DNA from: a virus
IMG/VR virus record: IMGVR_UViG_3300047469_000100
Coordinates: 1 to 38,077 of that record
Strand: one strand, 5' to 3'
DNA: 38,077 nt
Part shown: positions 1 through 38,077 of the stretch, in pieces
How positions within the stretch are numbered: position 1 is the stretch's first letter
How the letters are laid out: the number at the start of each line of letters is the position of its first letter
The notes under the pieces: generated by a model
Database searches by the model: none
Told to the model about the DNA's origin: nothing
What the model saw: the letters and a program-made list of their open reading frames with translations, nothing else
Made by a program: the position numbers and the translations under genes

Positions 1-127
1 CGCCGGCGCGCATCGCTGTCCGGAGCGCGACGAGGAATGCGAGCGCCACTTCCTGACTGAGCGACTTCGGCGCCACGCCGGATCGATAGCCCAGCCATCG
101 GCAGATCAGCTTGACCTCAAGCGGTGA
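1..127. repeat. 127-bp exact terminal overlap (1-127 = 37951-38077), consistent with closure of a circular contig rather than a biological repeat
   Basis: Base-by-base identity of the first and last 127 nt. The repeat sits inside one continuous reading frame (the integrase) and ends exactly at the window edges. Confidence 0.95.
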
Positions 128-649
128 GACCCGCCTATCGCGCGGCGGCGGATCTGACGGCTGTCTGAAGCCTTCGAACGGGCTCGTCTCCAGCCAGTGC
201 CATTCCTTGCGCGCGATGTTAAAGGCGTTGCGCATCCAGCTGATGTCGCGCTGAACCGATGCAGTCCCCACGCGCTCTACTTTCTCCCCATCACTACCCA
301 CGAAGCCTTTGAGCCTCGCATCGCGCCACGCCGCCAGGTCGGGCGTGCGCACCTCCTCCAGAGTCTTGTTTGCCAGATCGGGGAAGTTGCGCAAGAAGGC
401 GCGCAGGCGCAGAGACTCCTGCCGCGCGCCGCGCTTCGCCGGGATTATCTCCTCGTCATAGCGCTCGAGCATTTGTTTCAGTGTATGGCGCGCCGCCGGG
501 CTCTTGGAGTGCTGCTGACGGATCTCGAACTCGCGCCCAGCCGCCCATGACTTGGCTTCGCGTTGCGTGCGGAATGTCTGGGAATCGCGCTCCCCATGGA
601 CGTAGATCTGAGCGCGCCAGCCGTCTTTGTATGGGGTGATCGATGCCAC
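1..649 (-). CDS. int: Tyrosine integrase, N-terminal part. It is joined across the circular junction to 37556-38077, giving a product of about 347 aa with a GTG start at 649.
   Basis: Hand translation of the minus strand from 649 gives V/M-ASITPYKDGWRAQIYVHGERDSQTFRTQREAKSW...LEVKLICRWLGYRSGVAPKSLSQEV, which runs in frame into the 37556-38026 ORF. Both pieces are 522 nt once the 127-nt duplicate is removed. An in-frame ATG at 718 is an alternative start. Confidence 0.85.
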   Translation of the reverse strand, partial: MASITPYKDGWRAQIYVHGERDSQTFRTQREAKSWAAGREFEIRQQHSKSPAARHTLKQMLERYDEEIIPAKRGARQESLRLRAFLRNFPDLANKTLEEVRTPDLAAWRDARLKGFVGSDGEKVERVGTASVQRDISWMRNAFNIARKEWHWLETSPFEGFRQPSDPPPRDRRVSPLEVKLICRWLGYRSGVAPKSLSQEVALAFLVALRTAMRAG

Positions 650-651
650 TG

Positions 652-681
652 TGGGGAGTGCCCTGGGGAATGTTTGGGGAC
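652..681 (+). repeat. Three direct TGGGGA(A/G/C) repeats at 11-12 bp spacing; candidate integrase arm-type sites of attP
   Basis: tggggag at 652-658, tggggaa at 664-670 and tggggac at 675-681. All three have the same orientation and lie immediately upstream of int. Confidence 0.45.
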
Positions 682-762
682 TCGATTGTACATTTGTAGG
701 CTTTCGGTGGACAACCATGCCTGTATGAATCAACAGTGGTTGCCGCCTAAGCCTTTGTTTCT

Positions 763-793
763 ACATCGATATACATTTTGTGTATATCGATGT
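763..793. repeat. Perfect 13-bp inverted repeat with a 5-nt spacer (ACATCGATATACA-ttttg-TGTATATCGATGT), AT-rich, function unknown
   Basis: Read directly. The arms are 763-775 and 781-793. The element lies 10 nt from the tRNA-like core in the int/acyltransferase intergenic region. Confidence 0.9.
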
Positions 794-803
794 TTACTAC
801 TCG

Positions 804-825
804 TGGTGCGTGAGGCCGGACTCGA
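804..825 (-). other. attP core candidate: 22 nt that look like the 3' end of a tRNA gene
   Basis: The minus strand reads TCGAGTCCGGCCTCACGCACCA. This parses as most of a T-loop (TCGAGT), a 5-nt T-stem strand (CCGGC), a 7-nt acceptor strand (CTCACGC), a discriminator A and CCA. The resemblance stops upstream because there is no matching 5' T-stem, which is what an att core looks like rather than a full tRNA. Confidence 0.6.
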
Positions 826-858
826 CTTTCCTTATTTCTAGACGGTACCGCAGCACCG

Positions 859-876
859 TGGGGAATTTTTGGGGAG
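859..876 (+). repeat. Two more TGGGGA(A/G) direct repeats on the other side of the core; candidate P' arm sites
   Basis: tggggaa at 859-865 and tggggag at 870-876, with 11-bp spacing and the same orientation as the 652-681 copies. Confidence 0.45.
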
Positions 877-957
877 CCGCGCTGCGTATCAGAAGCAAAC
901 CCTTACCGAATCTTGTTGTAGACTGCGCTTCATTACAAGATTTGTCTGAGATATGCA

Positions 958-2067
958 ATGAAGCATAAAATCGACGCCCTTACGTCGCTGCGGTTCTTCG
1001 CGGCCGCATTGATTGTGGTTTTGCACGGAACCCAAGTTTTCGGACATATCGAGTTCACGAACCATTTCGCGATCTTTCAGGCGGTCGGCTTCTTCTATGT
1101 ACTGTCCGGGTTTATCCTGGCCTACACCTACGAAGGCATTCCGCTGACGCGCGGCGCCTTGTCGAAGTACGGGCTGTCGCGCGCGGCCCGCGTTCTGCCG
1201 GTCCACCTGTTCACCGCGCTGCTAGCCTATGTGCTGATCGAGAGCGCCCGTGCGCCTTTCCATATCGCTGTCACGAACCTCGCACTGCTGCAGGCGTGGA
1301 TTCCCGGCTTTGACTATTCATTCTCGCTGAACGGTGTGTCGTGGAGTATTTCAGACGAAGCATTCTTTTACACGTTGCTGCCGTTGCTTCTGGTGGATCT
1401 GCGCCGCACGTGGCTTCGCAACGCGGTGATCAGCGCATTGATGACCGCGGCGGTTCTGTATCTGGCGCGCGACAGTGTCGACCCGGCCCGCACATGGGCC
1501 AGCTATATTTTCCCGCTCACACGCCTGGTTGAATTCGTGGTCGGCGTGGCGGCGTTTCACCTGTACGGCCGGCTCGCGCCGCGCATCAAACGTCTATCGG
1601 TTCGATCTGCTACCGCGCTTGAGATCGTGGCGGCCGGCGTCACGATAGCGTCAATGCACTACAGCATGAACCTCGTCACAATGCGCGGCGTGAGCCGGCA
1701 CATGGGCAATGCGTTTCAGAGCTGGTTTGGGAGTTCAGGAAGCTGCGTTATCTTCGGCGCGCTGGTCCTGATTATGGCTTGCGAGGCCGGGAAGCTGTCG
1801 TGGCTGCTGGCGCGTAAACCGCTCGTCTATCTCGGCGGCATCAGCTTTTCGCTGTACATGGTCCATCAGATCGTCGTGCGCGTGCTGATCGAGCATCCGG
1901 TCTGGCTGACTCACGCACCGACGTGGGTGAACTACCCGGCTTATGTCGCCACCGCCCTGCTTGGCGCGGCGGCGATCAACCGTTTTATCGAAGACCCGGC
2001 GCGTGTTGCTATCCTGCGCGCCTATGAGCACCGCGGAACTACGACAGCCTTACGACAACAAGAGTGA
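958..2067 (+). CDS. Integral-membrane acyltransferase family 3 (OafA/Oac-like O-acyltransferase); lysogenic-conversion moron
   Basis: A 369-aa ORF with an N-terminal KIDALTSLRFFAAALIVVLHG (the R-x10-H type acyltransferase_3 signature) and multiple hydrophobic segments. It is the only plus-strand gene in this arm and is adjacent to attP. Confidence 0.8.
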   Translation: MKHKIDALTSLRFFAAALIVVLHGTQVFGHIEFTNHFAIFQAVGFFYVLSGFILAYTYEGIPLTRGALSKYGLSRAARVLPVHLFTALLAYVLIESARAPFHIAVTNLALLQAWIPGFDYSFSLNGVSWSISDEAFFYTLLPLLLVDLRRTWLRNAVISALMTAAVLYLARDSVDPARTWASYIFPLTRLVEFVVGVAAFHLYGRLAPRIKRLSVRSATALEIVAAGVTIASMHYSMNLVTMRGVSRHMGNAFQSWFGSSGSCVIFGALVLIMACEAGKLSWLLARKPLVYLGGISFSLYMVHQIVVRVLIEHPVWLTHAPTWVNYPAYVATALLGAAAINRFIEDPARVAILRAYEHRGTTTALRQQE

Positions 2068-2326
2068 AGACGACTCCGGTTAAGTCATTGCCGGACGTCT
2101 GCTGAATTTCGTCATCGACACTGATAGTCGCTAAGCCATTTTCGAAAGTACCGATCGTGCCAACGCCACCCGGGATTCCAGAGCCGGACGGTCCAGCCTG
2201 CGCGCCGACGATAACATCGCCAACCTGAAGGCCAGGAACGCTGATGCCGACTTGACCCCCTGAAGCATCTACTCCCTCGAAGACCACCTTAAGAATTTCG
2301 TTTGATTTTATGACGGAAGAGGTCAT
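2039..2326 (-). CDS. Hypothetical 95-aa Gly/Val-rich protein
   Basis: ORF with an AAGGA-like SD upstream. It has many T/A-ending codons, so its GC3 (GC content at third codon positions) is atypically low. Its 3' end overlaps the acyltransferase 3' end convergently by 29 nt. Confidence 0.5.
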   Translation of the reverse strand: MTSSVIKSNEILKVVFEGVDASGGQVGISVPGLQVGDVIVGAQAGPSGSGIPGGVGTIGTFENGLATISVDDEIQQTSGNDLTGVVFTLVVVRLS

Positions 2327-2340
2327 GGTTTTCCTTTTGA

Positions 2341-3291
2341 TTAACGAATGCGCCGAGCGCGGATGATGCCGTCACACGTCATGGTCGAAGTGCCAAATGA
2401 CGCATAACCAACGAGAAAAATGGTGGTCGTTGACGCGAGACTTTCACGGACGATCGGAGTTGAAATCTGCTGAACCTGTCCAGTTTGATATCCCCCTTGA
2501 ATAACGGTCGTCGTGAATAGTCCGTTGTTCCCTGTCGTGTTCGCTACGGTGCCATTGATACCGGCAGACAGCGCCGCAACGGTTGTCGTACCGGCGGGGC
2601 GGTAGCTGACCGTCCCGCTCACATCCCAATCACCGGCCGTCAGTGAAACTGACGTGCATGCGACCGCCGTGACAGTCGTCATTGACGTGCCCGCGGTCGA
2701 ATTGGTCTGATACTCACCCCACGAACCGGCCTGGGCGCTGTCGTTGGTATTGGTTCCCTTGATGCCGACCGTGGTGGTCGGGGTGATCAGGCCGCTTGAA
2801 TTTAGTGCAGCGACTTGCACCAGGCCGGAAGCACGATTGACCACCAAGGCCTGAGAAAGGAACGCTCCCGCGTCCGTGCGCGAAACCAGCACCAGATTGC
2901 TGCCGGCATTCGATCCGGTCTCAGCGGTACCATCGTTCTGCAAGATCCATCGACTGGAACCATTGCTCTGCCACGTCACTCCGAGCGTCGTCGTCGGAGT
3001 CGGATAGTTGAAGATGATGTTGCCGGTGAACGTCGCGCCGGTGGTCGCCGCAACGCCGAGGTTCGTACGCGCGCTCGCCGCGCTCGTTGCACCCGTGCCG
3101 CCGTTGGCAATAGCGAGGGTGCCAGCGAGGCCAGATAGCGGCGCCCATGCTGGCGCGCTGCTGGGGCCCGTCGAAACGATTGTCTGACCCGCGGTAGAGC
3201 CTGCCGGGTTCAGCAGTTGGATGGGGTTGAGCGTCGCGGCAAAGACCGTCGACGAAAGCGCGAACAGCGCGGCGGTGAGAAGTCTTTTCAT
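2341..3291 (-). CDS. Tail-fibre-like protein with an N-terminal Sec-type signal peptide
   Basis: MKRLLTAALFALSSTVFA/ATLNP has positive n-, hydrophobic h- and VFA-A c-regions. It is followed by LAIANGGTGATSAASARTNLG, a motif common near fibre N-termini. The ATG abuts the upstream stop (TAAATG). Confidence 0.6.
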   Translation of the reverse strand: MKRLLTAALFALSSTVFAATLNPIQLLNPAGSTAGQTIVSTGPSSAPAWAPLSGLAGTLAIANGGTGATSAASARTNLGVAATTGATFTGNIIFNYPTPTTTLGVTWQSNGSSRWILQNDGTAETGSNAGSNLVLVSRTDAGAFLSQALVVNRASGLVQVAALNSSGLITPTTTVGIKGTNTNDSAQAGSWGEYQTNSTAGTSMTTVTAVACTSVSLTAGDWDVSGTVSYRPAGTTTVAALSAGINGTVANTTGNNGLFTTTVIQGGYQTGQVQQISTPIVRESLASTTTIFLVGYASFGTSTMTCDGIIRARRIR

Positions 3292-3981
3292 TTAGTGCCC
3301 CTTGAATGTGTTGTCTTGCACGGCCGCCGCAACTGGAGCGGCCTTTGTCGGTGTTGGCAATAACGGGACATCCGTCACGCTACCCGGAGCCACCGCGAAG
3401 GCGCGCACGTCCGCATTCGCGACTGTCGCCTCCCGCGTCATACCGAACCAGAAGCCCGTCACCTGAGAAGATTCCTTCAGGAAATACATCACCAGGCCGC
3501 CGGCGGTCGCAGCGATAACCGGATCGCGCAACGTGCCATCTGCAAACCCGAGCAGCACGATGAACACGACGGCAATGGTCGCGGCGACGATCGCCAAACT
3601 GAGCAGCGGCCGCATGAAATCCTTCGGCTGCTGCGCGGCCAGTTTTCGGGCGCTGTCGCGGTCTGCCGCCTCGGCCTGATACTGCGCGGTGCGCTGCGCG
3701 TCGGCCGCCGTCTGAGCTGCCAATTCGGCCTGCTTCTGCTGCAACGCCACCTGTGCGAGCGTCGTCTGATTCGCGAGCTCGGCTTCGCGCAGCTTTTCGA
3801 GCAGCGTCGGATCGGCAGCGAGCGCGGCCGCGGCGGCGTCGGGATCGTCGGCCGGCGTCCCGGTCACCGACGAAATGATGGCGCCGACCGCGCCGCCGGC
3901 GATCGTGCCGATCGGGCCTAGTGCGGATCCGAGGAGTGGCGCGGCCTTGGCAATGATGGGGGCGAGATCAGACCATTTCAT
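3292..3981 (-). CDS. Membrane protein of the lysis cassette, holin-like (resembles the '3-TM holin' type)
   Basis: A Gly-rich N-terminus, a Q/A-rich coiled region, then hydrophobic segments (MRPLLSLAIVAATIAVVFIVLLGF, VIAATAGGLVMYFL). It overlaps the endolysin stop by 4 nt. Confidence 0.5.
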   Translation of the reverse strand: MKWSDLAPIIAKAAPLLGSALGPIGTIAGGAVGAIISSVTGTPADDPDAAAAALAADPTLLEKLREAELANQTTLAQVALQQKQAELAAQTAADAQRTAQYQAEAADRDSARKLAAQQPKDFMRPLLSLAIVAATIAVVFIVLLGFADGTLRDPVIAATAGGLVMYFLKESSQVTGFWFGMTREATVANADVRAFAVAPGSVTDVPLLPTPTKAAPVAAAVQDNTFKGH

Positions 3982-4463
3982 GCTGTTGCTCCCTTGAGCA
4001 TGTTGTCGGCTATGCGGTTCGACCAGCCGCGGCTAAACGTCGGCCAACTCTTGAGGCCGTTTAAATACTTGAGGCGATACGCAAGGAATCGCAGCACAAA
4101 GATGCGTGGATCTGTGGCTTGAATTGCCGCAATCGTGTTCGGACCCATCTTCCCGTCGATGTCCGCGCCGCTCGCCTGCTGCGCCCAACGCACGGTGTCG
4201 CCGCCGTTGTAGTTGGCGTCGAACATCTGAAAAGCGATGTGCGGGTCGAGCTGGTCGAGGCTAAGCGAGTCCCAATATTCACTTTTGGCGATTGTCTTGG
4301 CAGTAGCGAGCGGCAAATCGCGCATTGCTCCGGTGTATCCGTTTGCGCGCGCGACGCGGGCCGTTATGCCCCACATCGTCTCGCCGCCTGGGTCGGCCGG
4401 GTTATTTGAATAACCGCCCTCGTTGCCGATCAGGGCGGTAAATGCATCGTCGAAGCTATTCAC
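3978..4463 (-). CDS. Endolysin, glycoside hydrolase family 108-like with a C-terminal peptidoglycan-binding region
   Basis: ALIGNEGGYSNNPADPGGETMWGIT matches the GH108 EGGY signature region. I chose the GTG start at 4463 because it overlaps the upstream stop (GTGA) and has AAGGTG 5-6 nt upstream. The longer ORF to 4526 is probably not used. Confidence 0.75.
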   Translation of the reverse strand: MNSFDDAFTALIGNEGGYSNNPADPGGETMWGITARVARANGYTGAMRDLPLATAKTIAKSEYWDSLSLDQLDPHIAFQMFDANYNGGDTVRWAQQASGADIDGKMGPNTIAAIQATDPRIFVLRFLAYRLKYLNGLKSWPTFSRGWSNRIADNMLKGATA

Positions 4464-4831
4464 GTATTCACCTTTGACTTGACGTATTGCCACAGCGCGA
4501 CGCCAAGCAGTCCGATCAAGGCCCACATTCCCTTCTTGGCCAGCTCGCGGCGGAGATCTTCATAGAACTGAGTGCGTGCCTCTTCCTTTGCAATCAGCGC
4601 TTCATGCGCGCGACGGTGCCCGTCAGGATCGTCGTTTGGAAAACCCTTATGCAGATCGTCGACCCGACGAATAACCTCATCAAGCTTGCGGGCTTGCACC
4701 TCGTTGTCGCTTCGGTTTTCGGTGTGACGTTGGGCGATTTCGTCGCGCAGACCATCGAGCGCGGCCACGACAGCCCCAAAACCATCGCCCTCGGTATGCA
4801 CGGCGTCTGCATATTTCACGCGCTCACCCAT
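4460..4831 (-). CDS. C-terminally membrane-anchored coiled-coil protein, possible lysis accessory or holin-like
   Basis: 123 aa with a charged helical N-terminal 100 aa and a single C-terminal TM segment (MWALIGLLGVALWQYV). It sits directly upstream of, and is coupled to, the endolysin. Confidence 0.45.
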   Translation of the reverse strand: MGERVKYADAVHTEGDGFGAVVAALDGLRDEIAQRHTENRSDNEVQARKLDEVIRRVDDLHKGFPNDDPDGHRRAHEALIAKEEARTQFYEDLRRELAKKGMWALIGLLGVALWQYVKSKVNT

Positions 4832-4873
4832 CCTTTACCCCGCTTAGATCTTTTCCGTTTTGGATGGATTACC

Positions 4874-6805
4874 TTACGCTCCCCATCCGTTGAACCGAAT
4901 GCCCTTATCCGTGTAGCCCATCAGTTTCGGGTGCGTTGGGATCGCTTCGTTGTCGTAGGTTCCGTAACCTTCGAAAGTATTAATACCGATCTTGTCGGTC
5001 GTCTCGTTCACGAAGGTCGAAAGGATCGAGCAGTGGGAGAATTGCAAGCCTGAAGGGAAGCTGTCGTTGCCGACTGCGTTGAAGTACGCACCAAAGCAAC
5101 CGGGCTGGCCGACACCAACTACGTTGTTGCCAACAAAGTGGCATCGATTGAACGAAACGTTATCGACGAACGCAAAATATCCAGCGTTCGAATTGATCGC
5201 GCTCGTCGTATCAAAGCGGCAGTCGTTGAACGAACTGAGCCACGTATCGTTAAAGACCGACGCAACGCCGTCCATAAACAAACCAGTGTGACCGTTTGCC
5301 GTGCTGGCAAAGAAACAGTTATTGATCTGGTTGTTGACGTTGTAGTTACCGGTCGGCGCCGCGCCGCCCTGCCACCACATACCGAACTTGGTGTACTGAT
5401 TGCCGCTGACGTTCCTGATCTGCGTGCCGCAGGACGCCGTCAGGAACAGACATCCCTCTGCGAGAAGGCCGGCAAAAAGCTTGAACCCTTCGAGATGGAC
5501 GTCGCTGATAGCACCGGTTACCCTGAGCATCGCTCCTGACATAGCAGCCGAAGCCTGGATATTTGTAGCCGGTGGCGTTGCGGCGCCGAAGCCGCCGCCC
5601 ATACCAATCAGCTTGACGCCGTTTTTCGTCGACTGGATCGAGCCCGCGTTGCCGGTGCCGATGGTTACCGGCGTTGCCCAGTTGTACTGTTTACCCATCA
5701 GCCGAACCGTGCCACCGCGCGCCGGCAGAGCATTAATAGCCTTCTGCGTGTAGACCGCGTCGTCAGCGCCGCCGCCAATTCCTCCGCCGCCGAACTGTTC
5801 GACATACCAGTCGGGTGGTGTATTCAATTTCCACCGGCGGCCGAGTGCGTCGACGATAATCGATCCACCGTTATCGGTACTTGTCGTATCAGACGCGTCA
5901 ACTTCGTACGGTCCACCGCCTCCGTCCAGCGAGTTGTAGTAACCCGTCACGAAGCAGGACTGGAAACGCGGATCTGCGTTCGCCTGAAGTTTGGCGATAG
6001 ACGTAAAGTTCCGGCGAAGACCGAAACCCCAAACGAGTTCTGCATCGCCAACGGATTGCTGGGGAGGCTGCCCTACCGAAAGCGTCGTGCCCGTGCGCAC
6101 ATAGACGCGCGAAATGCCTGTCGGGATCGGCGTAGGAAACGTGAGAGTCGTGCCGTTTAATGAGAAGTCGAGCTGCGGCGTTGCATCCCAATACGCCCAA
6201 CAGTTCGCGGCACTTATCGGCGCGCGCGAAAGCGTAAGGCTGCTCGTCACGTCTGGCGTGAAATCGGTGCCGGCCTTGAAGCCAGGATTTCCGTCCGAGC
6301 CTTTTTCAAAGCGCATGTCGCCAGCGCCGATCGACGCGGGTATCGGCACCATTTCCTGTATGCCGTTCGCATCAAAGCCGAGAAGCATCCCAGCGCGCTC
6401 GGTCGAGGGCGGCAATGTACCGTCAACGGCGTACTCGGTTACCGGATACTGGATCGCACGCTTGCCGGCGCCGCTAACATCCTGCAGCGCCATCCAGATT
6501 CTGTCGAAGTCAGCATTGACGGTGACGGCCAGTAAGTCTCCGTTGTCCTGATAATCGGTGTCGCGCTCAATCGAAATGTCGCGATAGATGATGACCTTAC
6601 CTGTCGGTGCCGTCGTGAATACCACGGAACCGCCGGACGACACGCCGATACCATTCACCGAGATCTGTGAGCCGATCGCCTGCAAAACTCCGTCGAGCAG
6701 AACCTTAATATCCGCACTTTCTAGAATGGCGAACGGAAAGGGAAAGAGCGTCGTTACGCCATTCCCCTGATACGAAATGATCGGATTCTGGACTGGGACT
6801 GTCAC
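4874..6805 (-). CDS. Tailspike/tail fibre: T7 gp17-type N-terminal adaptor plus a probable right-handed beta-helix (depolymerase-like) body
   Basis: The N-terminus (YQGNGVTTLFPFPFAILESADIKVLLDG...NADFDRIWMALQD) follows the T7 tail-fibre N-domain pattern. The C-terminal two thirds are Gly/Asn/Thr-rich, as in pectate-lyase-like spikes. GTG start with GAGAGG upstream. Confidence 0.65.
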   Translation of the reverse strand: MTVPVQNPIISYQGNGVTTLFPFPFAILESADIKVLLDGVLQAIGSQISVNGIGVSSGGSVVFTTAPTGKVIIYRDISIERDTDYQDNGDLLAVTVNADFDRIWMALQDVSGAGKRAIQYPVTEYAVDGTLPPSTERAGMLLGFDANGIQEMVPIPASIGAGDMRFEKGSDGNPGFKAGTDFTPDVTSSLTLSRAPISAANCWAYWDATPQLDFSLNGTTLTFPTPIPTGISRVYVRTGTTLSVGQPPQQSVGDAELVWGFGLRRNFTSIAKLQANADPRFQSCFVTGYYNSLDGGGGPYEVDASDTTSTDNGGSIIVDALGRRWKLNTPPDWYVEQFGGGGIGGGADDAVYTQKAINALPARGGTVRLMGKQYNWATPVTIGTGNAGSIQSTKNGVKLIGMGGGFGAATPPATNIQASAAMSGAMLRVTGAISDVHLEGFKLFAGLLAEGCLFLTASCGTQIRNVSGNQYTKFGMWWQGGAAPTGNYNVNNQINNCFFASTANGHTGLFMDGVASVFNDTWLSSFNDCRFDTTSAINSNAGYFAFVDNVSFNRCHFVGNNVVGVGQPGCFGAYFNAVGNDSFPSGLQFSHCSILSTFVNETTDKIGINTFEGYGTYDNEAIPTHPKLMGYTDKGIRFNGWGA

Positions 6806-6842
6806 GCGGCGGCCTCTCTGTGTGGAGCGCCGCCGGGCGGCG

Positions 6843-8477
6843 CTACATTTCGAGCGTCACTTCATGAACGCCCGTGCTTGGACGCCAATCGTGCGATGAG
6901 TCGCCGGTCGAATTCCCGACCAACTTGCCTATACGAACAGGGGTTTCAAGGATTGCGGACGCGCCCGAGTCGATGAAGTCGTCCGGCTGCGTCTTGATGA
7001 GGGGGTTGAACTGCTTCATCTGGTCCCAGACAGGGCCGTCTAGCACGTCGACGTGGGCCCAGAGAATCCCCGATCGCAGCGGCCCCTCGAGGCCGCCGAG
7101 GATCTTCTCGTTCTTGTTGACGGTCGCCGTGCGCTCGAGCACGCCACACTGAAGGCGCCGCTGACTGATGGCTTTACGCAACAGTTGCGGCGCAAATGAC
7201 CCGACGCCGTTCGTTTCAACGTAAATCTGCGGGATCGAATAGCGCTCGATCAGGTCGCATATCTGCATAACCTGGCCGCCCTCTATCTTCGCGTTGTCCT
7301 TTGAGAACACCGCGAATTCGCCGAGCATGGCTTGTGCGACGTGCCAGTAATAATTCCCGGCCGCATCGTCGAGGATCAGCGACAGCGCCGAATCGTCGCC
7401 GCCGGCCTTACCCGTCGCACAGTCCCAATATGCTCGAGCACTCACGATGCGCGCCGCCCCGAGCATCATGCGCATTTCGCGGTTCGCGCGCTCGACGACC
7501 GGCTGCACGTCGTATGGCCGCATCTTCTCCGGATCGAGACGGGACTCGGTGACGGGCTTCGAGTGCAGCTGGTACTGGCTGTCCCACTCGTTGATCGTGC
7601 GCGTCTCGCGCCGGCGCTTTTCTAGCTCGGCGTGCACGAAGCGATCCGGCCACGCGCAGCCTGCATAGAAATCGATCAGCGCGCCCGGCGGGTTCGCGAA
7701 CCAGACGCGGTTGCCTTCTTCGACGAAGTAATCGACGCCCTCTGCCAGAAGGCGTGCGGGCTTGCCAATGCCGGAAAATACGTATTCAGGATGGAACGGC
7801 ACCTGATAGCGATCATCGGTCGCGTTATCAATGCGGTGTTCGTGTTCGAACATGCGTATCGTCAGACAGTCCGCGCCAAGCCGCTCCATTTCGTCGTACA
7901 GCGAATCGTGCGTGTGCGGCGTGCCGATGTACAGCTTTCGACCGCCCGGCACCAGAATGTGTGTCTGCTCGCCAAGGCGATAGCGCAGCTTCTCGCGGGC
8001 CTCGGGCGTCTGGATGTTGCGCGGCACCTCGACGTCATCGTTCTGGCATTCGTCCGCGCGCGCGCTGGTCACGTTCGACAGGATGCCCTTGGCGTACATG
8101 CTGGCGTTTCGATGATCGGTCGCGCCAATCACCCACCATTGCTCGACGGTGCCCTGATTGGGCGGCAGCAGGCCAGTCGTCAGCGGATGCCGGCGGATAA
8201 CGTTCTGCGTGTCACGGCTGGTCTTGTACGCGGTGCCATCCGCTTCGGACTGGTGGAGTATCCGATACGCCTGATCTTCGTAATAGCACCAGGCGTTATA
8301 GACCGCGAGGATCGTCGATTTACCGAAGCCGCGAAAGCATCGCAGCACCGCGAGGTCGCCGCGGCTCTCCAGCCAGTGACACGCAATGATGTGCACATCC
8401 GGGACGGTCCACCGCATGCGGTCCGCCCAGATTAAATAGAACGCGAGGAACGATATCTTACGCCCCACCGGCCGCAC
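6843..8477 (-). CDS. terL: Terminase large subunit (T7 gp19-like)
   Basis: Walker A context LRCFRGFGKSTI, then ADECQNDDVEVP and YIGTPHTHDSLY. This is collinear with T7 gp19 (FRGIGKS...DDVEIP...YLGTPQT). Confidence 0.85.
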   Translation of the reverse strand: MRPVGRKISFLAFYLIWADRMRWTVPDVHIIACHWLESRGDLAVLRCFRGFGKSTILAVYNAWCYYEDQAYRILHQSEADGTAYKTSRDTQNVIRRHPLTTGLLPPNQGTVEQWWVIGATDHRNASMYAKGILSNVTSARADECQNDDVEVPRNIQTPEAREKLRYRLGEQTHILVPGGRKLYIGTPHTHDSLYDEMERLGADCLTIRMFEHEHRIDNATDDRYQVPFHPEYVFSGIGKPARLLAEGVDYFVEEGNRVWFANPPGALIDFYAGCAWPDRFVHAELEKRRRETRTINEWDSQYQLHSKPVTESRLDPEKMRPYDVQPVVERANREMRMMLGAARIVSARAYWDCATGKAGGDDSALSLILDDAAGNYYWHVAQAMLGEFAVFSKDNAKIEGGQVMQICDLIERYSIPQIYVETNGVGSFAPQLLRKAISQRRLQCGVLERTATVNKNEKILGGLEGPLRSGILWAHVDVLDGPVWDQMKQFNPLIKTQPDDFIDSGASAILETPVRIGKLVGNSTGDSSHDWRPSTGVHEVTLEM

Positions 8478-8820
8478 GCTTCAGGAAGCCCGCGCGCGAC
8501 GTGCCGTCCTGAACCTTTTTGACCAGATCGGCCGCCCGCTTCTCTGCGTCCTGAATTCTCCGGTCCATTTCTGGCTCGCCATACGGGTCGCGACCTAGCG
8601 CGGCCTTATCGTTGGCGATCAATTTGCGGGTTTCATGCGCGAGCATCACCGTCGCCACGGCGTTTTTCTTCTCCCAGTAGCGATCGCCGCGCTGTTCTTT
8701 CGTGAGCTGATCACCCATGGCGCCGACACCCGGCCAGTTGTCCGGGTCGGCTTCGTCGAGATAGACGTCGATCAGACGCTCCTCGAGATCCTTCAATCGC
8801 TCAATCTGATCCTCTCGCAT
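8458..8820 (-). CDS. Putative small terminase subunit (120 aa)
   Basis: It sits immediately upstream of terL, as T7 gp18 does. I chose the ATG at 8820 because it overlaps the stop of the 870-aa gene (TAATG). The upstream part of the 182-aa ORF lies inside that gene. Confidence 0.45.
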   Translation of the reverse strand: MREDQIERLKDLEERLIDVYLDEADPDNWPGVGAMGDQLTKEQRGDRYWEKKNAVATVMLAHETRKLIANDKAALGRDPYGEPEMDRRIQDAEKRAADLVKKVQDGTSRAGFLKRAAGGA

Positions 8821-11432
8821 TATTGTGCCCCCACCGCTGTTGCGAGATTCGGCGCGCGCTGCGGCGACGTCGATCCCGGCTGCCACCAGTAATCGTTGCC
8901 GAACTCCCTGTTCGACTTGTTGATGTTCCGTTGCGTCACGCCCGGCGAAACGTTCTCGGCCAGATTGTCCCAGATAAGGCGGTTCATGACCGTCTTCCAA
9001 TACCACAAATTCAGCAGCGGTAGATTGGACTTTGCGACCTTCACCATATCGGCGCCCACGTGCGTATCCTTACCTTCGGATGCGTCGGCAGCATTCTCAG
9101 CAAGCGCGTGCACGGGCTGAAAGATCGTCGAGAGTACCGGGCCACCGACCAGACTGGACAGCAGAGAGCCATAGTCATTGCTTGTCAGCGCCGCATTCAG
9201 CATGTCGCCAGCAAAGCCCGCGCCGCCGCCGGTCGTGAACGCGCGCGTCCAGAACGATGCTGCGTGTTTCAGATCACCGCCCACCGACTCGGGATCTTTG
9301 CCGGCCAACAGGTTTTTGACTTCGGTCGTGATCGCACCAATCAGCGTCGTGCTGACGATCAGCGCAGTGCCGTACGCGAGCGGGTTGGCGAGTGCTGGCG
9401 CGCCGTCGACCTTGAAATCTCCAGACCGGCGCATTTCCGACAGTCGCCCCCAGTGGCGCGTGATCATCGCGATCGGGAAGCTTTTGAACTGCATGAAGGT
9501 CTTTTGCAGCTCGCCCTTCCACGTGCCCGCATTGCCAGCCGTAATCACCTTCGTCGTCAGGTCGGGATTGAGAACCGCGAACTCGCCCTCCTCGCGGATC
9601 ATGCCGAGCAGCTTGGGCGCGATGTTCGACGCGTCGGCGTGGCCGGTTTCATAGATCGAGTCAGGCGTCAGGTATTGATTGCTGCCGTACTTACTTGGCT
9701 CTGCCTTGTTGACGACATCCCAATCCCCATTCGTGATCCCGCCGCGCGTCAGCGCGCGCCGGTCCCATTCCGTCAGATCGGCCCACGGCGTTTTCGAGAT
9801 TTCGGCGAGGCCACGCATCATGTTGGCCTGGAAGCCGGTCCGAAGCGCATCCGTCCAGCCAGTCACTCCACCGAACTTCATCGTCGCCGCCGAAAGGTTT
9901 TTAGCCCAGTCAGTCGCGAGATTGTCTTGCCCCCAGCGCGTCATGCCGTGCTCGAGGTTTTCAGCGATCAGCCCTTGCGACGACAACCACGAACGCAGAT
10001 CTTTCGAGCCCGGCGCCATCAGGCGCGCCGCCGTGCCCAGCGTGCGGAAGAATGGCACCTTGTTGTAGTTCGCTGTTACGAACATGGTGCCGACGTCGCC
10101 CAGCGCGGCGAGAAGTGTACCTTGCAGCTTGATCGCACCGACAGTCGTCCGGACAGTCTGGAAATTGCGCGCGAGCGATGGATCGATCGGCGTGTTCGTG
10201 TTTCCGTTGACGTAGTCCCAATAGGCGCCGATCGACGTCGGACCTTTTTCTAGGATGCGAACCGGCGTGCCATCGTGCTCGGCCGTGCGGTCGATCTGCG
10301 CCATGATGTTGCGCGTCGGGTTCGGGCCGTAGCGCTCGACCAGCGCGATATTCTTCGCCATGCCGGTGACGTGGTCGTTCAGTGCATTCAGTAGCGAACC
10401 CTCGCCATAGGCGCGGTTGTAATCCATGTGCGCGTCAGCGTCCACGAAGTGCAGGAAGCGATGCTCTGAATTGGCATTCGCACGCGCGCCGACCGCGCCG
10501 CGGACGGTCGTGATCTCGCGCGGCGATGTTCCGGCGATCTCATCCCAGATGCCCGGTGCGCGCTTCTTGACGTCTTTTCCCTTCGCGGCAATGTTCGCTT
10601 CCTGCCACGGCCCGCGCGCCTCACCGGTCAGCATCTGGCGAACCTCGCCGTCAGTCATCACGTCGCCGTTGTCGTTCAGATACTTCGAGCGGTCGAGCAG
10701 CGGGAGAACGAAATCTGCCCACGCGCGGCGCTGCACGTCCGAGCCATTGCCGAGCACCTTCGATTGACTGTGGCGGATTGGCACGTATCCATAGCCCACG
10801 TCGCCCACATTGCCGCCGGAAGCGTTGAAACGCTTGCGCATCGCCTCGTTTGTCTTGCTGACCTGCTCAGCCGCGGCTTTCGCCACCTCGTTTCCGGTCG
10901 ATCCATCGGCCTTCTTGTAGATCTCGCGAATGATGTCGCGCTCCATCGCCGGGTTGTCGACGTCGAACGCGCGCGCAAGGAAGTTCTGACCTTCCTTCAT
11001 GGCGTCGATCGCGCCCATCGTCTGGCGCATGTAATCGGCCTTGATCGCGCCGGACATGACATACGCCTGTTCGATGTCGTGCTTCACGGCCTTCTGCCGC
11101 GCATTCTTATCGTGGGCCTTTTCGGGCTCTGCGTAGAGTGCGTCTTCGATCCGGTTTTGCGTTTCGAGTTGCTTCGATACCTGCAGCAGCTTGCGTTGCT
11201 TGGCCAGCTCCGCTTCCTGAATCAGTTGCTTCGACGCCCATTCCGCGCCCGCAGTAACGCGCTCACCGGTCGTCATGCTGCGCCACGCATCGATGTCCCG
11301 GTTCGCAACTGATCGCATGCCAGCGCGCACGCGATCTTCGATATGGTCGAGTTCTACCTTCGTCAGAGGCTTGCGACCGGCGGAAGTGCGGACCGCCTGC
11401 ACCGCGTCGACACACTTATCATGCATTTTCAA
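8820..11432 (-). CDS. Large virion/internal protein (870 aa)
   Basis: A long ORF with high GC3, coupled by overlap to the 760-aa gene. The call rests on its position in the ejection-protein block. I recognise no catalytic motif. Confidence 0.6.
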   Translation of the reverse strand: MKMHDKCVDAVQAVRTSAGRKPLTKVELDHIEDRVRAGMRSVANRDIDAWRSMTTGERVTAGAEWASKQLIQEAELAKQRKLLQVSKQLETQNRIEDALYAEPEKAHDKNARQKAVKHDIEQAYVMSGAIKADYMRQTMGAIDAMKEGQNFLARAFDVDNPAMERDIIREIYKKADGSTGNEVAKAAAEQVSKTNEAMRKRFNASGGNVGDVGYGYVPIRHSQSKVLGNGSDVQRRAWADFVLPLLDRSKYLNDNGDVMTDGEVRQMLTGEARGPWQEANIAAKGKDVKKRAPGIWDEIAGTSPREITTVRGAVGARANANSEHRFLHFVDADAHMDYNRAYGEGSLLNALNDHVTGMAKNIALVERYGPNPTRNIMAQIDRTAEHDGTPVRILEKGPTSIGAYWDYVNGNTNTPIDPSLARNFQTVRTTVGAIKLQGTLLAALGDVGTMFVTANYNKVPFFRTLGTAARLMAPGSKDLRSWLSSQGLIAENLEHGMTRWGQDNLATDWAKNLSAATMKFGGVTGWTDALRTGFQANMMRGLAEISKTPWADLTEWDRRALTRGGITNGDWDVVNKAEPSKYGSNQYLTPDSIYETGHADASNIAPKLLGMIREEGEFAVLNPDLTTKVITAGNAGTWKGELQKTFMQFKSFPIAMITRHWGRLSEMRRSGDFKVDGAPALANPLAYGTALIVSTTLIGAITTEVKNLLAGKDPESVGGDLKHAASFWTRAFTTGGGAGFAGDMLNAALTSNDYGSLLSSLVGGPVLSTIFQPVHALAENAADASEGKDTHVGADMVKVAKSNLPLLNLWYWKTVMNRLIWDNLAENVSPGVTQRNINKSNREFGNDYWWQPGSTSPQRAPNLATAVGAQ

Positions 11433-13711
11433 ATCTCCGTTGCGATGAAGCAGTTCGCCGCAGCTTTAAACAGATTCGCATCTTCCACGGTGGCCGCGTG
11501 CTCGTTGTCGATCAATTCAAGTGCGGATGCGATTGTCCCGTTATGCTCGGGCTGCGTCGGATCAGACGAGTCCAGGTGAACCGGAATGTCCGGGTTATCC
11601 GCCGCCGCCTCTCGCACGTTGGTCTCCACAGCGCCGAGCGAATTCTTGCCTTCCGCGCCAGACGCGCCTACAATTTCATTGCCGGTCCTGAGGCTAGCTG
11701 TGTCATCCGAGGGTCTAACAGCGGGAGTGTCCGTCCTAGTCCCGCTGCCGGCACCCCTCTCGTCAAACGCTGTCAGCAGCCATTTCTTCGCTTTACCTTC
11801 CCAATCCAGCCTGACCACAGCGTGACCTGTATCGTCGACCAGACGGATACGGTTTGGGCCTGACTTCGTGTCGTCTTTGTGCAGGCGAGAAAGAAAGCCC
11901 TGCAAATCATCCATGACTTCGGGGTGTTTTTCGGCAATCTTGGCCAGCCCGTATCCCTGCCGTTGGCCTTCGGTCGGGCGCCCGTAGACCAGGTCAATAT
12001 CACCGACTTCCGGGTGGCTCAGCGCCGCCGTCGCATCGCCGGTTTTGTCGGCCATGAGTTGCTTGATAGCTCCCTGCGCATCGCCCTTGAAATTGTCATG
12101 CACCGGGCCAAATGACGAGGTTCCCGAATCAGCTGACACAGCAGGCACGTTGACAGCGTCCGACACATCACGCTCGAATGCCTGATATGTTGCACGGGTC
12201 GTCGCGTCGGCCGGAAGCGCGTCGGCGATCTGCGGGAACGATCCGCCGCTCATCTGATTCGCCGCCAGCTCGAATGCATCCTGATGCGCGGCCATGCCCG
12301 CAACGTCCGTCTCGGGCAGAATGTTTGCGTCGTCAACCATGTTCTGGCCGTGCGACACCAGCGCGGCGTCGACCTGATCGGGCGTCGCATTGAACTTCAC
12401 GCTGTTGATCTGCTGCGTGGCCGCGAACCGATCGTACTTGCGCAGATACTTGATCGTCTCCGGATCGGTCGGCGCACCGCCGGCGTGCACAGCCTCGGCC
12501 TGCTTCACACCGCCGTTGTATTCCGTCAGCGCTGCCCGCACGTCTCCGTCGTACCGCTGAAGCAGATCCTTCGAATAGGCCGCCGCGGCGTCGATCGAGT
12601 TGACCGGATCGGTAGGGTCGCCCTTGCCGAATCCCGCCCAAGTGTCGGGCGTGAACTGCATCACTCCTTTGGCGCCCTTCGGGCTCACCTGATTGCTGTT
12701 CGACTGTTCGCCCCTGTTCTTGATGAACAGCAGCATTTCGGGAGGCACGCCGGCGGCCTGCGCGGCCTGCGTCGCGTACGCGTCGAGCTGCGGCGCGTTG
12801 TACCGCAAAGCCTTGCGGGTATCGACTGGCAAGTCAGTGAGCGGCACGTCGACAGGCGCGGTATTCGGCGCGGCCGCGGCTGCATCAGTTGCCGCGCCAG
12901 CCTTTGCCGAGCGCGCCATCCCGACCGCGTGCGCGCCGGCGAACATGCCAGCAACCAGCGTTGATGCGGCAAGGCTAGTCGGGTCTAGCGGGTCAATCTG
13001 ATCGGCAAGGTGGTCATAGTTTGAGTTGCGCAGAATCGCCTTCTCGGCGACGCCCTGCGCGATGTTCATGCCGGGGCCGCCGACAGCCACAAGGCCAGCC
13101 GTTCTGGCGATCGTCGAGCCAGCGACAGGCAGCACGGCACCGACGCCACTGAGCGTACCCTCCACCGCGCCGACAGCGGTACGCGTGCCGACATCCACAC
13201 CCTGGCGCTTCAGGTCTTCCGACCGCGCCAAGCCGATCGATGCGCCGCCGGCCACCGCGCCACCAACAGGACCGAATAGCAGCGTCGACGGAACGAGTTG
13301 CGTGAGACCACTCACGGCGCCCTGCACAATCTGATCGGTCGCGGTCGTCTTCGTCGGGTCCGGCTTCAGCGTGTCGGCCAGGTCATACGCCGAGGTGCCG
13401 AGCTTAGATTCGAACAGATGCCCGGCTTGCTGTTTCGCAATGGCGTCGTTTATCTGCTTGTCGGCGTCGGCCTGCGCGTTCGGGTTCAGCGCGAGCGTGT
13501 CGGGATCAACGAAGATCTGCGATGCGCCGCTGACCGTGTCAGACAGGCCGCCGCCAAACTGCAGTGCGCCCTGACCGAAGCCGCGACCCACCGCGCGCGC
13601 GATCGAACTGATAGACGTCGACGGCGCTGTCTGCGGCGTCGGCACATTCACCTGATTCGAGCCGGCCAGATACTGGCCCGTCGATTCCGCATAGAGGTCA
13701 TCAATCGGCAT
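11429..13711 (-). CDS. Internal virion (ejection) protein with a lytic transglycosylase domain (T7 gp16-like function)
   Basis: RGEQSNSNQVSPKGAKGVMQFTPDTWAGFG...EYNGG is an SLT-type E-S...GxMQ...Y/N signature. There are Gly-rich hydrophobic stretches N-terminal to it and a separate globular C-terminal module. Confidence 0.75.
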   Translation of the reverse strand: MPIDDLYAESTGQYLAGSNQVNVPTPQTAPSTSISSIARAVGRGFGQGALQFGGGLSDTVSGASQIFVDPDTLALNPNAQADADKQINDAIAKQQAGHLFESKLGTSAYDLADTLKPDPTKTTATDQIVQGAVSGLTQLVPSTLLFGPVGGAVAGGASIGLARSEDLKRQGVDVGTRTAVGAVEGTLSGVGAVLPVAGSTIARTAGLVAVGGPGMNIAQGVAEKAILRNSNYDHLADQIDPLDPTSLAASTLVAGMFAGAHAVGMARSAKAGAATDAAAAAPNTAPVDVPLTDLPVDTRKALRYNAPQLDAYATQAAQAAGVPPEMLLFIKNRGEQSNSNQVSPKGAKGVMQFTPDTWAGFGKGDPTDPVNSIDAAAAYSKDLLQRYDGDVRAALTEYNGGVKQAEAVHAGGAPTDPETIKYLRKYDRFAATQQINSVKFNATPDQVDAALVSHGQNMVDDANILPETDVAGMAAHQDAFELAANQMSGGSFPQIADALPADATTRATYQAFERDVSDAVNVPAVSADSGTSSFGPVHDNFKGDAQGAIKQLMADKTGDATAALSHPEVGDIDLVYGRPTEGQRQGYGLAKIAEKHPEVMDDLQGFLSRLHKDDTKSGPNRIRLVDDTGHAVVRLDWEGKAKKWLLTAFDERGAGSGTRTDTPAVRPSDDTASLRTGNEIVGASGAEGKNSLGAVETNVREAAADNPDIPVHLDSSDPTQPEHNGTIASALELIDNEHAATVEDANLFKAAANCFIATEI

Positions 13712-13718
13712 ATTGGCC

Positions 13719-15875
13719 TCAGAACGGGTTATTGATCATGTCAGGCGTCGATGCGGTCGCAGCCGGAGCGGCAGATTTCGCCTTCTGCCCCAGCGAAAGG
13801 TGAACTGTTACGGGAGCGCCCGTCGAGTCCTGAACGAACTTCGAGCCGGTCGCAACCGCGTACGTACCGCGCACGCCGACGCGCACCAGTTGGTAACTCG
13901 GAAACTTCGACATGAAGTCGCTCACCGGGATCGGCTTGCCGTTGGCGTAGACGGTGTCAATCGGCTTGCCGCCAACCATGTTCTCAATGTTGGTGGCGTC
14001 AGCGCTCTTGACGCTCGACTGGAAATCGTTCTCTTTCCAGCCATACGGCATGGCGACGCGATTCGGGTTGCCGTTGTAGCGCGTGCCGCCAGTGGTTGAA
14101 ATTCCGCCCGTCGCAGCGTCGATTCCGTTCTGTATGTCAGTGCTGTTCGGCACCGTGCGGCCGTTGCGCGCGGCGCTGCCGATCGCGATGTAGTAGGCGC
14201 TTTCCTTCGCGTCCGTCGCCTGATCAGGCGGCATGGCGCCGTCGATCGCGCTCGCGATCGTCGCGTGCATACCTGTGCCGGCCATTTCGTCGACCTTGAC
14301 CGTCTTGTCGGCGATTGCCTGCTGGCCGGACAGGATGAACGCGCCGACCGGCTGGCCGGTGATCGTCGTCAGCGGCGAGCCGTTGCCGCCCGCGGCGCCC
14401 GCCTTGAGAGCGAGCGCGACAGCGGGATTCTTTTCTTTCCACTGCGCGGCCAGGTCATTGATGCGCTGGCCTTGCCCGAATGCACCGCCGATGCCGTTCA
14501 GCACCTGAGCCTGTGCGTCAACAGGAAGTGCGGTCACGGTCTTGAGCACGTTCTGCGCTTCGTCCGGCGTCAGCAAAGAAACCTGACGGCCGGCGGCTTG
14601 GTCGACGATACCGGCCGCCTTGCCGCGCGCGGCGAGCGACGCGGTCAGCGCCGGAATGCTCGATGTGTCGATCTGCGGCATAGCCTGAATCACACCGCGA
14701 TCAAGCGCGGCGTTCCACGGGTCTTTCTGGTATGCCTCGACGCTCGCGGTGTAGATCTGCTGCCGCTGCTTCACCGCTGCCGCGATCGCCGGATCTGTGC
14801 CGACACCCGGCGTATTCGCCGCCGTCTGGTCTGCCTGAATCGCCGTGCGCATCTGCGGGATCGGCAACGTAGAGAAGCCCGCGTTTTTCGCGCTGCCCGC
14901 GATCAGCTCCTGCGTCTGGCCGGCCAGCGACGTGCCGGTCGTCGCGTCGGTGAGGTGCTTGATGTATGCAGGGCTGAACTGCTTGCCCTGATTCATCAAA
15001 TCGAGGCCTTGATTGAACGCGCCGGCGGCCTGCGTCTCGCGCGCCTGCGCGGCCGCATCCGTCTGGTTCTGCATCGCGAGACTTTGCGACACCGCTGTCG
15101 ACAGGACGCGATTGCGAGCGTTGGCGTCGAGCTTGCCAGCGTAGAAGCCGTCCGGGGACGTCAGATCAGCCTGAAGCTTCTGAAGCGCCGGGAGATCACC
15201 GTTCGCTCGAGCGGCAATTACGGCACCTTCTGCGTGGGCCGCATACTGGTTGTCCGACCAGTCCTGTGCCACCTTGTCAGCAGTAGGCTTGGGGATTCCC
15301 GCTGCCGCCGCGGCGCTGAGATACGCTGATTTCGTGCTAGCGACAGTCGAATCGATCGTGGCCGGCGCGACAGCGATGCTCTTGCCAGCGGTGTCGAGCA
15401 GCGAATTGGCGTTGGTCGCGATCTGCTGCTGCGAGTTCTTCGTCAGCGCTTCCTGAGTGCCAAGCTGAACGGTGCGGTTGACGCCCTGCGACTGGATTTG
15501 TGCGACGTTCTTGTAGTGGTTGTCAGGCAGCGCGCCAATGGTCGAGTCAAACGACTGCTTCTGTGCGTCGGCGATCGCGGTCTGATAACCGGTCTGGTCC
15601 AACTCGCCGCTCTGAAGCTTCGTGCCCGCGTCGTGCATCGCCAACTGCATGTTGGTCGCGTGCTGCTGATAGGCAGTCGCGGCGGCCGTCCGCTGCAGAT
15701 CGTCATTGATCTTCGCCTGCTGGGCAGCAAGCTTGTCGCCGAACTGCTCGAGTGTCGATCCGACGCCCTGCTTTGCCTGCGCCGACAGCGCGCCGAAGTC
15801 AGCAGCGCTGGTCTGCACCTGCTGCGGCGGCTGGCTGATTACGTCGCCCTGATTTCCGAGTGGGATGCGCGCCAT
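13719..15875 (-). CDS. Internal virion protein (718 aa, Q/A-rich; T7 gp15 position)
   Basis: Size, position and composition only. Confidence 0.55.
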   Translation of the reverse strand: MARIPLGNQGDVISQPPQQVQTSAADFGALSAQAKQGVGSTLEQFGDKLAAQQAKINDDLQRTAAATAYQQHATNMQLAMHDAGTKLQSGELDQTGYQTAIADAQKQSFDSTIGALPDNHYKNVAQIQSQGVNRTVQLGTQEALTKNSQQQIATNANSLLDTAGKSIAVAPATIDSTVASTKSAYLSAAAAAGIPKPTADKVAQDWSDNQYAAHAEGAVIAARANGDLPALQKLQADLTSPDGFYAGKLDANARNRVLSTAVSQSLAMQNQTDAAAQARETQAAGAFNQGLDLMNQGKQFSPAYIKHLTDATTGTSLAGQTQELIAGSAKNAGFSTLPIPQMRTAIQADQTAANTPGVGTDPAIAAAVKQRQQIYTASVEAYQKDPWNAALDRGVIQAMPQIDTSSIPALTASLAARGKAAGIVDQAAGRQVSLLTPDEAQNVLKTVTALPVDAQAQVLNGIGGAFGQGQRINDLAAQWKEKNPAVALALKAGAAGGNGSPLTTITGQPVGAFILSGQQAIADKTVKVDEMAGTGMHATIASAIDGAMPPDQATDAKESAYYIAIGSAARNGRTVPNSTDIQNGIDAATGGISTTGGTRYNGNPNRVAMPYGWKENDFQSSVKSADATNIENMVGGKPIDTVYANGKPIPVSDFMSKFPSYQLVRVGVRGTYAVATGSKFVQDSTGAPVTVHLSLGQKAKSAAPAATASTPDMINNPF

Positions 15876-15878
15876 GGT

Positions 15879-16430
15879 TTAGCCGTAGTTCGAAGGTGTG
15901 TCGAAGCCGGAATAGCTCGACTGCAAATCAGCATTGAAGCCGCCCGAGCCCGAAGACGACGAGCCGGCCGCCGTCTTCCATCCGCTCGCGTTGCTTGCGC
16001 CGCCGAGCGCGCCGAGCGCAGACTTTGCGAGTCCCATCTTGCCGGCCTTGACGGCGTCTGCTGCGCCCTGCTGCTCATAGAAGGCCTGAAGCCGCTGGTT
16101 CGACGCTCGCGAGTCAGCATTGAGAATGGTGTTCAGCGCGTCCTGCTCGGTGTTCTGAGTAATCTTTTCCCGGACATCGACCGCGGTTCCCTGGCTCACA
16201 TCGACGCCAGAAGCGGCCATCGCGGCATTTGCCTGTCCGATGTTCGAAGCACCTTGCGTGCGAATGCGACGCGCGGCCTGATAGCCGGCTGATTGCGTCA
16301 TGTCCGCCGTCTGGTTGTCCTGATTCGCCTGCATGGTCAGTTGCTCGGCCTGCGCATCGGCCTGCTGCTTCTGGCCCTGCGCATTCACTACCGCCCCACC
16401 AGCCTGCGCAACGAGTGCTAGCCACGCCAT
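15879..16430 (-). CDS. Internal virion protein (183 aa; T7 gp14 position)
   Basis: Size, position and Q/A/G/S-rich composition only. Confidence 0.5.
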   Translation of the reverse strand: MAWLALVAQAGGAVVNAQGQKQQADAQAEQLTMQANQDNQTADMTQSAGYQAARRIRTQGASNIGQANAAMAASGVDVSQGTAVDVREKITQNTEQDALNTILNADSRASNQRLQAFYEQQGAADAVKAGKMGLAKSALGALGGASNASGWKTAAGSSSSGSGGFNADLQSSYSGFDTPSNYG

Positions 16431-16433
16431 GAG

Positions 16434-16880
16434 TTACCCCTGATTCGAAAGAGCCGTGCCGACCCGGTTCAGGCCGAGCAACCCATAAAGCGCGACCGTG
16501 CGCTCCTCGTCGATGCCGGATGTCACGCCGATATTCACGTTCACCCGCGGCCCCAGGCTGGTCGCCCATTCAACATAGGCGCGCATGAGCGAGAAGCCGG
16601 CGAATGTGCCGCGGTGTTCGGGCCAGACGAAAACGCCGTAGTCGTACGTGAGCGGCAGATCTGAGAACCAGTCCTGCGACTTGCCGCACGCCATCGCGCC
16701 GACCAGTTCGCCATTGCGCTCGTTGACGAAGATCGCGCCGGCGCCGTCGATCAGCGCCGTGAAAAGCGTGTGAACCTTCTGCTCGACGAAACCGAAAGAC
16801 GCAAAGCGGCCTTCCGCGACCAGCGCGCGCGCCATCTGCAGAAGCGCCGGCATGTCCGCATGGGTGGCGTGTCGGATCAT
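16434..16880 (-). CDS. GNAT-family N-acetyltransferase (148 aa)
   Basis: IRHATHADMPALLQMA...GELVGAMA...YGVFVWPEHRGTFAGFSLMRAYVEWA follows the GNAT beta4-alpha3 acyl-CoA-binding layout. The gene sits 3 nt from both flanking virion genes. Confidence 0.6.
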   Translation of the reverse strand: MIRHATHADMPALLQMARALVAEGRFASFGFVEQKVHTLFTALIDGAGAIFVNERNGELVGAMACGKSQDWFSDLPLTYDYGVFVWPEHRGTFAGFSLMRAYVEWATSLGPRVNVNIGVTSGIDEERTVALYGLLGLNRVGTALSNQG

Positions 16881-16883
16881 GGC

Positions 16884-19286
16884 CTAGCCGTTGTTGACAG
16901 TGAATTGACGGATCAGCGCGAGCACGTGCCACTTGTACGGCTGATCCTGAACGATCGTGATCTCGGATGAGTCGTCCCACCCGAAATCGGAAATGTCTTT
17001 GTCGCCCGTGAAAAGCAACGGCGGTTGGTCAAGCACGTCTTCGCCGAACTGACGGAAGGCGATCGGCTGACCGTTGACGACCGCGCGGGTCGAGTCGAGC
17101 ATGCGCAGAATGATCCTGCCGCTCCGCTGCTGATTGCCTTGCGACGTGCCAAGCCCGCCGGAGACATTCGGCGTCAGCGCAGTGATCTGCGATTCGTAGT
17201 GAAGGCCGACTTCGATGGACGTCGCATTGCGCGGCAGTGTGATCGTGCCGCCGGTGACGGTCATCGGCCCCATATAGACGCCATCAGCCTTCACATCGCA
17301 CGTCTTGCCTTCCAGCGATGCGAAGCCCGTCCAGATGTTGACCGGCGTGGCACTCGTGCCGATGATCGCCGCGTCCGTCATCACTTCAGGGTCGAACAGC
17401 TCGACGTATTGGACGGTCACGGAATTTACCGTGCGCTGCACCACCACGAAAACGAGGTCTGAATCATCACCAGGAATCACGCAGACTGACTTGTAAAGGC
17501 CGTCCGTGGTGTGGCGCGCGAAGCCGCAGACGTTGTCGTCGCGGTCGTACGTCATCGATACCAGCACGCCATCGCTGCGCACCATCCAGACGACCGGGTT
17601 CGGTTCGGCCTGGAATGCCATGTCCACGATGCCGGGGCCGGTGATGTGCGCGGCAAGGCGAGTCAGGTTCTGCGAGCGGAACGAATCGGTGTTGAAGTCG
17701 TACGCCATCGACCGGATTTTCTTACCAGCGCGCTGGGCGTATATAAGTTCGTTGGCCACGCGAACCGGGCGCGCGCTCGCGCAACCGAAGATCGACTGGC
17801 TGCGCACGTTGATATTCGTCGGCGTCACGCTGCTGGCGGCGCCGCCGTCGACCGTGAATTCTTCGCCCTGAGTCAGAACGGTCAGGATTTTCGACGAAGC
17901 CAGATGCTGGATTTCGTTGACCTGATCAGATGCCGCGGAATACGAGAACGCGTCGGCGTCGTCGGTGCCCGGCGTGAAATCGAAATACAGGCCCGTGCTG
18001 CTGCCCCAGATGGTTTCCGGGAAACTGGTTGAGCCGGCCGCATACAGCCTTTGCTGATAGAGGCTGACGGCGCGAGGATAACCGTCGACGCTGTTCCAGA
18101 CGTACGACTTCAGCGACCAGCTATTCGACGGCGCGGTGATGGTCGCGGTAAGTTCCTTGACAATTCGACCAAGCGCGGAAGAACCGTTCTGCACTTCGGT
18201 GATCTCGACGAGTCCACCGTTAATCGAAACGAAACTGCCGACGTCGGTCGGCCGCCACGCGTCACCGGCGCCGTATGCATACATCGTCCCGACCGTGCTG
18301 CCGGCCAGCAGGCTCCCATTGAAGGTGAACGTTATCGATGTGGGACTCGGCACCGTCGCAACCGCGTACGTGCCATCAAGACCAGCGGACTCAAAGCCCG
18401 AAAGAACGAACGTCTCGCCAACAATCAGACCGTGCGGATCGACCGTTGCGACGGTCATGGTCGTCCCCGTGAGCGACACAGTCGCCACCGCAATTGGAGG
18501 CCCATCAACGACAAGGCGGATGCCGCCATCAACCGGCGACTTGTTCGACGGCGTTACCGGCGCCATCGGTGACTGGTCAATCTTCCAACCATTAGGTGCC
18601 CAATCGGCTGAACTGAAAACAGACGTTACCGTGTAGTTGGCTTGCGTCGGGCTGGCTATGCCGGTGATCAGACCCATGCCCTGCGCGGTTACGATGTTGC
18701 GACCGACATCTGCGGGATGGAACACAGCGGCAGATGTCGACGCAACACCGGTCCCGGCGCCAGACGTCAAAGACAGATGCATCGTGGCTGGCGGCCGCGT
18801 GCCAATCTCGTCAATCGGCGCGGGATCGAAAGGTGCATCATCGATAGACCAGGCGGTCTGCAGGATGCGAACGAGGCGCTTCATCGGCGAAGCCGGATGC
18901 GCCATAAACATCGTGTCGCTTCCCTGCGCAAACTCGACTGAGAACACGTTGGCAGCGGTCCACGGCGATGAAACCTCGAGCGGAACGCCGGCGTTCACCA
19001 GTTGGCCGGTCGATGAAAAGAACCGCACGTAGGAATCGCCCAGCTCGAGTACGTACGCCTGCGACTTGTTGAACACGAACGGGATAAGCCGCGTCGTGCC
19101 GGTCGTCTTCGTGGGTGCCAGTAAGCGCGATCCGTCGCGGCGCTTAGCTCCGCCCGACACCTGCGGCACAACGTTCAATTCGACCTTCGCGCCGTTCTGA
19201 TAGCGGTCGAGGTCGATGTGTCCAGCCAGATCCGGCGACAACTCGCCAGCGTTGAAACTGGTCTGGATGAGCGTGAGCTTTGCCAT
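16884..19286 (-). CDS. Tail tubular protein B (T7 gp12-like, 800 aa)
   Basis: 800 aa compared with 794 aa in T7 gp12. It follows the gp11-like gene. The N-terminus is SFNAGELSPDLAGHIDLDRYQNGA. Confidence 0.7.
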   Translation of the reverse strand: MAKLTLIQTSFNAGELSPDLAGHIDLDRYQNGAKVELNVVPQVSGGAKRRDGSRLLAPTKTTGTTRLIPFVFNKSQAYVLELGDSYVRFFSSTGQLVNAGVPLEVSSPWTAANVFSVEFAQGSDTMFMAHPASPMKRLVRILQTAWSIDDAPFDPAPIDEIGTRPPATMHLSLTSGAGTGVASTSAAVFHPADVGRNIVTAQGMGLITGIASPTQANYTVTSVFSSADWAPNGWKIDQSPMAPVTPSNKSPVDGGIRLVVDGPPIAVATVSLTGTTMTVATVDPHGLIVGETFVLSGFESAGLDGTYAVATVPSPTSITFTFNGSLLAGSTVGTMYAYGAGDAWRPTDVGSFVSINGGLVEITEVQNGSSALGRIVKELTATITAPSNSWSLKSYVWNSVDGYPRAVSLYQQRLYAAGSTSFPETIWGSSTGLYFDFTPGTDDADAFSYSAASDQVNEIQHLASSKILTVLTQGEEFTVDGGAASSVTPTNINVRSQSIFGCASARPVRVANELIYAQRAGKKIRSMAYDFNTDSFRSQNLTRLAAHITGPGIVDMAFQAEPNPVVWMVRSDGVLVSMTYDRDDNVCGFARHTTDGLYKSVCVIPGDDSDLVFVVVQRTVNSVTVQYVELFDPEVMTDAAIIGTSATPVNIWTGFASLEGKTCDVKADGVYMGPMTVTGGTITLPRNATSIEVGLHYESQITALTPNVSGGLGTSQGNQQRSGRIILRMLDSTRAVVNGQPIAFRQFGEDVLDQPPLLFTGDKDISDFGWDDSSEITIVQDQPYKWHVLALIRQFTVNNG

Positions 19287-19289
19287 GGC

Positions 19290-19880
19290 TTAACGGCCCG
19301 GCGCGCGGCTATAGCTGGACATGCGCCCGGCGATCAGCGGAAAGTCGCCGAGCGTTTCCTCGTCGTCATCCTGACCATTGACGGCTTTCGCCTGCTTGAA
19401 TGTATTGATGAACTGGGCCTGCATCGATTGCTGCATCGACGCGCTCTGCGTGATCGGATACGCGAGCGCGGCAGTCATTGCTGCGGTGACGACGTCGACC
19501 AGCGCCGGGTCCCACGACTGTTCGTTCGTGTTGCGGTAGATGTAGACGAACTGCAGCGCCGTCACATTCGCGAGGATGCGCTGGCCTTCGATGGTGTACT
19601 TCAGTGGGCAGCCAAGCTGGCCGATCTGAATCGAGCGAAGCCAGTCGTCCGGAAGCTGGAACTGGTAGAGATAGTCAAACGCCGGCGCATCAGTCAGCGG
19701 TGCGAGCACGACGCGCTTGGTCGCGCAGTTCCACGGATGCGAGCGCAGAATGGCGTCGCGGGTTTCTGGATAGAGGTTCGAGCAGGCCGTGGCGCGCTTC
19801 GATGGGTCCGTGAACGACGAAATCGGCGAATCGCCGAGTCGGATCAATGCATTCGAACAGATCGATACGCTGCTGGTCAT
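19290..19880 (-). CDS. Tail tubular protein A (T7 gp11-like, 196 aa)
   Basis: The length is identical to T7 gp11 (196 aa). The ICSNALIRLGDSPISSF...HPWNCATKR...FQLPDDWLR pattern is typical of the gp11 family. Confidence 0.7.
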   Translation of the reverse strand: MTSSVSICSNALIRLGDSPISSFTDPSKRATACSNLYPETRDAILRSHPWNCATKRVVLAPLTDAPAFDYLYQFQLPDDWLRSIQIGQLGCPLKYTIEGQRILANVTALQFVYIYRNTNEQSWDPALVDVVTAAMTAALAYPITQSASMQQSMQAQFINTFKQAKAVNGQDDDEETLGDFPLIAGRMSSYSRAPGR

Positions 19881-19890
19881 CGCCTCGCCT

Positions 19891-19925
19891 CAAACAAAAA
19901 TGCCGGGAGCGCGAACTCCCGGCAT
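19891..19925 (-). terminator. Rho-independent terminator after the capsid and decoration genes
   Basis: The minus-strand RNA is AUGCCGGGAG-UUCGCG-CUCCCGGCAU followed by UUUUGUUUG. The stem is a perfect 10 bp. Confidence 0.8.
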
Positions 19926-19957
19926 GACCTCAAACACCTAGCCGGGCAATTCGCCCG

Positions 19958-20419
19958 TTAGTCGATCACGTAGTCAACGGTCACCGAGATCGCCTGACCG
20001 GGACTCACCGGCGTCACTGCGCCGGCGATCGTGCCGTACACGTCCACTTCCTGCTGCGTCACGTACGACAGGCCGTTCTTCGTCAGATTGCCCGTGGCGA
20101 TCGTGTCGGTTTTCTGCGCCGAAGCGATCGACGTCGCAGCAGCCAAGCCGGCCGCATCAATGACGGTTTTGTCGGACGCCTTGCGAAGGCCGAGCGCGAG
20201 CGTCGAACTTGCCGTCCCTGCTGCGGTGTTCAGCCAGCAACCGGTAATGCGCGCGCCGGTCGGAATGCGACCGAAGTAGATCGTGTCGCCGATCTGGCCG
20301 GAGATCGAAGTGATCGTGCCGAACATGATCCGCGAACGGCCATTGCGCTCGTTCGGTTGAAGCTTGGACGGCGGGCTAGAGAGAACTTTCGCCATCTGTA
20401 CCGAGTTTGCTTCTGCCAT
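19958..20419 (-). CDS. Putative capsid decoration/cement protein (153 aa)
   Basis: It lies directly after the major capsid gene and inside the same terminator-bracketed unit. The sequence is beta-rich. The call is by position, analogous to BPP-1-like phages. Confidence 0.4.
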   Translation of the reverse strand: MAEANSVQMAKVLSSPPSKLQPNERNGRSRIMFGTITSISGQIGDTIYFGRIPTGARITGCWLNTAAGTASSTLALGLRKASDKTVIDAAGLAAATSIASAQKTDTIATGNLTKNGLSYVTQQEVDVYGTIAGAVTPVSPGQAISVTVDYVID

Positions 20420-20454
20420 GATGTGTGCTCCTGAATCTGGTGTTTAGACGGACA

Positions 20455-20480
20455 GGGGAAGCGGTATTACGCCGCTCCCC
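20455..20480 (-). other. Imperfect stem-loop between the capsid and decoration genes
   Basis: ggggaagcgg-tattac-gccgctcccc forms a 9-10 bp stem with one bulge. There is no U-tract. Confidence 0.4.
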
Positions 20481-20489
20481 ACATCACGA

Positions 20490-21380
20490 TCAGAACTGGT
20501 AGTCGATGGTGACGACCTTGTTTTCCTGGATTCGGCCAGCGCCGTACGACTCCTGGATATAGATCTGCGTCGCGTTCTTCTTGTCGCGGCGCGGGCCGAT
20601 GTCGACAACACGGTTCATACCCGTGCCGAACTGGATGCCGGTCTTCGTGTACGCAACCGTGGTCTTCACCGTGCTGACGGTCTTCAGGGCTTCGTACGGA
20701 ATCCAGTTGAAACCGAGCCACTTGCCGGACAGCTTGCCGTCCTGCAGCATCTGCACGGCCATGAAGTCAGCCGACGTCAGCGTGGTGTCGCTCAGGATGT
20801 CCTCGAGCATTTCGGCGTCGTACAGCATGTACAGTTCTTCGCCGTTCTGTTCGTCTGCCTCGGCCTTGCGGAACAGCTTCTTGGCCGTGATCAGCTTGGC
20901 CTTCGTCATGCCGGTGCCACCGTCGACGATCTTCTGCGAGGAAGGCAGCGCGACCGTGCCGTAAGGCGTCGCTTCAGCCGCACGCGTGATCGAAGCAGCC
21001 AGCGCCGCGTTGTAGATCACAGCGTCCTTCGCGCGGTTCATCGCGGCCACGCCGTTCTGCGTGTAGGTGCCGCCCGGGTTCGCCTTGAGCTTCGGCACGT
21101 CGAACGTGTCGACCGGCGTTGCCCAGTCCCAGTCGCCCATCATGATCACGCGCGTATCATTCGCGTTGTCCGACCATTCGGTGTCGCCGAGACGGCTGGT
21201 CACCTGGTTGGCCTGGGTCGCGGCGATGTTGTTCGCGGTGAATGAAGTGCCGGTCACGCCACCAACATCGGTGACGGTCGATTGAAGTCGCGACTCTTTC
21301 TGCTGCGCGACCATCATGTACGTGTCCGCAAACTGCTGGACAAATGCGGCGGTGATGCTGTCGTTGACTGCCGTGTTCAT
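20490..21380 (-). CDS. Major capsid protein (296 aa)
   Basis: It has the highest GC3 in the window and follows the scaffold gene. I chose the start at 21380 (MNTAVNDSITAAF) because GGGAG lies 8 nt upstream. The 26 extra codons of the tracked ORF have no SD. Confidence 0.75.
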   Translation of the reverse strand: MNTAVNDSITAAFVQQFADTYMMVAQQKESRLQSTVTDVGGVTGTSFTANNIAATQANQVTSRLGDTEWSDNANDTRVIMMGDWDWATPVDTFDVPKLKANPGGTYTQNGVAAMNRAKDAVIYNAALAASITRAAEATPYGTVALPSSQKIVDGGTGMTKAKLITAKKLFRKAEADEQNGEELYMLYDAEMLEDILSDTTLTSADFMAVQMLQDGKLSGKWLGFNWIPYEALKTVSTVKTTVAYTKTGIQFGTGMNRVVDIGPRRDKKNATQIYIQESYGAGRIQENKVVTIDYQF

Positions 21381-21540
21381 GGAATGGCTCCCAAAAGGTT
21401 CGATGTGTTCTTGTCGCCTTCCAGGGTGTCCGTTACCGGGCCTGTAGTACGGCATCACGTCGGCGAACGCGATGCATCGGGCTTGTCGGGTGTCCGCACG
21501 CCACTGCGGGCCGAATGAGCACGATGTTCTTGCAGGTGAG

Positions 21541-21561
21541 CGGTCGGAATCCCGACCAATT
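21541..21561 (-). promoter_or_regulatory. Copy A of a 21-nt dyad element (minus strand AATTGGTCGGGATTCCGACCG)
   Basis: It is an exact 21/21 match to 25486-25506. It contains a GGTCGG-gatt-CCGACC dyad and lies between a terminator and the capsid gene. Confidence 0.6.
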
Positions 21562-21571
21562 GAGCGTTAAC

Positions 21572-21595
21572 AAAAAAGCCCCGCCGAAGCGGGGC
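21572..21595 (-). terminator. Rho-independent terminator between the scaffold and capsid genes
   Basis: The minus-strand RNA is GCCCCGC-UUCG-GCGGGGC followed by UUUUUUG. Confidence 0.8.
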
Positions 21596-21621
21596 AAACG
21601 GGGGTGCAGCGAGGAGACTTG

Positions 21622-22548
21622 TTATGCGACCGGCGTGTTTCCGTACTTGCGTGCGTAGTACGCATCGACGCGAGCGCGGGTCGCTTTGTGATCTGCGTGC
21701 TTCGGATTGGTGTTCGCTTCCGAGACCAGCAGCTTTTGAATGTCGGCCTCACTCGAAAATCCGGTCGTCTGCCCGCCAGTCACTGGAACGTCTTCGCCAA
21801 ACTCAGGACCGATCGCGGCCATGATCTTGATGAACGTCGGATTGTTGGCGAGCCCGGCCTTTTCCAGATCGTCGAACGACATGCCGGCTGCTTTCGCGAC
21901 TGCGTCACCAGCGCGATACGCCAACTGGACATTCTTGTTGAACGTGCCTTCGTCGGTCCACGTCTTGCGTAGATCTGCTGTTGCGGCTTCGGTGTTGTGC
22001 GCGACGCCACCGGCGACGAGCTGCGGCACCAGTTCGAAATAGCGCGACATCACGCCGTCGAACTGCTTCTGCGACAGGCCCAAGCCGTGCATGTCCGTGC
22101 GGAACTGCTTGAACATGTCGTCGCTGCTCAGGTCGCCCATCGCTTCCTTCAGCGTGTCGGGCACCGCGACGGCGTATTCCTCGGCAGACTTCGGCGCGGC
22201 GCCGCCATCGCCGAAACGCTTCGACAGTTCGCCATAGCCGCCGGCCAGCTTCTGAGCCGATGCAGCGACGTCAACAGCGCCGTCCGCGCCGTTCACTCGA
22301 TACTTTTCGGGGATCCAGTCAAAATTCGCACCGCTTCCTGACGGGTCAGCGGCTGCAGCACCGGCTGCGAGGGCCGATCCTGCGCCAGCAGCAGCGCCTG
22401 CAGCCGGGTCCACGCCTCCCGCTCCCGTTGCCGAGCCTCCTGCGCCAGCCGCGCCAGTTGCGCCTCCGGCGACGACTCCGCCACCGCCAGCACCACCTTC
22501 ACCGCTTTGCGAATCCATGAGCGCATAGCGCCTCCAGAACCATTTCAT
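21622..22548 (-). CDS. Scaffolding protein (308 aa; T7 gp9 is 307 aa)
   Basis: It lies between portal and capsid. It has an Ala/Gly-rich N-terminal third and a helical remainder. GAGGA lies 6 nt upstream of the ATG. Confidence 0.6.
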   Translation of the reverse strand: MKWFWRRYALMDSQSGEGGAGGGGVVAGGATGAAGAGGSATGAGGVDPAAGAAAGAGSALAAGAAAADPSGSGANFDWIPEKYRVNGADGAVDVAASAQKLAGGYGELSKRFGDGGAAPKSAEEYAVAVPDTLKEAMGDLSSDDMFKQFRTDMHGLGLSQKQFDGVMSRYFELVPQLVAGGVAHNTEAATADLRKTWTDEGTFNKNVQLAYRAGDAVAKAAGMSFDDLEKAGLANNPTFIKIMAAIGPEFGEDVPVTGGQTTGFSSEADIQKLLVSEANTNPKHADHKATRARVDAYYARKYGNTPVA

Positions 22549-22574
22549 TTTTTATCCTCGCTACTGTTGTGAAA

Positions 22575-22781
22575 TCAGTACGACGTGCCAGCCGACCACG
22601 TGCCGGCAACGTTCTCGTACAGCTTGCGCGCCACAACGTCGATGGCCAGATCGCCAGGCGCGCCGATCTCGGCAACGGGCTGACCGATCACTGACGGAAT
22701 CGAGATCGTTTTCGCGAAACGCGTGTCGGGTGTCGGGTTGGCGGTCCAGCCGGATCCGCCCAGTGTCGAAGTGCCTGCCAT
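22575..22781 (-). CDS. Hypothetical 68-aa protein
   Basis: I chose the start at 22781 because AAGGAGAG-TGA-c-ATG couples it to the upstream stop. Confidence 0.5.
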   Translation of the reverse strand: MAGTSTLGGSGWTANPTPDTRFAKTISIPSVIGQPVAEIGAPGDLAIDVVARKLYENVAGTWSAGTSY

Positions 22782-22782
22782 G

Positions 22783-23037
22783 TCACTCTCCTTCTTCGGG
22801 TTGCTCAGCGCCATTGGCGCGGTTGATTTGCGTCAAAATGTGCTCGATCACCGCGCGGCGACCTGAACGAAAATCGGTTTCGCGCTGCGCTTCGAGGCCG
22901 CCACGAACGTACGTCGATCCGGCGAACCGGTTGACTAGATCCTCAAGCACCAGCTGGCCGGCCTTCGATTCGAACAGATGCGCATACTCGCTGGCTGTCG
23001 CAACGGGCGCTTGGGCGCCTGGGATGTTCGCCTTCAT
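22783..23037 (-). CDS. Hypothetical 84-aa protein between portal and scaffold (possibly Bbp19-like)
   Basis: It overlaps the portal stop by 4 nt. The family resemblance comes from memory only. Confidence 0.5.
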   Translation of the reverse strand: MKANIPGAQAPVATASEYAHLFESKAGQLVLEDLVNRFAGSTYVRGGLEAQRETDFRSGRRAVIEHILTQINRANGAEQPEEGE

Positions 23038-24656
23038 TGCTGAGCCACCATTCGGTTAGCCGCAGCAGATCCGGCTGACTTCAACACGTCGCCCGTCACA
23101 TCCATGCCGAGTTGCTGCTGCTGAGCCTGCGCGGCTGCAGCCTGCTTCTTCTGGCGGAACTGCGCAACCTGGTCGGACGGACGCATGATCGAGTCAGGCA
23201 CACCGAGACCCTTCGCGGTTTGGCGCGCGGCCTCGTCCGTGTCGACGTTATCCATCACGCTCGGATCTACCTGAGCGATCACGGACACGTCGCCCATGAA
23301 TCGCTCGATTGCCGTGACTTCCTCGAGCTTCTGCGCGCGCGCGAGCGGCGATTGATACTGAACGGAAAAGTTTCGACCGCCCAGCGAGTCGGGCGGCGGC
23401 TCAAATACGCCTGCGCGATACGCCAGACCGAAGCAGCGCGTGATCAGCGGTTGCAGGTATTCAGCCTGCAAGCGGCCATAGATCGGCCCGAGCAACTGGC
23501 GAATCAGGTCGACACGAACGTGCACTTCGGTCGCGGTCATCGCCGGGCCGTCCTGCGGCTGCAACTGGTCAGCCATCAGCGTGCGGCGGATGTTGCCCTG
23601 CAGCTTGTCCTTCTCGGTGAACGCGACATTGAAGTTCGCCGCGGGCTGCAGCGGCTTCATGCTTTCCACCGAGTTCGCAACGATGATCTTGCGCGGGCCC
23701 ACCTTGACCGTGCGCGGATTCAGCACGCCGTCGTCTTCGGCGATCCACATGCCAGAAACGGCCATGTCAAGGTTCGCGTACTCCAGCTTGACGATGTCAT
23801 TCAGCGTGCGGATGTCCGGAAGTGCGTCGAGCACCGGGCCGACGCCGTAGCAGCTATTCGGGATCTTCTTCCAACGAGCGACCACGACGGGCATTTCGTG
23901 ATAGCCAGACTCACGAACTGTCGCTTTCACGTCGCAGCACAGCGTTACCGAAGCGATCGGGAGATTCTTCGAGCGAACGGCACCGACGACGGAGACGCCG
24001 CGCGGATAGATGCAATGGCAGAATTCGAACTGCTGGTCAGGCATCGTCTCCGCAGCATCGGTGATCTTCTTCGGCAGCGTGTCGCCGCGCTTGCTGAATT
24101 CGGTGACGGCCTGCTCGGCGGTGAGCTTATACGGGCGAAACACAGTGTCGATACGACCGCCGGGACGCGACGACGCCACGTAGACGCCAGCCATCGGCCA
24201 GTGTTCGAAATATAGTCCACCGTTGTCACGGTCCTCGTCGATGTACAGAGCAAACCAGCCAGCGCCCATGCAATCGTCGATGCAATCCGAGGCTTCCGAA
24301 TCGAAATTGGCATTGTGGATGTTCTCCCACAGCAGCTCGCTTGCGTCGTCGAGCCACCGCGTTCCCTCGTCGTCCTCGCCATTCACGCGCATCTTGAACC
24401 ACAACGAGTTCGCCGGCGTCATGCCGGACATGATCGAAGCGTTCAACACGCGCTTCGCATCGCTCGCGGTCGAGTCGAAGATCAGCGAGACGGCGCGCGC
24501 GATCTCGTTCGCGTCCATCACCGGGCCTTGCAGGCCAGACGCGCGAATCGGATCGGTGAGCATGAAGCAGTCGCGCCACACCAGTTCGTGCACGGTGCGC
24601 GCGGACTTCAGGGCTTCGAGCCGCTTGTAGAGGGAGTCGCCGAGGCTGTAGGGCAT
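23034..24656 (-). CDS. Portal (head-to-tail connector, T7 gp8-like; 540 aa against 536 aa)
   Basis: Size and position match. The N-terminal LEALKSARTVHELVWRDCFMLTDP and FDSTASDAKRVLNASIMSGMTPANSLWF segments fit the T7 connector family pattern. Confidence 0.8.
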   Translation of the reverse strand: MPYSLGDSLYKRLEALKSARTVHELVWRDCFMLTDPIRASGLQGPVMDANEIARAVSLIFDSTASDAKRVLNASIMSGMTPANSLWFKMRVNGEDDEGTRWLDDASELLWENIHNANFDSEASDCIDDCMGAGWFALYIDEDRDNGGLYFEHWPMAGVYVASSRPGGRIDTVFRPYKLTAEQAVTEFSKRGDTLPKKITDAAETMPDQQFEFCHCIYPRGVSVVGAVRSKNLPIASVTLCCDVKATVRESGYHEMPVVVARWKKIPNSCYGVGPVLDALPDIRTLNDIVKLEYANLDMAVSGMWIAEDDGVLNPRTVKVGPRKIIVANSVESMKPLQPAANFNVAFTEKDKLQGNIRRTLMADQLQPQDGPAMTATEVHVRVDLIRQLLGPIYGRLQAEYLQPLITRCFGLAYRAGVFEPPPDSLGGRNFSVQYQSPLARAQKLEEVTAIERFMGDVSVIAQVDPSVMDNVDTDEAARQTAKGLGVPDSIMRPSDQVAQFRQKKQAAAAQAQQQQLGMDVTGDVLKSAGSAAANRMVAQQ

Positions 24657-24659
24657 GAG

Positions 24660-24935
24660 TTATTGGCCGAGTGTCGACTTACCCTGCGCCATCACAGACG
24701 AACTGGTCGCAGCACCAGCGCCGCCCAGACCCGCGCCAGTCGACAGCAGACTGGCAGAGGCGCGCTTCTTCTTGTCGGCGGCAGCCTGCGCATTGGCAGA
24801 CTGAGCAGCCTGAGCGTCAGCCGCGTCAGCCGCGCTTGTCGCCGTGGTTGACGTGGTGGTCGGCGCCGCTGCCGGCGTGTCTTTCGTCCACAGGCCGCCC
24901 GGGTCGAGGAACTTCGAAAAGCTGAAATTGCCCAT
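24660..24935 (-). CDS. Hypothetical 91-aa protein
   Basis: I chose the internal start MGNFSFSKF at 24935 because GAGG lies 6 nt upstream. The upstream part of the 184-aa ORF overlaps the next gene. Confidence 0.5.
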   Translation of the reverse strand: MGNFSFSKFLDPGGLWTKDTPAAAPTTTSTTATSAADAADAQAAQSANAQAAADKKKRASASLLSTGAGLGGAGAATSSSVMAQGKSTLGQ

Positions 24936-24942
24936 GGTCGCC

Positions 24943-25440
24943 TCAGCGGAAGTTCTGCGGGAGTTGCTTCTGGATCGTCGGCACCAGCCAGCCATCTGCA
25001 CACAACTTCGGCGCGGCCAGCGTGGCGGGATCGATTTCGCTCGAATGCGGGAGGGTTGGCTTGGCGGCCGCCGCACCATCAGGGGCAGGCGCTGCCTCGC
25101 GAGCGGCGCGGCGGGCCGCAACAGCAGCCGCAGCCTGCTCGCGCGCTTTATCCTGATCCGGCATGTCGCCAGCATTGCGGAACATCGTTCCGAATTCTTT
25201 GCGCTTGCCGGCAATCAGATCGTCGCGCTTCGTCGGCTCAGCCGCGTTCCATTCCTCAGCGGACAGGCCGCTGGTCTCAAACGCGCCCTCGACAATGTCG
25301 TTGATCGGCACATCACGCCCGGAAATCTGCATGACCGCGTCGTCGCTGCCAATGCCAGCCAGAACTACCGACGCCGTCGCGCCAACAGCCGGTGCCGTGC
25401 TCGGCATGCCAGGCTGCTGCGTCTTGTACTCTCTTGCCAT
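24943..25440 (-). CDS. Hypothetical 165-aa protein, first gene of the late block
   Basis: I chose the start at 25440 (MAREYKTQQ) because GGAGGTG lies 6 nt upstream. Confidence 0.55.
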   Translation of the reverse strand: MAREYKTQQPGMPSTAPAVGATASVVLAGIGSDDAVMQISGRDVPINDIVEGAFETSGLSAEEWNAAEPTKRDDLIAGKRKEFGTMFRNAGDMPDQDKAREQAAAAVAARRAAREAAPAPDGAAAAKPTLPHSSEIDPATLAAPKLCADGWLVPTIQKQLPQNFR

Positions 25441-25485
25441 CGCTCGCACCTCCATCCATGGTGCGGCGAGTATTTAGCCCCACGC

Positions 25486-25506
25486 CGGTCGGAATCCCGA
25501 CCAATT
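25486..25506 (-). promoter_or_regulatory. Copy B of the 21-nt dyad element
   Basis: It is identical to 21541-21561. It begins at the stop codon of the HTH gene and lies 46 nt upstream of the first late gene. Confidence 0.6.
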
Positions 25507-25775
25507 CACATCCGCCGGTATTCCGCCGCGCTCGGCGGCGGCGTCCATGTCGGCGCGCTCTCAGCGTCTTTGCCAGTCACCTGCACCCAGAATCGCAGAA
25601 GCGTCTCGCCACTCGAGTGGCGCGGCTCGGCCCCAAGGTTTCGATAACCCAAAAGCGTGGCCTTCGGGATCTGCGTGTATTCCGCTATCTCGCGAAACGA
25701 CCAGCCCGCCCCTCGCACCTCGTGAAGAATGCGCGACCAGTCGACCATCGGTACAGGGGCGAGTTGTTTCGTCAT
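25506..25775 (-). CDS. Small HTH DNA-binding protein (89 aa), candidate late regulator
   Basis: GWSFREIAEYTQIPKATLLGYRN is an HTH-like segment. The position is last before the late block. Confidence 0.5.
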   Translation of the reverse strand: MTKQLAPVPMVDWSRILHEVRGAGWSFREIAEYTQIPKATLLGYRNLGAEPRHSSGETLLRFWVQVTGKDAESAPTWTPPPSAAEYRRM

Positions 25776-25779
25776 AAGC

Positions 25780-26019
25780 TCAGGCGGCGTCCTTCACGCG
25801 AATGGATGACCAGTTGTTGAAAGATGCGACTTCCACTCCGGCGGCGACTACGGTCAGATGGTTGCCATCGATGTAGTACTTCTCGCCTTGCACCTCCACT
25901 TCGTCGCCAACGTACGGCTGAACGACGTACGTCACCTTTTCGCGCGCGGGCGAGGCGGACGGGCGAAGGCCACGGTTCTGCACAGAGTCGGCGCTGCACC
26001 CGGGGTTGTATGAGGCCAT
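25780..26019 (-). CDS. Hypothetical 79-aa protein
   Basis: An ORF whose ATG overlaps the upstream gene's stop by 1 nt. Confidence 0.5.
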   Translation of the reverse strand: MASYNPGCSADSVQNRGLRPSASPAREKVTYVVQPYVGDEVEVQGEKYYIDGNHLTVVAAGVEVASFNNWSSIRVKDAA

Positions 26020-26909
26020 CAGAGCGTCTCCTCGATTGCGTGGATCAGGCGAAGCAGGTCGGCCATGATGATGGCCTCGCCCGATTCGATCTTGCGGCGC
26101 AGCGCGGCCAGATGCGGCTTTGCCGGGTGATCGTCGGTCGGTTCGTCAATCGAATCGCTGGTAGTGTCCGCAAGCTGGGCACCACCAGCCAGGACGTTTC
26201 CCGCGTCAGCAGCGCCATCGGATTGTTGCTGGGTCGATTCGCCGGCGTTGGATGCGGCCTCGTTCGTCGAGCCATCGGTGCTCGATGCACTGCCCGAGGA
26301 GGCAGAGATCGAGCCAGAGACGTTTCCCACGTCAGCGTCCGATTCTTGTTGCGTCAAGCCAGATGCAGAGGTTGAATCGCCGTCCGTACTCGACCCTGCA
26401 CCCGAGGCGTTCCCACCCTGCGAGATCGTCGAAGCTTGGGAGGTCACCGCCGCGGAAGGTCCCGGCTGGGAGATGGATTCGGACTTCTCCGCCCCGGGTG
26501 ACAATGCAGGGCCATCCCCGACGTTTCCCGCGTCACCTGCGAGCTGATCGGACGATGCAGCCGCCGCGGTGCCGTCGACGGGCAATGCACTCGGCACAGA
26601 TGACAAGGTGCCGCTTGCGGATGCGGACGCCGCAAGCGTGGCAACGTTTGGGGATTCAACGGACGCGGTTTCCGCCGCGAGGTCCGAGTTCGAACCGCCG
26701 GTCGAAGGCGACTCGCTGACAGCGCTCGCAGGCGACGAGGTTTCCGAATCCGTCGAGGCGGAAGCAATCGGAGTGGATGCCGACTCCCCCGGCGCGGCCG
26801 TGCCAGCCTCCGTGCTGCTCGGCTCGACGCCAGCAGTTTCGTCTTCGACCGCGCGCATGGGCAGCGCCGCGATCAGCATCAGTTTCAAAAGTTGCGAGGC
26901 TTTCATCAT
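26019..26909 (-). CDS. Highly acidic Ser/Thr/Ala/Gly-rich low-complexity protein (296 aa) with a hydrophobic N-terminus
   Basis: An MMKASQLLKLMLIAALPM leader is followed by about 230 aa of S/T/A/D/E/G and a helical C-terminal 40 aa. AGGAG SD. There are three internal 16-nt repeats. Confidence 0.55.
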   Translation of the reverse strand: MMKASQLLKLMLIAALPMRAVEDETAGVEPSSTEAGTAAPGESASTPIASASTDSETSSPASAVSESPSTGGSNSDLAAETASVESPNVATLAASASASGTLSSVPSALPVDGTAAAASSDQLAGDAGNVGDGPALSPGAEKSESISQPGPSAAVTSQASTISQGGNASGAGSSTDGDSTSASGLTQQESDADVGNVSGSISASSGSASSTDGSTNEAASNAGESTQQQSDGAADAGNVLAGGAQLADTTSDSIDEPTDDHPAKPHLAALRRKIESGEAIIMADLLRLIHAIEETL

Positions 26910-26937
26910 TGCTCCTGGTGGTTTGGTTGCTACGGGG

Positions 26938-27276
26938 TTAAGCGGTCACGCTGGCTTTCCAGCGCTCCCAACATTGCTGCGCCTGTTCCTCGGTCATCAT
27001 CGCGATACCGACTTTCTCGAAATGCCATCCGCGAACGCGTTCATCGGCGGCATTTGCGTTGATTGCGCCGAGCGTGGCGCGGATCACGCGCTCGGCGAAT
27101 TGCTCGATGTTCAGCGGCTGACCGGTCAAACGCTCGCGGCGCGCCATGCTGGCCGATACCACCGAGAGTTCGGCAATGAGCTGCTCGCTCAAATGCACGC
27201 GCGCGTGCGCATGCGCGCGCGAGACCGGCGCGCAGTCTTGCGGAATGTATCCTTCACTTTGCTTACAATTCGTCAT
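26938..27276 (-). CDS. Hypothetical 112-aa protein
   Basis: ORF only, in the early nin-like region. Confidence 0.5.
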   Translation of the reverse strand: MTNCKQSEGYIPQDCAPVSRAHAHARVHLSEQLIAELSVVSASMARRERLTGQPLNIEQFAERVIRATLGAINANAADERVRGWHFEKVGIAMMTEEQAQQCWERWKASVTA

Positions 27277-27535
27277 TTCCCAGATCCCATTCGTGATCGC
27301 CGCTTGCGATGAACGCGGCCAGCGATCTGCGGTTGAACTTCACCAACGCCTCAACCCGATACGTCCCGTCTTCGTTGAAGTAGCGCGGCGTCGCGACACC
27401 TCGGTACTGCGGCGGCAACTCAACATCAACCAGCACAGCAATCTCGCACTCAGGGTCGTCATCAGCGCGGCGCACCCGGCGCACAACGCATTCGAACGAC
27501 TGCGCGCCCTCGTACGACTGGAACGGCAATTCCAT
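27263..27535 (-). CDS. Hypothetical 90-aa protein
   Basis: I chose the internal start MELPFQSYEG at 27535. The upstream part of the 193-aa ORF lies inside the preceding gene. Confidence 0.5.
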   Translation of the reverse strand: MELPFQSYEGAQSFECVVRRVRRADDDPECEIAVLVDVELPPQYRGVATPRYFNEDGTYRVEALVKFNRRSLAAFIASGDHEWDLGNDEL

Positions 27536-27549
27536 GCGAACCAGAAGCC

Positions 27550-27987
27550 TCAAGCGGCCTCCAGCAACGGCAAGCCCATCTTTGCGGCGCGCACCGGCAA
27601 CCACCGCTCGTAGCCGCGATCCCATACGTCGAACTTCACTTGCTTGGGCGTGCCGCACTCGTTCTGGTCGATCCAGCGATGGCACGGGCCACACCCGGGT
27701 ACCGTGAAAATGTTGTCCGCCTTGATGCCTCTGCCCTTGCCGTGTCGCAGTTGGTTCGAATGACAGTCGACGACGCACGGGCTCGCCCAGCCGACGCTCA
27801 CGCACACACCCGGTACGCGGAGATAGCATTCCTCGCCGCGGCACGCCGCGATGTACTTAGAGCCCTCCGCAACTGTGGGCTTGCGGCTGGTGCGCTTCAT
27901 CGGTTTAGCGGCGCGCGAGATACCGGTACCGCGCGAAAGGGTCGCGTAGACCTTGCCGGGCTTGCGGACGAATCCGGAGCGCTTCAC
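27550..27987 (-). CDS. DUF1364/YbcO-like Cys/His (zinc) putative nuclease
   Basis: CRGEECYLRVPGVC...CHSNQLRHGKGRGIKADN...CGPCHRWID parallels E. coli YbcO (RGRECQVRIPGVC...AH...G.G.KP.D...C..CH..ID). I chose the GTG at 27987 because it forms a GTGA overlap with the upstream stop. An ATG at 27900 is the alternative. Confidence 0.55.
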   Translation of the reverse strand: MKRSGFVRKPGKVYATLSRGTGISRAAKPMKRTSRKPTVAEGSKYIAACRGEECYLRVPGVCVSVGWASPCVVDCHSNQLRHGKGRGIKADNIFTVPGCGPCHRWIDQNECGTPKQVKFDVWDRGYERWLPVRAAKMGLPLLEAA

Positions 27988-28409
27988 GCCGACACCCGGC
28001 CGCTTCGAACCATCGCCACCATTGCGCCGACCACGACAGCATCGGCGCGCGGCCACCACTCAGCGGCGGTGCGGTGCTGCTCGTCCAGTTCGCGCTCGAT
28101 CGCGCGCGGATCAACAACCGACTTCATGAGCTTTCGGTTCGCGGTCCAGCGGCGCGAACGCTCGGTTTCCGGCGTCTTGAACTCAGGCATGGGCGCGTTC
28201 TCGCCCGGCCCCATCCGATAGAAAACTTCATGATGGCGGCCGCGATAGGATTCGATGTGAGCTTGACCGGCCGTGATCAGTTGATTCAGGATCACGCGCA
28301 CGAACTTGTTGCCGCACCCGATCTCATCTTCGATTTCCTTCGAAGAACGCGCCACACCGTCATTCATCAACGCCATGAACTTAGGTCGATAGATTGAAGG
28401 CCTTCCCAT
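27984..28409 (-). CDS. Hypothetical protein with a probable winged-helix N-terminus (141 aa)
   Basis: The start at 28409 lies 1 nt after the upstream stop (TGAcATG). Confidence 0.5.
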   Translation of the reverse strand: MGRPSIYRPKFMALMNDGVARSSKEIEDEIGCGNKFVRVILNQLITAGQAHIESYRGRHHEVFYRMGPGENAPMPEFKTPETERSRRWTANRKLMKSVVDPRAIERELDEQHRTAAEWWPRADAVVVGAMVAMVRSGRVSA

Positions 28410-28410
28410 G

Positions 28411-28902
28411 TCACACCTCGCGAATATCAAACGTGCCGCCCTTGGCTTTGCGCACCAGGCGAATGACGAACGGATACTGAGACGCGGCCGCTTTGATCTT
28501 CACGTTCGCGTCTTCCTCCATGAATCCCTTGAACTCGTGCAGCTCGAGCGCACCGCTCGCGACGATCACGGCGAAGTCGGGCGTGTAAAACGTGTTGTCG
28601 GCGAGGCGGAGCTTGATTCCTTCGAAGCGGAACCAGAGCACCTGACCGATGTGTCGCAATGCCTCGAGGTGCGCCGCATATGCCGCTTCGGACTTATTCA
28701 TCTTTCCACCGCCCATCCGGCCAAGCTGGCGGTGCACCGCGCGCGGATCTCCGACCATTGCCGCGATCTCGGTACCCAGCACCGGCTGCTCTGCAGAATC
28801 CAAGCGCGCCGCCGCGCTGGCGATAGCGCCGCGAACGCGGGCTGTGCCGAACATGCCGCCAGCGATGGCGCTTTCCGGGTAGCGGAGTGCGTTCTTCGAC
28901 AT
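28411..28902 (-). CDS. PD-(D/E)XK-type nuclease (DUF1064/resolvase-like)
   Basis: The C-terminal half is KSEAAYAAHLE...YTPDFAVI...ELHEFKG...K, a D...E-x-K arrangement. Confidence 0.5.
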   Translation of the reverse strand: MSKNALRYPESAIAGGMFGTARVRGAIASAAARLDSAEQPVLGTEIAAMVGDPRAVHRQLGRMGGGKMNKSEAAYAAHLEALRHIGQVLWFRFEGIKLRLADNTFYTPDFAVIVASGALELHEFKGFMEEDANVKIKAAASQYPFVIRLVRKAKGGTFDIREV

Positions 28903-28904
28903 GA

Positions 28905-29996
28905 TCAGAAGTCCGCTGGCAGAAGACCGTCGCCAAGCGTGGCAACGACTTCGTTAAACCAACGCGCGCCGCCATTGCGGGCGTGGCGCAAGATGTGATC
29001 AATCCACGGGCCGCGCCCAGCAGCCTTCGCGACGCGAAGCAGGTACAGGGGTGTCGGCTCATCCTTCTGCCGCGTGACGCTCAGTTCAGCGCCCTTCGCG
29101 TTGATGCCTGAGTCGCTTTCCCACCATGAGCCTTCGTATTCCTCGCGCGCCGCCGATTCAGGCGCAGGAGTGCCGTCGAGCCAGCGGCGCTGCTCGAGGT
29201 ATTTGATGGGCGTCGGGTCGCCGCCGGTGCGCCAGTGCTGTGTCAGCTTCATGGCCTGCACATGCGCGATGATCACTTCGCCGTGCTGCTCAAGCCCGTT
29301 CGCATTCCAGTGCGATTCGCACACGGCTCGCTGCTGCTTGCGACCAGACGCATCCGGCCAGACGCTCCAGAAACGATCGAACTTGGTCGACGGTTTTCCG
29401 GTTTGGGTGTTTTCATCGATGTGTGTGGGCTGGTTTTCATCGCCCTCGCGACACACTCCAACACCTAAGACTTCTAAAACCTTATCGGGTACCAAATCTG
29501 AGGGGGTTTCACTCTGTATTTGGTAGGCTTTAGGTGCGTTTTTGGTACCCTTTTTTTGCGTATTCGAAAGGCTTTCGTTTTTGGAAGGCTTTCGTTTTTG
29601 AGAGGCTTTAAGGGTCTTAGATTCGGAAGCCTTTTGTATTTGGTAGGCTTCGAACTCCGCGAGGTCCGGCGGGCTCAGCAATTCAGTCTTGCCAGTGCGG
29701 CGGTCCCGCGCTTCGACGACAACGGCCCCAGCAGGCGCCGTCATCTGGTAGACGATGATCTGCTTGGTCAGGCCAGTGCGAACGCCTGTATCGCGCAAAT
29801 AGCCCATCTGGATCAGACGCTTCGTGCACGACCTGATCGTGTTCGGCGCCATTTCCGTATCGCGGATGAACTCATCGAGCGTGACCCACGTCGTGTAGTC
29901 TTCCGCTGCGAAGCTCGCGTACGTCTTCAGCGCATGTTTGGAGTGGCTATCGCCCAACGTCTGGCGTTTGGCCCACACACTGGCGTAGTAACTCAT
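28905..29996 (-). CDS. Replication initiator (lambda O-like role) with an N-terminal winged helix and an internal origin
   Basis: The N-terminus (LDEFIRDTEMAPNTIRSCTKRLIQMGYLRD) is wHTH-like. A Lys/Ser/Gln-rich linker is encoded by a low-GC iteron block. Confidence 0.6.
   Translation of the reverse strand: MSYYASVWAKRQTLGDSHSKHALKTYASFAAEDYTTWVTLDEFIRDTEMAPNTIRSCTKRLIQMGYLRDTGVRTGLTKQIIVYQMTAPAGAVVVEARDRRTGKTELLSPPDLAEFEAYQIQKASESKTLKASQKRKPSKNESLSNTQKKGTKNAPKAYQIQSETPSDLVPDKVLEVLGVGVCREGDENQPTHIDENTQTGKPSTKFDRFWSVWPDASGRKQQRAVCESHWNANGLEQHGEVIIAHVQAMKLTQHWRTGGDPTPIKYLEQRRWLDGTPAPESAAREEYEGSWWESDSGINAKGAELSVTRQKDEPTPLYLLRVAKAAGRGPWIDHILRHARNGGARWFNEVVATLGDGLLPADF
29465..29650. repeat. Iteron-type origin of replication inside the initiator gene
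   Basis: A 16-nt direct repeat tgtatttggtaggctt occurs at 29515-29530 and 29635-29650. A 17-nt tandem aaggctttcgtttttg(g/a) occurs at 29568-29584 and 29585-29601, plus a partial third copy. An inverted repeat pairs gggtaccaaa (29487-29496) with tttggtaccc (29541-29550). Local GC is far below the window average. Confidence 0.65.
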
Positions 29997-30280
29997 GCAG
30001 ACGCCTCGATCTCTACGTCGTCATTGACGGGAACGCCGCTGATCGGGCGCAGAAACTGGTCGCGAATGATCCGGTTGCGCAGACCGCCTACAACGGTCCC
30101 AGACAGATCAATCGCGCGCAGGGCCGTCCCCGCCACGTGCCAGCGCGGCAATGAGTCGGGACGCATCTTGAACGGCCCGTCATGGAGCCATCCAGACGCG
30201 GCGAGGGCTACGACGGCAACAACGCGACCTTCGTTTACACCCGCGGTCACATACGCCAGATCGCCAGCCTTGACGTTCAT
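29993..30280 (-). CDS. Hypothetical 95-aa protein
   Basis: I chose the internal start at 30280, which forms an ATGA overlap with the upstream gene. The rest of the 245-aa ORF overlaps better-supported genes in other frames. Confidence 0.5.
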   Translation of the reverse strand: MNVKAGDLAYVTAGVNEGRVVAVVALAASGWLHDGPFKMRPDSLPRWHVAGTALRAIDLSGTVVGGLRNRIIRDQFLRPISGVPVNDDVEIEASA

Positions 30281-30546
30281 GCCGGTACCTTTCCATCGAT
30301 CGTGAGCCGGTAATGAACGCCGCGGCCCGGCGCCGGGATCTTGGCGATGTAGCCTTCGCGCTCGAGCTCGGCAATGAACTTGCGCGCCGCCGACTCGCTG
30401 ATGCCGCATGCAGACGTGACCTTGTGGATCGGCAGCCGTGCCTCTTGCGACTGGCGGTGAACGCTGCGCGCCAGATGCAGCAGTACGATCTTCTTCAGGC
30501 CCGGCATGTCGAAGTCCCAGCAGAACTGTTCGTGAACGAGGCTCAT
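30277..30546 (-). CDS. Winged-helix DNA-binding protein (89 aa)
   Basis: VTSACGISESAARKFIAELEREGYIAK is HTH-like. Confidence 0.55.
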   Translation of the reverse strand: MSLVHEQFCWDFDMPGLKKIVLLHLARSVHRQSQEARLPIHKVTSACGISESAARKFIAELEREGYIAKIPAPGRGVHYRLTIDGKVPA

Positions 30547-30635
30547 CGCGTACCTCGCATCGATAGAAGGATCGGCAGGCCGATCGACAGTGCGATCGTC
30601 GCGAGCATGCCGAACAGGAGAATGTCAGCGTCCAT
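30543..30635 (-). CDS. Possible 30-aa single-TM peptide (MDADILLFGMLATIALSIGLPILLSMRGTR)
   Basis: Hand-translated. Its stop overlaps the next ATG (ATGA) and it fills an otherwise empty gap. It is too short for the ORF track. Confidence 0.3.
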   Translation of the reverse strand: MDADILLFGMLATIALSIGLPILLSMRGTR

Positions 30636-30861
30636 AGAAAGGCCTCACCCAGTGAGTCACGAAGCCGCGCGTCCACGCCGCGGTGTAGAGGATGCAAAGC
30701 GCGAAAATCCCGTACTGCTGGGCTTTCCACGTTGCGATGAACCAGAACGGCTGGGCGATCAGCCCGAAGACGCAGGCGTACCGACTACGCGCCGCCCGGC
30801 TGTCTTGCGAAAGGAACACGGCCGCAACGCCGCACAGACCGATAGCGATTTGCTCGAGCAT
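30625..30861 (-). CDS. Small integral membrane protein (78 aa, 3 predicted TM segments)
   Basis: Hydrophobic segments; TGATG coupling to the upstream gene. Confidence 0.55.
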   Translation of the reverse strand: MLEQIAIGLCGVAAVFLSQDSRAARSRYACVFGLIAQPFWFIATWKAQQYGIFALCILYTAAWTRGFVTHWVRPFYGR

Positions 30862-31079
30862 CAGGAATCCCCCCCGCCCTGCTTTGTCCCGGCTTGTCCC
30901 TGATTGGGACGCGTCTCGTACTCGACGACTGTCGGGTGAAGCACTCCGAAAGCGCTTCGAATCACGTGGTACTCGATGAGCTGAATGGTCGAGACGCCTT
31001 CTTTTGCTGCCTGCAATGCCAGATCAGCCGCCTCCGGTCCCGGAAGCTGAATCTCGAAGCTGGTCTTGCACTGATTCAC
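30861..31079 (-). CDS. Hypothetical 72-aa protein
   Basis: ORF with an ATGA overlap with the upstream gene. Confidence 0.5.
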   Translation of the reverse strand: MNQCKTSFEIQLPGPEAADLALQAAKEGVSTIQLIEYHVIRSAFGVLHPTVVEYETRPNQGQAGTKQGGGDS

Positions 31080-31300
31080 GCGGCCATCCTTGTCCCGGAT
31101 TGGGCCACCTCGTCACTGCGCTCAAGCAGGTTCGAAGGCAAATTACCTACAACGCCAAGCAGCAGAAGCTCAGCGATACGGGCAAGCGCGGCGGAATCGC
31201 TATCGATGCCGTGCAGCGTCTTGAACTTCATCATCGCGTCGTATGTGCGATCAGGAAGACGCGTTTTGACTTCGTTGCGATATTCAGATCGGCGTGACAT
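31076..31300 (-). CDS. Hypothetical 74-aa protein (CII position)
   Basis: Strong AAAGGAGG SD. It is the second gene of the early-right operon. Confidence 0.55.
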   Translation of the reverse strand: MSRRSEYRNEVKTRLPDRTYDAMMKFKTLHGIDSDSAALARIAELLLLGVVGNLPSNLLERSDEVAQSGTRMAA

Positions 31301-31352
31301 GAAACCTCCTTTCGTTAAAAAGTTGACGGGACAGAAAATGAAAACAGCGAAA

Positions 31353-31625
31353 TTACTTGCGCTCTTGCGGCGTACCCACCGGCGGCTGAACGTCGTCCTC
31401 GCTCTCTATGGCGCCGGGCTCAGCTGGCTTGCGCAGCCTCTTGCGTGCTTGCTCAAGGATCTCGGGCCGCGCGACCTCGAGATACATCAGCCGCGCTGGC
31501 GGAAGCCCCTTCTTTTTCCAGCCAGATACCGAAGGCATCCGGATCTTGAACAGACGGGCGGTTTCAGCCGGACCACCAAGTAGGTCGATCACGGCGATTG
31601 CGAAGGGGTCACGTTTCTTGTCCAT
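31353..31625 (-). CDS. Cro-like / YdaS-type HTH regulator (90 aa)
   Basis: LLGGPAETARLFKIRMPSVSGWKKKGLPPARL matches the YdaS/Cro-type HTH pattern. It is divergent from the repressor gene. Confidence 0.7.
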   Translation of the reverse strand: MDKKRDPFAIAVIDLLGGPAETARLFKIRMPSVSGWKKKGLPPARLMYLEVARPEILEQARKRLRKPAEPGAIESEDDVQPPVGTPQERK

Positions 31626-31665
31626 GCCTAAGTCTAAGGCATGCCTAACTAGAAACGCAAGGCAT
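31624..31665. promoter_or_regulatory. Operator region: two overlapping ATGCCT...AGGCAT inverted repeats
   Basis: ATGCCT-aagtcta-AGGCAT lies at 31624-31642 and ATGCCT-N13-AGGCAT at 31641-31665. They cover the putative cro -10 (TAGACT) and -35 (TTGCGT). Confidence 0.6.
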
Positions 31666-31695
31666 ACACAACACTTTTTTTGTTAGTCTTAGCTA

Positions 31696-32169
31696 ATGGC
31701 AAACTGGAATCAGCGAATAACAGAGGCGCGGACAGCTCGACACATGTCGAAAGCTGAACTTGCGCGTGCGTGCGACGTGTCGGGCCCAACTGTCACGGAT
31801 TGGGAGAACGGCAACATAAAGAACCTCGACGCATCAAATATGCTCACGATATGCAAGGTTCTGCGCATAGATCCTTACTGGCTCGTGTTCGGCATAGACA
31901 AGTCCAAAGCGCCGATTACAGACCTGAAAGACTCTCTGAGTCACGAAGCGTCAAAGCTGATTTCGTGGGTGGAACGCGTAGATAGGCTTGGCGGTCTGGC
32001 CCCTAAATTACTGTCCCATATCAACGCTGCACTGCAGGTTGCAGGCGCTCTTACGCAAGCGCAGAATTCGCCCCGGGATGAGGACTTGGCGGGGGCCGAG
32101 GAAGACCTGACATCCCACATCGAAAAGTCCGAGGGGAAAGAACGTGCACACAGGAAGCACAAGCCATGA
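31696..32169 (+). CDS. CI-like repressor, XRE-family HTH (157 aa), no S24 peptidase domain evident
   Basis: MSKAELARACDVSGPTVTDWENGNIKNLDASNMLTICKVLRIDPYWL is a canonical XRE HTH. The C-terminus lacks Ser/Lys autocleavage motifs. Confidence 0.8.
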   Translation: MANWNQRITEARTARHMSKAELARACDVSGPTVTDWENGNIKNLDASNMLTICKVLRIDPYWLVFGIDKSKAPITDLKDSLSHEASKLISWVERVDRLGGLAPKLLSHINAALQVAGALTQAQNSPRDEDLAGAEEDLTSHIEKSEGKERAHRKHKP

Positions 32170-32320
32170 AGCGGTCACAGACCTGGCCGCGTATCGAAGA
32201 AACAAGGAATCTGAGAGAGCGATCGCAATCGAGCGACAGCTCGACGCCGAGGAAACGATCACCGAAATAGCCCGCTACGTGCTCCTTATCGTCCAGGCGA
32301 TAAAGCGCCCACGCCACTAG
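32144..32320 (+). CDS. Possible 58-aa helical protein overlapping the repressor 3' end (rex position)
   Basis: Hand-translated. GTG at 32144 with GAGGGGA 7 nt upstream: HTGSTSHEAVTDLAAYRRNKESERAIAIERQLDAEETITEIARYVLLIVQAIKRPRH. The terminator starts 6 nt after its stop. Confidence 0.3.
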   Translation: MHTGSTSHEAVTDLAAYRRNKESERAIAIERQLDAEETITEIARYVLLIVQAIKRPRH

Positions 32321-32325
32321 TCACG

Positions 32326-32351
32326 ATCCCGCCAACCGGCGGGATTTTTTT
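32326..32351 (+). terminator. Rho-independent terminator ending the immunity transcript
   Basis: atcccgcc-aacc-ggcgggat (8-bp stem) followed by a T7 run. Confidence 0.8.
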
Positions 32352-32383
32352 CGCCCGCATACTTGCCCATACCTAAATTTGTC

Positions 32384-32412
32384 TTGACACGAACATTAGT
32401 CATGCCTAAGCT
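32384..32412 (+). promoter_or_regulatory. PL-like sigma70 promoter with an operator half-site over the -10
   Basis: TTGACA (32384-32389), a 17-nt spacer, then TAAGCT (32407-32412). ATGCCTAAG at 32402-32410 is identical to the operator 9-mer at 31624-31632. Confidence 0.55.
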
Positions 32413-32514
32413 TCACTCAACCAAGGAGAGCGCTGATCGACGCGGATTGATCCAGTCCGCTGCACTCAGCGTCACTCCCGTTGAACAACCTTTTTGGCCC
32501 ATGCGGGGTGAACC

Positions 32515-32655
32515 ATGTTCTATAGCGACTACGGCGTCAGGGTATATCGGCCGCGCCTCTCGAATTACATGCTGCGTTTCGCGGCGCATTTCGATCAGTA
32601 CCTGAACGCCCAGTTCGTGCGCTCGGTCGGCTATGACCAGATCGTGTGGTGCTGA
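32515..32655 (+). CDS. Possible 46-aa protein
   Basis: Hand-translated MFYSDYGVRVYRPRLSNYMLRFAAHFDQYLNAQFVRSVGYDQIVWC, with GGGGTG upstream. Confidence 0.3.
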   Translation: MFYSDYGVRVYRPRLSNYMLRFAAHFDQYLNAQFVRSVGYDQIVWC

Positions 32656-32656
32656 C

Positions 32657-32800
32657 GTGAATCGATCCTATTCCGATAACGATCTTCTCGCCGCTTGCCA
32701 GCACCAAGGCAAGGTCGGTGCGTATTGCGGCATCACGGCTGTTGCTATTGGCTGTGTCTGGTTTCTCTGTGTTGCATGGCGTGCGGGGGTTTTTCAATGA
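32657..32800 (+). CDS. Possible 47-aa TM peptide (GTG start)
   Basis: Hand-translated. It contains the hydrophobic segment ITAVAIGCVWFLCVAW, and its stop overlaps the next ATG (ATGA). Confidence 0.3.
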   Translation: MNRSYSDNDLLAACQHQGKVGAYCGITAVAIGCVWFLCVAWRAGVFQ

Positions 32801-32931
32801 AAGACCTCCTCAAACTCTGGGCGATCGAGGCCGTCGTGTTGGTCGTCGTCATTCTGGTGCTCGGCGTCTGCCATGAATGGGACCAGCAGGATACCCAGCG
32901 GATCCGCATTTCCATGATGCGGGGTGCCTAA
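32797..32931 (+). CDS. 44-aa single-TM peptide
   Basis: MKDLLKLWAIEAVVLVVVILVLGV..., with an ATGA overlap upstream and TAAATG downstream. Confidence 0.45.
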   Translation: MKDLLKLWAIEAVVLVVVILVLGVCHEWDQQDTQRIRISMMRGA

Positions 32932-33183
32932 ATGGCCTGCAACTGTGTACGTGAAAACCAGACCCGACTGGCCGAGCACTACTCCAAGCAACTCGGAGTG
33001 CCCGCAAAGGCTGAGGCGAAGAATGTCGCGATTGTGTTCGGCACGGACGTGAACGAGCGTGCCTACATGCCTTACGCCATCAAGGCCGACAAACCGGGCT
33101 GGCGCAGCGCGAAGGGCAAAGAGATCAGCATGTTCTTCAACTACTGCCCGTTCTGCGGCCAGAAGACTGATCCGGTGGCCTAA
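32932..33183 (+). CDS. Small Cys-rich (zinc-ribbon-like) protein (83 aa)
   Basis: MACNCVREN...NYCPFCGQKT has CxC and CxxC pairs. Confidence 0.55.
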   Translation: MACNCVRENQTRLAEHYSKQLGVPAKAEAKNVAIVFGTDVNERAYMPYAIKADKPGWRSAKGKEISMFFNYCPFCGQKTDPVA

Positions 33184-33329
33184 TGCGCACGCTATGGCAA
33201 ATCGTCGAAGACGTCGCAAACGGCTCGCTGTCGCGCTGGGATGCCTATCGTCTTGTCCGTGCACAGCTACGCGCCGCGCGCCGCCAGGCGATTCGTCAGG
33301 CGCGCCGCCGTGCTAATCGCCATGGATGA
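33183..33329 (+). CDS. Possible 48-aa Arg-rich helical peptide
   Basis: Hand-translated MRTLWQIVEDVANGSLSRWDAYRLVRAQLRAARRQAIRQARRRANRHG, with a TAATG overlap upstream. Confidence 0.35.
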   Translation: MRTLWQIVEDVANGSLSRWDAYRLVRAQLRAARRQAIRQARRRANRHG

Positions 33330-33510
33330 TCCGCTCATCCTTTTTATCCTTTGCGTGCTGGGCGCCGTTGCTCTCGGCGTCGCGCTCGCATGGGCACATC
33401 TGTTCGTCTGGCCGGTCGACACCGGCACTCACGACTTTCACAGGCCGCTGCAGCAGCGGGCAAACCGCGACGCGGATGCGCGCCGCCATACCTCACGGAG
33501 CGATTCATGA
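33322..33510 (+). CDS. 62-aa single-TM protein
   Basis: MDDPLILFILCVLGAVALGVALAWAHLFVW... I chose the internal start of the tracked 89-aa ORF. Confidence 0.45.
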   Translation: MDDPLILFILCVLGAVALGVALAWAHLFVWPVDTGTHDFHRPLQQRANRDADARRHTSRSDS

Positions 33511-33689
33511 GAGAGAAAATCACCAAAACCCCGGAAGCCTTAGCGGCAGAGCGGGAGCAAATCGAAAAGATGCGCGAGGAATTGAAGGCGCTCTGCAATC
33601 GAGTTCCTCCGGCAGTTCTCTCCGGCAGTTCTCTCCGGCAGTTATCAGACAGCAGTCGCGTGGAAGAAGGCCGCGAGCGATGCCTATAA
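33507..33689 (+). CDS. 60-aa helical protein containing a 13-bp tandem repeat
   Basis: MREKITKTPEALAAEREQIEKMREELKAL..., with an ATGA overlap with the upstream gene. Confidence 0.45.
   Translation: MREKITKTPEALAAEREQIEKMREELKALCNRVPPAVLSGSSLRQLSDSSRVEEGRERCL
33608..33643 (+). repeat. 13-bp tandem repeat tccggcagttctc, about 2.8 copies
   Basis: 33608-33620 and 33621-33633 are identical, and 33634-33643 is a partial copy. Confidence 0.9.
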
Positions 33690-33767
33690 GATCGCCTGCT
33701 CGAAATCCCCGACGCTCACCAAGCTTGTTGATGCACGGACTGCAATGCAGGTTGCAGCGCGTGCGGC

Positions 33768-34004
33768 ATGACGTACGTCTCAGTCACCAAGACGGTCGAT
33801 GTGGACGTGGACGTCGATCTGTCCGACATCGATACCGATGATCTGGAGACGGAACTTGAAAGCCGTGGCGTCGGTGACGTTCGCGGTTCTGATTCCGACG
33901 ACATCCCGAGAATCTTCGAAGCGCTGTACGTCGGCAATGAACAACTCGCGCTCGAAATCACGCGCAAGTTCGTCCAGGACGCCACCGGCCGGCTGCTGCC
34001 CTGA
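33768..34004 (+). CDS. Very acidic 78-aa protein (VDVDVDVDLSDIDTDDLETELE...)
   Basis: An ORF directly upstream of the methyltransferase. About one third of its residues are Asp or Glu. Confidence 0.55.
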   Translation: MTYVSVTKTVDVDVDVDLSDIDTDDLETELESRGVGDVRGSDSDDIPRIFEALYVGNEQLALEITRKFVQDATGRLLP

Positions 34005-34015
34005 CTAGATCCTGC

Positions 34016-35053
34016 ATGACCGCCTACTACAACGAGATCGACCCATACGCCGCGCAGTGGCTGCGCAACCTGATCGCCAAGGGGCATATCGCCGCCGGCG
34101 AAGTTGATGAACGGAGCATAGAGGATGTTCGACCAGACGACCTTCGCGGATTCACCCAGTGCCATTTCTTCGCCGGAATCGGTGTCTGGTCGTACGCGCT
34201 TCGACTCGCCGGCTGGCCTGATGACCGACCTGTTTGGACCGGTTCCTGTCCGTGCCAACCTTTCAGCCAGGCAGGCAAAGGCGCTGGGTTTTCTGACGAG
34301 CGGCACTTATGGCCTGCGTGGGACTGGCTCATCAGCGAGTGCCGACCTGCAGTCATCGTTGGAGAGCAGGTTGCGAGCAAAGACATCGATCCTTGGATCG
34401 ACCTTGTTCAAGCTGACCTGGAAGCGATGGGTTACGCCATCGGGTGTGTCCCGTTCCCGTCTGCGGGCGTCGGTGCTCCGCACATCCGCGACCGCGCGTA
34501 TTTCATGGCCCACGCCGACGGTCAACGACTCCACGGGAAGCGCGTACGCGTACAGCCGGGGAAATCACGACAAGCCAGTTCTGAAACTGGTCGGAGCGGC
34601 GCAGTTGGCATCGTGGCCGACTCCGATGGCAGGCACACCGGCTCAGAAGGGCTACAACGCGGCAGGCAACACGGACAGCAGTCGGCGCACGGTGGCGCTC
34701 GTTGCGGGGTGGCCGACGCCGGCAGCGAGCGATGGCTCGGGCGGCAAGGGATTCAGGCCGGGCGTATCGATGACCGGGCTCATGCCGGACGGCTCGAAAG
34801 TGACGATGGATCTGTCGGCGTCGACGAAGCTCGCATTTCACGAATTGAACCAGCCGGCCCGACTAACGGTTTCTGGCGAGATGCTGATTGGCTGCTCTGC
34901 CGGGACGAAAAGTGGCGGCCAGTTGAACCCGGCTCATTCCCGCTGGCTGATGGCGCTCCCGCCCGAGTGGGACGACTGCGCGCCTACGGTAACGCGATCA
35001 ACGCGCAAGCGGCAGCAGAGTTCATCCGCGCAGCGCGCGAAGCAATCGAATGA
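34016..35053 (+). CDS. DNA (cytosine-5) methyltransferase (345-aa ORF; the middle third is compositionally aberrant)
   Basis: FFAGIGVWS (motif I), GSCPCQPFSQAGKG (motif IV), VGEQV (ENV-like), GAPHIRDRAYF (motif VIII-like), and C-terminal PLADGAPARVGRLRAYGNAINAQAAAEFI (motif X). Confidence 0.75.
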   Translation: MTAYYNEIDPYAAQWLRNLIAKGHIAAGEVDERSIEDVRPDDLRGFTQCHFFAGIGVWSYALRLAGWPDDRPVWTGSCPCQPFSQAGKGAGFSDERHLWPAWDWLISECRPAVIVGEQVASKDIDPWIDLVQADLEAMGYAIGCVPFPSAGVGAPHIRDRAYFMAHADGQRLHGKRVRVQPGKSRQASSETGRSGAVGIVADSDGRHTGSEGLQRGRQHGQQSAHGGARCGVADAGSERWLGRQGIQAGRIDDRAHAGRLESDDGSVGVDEARISRIEPAGPTNGFWRDADWLLCRDEKWRPVEPGSFPLADGAPARVGRLRAYGNAINAQAAAEFIRAAREAIE

Positions 35054-35057
35054 GTGA
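34125..35057 (+). other. 310-codon ORF in the +1 frame, almost fully nested in the methyltransferase ORF; it carries the WPTP-repeat/LNPxxSRWLM features
   Basis: SWPTPTVNDSTGS, SWPTPMAGTPAQKGYN and GWPTPAASDGSGGKG, then GQLNPAHSRWLMALPPEW. GC3 by hand count is about 72% in its 3' part. Whether it is a separate product, a recoded segment or a remnant is unresolved. Confidence 0.5.
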
Positions 35058-35063
35058 GGACAT

Positions 35064-35837
35064 ATGAACACCACTGATAGCAAAGACGCTGTTACGCGCG
35101 AACAGATCGAGCAATGGGCGCAAATCGCTGGCCTGCGCGGGATGCTCCATACAGAAGCTAACATTGAGCGGCTCGCCGACTTCGCGATCTTCGCGCGTCA
35201 AGACTTCGCCGCTGCTCTCGCCACCAATCCGCAGGCAGACGGCGCGACTGTGCCACCGGAAGTCATGGCCGCACTTGATCGCATGTGCACGCCGCTCGAC
35301 GCATCGGTCTTGTCTGGCGCGACGGCATCGGCAGACGCACACAGCATGCAGGTGATCCACGACTATGTTCTCGCCACCGCCCGATCTGACGCTCCGACCG
35401 ATGAGTTGCGCGAGGACTTGCAAGAGGCTCGCGAGATCCTTGAAAACATGGTCCGCAGCATCGAACTCGATGGCAATTACTCTACCGAGGCGACGTGCAC
35501 GTTTCTCCGGCAAGCGTTGATGTGCTTGCCTACCGAACTCGCCGCTACCCACGCTCCCGCGATGGCAGAGACGGTGCGAATCTCATTGCTTGAGAAGGCA
35601 CTGGTGTATGTCGCGCATTCGATGCACAGCGAACCGCAATACATGTTGGCCGAAGGCATCACTCTCGGAGATGTCAGCTACGTGCGTGTGAATGTCGGCA
35701 CTCTGGACGTTTCGGTGCAGATACCTGAGAGTGTCGCTCGCGCGATATACGACACGGCCGCCCAAACGACTGCGCGCAAAATCGCTGAGCGGCGCGATGC
35801 TATTGCCGCTGCATCTGGCGGAGAGCTGGGATCGTGA
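35064..35837 (+). CDS. Hypothetical 257-aa protein
   Basis: ORF with a GAGGAC SD. Confidence 0.6.
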   Translation: MNTTDSKDAVTREQIEQWAQIAGLRGMLHTEANIERLADFAIFARQDFAAALATNPQADGATVPPEVMAALDRMCTPLDASVLSGATASADAHSMQVIHDYVLATARSDAPTDELREDLQEAREILENMVRSIELDGNYSTEATCTFLRQALMCLPTELAATHAPAMAETVRISLLEKALVYVAHSMHSEPQYMLAEGITLGDVSYVRVNVGTLDVSVQIPESVARAIYDTAAQTTARKIAERRDAIAAASGGELGS

Positions 35838-37108
35838 GCGCCATTCGAGTTTGCGCGATCAGCGACATTCACTGCTCTGTCGGTTGTGGGTCTGGTCCCT
35901 GCCTGAAAGAGCAGGCCTTGAACCATCCCAACAGAGTGCAAATGGCCATCCCCAACAGGCCCGAAGCCGGGAATATGCAAATGACGAACGAACAGATCAC
36001 CGAATTGGCCGAACCGTTCTGGCTGAAAGATGCCCAGAAGGAAGGCGAGTTCTTCGACGCCAATGGCTTCGCCCGAGCGCTGCTCTCTGCAAGCAAGCCT
36101 GCCGTGACCGAAGGGTGGAAGCTGGTGCCGGTCGAGCCGACCGAAACGATGGTTGTGGATGGCTTTGAGTCTTGGCCCAGCGCTATTTTCAGCAACCCGA
36201 AAGACTGGGGCGCATTCGAGTCGATGAGCGGATGCCAACAGGCGGCGCATAAAGCCCGGCTTTGCTATGCCGCCATGCTCGCCGCATCCCCTGCCGCGCC
36301 AGCGCAATCGGGGGAGACGGTGGCTCAGTGGCAGTCACGCGTCATTTTGGACGGCGGTAGGCGCGATCAATGGATCAATATCGACGTAGAAGGGGCTGAA
36401 ACGCTGCTCAGAGATTATCAAGACAAGTACGAAGTGCGCGCGCTCTACACCGCCCCGCAGCCATCCCCGACTGCCGTGGTGCTGGACGATGCACGTCTAG
36501 GTTGCTTTGTGCGCAAACTGGTCGAACAGCTATCAGACAGCCCGAAATCGTTCCTCGCTAACGTCCAACGCGCGATTGCAGACTTGAACACGGATCAAGC
36601 TGCTGTGGCGCTGGACGATGAGCGGGCGGTGTTGACGCCTGTCGGCGATGGCTGGCTGGACGACCACATCACGAACAATGTGAAGTTCATGCGGGGCGAA
36701 ATGCTCGGCGTCTACTACTCACAGGGCTGGCAGGACGCAGAGCGCCATCACATCAAGCAGGCAGAGAAGGATGCAGAGCGTCGGCTCGTTTATGGCACCC
36801 GCGCCGCATCCCCGCAACCTGCCGTTTGCGCGACGTGCAACGGGCACGGCATGATCGGCGGTCCCTCGTACTATGCGCCCGATGAAGGTGGCGAGCCATG
36901 CCCCGATTGCAATATCGCGCAACCAGTGGAGCAGACGCGGGCGCTGACCGAAGATGCGGGCGATGCTGCACGCTATCGGTTGCTGCGTCGCGGTCAGCAC
37001 TGGAGTGTGATCAACGGTATCGGCGATACGTTGCGTGGCGAAGACCTAGACGACGCAATCGACGCCGCCATGATCGCCGCGCGTCCGGCAAGCGGAGAGA
37101 CAGAATGA
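35834..37108 (+). CDS. Hypothetical 424-aa protein with an Ea22-like segment and a CxxCxGxG...CxxC zinc motif
   Basis: GWKLVPVEPTETMV and CATCNGHGMIGG...CPDC. GTG start with a GTGA overlap and GGAGAG upstream. An ATG near 35977 is the alternative. Confidence 0.55.
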   Translation: MSAIRVCAISDIHCSVGCGSGPCLKEQALNHPNRVQMAIPNRPEAGNMQMTNEQITELAEPFWLKDAQKEGEFFDANGFARALLSASKPAVTEGWKLVPVEPTETMVVDGFESWPSAIFSNPKDWGAFESMSGCQQAAHKARLCYAAMLAASPAAPAQSGETVAQWQSRVILDGGRRDQWINIDVEGAETLLRDYQDKYEVRALYTAPQPSPTAVVLDDARLGCFVRKLVEQLSDSPKSFLANVQRAIADLNTDQAAVALDDERAVLTPVGDGWLDDHITNNVKFMRGEMLGVYYSQGWQDAERHHIKQAEKDAERRLVYGTRAASPQPAVCATCNGHGMIGGPSYYAPDEGGEPCPDCNIAQPVEQTRALTEDAGDAARYRLLRRGQHWSVINGIGDTLRGEDLDDAIDAAMIAARPASGETE

Positions 37109-37353
37109 CTGATGACGAAATCCGAGAGATCGCGGATGACAACGATTCGGGGCGCACGACGAGCGGACGACGCCTGTTTTCGGATCGCAACCTTCTTCTG
37201 TTCGCCCGCGCCATCGAGCAAGCATCCCGCCGCGCGGCGCTGGCACATTGTGCAGATAGTCTTTGCAATGTTCGGGCTCACGGAGGGGATATAACCGCGG
37301 CCATTGGTCTTATCCGCGCCCTTGCTGGAGCCACAAGCGGAGACAAAGCATGA
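37105..37353 (+). CDS. Hypothetical 82-aa protein
   Basis: I chose the internal start at 37105: ATGA overlap with the upstream stop and GGAGAGA SD. Confidence 0.5.
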   Translation: MTDDEIREIADDNDSGRTTSGRRLFSDRNLLLFARAIEQASRRAALAHCADSLCNVRAHGGDITAAIGLIRALAGATSGDKA

Positions 37354-37559
37354 CCGAAATTCAGATCGCCAGGCGTGCGGTCCAACTCTACGCTGAACAG
37401 CACCCGCGGCCTCCGCACGTCACGATCATCCAGGCTGCGGAAATGCTGGGGCTCAGCCGGCACACGGTATCGAAGATGGTCAAGACCGGCCAGATCAAGC
37501 TGAACAAGTGCGGCCTGATCCCGATCGAGCAGGTCGACGCGGCCCTGCAGCCCGTCTAA
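37350..37559 (+). CDS. xis: Excisionase / AlpA-type HTH protein (69 aa)
   Basis: VTIIQAAEMLGLSRHTVSKMVKTGQI is an HTH_17-like segment. The gene is convergent with int and its stop overlaps the int stop. Confidence 0.65.
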   Translation: MTEIQIARRAVQLYAEQHPRPPHVTIIQAAEMLGLSRHTVSKMVKTGQIKLNKCGLIPIEQVDAALQPV

Positions 37560-38077
37560 AGGCGCGCGGCGATGTCCTCGGCGGACTCTCGGTAATACGT
37601 CGACATGAGAATTTTCAGGTCGGCGTGGCCGCTGATTTTCGCCAGCGTCATCACATCCACTTTTCTCGACAGCCGCGTCAGCGCTTCGGCGCGCGAGTCG
37701 TGGAAATGTAGATCGGAGATCGACGGGTAGACTTCAGCCAGGCGGTTGCGGTTCTTCCTGAACAAAGCATCGAGCGACGCGGATGAGATTCGGAAGCACT
37801 TCTCGCGGTCGGCCACCGGCTTAAGCAGGCGAAGCGCCTGGCGCGTCAGCGGGATCTCGCGCGGCCGGCCGGTCAGGTGCTGCGTCTTGTGAGGCACCCT
37901 TGCCACGCGCCGCCGCATGTCGAGCGTCTTTTCCCCCAGATTCAGTATCTCGCCGGCGCGCATCGCTGTCCGGAGCGCGACGAGGAATGCGAGCGCCACT
38001 TCCTGACTGAGCGACTTCGGCGCCACGCCGGATCGATAGCCCAGCCATCGGCAGATCAGCTTGACCTCAAGCGGTGA
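37556..38077 (-). CDS. int: Tyrosine integrase, C-terminal catalytic part (joins to 128-649 across the junction)
   Basis: ALRTAMRAGEI (Arg I), HFHDSRAEA (HxxR), ISGHADLKILMSTYY (His/Tyr nucleophile region). The frame is open to the window end. Confidence 0.9.
   Translation of the reverse strand, partial: SPLEVKLICRWLGYRSGVAPKSLSQEVALAFLVALRTAMRAGEILNLGEKTLDMRRRVARVPHKTQHLTGRPREIPLTRQALRLLKPVADREKCFRISSASLDALFRKNRNRLAEVYPSISDLHFHDSRAEALTRLSRKVDVMTLAKISGHADLKILMSTYYRESAEDIAARL
37951..38077. repeat. Second copy of the 127-bp terminal overlap
   Basis: Identical to 1-127. Confidence 0.95.

What the first reader, a model, noticed from the sequence alone, without database searches (positions are those of the whole stretch)
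25486..25506. A 21-nt dyad-symmetric element occurs exactly twice, at the head of the late operon and in front of the capsid gene
The minus-strand sequence AATTGGTCGGGATTCCGACCG (dyad GGTCGG-gatt-CCGACC) is identical at 25486-25506 and 21541-21561. I found no other full copy by eye. Copy B starts at the stop codon of an 89-aa HTH gene and lies 46 nt before the first late gene. Copy A lies 10 nt downstream of a strong terminator and about 160 nt before the capsid ATG. Neither copy has a recognisable sigma70 -35/-10 with correct spacing. This phage has a T7-like virion module but no phage RNA polymerase, so the element could be a late-activator binding site (for example for the adjacent HTH protein). 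It could also be an RNA hairpin acting as a processing (RNase III-type) or antitermination (put-like) signal.
Basis: seen in the sequence. Interest (0 to 1): 0.65.

Follow-up and report, generated by a model that had tools for sequence, protein, structure and literature searches.

The report
Conserved palindromic late promoters of a prophage
The repeated 21-mer is the core of this temperate phage's late-gene promoters: a 16-bp palindrome sits where the usual -35 box would be, most likely as the binding site for the small uncharacterised DNA-binding protein encoded just upstream, and the same arrangement recurs in a large family of related phages.

Summary
The 21-mer is exact at 25486-25506 and 21541-21561. 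There is also a third, slightly degenerate copy at 6905-6925, inside the end of the terminase gene and ahead of the tail-fibre gene.

The functional core is a 16-bp near-palindrome, GGTCGGGA|TTCCGACC. It is invariant or nearly so in more than 120 phage or prophage contigs of about 36 kb from beta- and gamma-proteobacteria. It always lies on the late-gene strand, at the heads of 3 to 5 late transcription units.

Exactly 12 nt downstream there is a hexamer nAnnnT, with A in 94% and T in 93% of 85 non-redundant sites. This is the signature of a sigma-70 -10 element. There is no -35 box.

The 89-aa helix-turn-helix (HTH) gene next to copy B is the only non-structural gene that travels with the element. 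Its identity between lineages falls to about 31%. It has an Xre-like fold and belongs to no described family.

Best reading: these are activator-dependent late promoters, similar in logic to the phage Mu C protein and its late promoters, with the palindrome spanning about -40 to -25. The RNA-hairpin readings are disfavoured. This is a new variant of a known kind.

The parts
25487..25502 (-). Late promoter P_B: 16-bp palindromic core GGTCGGGATTCCGACC. It overlaps the stop codon of the HTH gene.
   Evidence: Exact match. Position weight matrix score 39.5 bits. The same position, directly after the HTH gene, is occupied in every HTH-anchored relative that includes enough downstream sequence.
25469..25474 (-). 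Predicted -10 hexamer AATACT of P_B, 12 nt after the core. The predicted start is near 25462. A GGAGG ribosome-binding site and the ATG at 25440 follow.
   Evidence: Read from the sequence. A at hexamer position 2 in 94% and T at position 6 in 93% of 85 non-redundant sites chosen without reference to the hexamer. The start site is inferred, not mapped.
21542..21557 (-). Late promoter P_A (capsid promoter): palindromic core directly after a terminator.
   Evidence: Exact match. Score 46.5 bits. The terminator-then-palindrome arrangement before the capsid gene recurs in most relatives.
21524..21529 (-). Predicted -10 hexamer GAACAT of P_A. The predicted start is near 21517, giving a leader of about 137 nt to the capsid ATG at 21380.
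6906..6921 (-). Late promoter P_C: degenerate core GGTCGGGAATTCGACC inside the last ~25 codons of the large-terminase ORF, upstream of the tail-fibre and lysis genes.
   Evidence: Score 29.6 bits. The same site inside terL is exact in enterobacterial and Massilia relatives (L238 36134).
6888..6893 (-). Predicted -10 hexamer CACGAT of P_C. The predicted start is near 6881, and the tail-fibre GTG is at 6805.
25506..25775 (-). Gene for an 89-aa Xre-like HTH protein, the proposed late activator. It is the last gene before the late region.
   Evidence: Matches phrog_16553. No Pfam, NCBIfam or PDB sequence match. AlphaFold2 model with mean pLDDT 86 and an Xre/controller-protein-like fold. An orthologue is present in all 46 element-bearing loci that reach this position and sits just upstream of site B in all lineages examined.
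21571..21595 (-). Intrinsic terminator (GCCCCGC-TTCG-GCGGGGC followed by TTTTTTG) that ends the portal/scaffold unit just upstream of P_A.
   Evidence: An equivalent terminator is present in most relatives.
19900..19925 (-). Second intrinsic terminator, after the capsid gene and a 153-aa ORF. Together with P_A it brackets a capsid expression cassette.
21494..21509 (-). Conserved stem-loop in the capsid mRNA leader (CCGCA ... TGCGG), downstream of the predicted start.
   Evidence: Consensus fold of 12 diverse leaders: 5 pairs, 2 of them with compensatory changes.
24943..25440 (-). First late gene, followed by portal (24656-23034) and scaffold (22548-21622): the unit served by P_B.
20490..21380 (-). 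Major capsid gene, served by P_A.
   Evidence: PF19821 and phrog_3437.
4874..6805 (-). Tail-fibre gene, served by P_C. Lysis genes follow, including a GH108 endolysin at 4526-3978.

Best explanation
The element is the upstream half of a phage-specific late promoter. Each promoter has two parts: a 16-bp near-palindrome (GGTCGGGA|TTCCGACC, usually preceded by TT) and, exactly 12 bp downstream, a weak sigma-70 -10 hexamer (nAnnnT). There is no -35 box.

If the hexamer occupies -12 to -7, the palindrome spans about -40 to -25, with its dyad centre near -32.5. It therefore sits where the -35 element would be.

The proposed mechanism is as follows. A dimer of the small Xre-like HTH protein encoded immediately upstream (25775-25506) is made as the last product of the early/replication operon. 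It binds the palindrome and lets the host sigma-70 RNA polymerase start at these otherwise dead promoters.

In this phage three such promoters switch on three units:
- P_B: first late gene, portal and scaffold.
- P_A: capsid. It is boosted because it is bracketed by two terminators.
- P_C: tail fibre plus lysis genes. The promoter is embedded in the end of the terminase gene.

Shown here: the sites, their fixed geometry with the -10-like hexamer, their strand and position, and their co-occurrence with the HTH gene. Inferred: that the HTH protein is the binder, that it activates rather than represses, and the start sites.
For: 1. Recurrence. The 18-mer TTGGTCGGGATTCCGACC is exact in more than 120 IMG/VR contigs of about 35-38 kb and in prophages of Raoultella, Pluralibacter, Serratia, Trabulsiella, Enterobacter and Massilia. 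It falls at a few syntenic positions whose flanks are otherwise unrelated.

2. Promoter geometry. In 85 non-redundant contexts chosen only by the 18-mer, the only other informative positions are A (94%, 1.6 bits) and T (93%, 1.5 bits). These are hexamer positions 2 and 6, 12 nt downstream, the two bases sigma-70 reads in a -10 element. No -35 and no TGn motif appears. The sigma-70 consensus scan finds no full promoter in 19000-28000.

3. Position and strand.
- The window has exactly three sites, all on the late strand.
- Yersinia phage YeP5 has four, before the first late gene, the capsid gene, an ORF at 33112 (a TerS-like position) and the lysis cassette.
- A complete E. coli prophage at dusA has exactly five: before the first late gene, capsid, TerS/TerL, tail fibre (inside terL) and holin. 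It has none elsewhere and none on the other strand.

4. A terminator lies directly upstream of the capsid site in most lineages, so a promoter is needed there.

5. Regulator.
- An orthologue of the HTH gene is found in all 46 element-bearing loci that reach that far.
- In HTH-anchored loci with 31-100% protein identity, a site lies from 35 nt before to about 600 nt after the HTH stop codon. A second lies 3.3-5.5 kb downstream.
- The neighbouring early genes are not conserved: 3-7 of 79 loci.
- The protein model is a confident Xre-like HTH. Its closest solved folds include dimeric palindrome-binding regulators such as restriction-modification controller proteins.

6. Relatives with a homologous virion module but no palindrome (Piluca, TPWB-05) have only a distant, longer HTH homologue that is not next to the late genes, and a different upstream motif.
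Against: - No transcript ends, binding data or reporter data exist for any member, so the start sites are predictions.
- The DNA site is essentially invariant while the HTH protein diverges to about 31% identity. No protein-site covariation could therefore be shown, and the link rests on co-occurrence and adjacency. Structural genes co-occur as well.
- A dimer centred near -32.5 would occupy the place of sigma region 4. In the structurally similar controller-protein systems, binding over the -35 represses (PMC2504287).
- The PHROG family is labelled 'transcriptional repressor'.
- The fold matches are generic and weak (Foldseek E 0.04-0.3).
- The -10 hexamers are poor (GAACAT, CACGAT).
Confidence: 0.72

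Rival explanations
1. The palindrome is an operator for a repressor, either the adjacent HTH protein or a host factor. The repressor would sit on the -35 region and keep late genes off, while transcription is driven by something else.
For: The palindrome covers the -35 position (geometry). phrog_16553 is labelled repressor. Xre-like proteins are mostly repressors. Controller proteins repress when bound over the -35.
Against: Apart from the palindrome and a weak -10 hexamer, nothing is conserved that could make these promoters active: no -35, no extended -10. A pure operator would not be the single best-conserved element at 3-5 promoters while the promoter itself drifts. The gene's position, last before the late region and after the replication genes, is that of a late activator.
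Confidence: 0.12
2. The element acts in RNA, as a hairpin on the late transcript that serves as an RNase III or other processing site, a stabiliser, or a put-like antitermination signal.
For: The sense-strand RNA can form a 7-9 bp hairpin of -11 to -12.5 kcal/mol. Copy C keeps the sixth pair as G.U. Copy A follows a terminator.
Against: - Any palindrome folds, and z-scores are only -1.9 to -3.0.
- The commonest variants (AGTCAGGATTCCGACC, GGTCAGG...) give A.C mismatches at pairs 1-16 and 5-12 in 24 and 29 of 126 sites. Only one compensated case occurs at each pair. Other variants pair only on the opposite strand.
- The 'loop' bases are as conserved as the stem.
- The inner 12 bp keep their sequence, not just their pairing, across hosts of two proteobacterial classes.
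- RNase III substrates need about two helical turns, and put RNAs are two-stem elements of about 65 nt (established knowledge).
- There is no Rfam match.
- The fixed 12-nt spacing to an nAnnnT hexamer has no RNA explanation.
Confidence: 0.05
3. The element is the promoter for a phage-encoded sigma factor or an unconventional RNA polymerase rather than for an activator working with sigma-70.
For: Near-identical ~20-bp sequences at the heads of late units, some right after terminators, resemble T7-type phage promoters. The virion module is T7-like.
Against: No RNA polymerase or sigma-like ORF is present. All ORFs over 500 aa are virion or packaging proteins, and the unannotated ORFs are at most 424 aa. 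The only conserved non-structural gene is an 89-aa HTH, too small for a sigma factor. The conserved A and T spaced as in a sigma-70 -10 element point to the host holoenzyme.
Confidence: 0.05
4. The element is a non-transcriptional DNA site, such as a packaging or recombination signal, or a conserved 'linker' that promotes module exchange.
For: The sites lie at module boundaries (before the capsid gene, between terL and the tail fibre, before the lysis genes). They are identical between otherwise diverged phages, which would favour recombination.
Against: This does not explain the single orientation, the fixed spacing to the nAnnnT hexamer, the placement 25-160 nt before start codons, or the presence of 3-5 copies per genome. 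Module shuffling could be a by-product.
Confidence: 0.03

Closest known systems
Phage Mu late promoters (Plys, PI, PP, Pmom) and the activator C, with Mor for the middle promoter
   Same: Several late promoters per genome have a recognisable -10 hexamer but no -35. Each carries a 16-bp imperfect dyad bound by a dimer of a small phage HTH protein made in the preceding transcription phase, and host sigma-70 polymerase is used (PMC2582627).
   Different: Mu's dyad is centred at -43.5, whereas this one is centred near -32.5, about one helical turn closer and on top of the -35 position. The protein here is an Xre-like five-helix fold with no Mor/C (Pfam) match. The site sequence is unrelated.
Restriction-modification controller (C) proteins and C-boxes (C.Esp1396I, C.AhdI, C.PvuII)
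   Same: These are among the closest solved folds to the HTH model. They are small dimeric Xre-type proteins that bind pseudo-palindromic operators at the -35 region and activate by contacting sigma-70 (PMC2504287).
   Different: C proteins autoregulate their own operon from two adjacent operators, activating upstream of the -35 and repressing over it. Here a single palindrome lies downstream of the regulator gene and at distant promoters. There is no restriction-modification context and no significant sequence similarity.
Lambda cII at PRE, PI and PaQ; the PhoB pho box; the T4 MotA box (from general knowledge, not tested here)
   Same: In each case an activator site replaces or straddles a non-functional -35 region about 10-12 bp upstream of the -10. 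Lambda cII sites also occur inside coding sequence, as P_C does here.
   Different: cII and PhoB read direct repeats, not a palindrome. MotA needs the co-factor AsiA. None of these proteins is related in sequence.
Phage P1 late promoters with Lpa, and P2/P4 Ogr/Delta late promoters (from general knowledge)
   Same: These are temperate-phage late promoters defined by a -10 hexamer plus a conserved dyad element recognised through a small phage activator.
   Different: The P1 dyad is 9 bp and lies near -22. The P2 dyad (TGT-N12-ACA) lies near -55 and its activators are zinc-finger proteins.

Membership tests
Activator-dependent sigma-70 late promoter (Mu C type) | -10 hexamer present and -35 hexamer absent | tested here: met
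   A at 94% and T at 93% at hexamer positions 2 and 6, 12 nt after the core, in 85 non-redundant sites. No information at -35 other than the palindrome. No full sigma-70 promoter found by scan.
Activator-dependent sigma-70 late promoter (Mu C type) | Dyad-symmetric activator site next to or over the -35 region, repeated at all late promoters | tested here: met
   The 16-bp near-palindrome is found at 3 window sites, 4 YeP5 sites and 5 E. coli prophage sites, all on the late strand. The inferred centre is -32.5, not -43.5.
Activator-dependent sigma-70 late promoter (Mu C type) | Activator belongs to the Mor/C protein family | tested here: not met
   No Pfam or NCBIfam hit, even at E = 10 for Pfam and E = 1 for NCBIfam. 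The fold is Xre-like.
Activator-dependent sigma-70 late promoter (Mu C type) | Transcription depends on the phage activator, and the start site lies 7 nt after the -10 | not testable with these tools
   Needs 5' end mapping, reporters or in vitro transcription.
Restriction-modification controller protein / C-box switch | Small Xre-type HTH dimer | tested here: inconclusive
   Foldseek best hits include C.Esp1396I, C.EcoT38IS, C.BclI and C.AhdI, with probability 0.97-0.99 but E 0.08-0.2 and TM 0.5-0.7. No sequence match. Oligomeric state was not modelled.
Restriction-modification controller protein / C-box switch | Paired operators upstream of its own gene, linked to restriction-modification genes | tested here: not met
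   A single palindrome lies at or after the stop codon of the HTH gene and at distant late promoters. There are no adjacent restriction-modification genes.
RNase III processing site | Double-stranded RNA stem of roughly two helical turns | tested here: not met
   The predicted hairpin is only 7-9 bp. Pairing is not maintained in variants.
put-like (HK022) RNA antiterminator or Q/qut system | Structured RNA of about 65 nt with two stem-loops downstream of the promoter, or a Q protein with a site between -35 and -10 of a single late promoter | tested here: not met
   The element is 16-21 nt, lies upstream of the predicted start and occurs 3-5 times per genome. There is no Rfam hit. No Q-like family was found in the ORFs scanned.
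T7-type single-subunit RNA polymerase promoter | Phage-encoded RNA polymerase present | tested here: not met
   No candidate ORF. All large ORFs are virion or packaging proteins.

The most novel reading that the evidence does not exclude
The HTH dimer binds exactly where sigma-70 region 4 normally sits (about -40 to -25). Activation would then not be classical class I or class II recruitment. The protein would either act as a surrogate for the -35/sigma-4 contact, a one-protein form of the 'sigma appropriation' seen with T4 MotA/AsiA, or bind the opposite DNA face to sigma-4 as lambda cII does. On this reading it defines a large, undescribed family of late activators (1176 clusters at 50% identity with E <= 0.001). 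Its 14-bp recognition sequence would have stayed fixed across beta- and gamma-proteobacterial phages while the protein diverged to about 31% identity.
Probability: 0.3. Interest if true: 0.7.

Novelty: new variant of a known kind. Interest (0 to 1): 0.55.

Why it matters
- It explains how a widespread group of temperate phages with T7-like virions but no phage RNA polymerase times its late genes.
- It proposes a function for an unnamed protein family with more than a thousand sequence clusters.
- It provides a simple sequence rule (palindrome, 12 nt, nAnnnT) that marks late transcription units, including promoters hidden inside coding sequence, in hundreds of prophages. These include prophages of E. 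coli, Salmonella, Citrobacter, Yersinia and Burkholderiales.
- The unusual placement of the site over the -35 position makes it a tractable case for studying how an activator can replace -35 recognition.
- The pair (a small activator plus a 34-bp promoter) could serve as a compact orthogonal expression switch.

Tried and rejected
- Megablast of the late region against GenBank phages found nothing. Protein-level searches were needed to find annotated relatives: YeP4-6, Piluca, TPWB-05 and the pelagiphage HTVC010P group.
- A literature search for the core sequence returned no paper. Searches on YeP4-6, on BPP-1/BcepC6B/Xfas53 and on late activators found no description of this motif or protein.
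- No significant match for the HTH protein or its profile in Pfam, NCBIfam or PDB sequence searches. A recalled resemblance to the HTH of lambda cII was not borne out by any search.
- Rfam gave no hit in the window.
- I looked for protein-site covariation across 79 HTH-anchored loci. The inner site is invariant, so nothing could be concluded. Only the outer base pair and the spacing (11 instead of 12 nt) change, in one clade.
- A sigma-54 reading (GG-N10-GC) and a reading of TTGGTC as a -35 box were considered by eye and rejected. The -12 element does not match, and the spacer would be 24 nt.
- About 17 chance hits of an 18-mer are expected in the 596-Gb genome collection. I treated the hits in Paenibacillus and other unrelated taxa, which lack the phage-type flanks, as unrelated.

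Full report
**The observation**

The minus-strand 21-mer AATTGGTCGGGATTCCGACCG is exact at 25486-25506 (copy B) and 21541-21561 (copy A). No match is expected by chance in dinucleotide-preserving shuffles.

Allowing three mismatches reveals a third copy, AGTTGGTCGGGAATTCGACCG, at 6905-6925 on the same strand. A position weight matrix built only from sites in other phages scores these three places at 46.5, 39.5 and 29.6 bits. The next best window hit scores 6.2, and the maximum in shuffled sequence is 8.3. The window therefore has three copies, not two.

**Context in the window**

The window is a temperate phage or prophage. It carries:
- part of an integrase at the right edge and a cI-like HTH;
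- an O-like replication protein, a RusA-like resolvase and an HNH endonuclease.

Its minus-strand late region is syntenic with T7/SP6-type virion modules:
- first late gene 25440-24943;
- portal 24656-23034 (PF12236);
- scaffold 22548-21622;
- capsid 21380-20490 (PF19821);
- tail tube A and B, then internal virion proteins;
- large terminase 8477-6843;
- tail fibre 6805-4874;
- GH108 endolysin 4526-3978.

No ORF could be an RNA polymerase or a sigma factor.

The three copies sit as follows:
- Copy B overlaps the stop codon of the 89-aa HTH ORF 25775-25506 and ends 45-46 nt before the first late ATG.
- Copy A follows a strong intrinsic terminator (21595-21578) and precedes the capsid gene.
- Copy C lies in the last ~25 codons of the terminase gene, about 100 nt before the tail-fibre start.

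**The element in other genomes**

The 18-mer TTGGTCGGGATTCCGACC is exact in more than 120 IMG/VR contigs, mostly 35-38 kb. It is also exact in prophages of Raoultella, Pluralibacter, Serratia, Trabulsiella, Enterobacter and Massilia. The remaining genome hits lack the phage-type flanks, and their number is close to the ~17 chance hits expected for an 18-mer in 596 Gb.

Printing the flanks shows that the matches fall into a few syntenic classes with unrelated flanking sequence:
- after a terminator and before the capsid gene;
- about 45-50 nt before the first late ATG;
- inside the 3' end of terL;
- in enterobacterial members, also before the small-terminase gene and before the holin.

In a complete E. 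coli prophage integrated at dusA there are exactly five sites, at these five places. All are on the late strand, and there are none elsewhere in 44 kb. Yersinia phage YeP5 has four, with a slightly different right half (GGGAAACCGAAC).

**A promoter signature**

I took every site that matched the 18-mer with at most three mismatches and reduced the set to 85 contexts below 85% identity. Two features outside the 16-bp core and its short flanks stand out:
- A (94%, 1.6 bits) and T (93%, 1.5 bits) at positions 2 and 6 of a hexamer that begins exactly 12 nt after the core. These are the two bases of the -10 element that sigma-70 recognises (established knowledge).
- A T-rich run upstream, which in the capsid-class sites is the terminator tail.

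No -35 box and no TGn motif are present. The simple sigma-70 scan finds no complete promoter anywhere in 19000-28000.

In the window the hexamers are:
- AATACT (25474-25469);
- GAACAT (21529-21524);
- CACGAT (6893-6888).

One clade uses TGTCGGGATTCCGACA with an 11-nt spacing and TAnnnT hexamers.

If the hexamer is at -12 to -7, the palindrome spans about -40 to -25. Predicted starts fall near 25462, 21517 and 6881. This gives a 22-nt leader with a GGAGG ribosome-binding site for the first late gene, and a ~137-nt leader for the capsid gene.

**DNA site or RNA hairpin**

The core is a 16-bp near-palindrome, GGTCGGGA|TTCCGACC. The perfect form GGTCGGGATCCCGACC also occurs. The RNA could fold into a 7-9 bp hairpin of -11 to -12.5 kcal/mol, but any palindrome does this.

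Several points argue against an RNA role:
- In a relaxed set of 126 non-redundant candidate sites (a few are false or reverse-read matches), the frequent variants put A opposite C on the sense strand at pairs 1-16 (24 sites) and 5-12 (29 sites). Only one compensated case occurs at each pair.
- The promoter-proximal half, CCGACC, is almost invariant, while the distal half is looser.
- The central bases are as conserved as the arms.
- Across all lineages the inner GTCGGGAWWCCGAC keeps its sequence, not merely its pairing.
- There is no Rfam match.

This pattern fits base-specific recognition of duplex DNA by a dimer. It does not fit a hairpin, an RNase III site (the stem is too short) or a put-like element (too small, and upstream of the predicted start).

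**The regulator**

The 89-aa ORF next to copy B is 33% identical (E = 3e-14) to a 91-aa ORF directly upstream of the equivalent site in an enterobacterial relative whose replication module is entirely different.

- tblastn finds the protein in all 46 element-bearing loci that extend far enough.
- Conversely, 79 loci fetched by the protein alone (31-78% identity to the window protein) carry a site from 35 nt before to about 600 nt after its stop codon. A second site lies 3.3-5.5 kb downstream wherever the sequence reaches that far.
- The other genes between replication and the late region are found in only 3-7 of those 79 loci.

The protein matches no Pfam or NCBIfam family and no PDB sequence, and every database homologue is 'hypothetical'. 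An exhaustive profile search finds 1176 representative clusters at E <= 0.001. The AlphaFold2 model is confident (mean pLDDT 86) and consists of five helices. Its nearest solved folds are Xre/lambda-repressor-type domains: ImmR, SinR, anti-CRISPR-associated (Aca) regulators and several restriction-modification controller proteins. The matches have high probability but weak E-values, and the viral structure library gives only generic HTH hits.

Relatives with a homologous virion module but no palindrome (Piluca, TPWB-05) have only a distant, longer homologue placed elsewhere, and a different motif before their late genes.

**Mechanism proposed**

The HTH protein is the last product of the early operon. 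It binds as a dimer to the palindrome and enables host sigma-70 polymerase to use promoters that have only a weak -10.

In this phage:
- P_B drives the first late gene, portal and scaffold, up to the terminator at 21595-21578.
- P_A, bracketed by that terminator and a second one at 19925-19900, boosts capsid expression. Read-through presumably serves the tail, internal-protein and terminase genes.
- P_C, embedded in terL, drives the tail fibre and the lysis cassette.

The binding partner, the direction of regulation and the start sites are inferences.

The closest described logic is phage Mu. Its four late promoters have a -10 but no -35, and each carries a 16-bp imperfect dyad bound by the small HTH activator C (PMC2582627). 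Here the dyad is about one helical turn closer to the -10, and the protein family is different. Because the site covers the -35 position, a repressor role cannot be excluded: controller proteins repress from that position (PMC2504287). However, no other conserved element is present that could make these promoters active.

**Novelty**

I found no paper containing the sequence or describing the protein. The kind of system, activator-dependent late promoters, is well known. The protein family, the site and its placement over the -35 region are new, so I rate this as a new variant of a known kind.

**Verdict**

- Confidence in the late-promoter reading is about 0.72. Confidence that the adjacent HTH protein is the activator is somewhat lower.

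Noticed in passing
window 21494-21509 (-), with equivalents in L001, L012, L095, L158-L173: A short stem-loop is conserved in the capsid mRNA leader, about 10-25 nt after the predicted start (CCGCA/TGCGG here, CCGGCG/CGCCGG in enterobacterial relatives). It is followed by GGAYA. Two of its 5 pairs show compensatory changes. If any RNA-level signal exists upstream of the capsid gene, this is the better candidate.
   Followed up: partly
L238 34202-34265 and 39944-40021; many IMG/VR loci (classes 'CATCAT' and 'TACCCT'): In enterobacterial relatives, the promoters before the small-terminase gene and before the holin have a hairpin squeezed between the -10 hexamer and the ATG. In the small-terminase class it is followed by a T-tract (for example AGCCCTGTAttcacTACAGGGCTTTTTT-ATG). 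It looks like a terminator for the upstream unit whose 5' arm would be excluded from transcripts that start at the new promoter.
   Followed up: no
L157 (Alcaligenes phage Piluca) 7, 19459, 24200; L237 (Acinetobacter phage TPWB-05) 25754, 20860, 8450, 3475: These phages share the virion module but lack the palindrome. Instead, a non-palindromic motif CACCCAACAAA followed by a hairpin, a T-tract and the ATG recurs before late genes. This suggests a different late-control signal in that branch.
   Followed up: partly
window 6888-6921 (-), within terL 6843-8477: Promoter P_C is dual-coding: the palindrome and the -10 hexamer are read as the C-terminal tail of the large terminase (GKLVGNSTG...HD here, GKLVGIPT...EH in enterobacterial relatives). 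The window's two core mismatches are non-synonymous (I to N, P to S). This suggests that the DNA signal, not the peptide, is what is conserved.
   Followed up: partly
L033 7205-7235 (-): Three direct GGTGGTC repeats lie in the gap between the primase gene and the HTH gene of an enterobacterial relative. They resemble iterons and may mark a replication origin.
   Followed up: no
window 958-2067 (+); L238 38800-39903: An O-antigen acetyltransferase-like gene (a probable lysogenic-conversion cargo gene) lies on the opposite strand at the left end of the window. In the E. coli prophage an acyltransferase gene sits between the tail-fibre gene and the lysis promoter.
   Followed up: no
window 37556-38026 (-): A tyrosine-integrase catalytic-domain ORF lies about 50 bases from the right end of the window. 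At 156 aa it is short for an integrase (the E. coli and Yersinia relatives' are about 360-400 aa), so it may be truncated. The prophage boundaries were not determined.
   Followed up: no

What the first reader, a model, noticed from the sequence alone, without database searches (positions are those of the whole stretch)
34016..35057. Two roughly 1-kb ORFs overlap in a +1 register inside the C5-methyltransferase gene, with methyltransferase-type signatures split between the frames
Frame A (34016-35053) has the catalytic motifs at both ends: FAGIG, PCQPFS, GEQV and GAPHIRDR at the 5' end, and W..EP..PLADGAPARVGRLRAYGNAI at the 3' end. Its middle third (about 34505-34860) is Arg/Gly/Gln/His-rich and looks like out-of-frame sequence. 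Frame B (34125-35057, +1) reads like a real protein exactly in that middle third. It has three WPTP modules (SWPTPTVNDSTGS, SWPTPMAGTPAQKGYN, GWPTPAASDGSGGKG) and then GQLNPAHSRWLMALPPEW. From memory, that is the target-recognition/motif-IX arrangement of many phage C5-methyltransferases (xPTPxxxDxxxG repeats, then LxPxFxxW(L/M)MGxPxxW). Each WPTP in B corresponds to an (M/V)A(H/D)(A/S)D in A. RWLMALPPEW in B uses the same nucleotides as PLADGAPARVG in A. The two stops are 4 nt apart. By hand count, GC3 of frame A falls from about 81% (36 codons before the overlap) to about 64% once frame B opens, and frame B has about 72% GC3 in its 3' part. My rough estimate is that a same-strand +1 frame of a GC3-rich gene should hit a stop every 25-40 codons, so 310 open codons are unlikely by chance. 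I found no canonical slippery heptamer at either switch point (about 34503 and about 34970). There are three possible readings. The first is genuine dual coding (overprinting). The second is a recoded A-B-A mosaic enzyme. The third is a gene carrying two compensating indels that still keeps both frames open.
Basis: partly seen in the sequence, partly recalled or inferred. Interest (0 to 1): 0.8.

Follow-up and report, generated by a model that had tools for sequence, protein, structure and literature searches.

The report
Two-frame, two-subunit phage cytosine methyltransferase gene
One stretch of phage DNA is read in two overlapping frames to make what are most likely the catalytic half and the DNA-recognition half of a single cytosine methyltransferase; one enzyme of this kind was described in 1995, but the layout turns out to be conserved across thousands of phage and prophage genes where only one frame is usually annotated.

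Summary
ORF A (34016-35053, 345 aa) and ORF B (34125-35057, 310 aa, +1) overlap for about 930 nt. This is genuine dual coding, not chance, an assembly error or a frameshift-recoded gene. Both frames are open in about 150 independent homologous loci, while the third frame has 6-22 stops. Frame A stays stop-free across its junk-looking middle in 64/64 loci, although synonymous shuffles of B give about 3.4 stops. Four-fold sites of A are free where A is coded alone (identity 0.45) and nearly frozen where B is also constrained (0.80; p = 1e-8). B's ATG is made by a GAT Asp codon in 47/52 loci. A folds as the C5-methyltransferase catalytic domain (motifs I-VIII, X) with a disordered 108-aa linker. 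B carries shuffled WPTP modules plus a block that is homologous to the target-recognition region and motif IX of single-chain relatives (BLASTP 5e-11 via a close relative; hhalign 89%). The most likely mechanism is a non-covalent alpha/beta enzyme like M.EcoHK31I. In scans of viral contigs the layout was the majority form (109/136 loci with a GFPCQDI catalytic motif), and B-type proteins form 18,113 clusters. Assembly and methylation activity are inferred, not shown.

The parts
34016..35053 (+). Frame A ORF (345 aa), the alpha-like catalytic subunit of a C5-cytosine methyltransferase
   Evidence: ORF list. PF00145 at 45.5 bits against a cutoff of 22. phrog_363 E 9e-92. In the AF2 model aa 1-170 have pLDDT 85-96. 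Foldseek matches the catalytic domains of HhaI/HaeIII/DNMT1 over 165-187 columns only.
34125..35057 (+). Frame B ORF (310 aa, +1), the beta-like subunit carrying target-recognition modules and motif IX
   Evidence: ORF list. phrog_1008 E 1e-39. More than 7162 homologous called proteins, none with a Pfam domain. 18,113 representatives at 50% identity. Homology to the TRD + motif IX region of a single-chain MTase.
34113..34127 (+). Frame B initiation site: GGAG (34113-34116), an 8-nt spacer, then ATG (34125-34127), built from frame A codons CGG-AGC...GAT-G
   Evidence: The Asp codon at this position is GAT followed by G in 47/52 loci, against 31% GAT (214/700) at other Asp codons of the same gene half. 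GGAG lies about 12 nt upstream in most loci. Most B-type proteins in the representative library start at this same profile position.
34166..34495 (+). Frame A catalytic motifs: I FFAGIG (34166-34183), IV PCQPFS (34250-34267), VI GEQV (34361-34372), VIII HIRDR (34481-34495)
   Evidence: Read from the translation. These positions are invariant in the alignment of 63 A-type proteins. HMMER alignment to M.HhaI covers motifs IV-VIII.
34230..34517 (+). Dual-constrained segment 1 (about 96 codons): A motifs IV-VIII over B's conserved N-terminal region (ANLSARQAK...LTWKRW...RLRASVLRTS)
   Evidence: All three codon positions are conserved. Identity at four-fold sites of A is 0.75 here against 0.45 in single-coded parts. 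This part of B is predicted as a helix plus beta-hairpin with pLDDT 77-81.
34506..34853 (+). Frame B array of three WPTP modules (34506-34613, 34614-34709, 34710-34853). In frame A the same DNA is an Arg/Gly-rich linker (A aa 171-278, about 34526-34849)
   Evidence: B's third codon position is the least conserved here, so B alone is constrained at the protein level. Frame A has 0 stops in 64/64 loci against 3.4 expected. The A linker has pLDDT 33-41. The modules belong to about 44 types in 85 architectures; the window's are types 0-1-3.
34853..34985 (+). Dual-constrained segment 2 (about 44 codons): B's C-terminal block with motif IX (QLNPAHSRWLMALPPEW, 34920-34970) over A's conserved block NGFWRDADWLLCRDEKWRPVEPGSFPLADGAPARVGR
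   Evidence: Identity at four-fold sites of A is 0.88, and many sites are invariant in 52 loci. The 3' boundary is sharp: 34982 is invariant and 34988 is free. hhalign of the B family against a single-chain MTase gives 89% probability, E 2e-6, for this block.
34986..35053 (+). Frame A-only tail: motif X GNAI (34988-34999) and the C-terminal helix. B's tail over the same DNA is unconstrained
   Evidence: B's second codon position (= A's third) is the least conserved. Four-fold site identity is 0.46. The helix at A aa 330-344 has pLDDT of about 90.

Best explanation
The gene is a same-strand dual-coding locus that most likely makes the two subunits of one DNA cytosine-5 methyltransferase from a single transcript. 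Frame A, starting at ATG 34016, gives an alpha-like chain. It holds the AdoMet-binding and catalytic domain (motifs I, IV, VI, VIII), then a disordered linker of about 108 aa whose sequence is free but which must stay stop-free, then a conserved C-terminal block with motif X. Frame B, starting at ATG 34125 behind a GGAG that is written into frame A's codons, gives a beta-like chain. It holds a conserved N-terminal helix-hairpin region overprinted on A's motifs IV-VIII (a possible docking element), then three WPTP target-recognition modules, then motif IX. The two chains would assemble non-covalently, as M.EcoHK31I alpha and beta do, and methylate phage DNA, probably to escape host restriction. 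Shown here: both ORFs, their conservation, purifying selection on both frames, B's maintained start site, A's fold and disordered linker, and the homology of B's modules and motif IX to the in-frame variable region of single-chain relatives. Inferred: translation of both products, their assembly, enzymatic activity, the specificity role of the modules, and the anti-restriction role.
For: Openness: both frames are open in about 78 loci retrieved through B (the control frame has 6-22 stops). The +1 ORF is 225-446 codons in 73 species-level bacterial loci retrieved through A alone (0 stops in 50 of them; control mean 11). Frame A has 0 stops in the middle in 64/64 loci, against 3.4 expected from synonymous shuffles of B (chance of zero about 0.03 per locus). 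The window's own genes have one +1-frame stop per 32 codons. Selection: the codon-position profiles give five segments, A-only, dual, B-only, dual, A-only. Four-fold sites have identity 0.45 in single-coded parts and 0.80 in dual parts, p = 1.3e-8. B's start is GAT|G in 47/52 loci, against 31% GAT elsewhere, with GGAG upstream. Roles: A hits PF00145 and folds as the catalytic domain only, with a disordered aa 171-278. B's C-terminal block matches the motif IX position of a single-chain C5-MTase (hhalign 89%, E 2e-6). A close relative's B protein aligns with that enzyme's module array and motif IX at 38% identity over 155 columns, E 5e-11. Generality: EWLMGFP-type blocks lie +1 of PCQ in 80 of about 117 loci, and GNAV follows in the PCQ frame in about 100 of them, almost always exactly 15 codons downstream. 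109/136 GFPCQDI loci carry the block in +1. The same layout occurs in a low-GC T4-like phage, N15 gene 58 and epsilon15. Precedent: in M.EcoHK31I beta is encoded in another frame inside alpha, alpha has motifs I-VIII and X, beta has IX, and both are required (PMC2836561; PMC3404938).
Against: There is no direct evidence here that either product is made, that they bind each other, or that the enzyme is active. B alone gives a poor AF2 model (mean pLDDT 55.8) with no fold match, and the B profile has no hit to PDB sequences. The direct comparison with M.HhaI motif IX is not significant (E 0.24). The window's own B protein matches the single-chain enzyme only weakly (E 0.002 over 23 residues); the strong link runs through a family profile and a close relative. 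Frame A has no obvious Shine-Dalgarno sequence. In M.EcoHK31I the TRD is ascribed to alpha, unlike here. Sequence homology to M.EcoHK31I could not be tested.
Confidence: 0.8

Rival explanations
1. Recoded A-B-A mosaic: ribosomes shift +1 near 34505 and -1 near 34970 to make one canonical single-chain methyltransferase, and the long ORFs are incidental.
For: The A-B-A order (I-VIII, modules, IX, X) is exactly the order found in one frame in single-chain relatives L306 and L322. Motif IX is in B and motif X is in A.
Against: Frame A is kept stop-free through the middle in 64/64 loci, which a mosaic does not require. B is under selection from about 34230, some 90 codons upstream of the first switch point, and has a maintained ATG and GGAG. 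A's conserved block from 34853 and B's motif IX block use the same nucleotides, so one chain cannot contain both, and motif X's leading residues (from 34961) overlap B's PPEW (to 34970). No conserved slippery heptamer exists at either junction. The spliced sequence does not improve the Pfam or NCBIfam match.
Confidence: 0.04
2. Frame B encodes a real protein that is not part of the methyltransferase, for example an independent overprinted gene with a regulatory or anti-defence function, and alpha works alone.
For: B has no Pfam or NCBIfam family, no PDB sequence or fold match, and folds poorly alone. Its N-terminal conserved region has no counterpart in single-chain enzymes.
Against: B's modules and C-terminal block are homologous to the in-frame variable region and motif IX of single-chain C5-MTases. 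A's model shows no folded domain between motif VIII and its C-terminal block. In C5-MTases all specific DNA contacts are made by the small domain (PMC3404938). In the precedent enzyme both chains are required.
Confidence: 0.08
3. Frame B is a non-functional by-product: it is open and conserved because of nucleotide-level constraints (RNA structure, recombination, GC-rich composition) on a gene that codes only in frame A.
For: GC-rich genomes carry many long spurious ORFs; several lie on the opposite strand here. Within-region shuffles of A keep B open in 39% of trials in the 5' part.
Against: In the middle region the wobble pattern is that of frame B (b3 least conserved), and frame A's protein there is not conserved. 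The same +1 ORF exists in a low-GC T4-like phage (232 codons). The start codon is maintained against codon preference. The modules are shuffled as protein-like units. Gene finders call B in more than 18,000 clusters.
Confidence: 0.02
4. Assembly or sequencing artefact, or a decaying gene with two compensating indels.
For: Rare relatives do look like indel variants: L216 and L302 have PCQ and motif IX fused in one frame, and phage PMG1 lacks frame A's 5' end.
Against: The same frame geometry recurs in about 150 independent loci from isolates, prophages and metagenomes across Alpha-, Beta- and Gammaproteobacteria and their phages, with selection on both frames.
Confidence: 0.01

Closest known systems
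M.EcoHK31I (E. coli; recognises YGGCCR), a two-polypeptide C5-methyltransferase
   Same: Beta is encoded on the same strand in a different reading frame inside the alpha gene. Alpha has motifs I-VIII and X, beta has motif IX, and both are needed. Internal Met codons of beta can serve as starts, and beta's N-terminal part mediates association (PMC2836561; PMC3404938). Here A has I-VIII and X, B has IX, B starts 109 nt inside A, and alternative in-frame ATGs exist.
   Different: The literature places the TRD in alpha; here the recognition modules are in B and A's variable region is an unconstrained linker. B is nearly as long as A, ends 4 nt past A's stop, and shares about 140 codons of two-frame constraint with A, including over catalytic motifs IV-VIII. 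This gene sits in a phage early region with no restriction enzyme recognised among the 7 neighbouring ORFs scanned. Sequence homology to M.EcoHK31I was not testable here.
M.AquI (recognises CYCGRG), alpha/beta C5-methyltransferase
   Same: A natural C5-MTase made of two chains that complement each other (PMC3404938).
   Different: M.AquI is cut once within the variable region: alpha has I-VIII and beta has IX-X. To my knowledge it is not encoded by a long out-of-frame overlap. Here motif X stays with the catalytic chain and the small-domain part is excised into another frame.
Single-chain C5-methyltransferases with LLPTP modules (actinophage-like; loci L306 and L322)
   Same: Homologous catalytic domain (PF00145), homologous module array and motif IX (E 5e-11; hhalign 89%), and the same order I-VIII, modules, IX, X.
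   Different: Everything is in one reading frame, and the +1 frame is closed in L306. They lack A's linker, A's conserved pre-motif-X block and B's N-terminal region.
Multispecific Bacillus phage C5-methyltransferases (SPR, phi3T, rho11s type; from my own knowledge, not tested here)
   Same: Several target-recognising modules sit in tandem in the variable region between motifs VIII and IX and are combined differently in different phages. Here there are 1-5 or more modules, about 44 types and 85 architectures.
   Different: Those enzymes are single polypeptides, and their modules have experimentally assigned specificities. No specificity is known for the WPTP modules, and no sequence comparison was made.
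Classical overprinted overlapping genes of viruses
   Same: A long same-strand overlap with purifying selection on both frames, plus newly created protein sequence (A's linker, B's N-terminal region).
   Different: The second frame is not a de novo gene. Most of B is an old domain (TRD + IX) that has been moved into another frame, and the two products are most likely parts of one enzyme.

Membership tests
C5-cytosine DNA methyltransferase (PF00145 / Dcm superfamily) | Profile match above the curated threshold | tested here: met
   Frame A scores 45.5 bits on PF00145 against a cutoff of 22, aa 74-176. TIGR00675 scores only 34.8 against 100.65.
C5-cytosine DNA methyltransferase (PF00145 / Dcm superfamily) | Catalytic-domain motifs I (FxGxG), IV (PCQ, catalytic Cys), VI (ENV-like), VIII (QxRxR-like) and X (GNxV), with a Rossmann-type fold | tested here: met
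   FFAGIG, PCQPFS, GEQV, HIRDR and GNAI are in frame A and invariant across 63 homologues. The AF2 model matches HhaI/HaeIII/DNMT1 catalytic domains at E about 1e-7 to 1e-6.
C5-cytosine DNA methyltransferase (PF00145 / Dcm superfamily) | Small domain (TRD + motif IX) in the same polypeptide, between motifs VIII and X | tested here: not met
   Frame A has a disordered, unconserved linker there. The homologous region is in frame B.
C5-cytosine DNA methyltransferase (PF00145 / Dcm superfamily) | Transfers a methyl group to C5 of cytosine in a defined sequence | not testable with these tools
   Needs bisulfite or nanopore methylome data, or a restriction-protection assay.
M.EcoHK31I-type alpha/beta C5-methyltransferase with out-of-frame nested beta | Alpha has motifs I-VIII and X but lacks motif IX | tested here: met
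   No motif IX-like block was seen in frame A; the block is in +1.
M.EcoHK31I-type alpha/beta C5-methyltransferase with out-of-frame nested beta | Beta is encoded on the same strand, in another frame, within the alpha gene | tested here: met
   B runs 34125-35057 inside A 34016-35053, in the +1 frame. B's stop lies 4 nt beyond A's, so it is almost but not strictly nested.
M.EcoHK31I-type alpha/beta C5-methyltransferase with out-of-frame nested beta | Beta carries motif IX | tested here: met
   The B family block 252-282 matches the segment about 15 residues upstream of motif X in a single-chain MTase (hhalign 89%, E 2e-6; BLASTP E 0.002). The direct match to HhaI motif IX has the right register but is not significant.
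M.EcoHK31I-type alpha/beta C5-methyltransferase with out-of-frame nested beta | TRD located in alpha (as stated for M.EcoHK31I) | tested here: not met
   The recognition modules are in B. A's variable region is unconstrained.
M.EcoHK31I-type alpha/beta C5-methyltransferase with out-of-frame nested beta | Both polypeptides are made and both are required for activity | not testable with these tools
   Only evolutionary evidence is available: selection on both frames and a maintained start site.
M.EcoHK31I-type alpha/beta C5-methyltransferase with out-of-frame nested beta | Sequence homology to M.EcoHK31I alpha and beta | not testable with these tools
   The 1995 paper and the supplement that might give the sequence are not held.
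Programmed ribosomal frameshift gene | Conserved slippery sequence at the shift site, with the zero frame ending soon after it | tested here: not met
   No conserved heptamer at J1 or J2 across about 55 distinct sequences. Both frames continue open for more than 100 codons past each junction.
De novo overprinted overlapping gene | The second frame is a young protein with no homologues outside the overlap | tested here: not met
   B's modules and motif IX are homologous to in-frame parts of single-chain enzymes. Only B aa 36-127 and A's linker look like newly created sequence; their age was not tested.

The most novel reading that the evidence does not exclude
The split-frame layout is the standard design of a very large group of phage and prophage C5-methyltransferases rather than a curiosity of one enzyme. 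In this reading the DNA-recognition subunit is a recombination-shuffled array of modules written in the +1 frame of a linker whose only requirement is to lack stops. That would let specificity, possibly multi-specificity, change by module exchange without touching the catalytic chain. The N-terminal region of the recognition subunit would then be a newly born, overprinted docking domain. It would follow that many genes annotated as 'DNA cytosine methyltransferase' are incomplete as annotated, and that codon-optimised synthetic copies would be inactive.
Probability: 0.35. Interest if true: 0.8.

Novelty: new member of a known kind. Interest (0 to 1): 0.62.

Why it matters
Annotation and experiments: RefSeq/PGAP names only frame A at the 25 listed matches among 63 E. 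coli genomes with a match. Frame B products have no Pfam or NCBIfam family, although they form 18,113 clusters at 50% identity. If both chains are required, cloning frame A alone or codon-optimising it would give a dead enzyme. That could confuse methylome and anti-restriction studies of phages such as N15, epsilon15, the K1 phages and Burkholderia prophages.

Overlapping genes: about 930 nt of same-strand overlap, with about 140 codons under selection in both frames, conserved across three proteobacterial classes. To my knowledge that would be among the longest and most widespread overlaps in dsDNA phages. It apparently arose by moving an existing domain into another frame rather than by inventing a new gene.

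Enzymology: the paper read here lists only two natural two-chain C5-methyltransferases (PMC3404938). This analysis suggests they are common. It also offers a natural set of about 44 module types for specificity engineering of split methyltransferases.

Tried and rejected
1. Splicing A(1-164) + B(WPTP...PPEWDDCA) + A(RLRAYGNAI...) into a mosaic did not improve the PF00145 or TIGR00675 match.
2. The B profile against PDB sequences gave no hit at E <= 10. The AF2 model of B was too poor for a fold search, and its best hits (cyanase and others) are meaningless.
I treated this as a lead only.
4. Odd-length B-type hits (P0058, P0084 and others) were checked as possible A/B fusions. They are pure B proteins with up to about 9 modules.
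5. Literature searches for 'Mte8', overprinting plus methyltransferase, split-frame C5-MTases in phages and the motif strings WLMGFP/WLMGLP found no description of this family. One paper on overlapping genes in a Pseudomonas phage is unrelated, and the BASEL paper gives no functional data.
6. The original M.EcoHK31I paper (PMC306636) and the NAR 2010 supplement are not held, so no sequence comparison was possible.
7. The scan for an internal promoter or terminator found no promoter-like site and no + strand terminator.
8. Within-region synonymous shuffling of A is a weak null for B's 5' part (chance of zero stops 0.39), because the codon usage is already shaped by B. I replaced it with the window's own +1-frame stop density and the four-fold-site test.
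Full report
OBSERVATION. The window holds two same-strand ORFs. Frame A runs 34016-35053 (345 aa) and frame B runs 34125-35057 (310 aa, +1 relative to A). GC3 of A is 0.81 before the overlap and 0.59-0.65 after it; GC3 of B is 0.79 in the middle. In the window's own long genes the +1 frame has about 155 stops in about 4915 codons, one per 32, and the longest open +1 run elsewhere is 148 codons. That puts the chance of 310 open codons at about 5e-5.

BOTH FRAMES MATCH PROTEIN FAMILIES. Frame A hits PF00145 (45.5 bits, aa 74-176) and phrog_363 (E 9e-92). Frame B has no Pfam or NCBIfam family but hits phrog_1008 (E 1e-39), which is also labelled DNA methyltransferase. In the large protein collection, A-type proteins (PF00145, named 'DNA cytosine methyltransferase') filled the 8000-candidate limit. 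B-type proteins gave 7162 hits of about 300 aa, with no Pfam domain, a few of them named 'Mte8-like protein'. Several contigs hold one of each. An exhaustive profile search finds 18,113 B-type representatives at 50% identity, 7,719 of them at E <= 1e-30, and most start at the same position.

CONSERVATION OF THE TWO ORFS. Both frames are open over about 300 codons in five annotated phages of Bordetella, Xanthomonas, Erwinia, Pseudomonas and Burkholderia. The Xanthomonas record annotates both ORFs. In 80 viral contigs retrieved with B, both frames are open and the third frame has 6-22 stops. That retrieval favours an intact B, so I also retrieved 80 loci with A alone, from one genome per bacterial species. 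In 73 unique loci from Alpha-, Beta- and Gammaproteobacteria the +1 ORF is 225-446 codons. It has 0 stops in 50 loci, 1 in 22 and 2 in one, counted up to 30 nt before A's end; I take the single stops to be B's own terminator but did not confirm this per locus. The +2 control frame averages 11 stops.

Frame A's middle looks like out-of-frame sequence and is not conserved as protein. Yet it has 0 stops in 64/64 unique loci, whereas synonymous shuffles of B give 3.4 stops on average, with a chance of zero of about 0.03 per locus and 0.02 for the window.

SELECTION ON BOTH FRAMES. Codon-position conservation, computed on alignments anchored on A and on B, divides the gene into five segments:
- 34016 to about 34230: A alone is constrained (A's third position is free).
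- About 34230 to 34517: all three positions are constrained.
- 34518 to about 34850: B alone is constrained (B's third position is free and A's protein is not conserved).
- About 34853 to 34985: all three positions are constrained.
- 34986 to the end: A alone is constrained.

At four-fold-degenerate sites of conserved A codons, third-base identity is 0.45 in the single-coded segments (28 sites) and 0.80 in the dual segments (56 sites), Mann-Whitney p = 1.3e-8. Many of these sites are invariant in 52 loci, and the 3' boundary is sharp between 34982 and 34988. B's ATG is created by the Asp codon of A's SIEDV motif. That codon is GAT followed by G in 47/52 loci, against 31% GAT at other Asp codons, and a GGAG lies about 12 nt upstream in most loci. 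There is no promoter-like site and no + strand terminator inside the gene.

WHAT THE TWO PRODUCTS ARE. The AF2 model of A has a confident domain at aa 1-170 (pLDDT 85-96), a disordered stretch at aa 171-278 (pLDDT 33-41), a weak hairpin, and a confident C-terminal helix after GNAI. Foldseek matches only the catalytic domain of HhaI, HaeIII, DNMT1 and others, over 165-187 columns. B alone folds poorly (mean pLDDT 55.8), except for a helix plus hairpin at aa 70-117, which is the part overprinted on A's motifs VI-VIII, and a small element at aa 215-240.

B's middle is an array of WPTP modules of 30-45 aa. There are 1-5 per protein in my loci and up to about 9 elsewhere. They fall into about 44 types, occur at varying positions, and give 85 architectures among about 98 loci.

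The identity of B comes from relatives. I scanned viral contigs for a back-translated EWLMGFP, without reference to frame A. In 80 of about 117 unique loci the catalytic PCQ motif lies in the -1 frame relative to it. GNAV lies downstream in that same frame in about 100 of the 117, almost always exactly 15 codons downstream.

I then scanned from the catalytic motif GFPCQDI and scored all three frames with an HMM of B's C-terminal block. The block is in +1 in 109 of 136 loci (80%), in-frame in 5, in +2 in 1, and absent in 21. Two of the in-frame cases, L306 and L322, are true single-chain C5-MTases. In one frame they read motifs I-VIII, then LLPTP modules, then SPAFVEWLMGLP, then LGNGVVPQQA. A third, L395, has IX and X in frame A and only the modules in +1.

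The B family profile matches L306 residues 331-367, which end about 15 residues before motif X, with 89% probability and E 2e-6. The B protein of Bordetella phage PHB09 aligns with L306 residues 219-364 at 38% identity over 155 columns, E 5e-11. L306 itself is PF00145 at E 6.5e-36. So frame B encodes the variable (target-recognition) region and motif IX, which single-chain relatives carry between motifs VIII and X.

MECHANISM. The best-supported reading is two polypeptides from one transcript. Alpha (frame A) is the catalytic large domain, closed by motif X and held together by a linker that needs only to be stop-free. Beta (frame B) is the recognition part plus motif IX, with an N-terminal region that may dock on alpha. 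This is the architecture reported for M.EcoHK31I, where beta is encoded entirely in a different reading frame of alpha, alpha has motifs I-VIII and X, beta has motif IX, both are required, and beta's N-terminal part mediates association (PMC2836561; PMC3404938). Assembly, activity and the anti-restriction role are inferences. Of the 7 neighbouring ORFs scanned, one is repressor-like and none matched a restriction enzyme, so the setting looks like a phage early region.

RIVALS. Recoding into an A-B-A chain is rejected for four reasons. A is kept open where recoding does not need it. B is constrained and has its own start about 90 codons upstream of the first junction. The conserved blocks of A and B use the same nucleotides at the second junction. 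No slippery site is conserved. Artefact or compensating indels are rejected by the breadth of conservation; rare relatives do look like indel variants (L216, L302, PMG1). A non-functional B is rejected by the frame-B wobble pattern and by the 232-codon +1 ORF in a low-GC T4-like phage. A functional B unrelated to methylation remains possible at low probability.

COMPARISON AND NOVELTY. The kind is known from one enzyme, M.EcoHK31I, which the literature treats as an exception alongside M.AquI. This gene differs in three ways. The recognition modules are in beta. The overlap covers nearly the whole gene, with about 140 codons under two-frame constraint. It appears to be an orphan phage gene. Homology to M.EcoHK31I itself could not be tested. 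I found no paper describing the layout for this family or its prevalence. Database annotators have sometimes called both ORFs, in the K1 phages and in Xanthomonas PhiXhv-5. At the 25 listed E. coli genome matches, only frame A is annotated. I file it as a new member of a known kind, with the note that the kind seems far more common than recognised.

Noticed in passing
L070:2371-2862 (also P0159 and P0139; L054 has a shorter, different insert): An insertion of about 490 nt sits exactly between B's motif IX block and A's motif X block. In B's phase, starting right after B's stop, it encodes an HNH endonuclease (PF01844, 22.3 bits against a cutoff of 21.4) that ends in a duplicated 'WLMALPPEWD...' tail. 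Frame A reads straight through it (A becomes 496 aa), and A's reading of the insert is conserved between L070 and P0159. That makes a third overlapping gene inside an already dual-coded gene.
   Followed up: partly
L395 (- strand, GFPCQDI site at 953 of the reverse complement): An intermediate architecture. Frame A carries motifs I-VIII, a junk-like linker, and then both motif IX (LNPDWVEWLMGYP) and motif X (LGNSVVP) in frame. The +1 frame carries only the N-terminal region and three LPTP modules and stops before motif IX. The position of the frame change therefore differs between lineages.
   Followed up: partly
L322 (+ strand, GFPCQDI site at 2530): A single-chain enzyme with modules, IX and X all in frame A. 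Its +1 frame still reads a B-type N-terminal region ('SLFEDSEPSSVTWPKWGTTRHG...LLPTPTA') before stopping. This may be a relic of, or a step towards, the split layout.
   Followed up: no
L004 (Pseudomonas phage PMG1, NC_016765.1), L216, L302: These look like indel variants. In PMG1 frame A lacks its 5' end, and the record annotates only the frame-B ORF as 'DNA methyltransferase'. In L216 and L302 the PCQ motif and motif IX lie in one frame. They may be sequencing errors, pseudogenes or natural fusions.
   Followed up: no
window 33768-34016: The upstream ORF (78 aa) is very acidic, with a 'VDVDVDVDLSDIDTDDLETELE' run, and has no PHROG match. Frame A's ATG follows that ORF's stop by 11 nt and has no recognisable Shine-Dalgarno sequence. 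Frame A may be translated by coupling, whereas frame B has its own GGAG.
   Followed up: no
window 35064-35837 and 35789-37108: The downstream ORFs (257 aa with no PHROG match; 439 aa matching only PHROGs of unknown function) follow the methyltransferase directly. The 257-aa ORF starts 7 nt after B's stop.
   Followed up: no
L087 (Escherichia phage Aragogtheria, Krischvirus, T4-like): A short member of the family lies between the two ribonucleotide reductase subunit genes: frame A is 279 aa and the +1 ORF is 232 codons with LNPRFPCWLMGYPQQW. It shows the layout also occurs in a large lytic, low-GC phage.
   Followed up: partly
window 34016-34530 (frame A model): The best Foldseek hit by E-value for frame A's catalytic domain is 8yf3, a DNA cytosine C5-carboxymethyltransferase (E 2.7e-7), only marginally ahead of HaeIII and HhaI. 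I place no weight on this, but the transferred group has not been established for this family.
   Followed up: no
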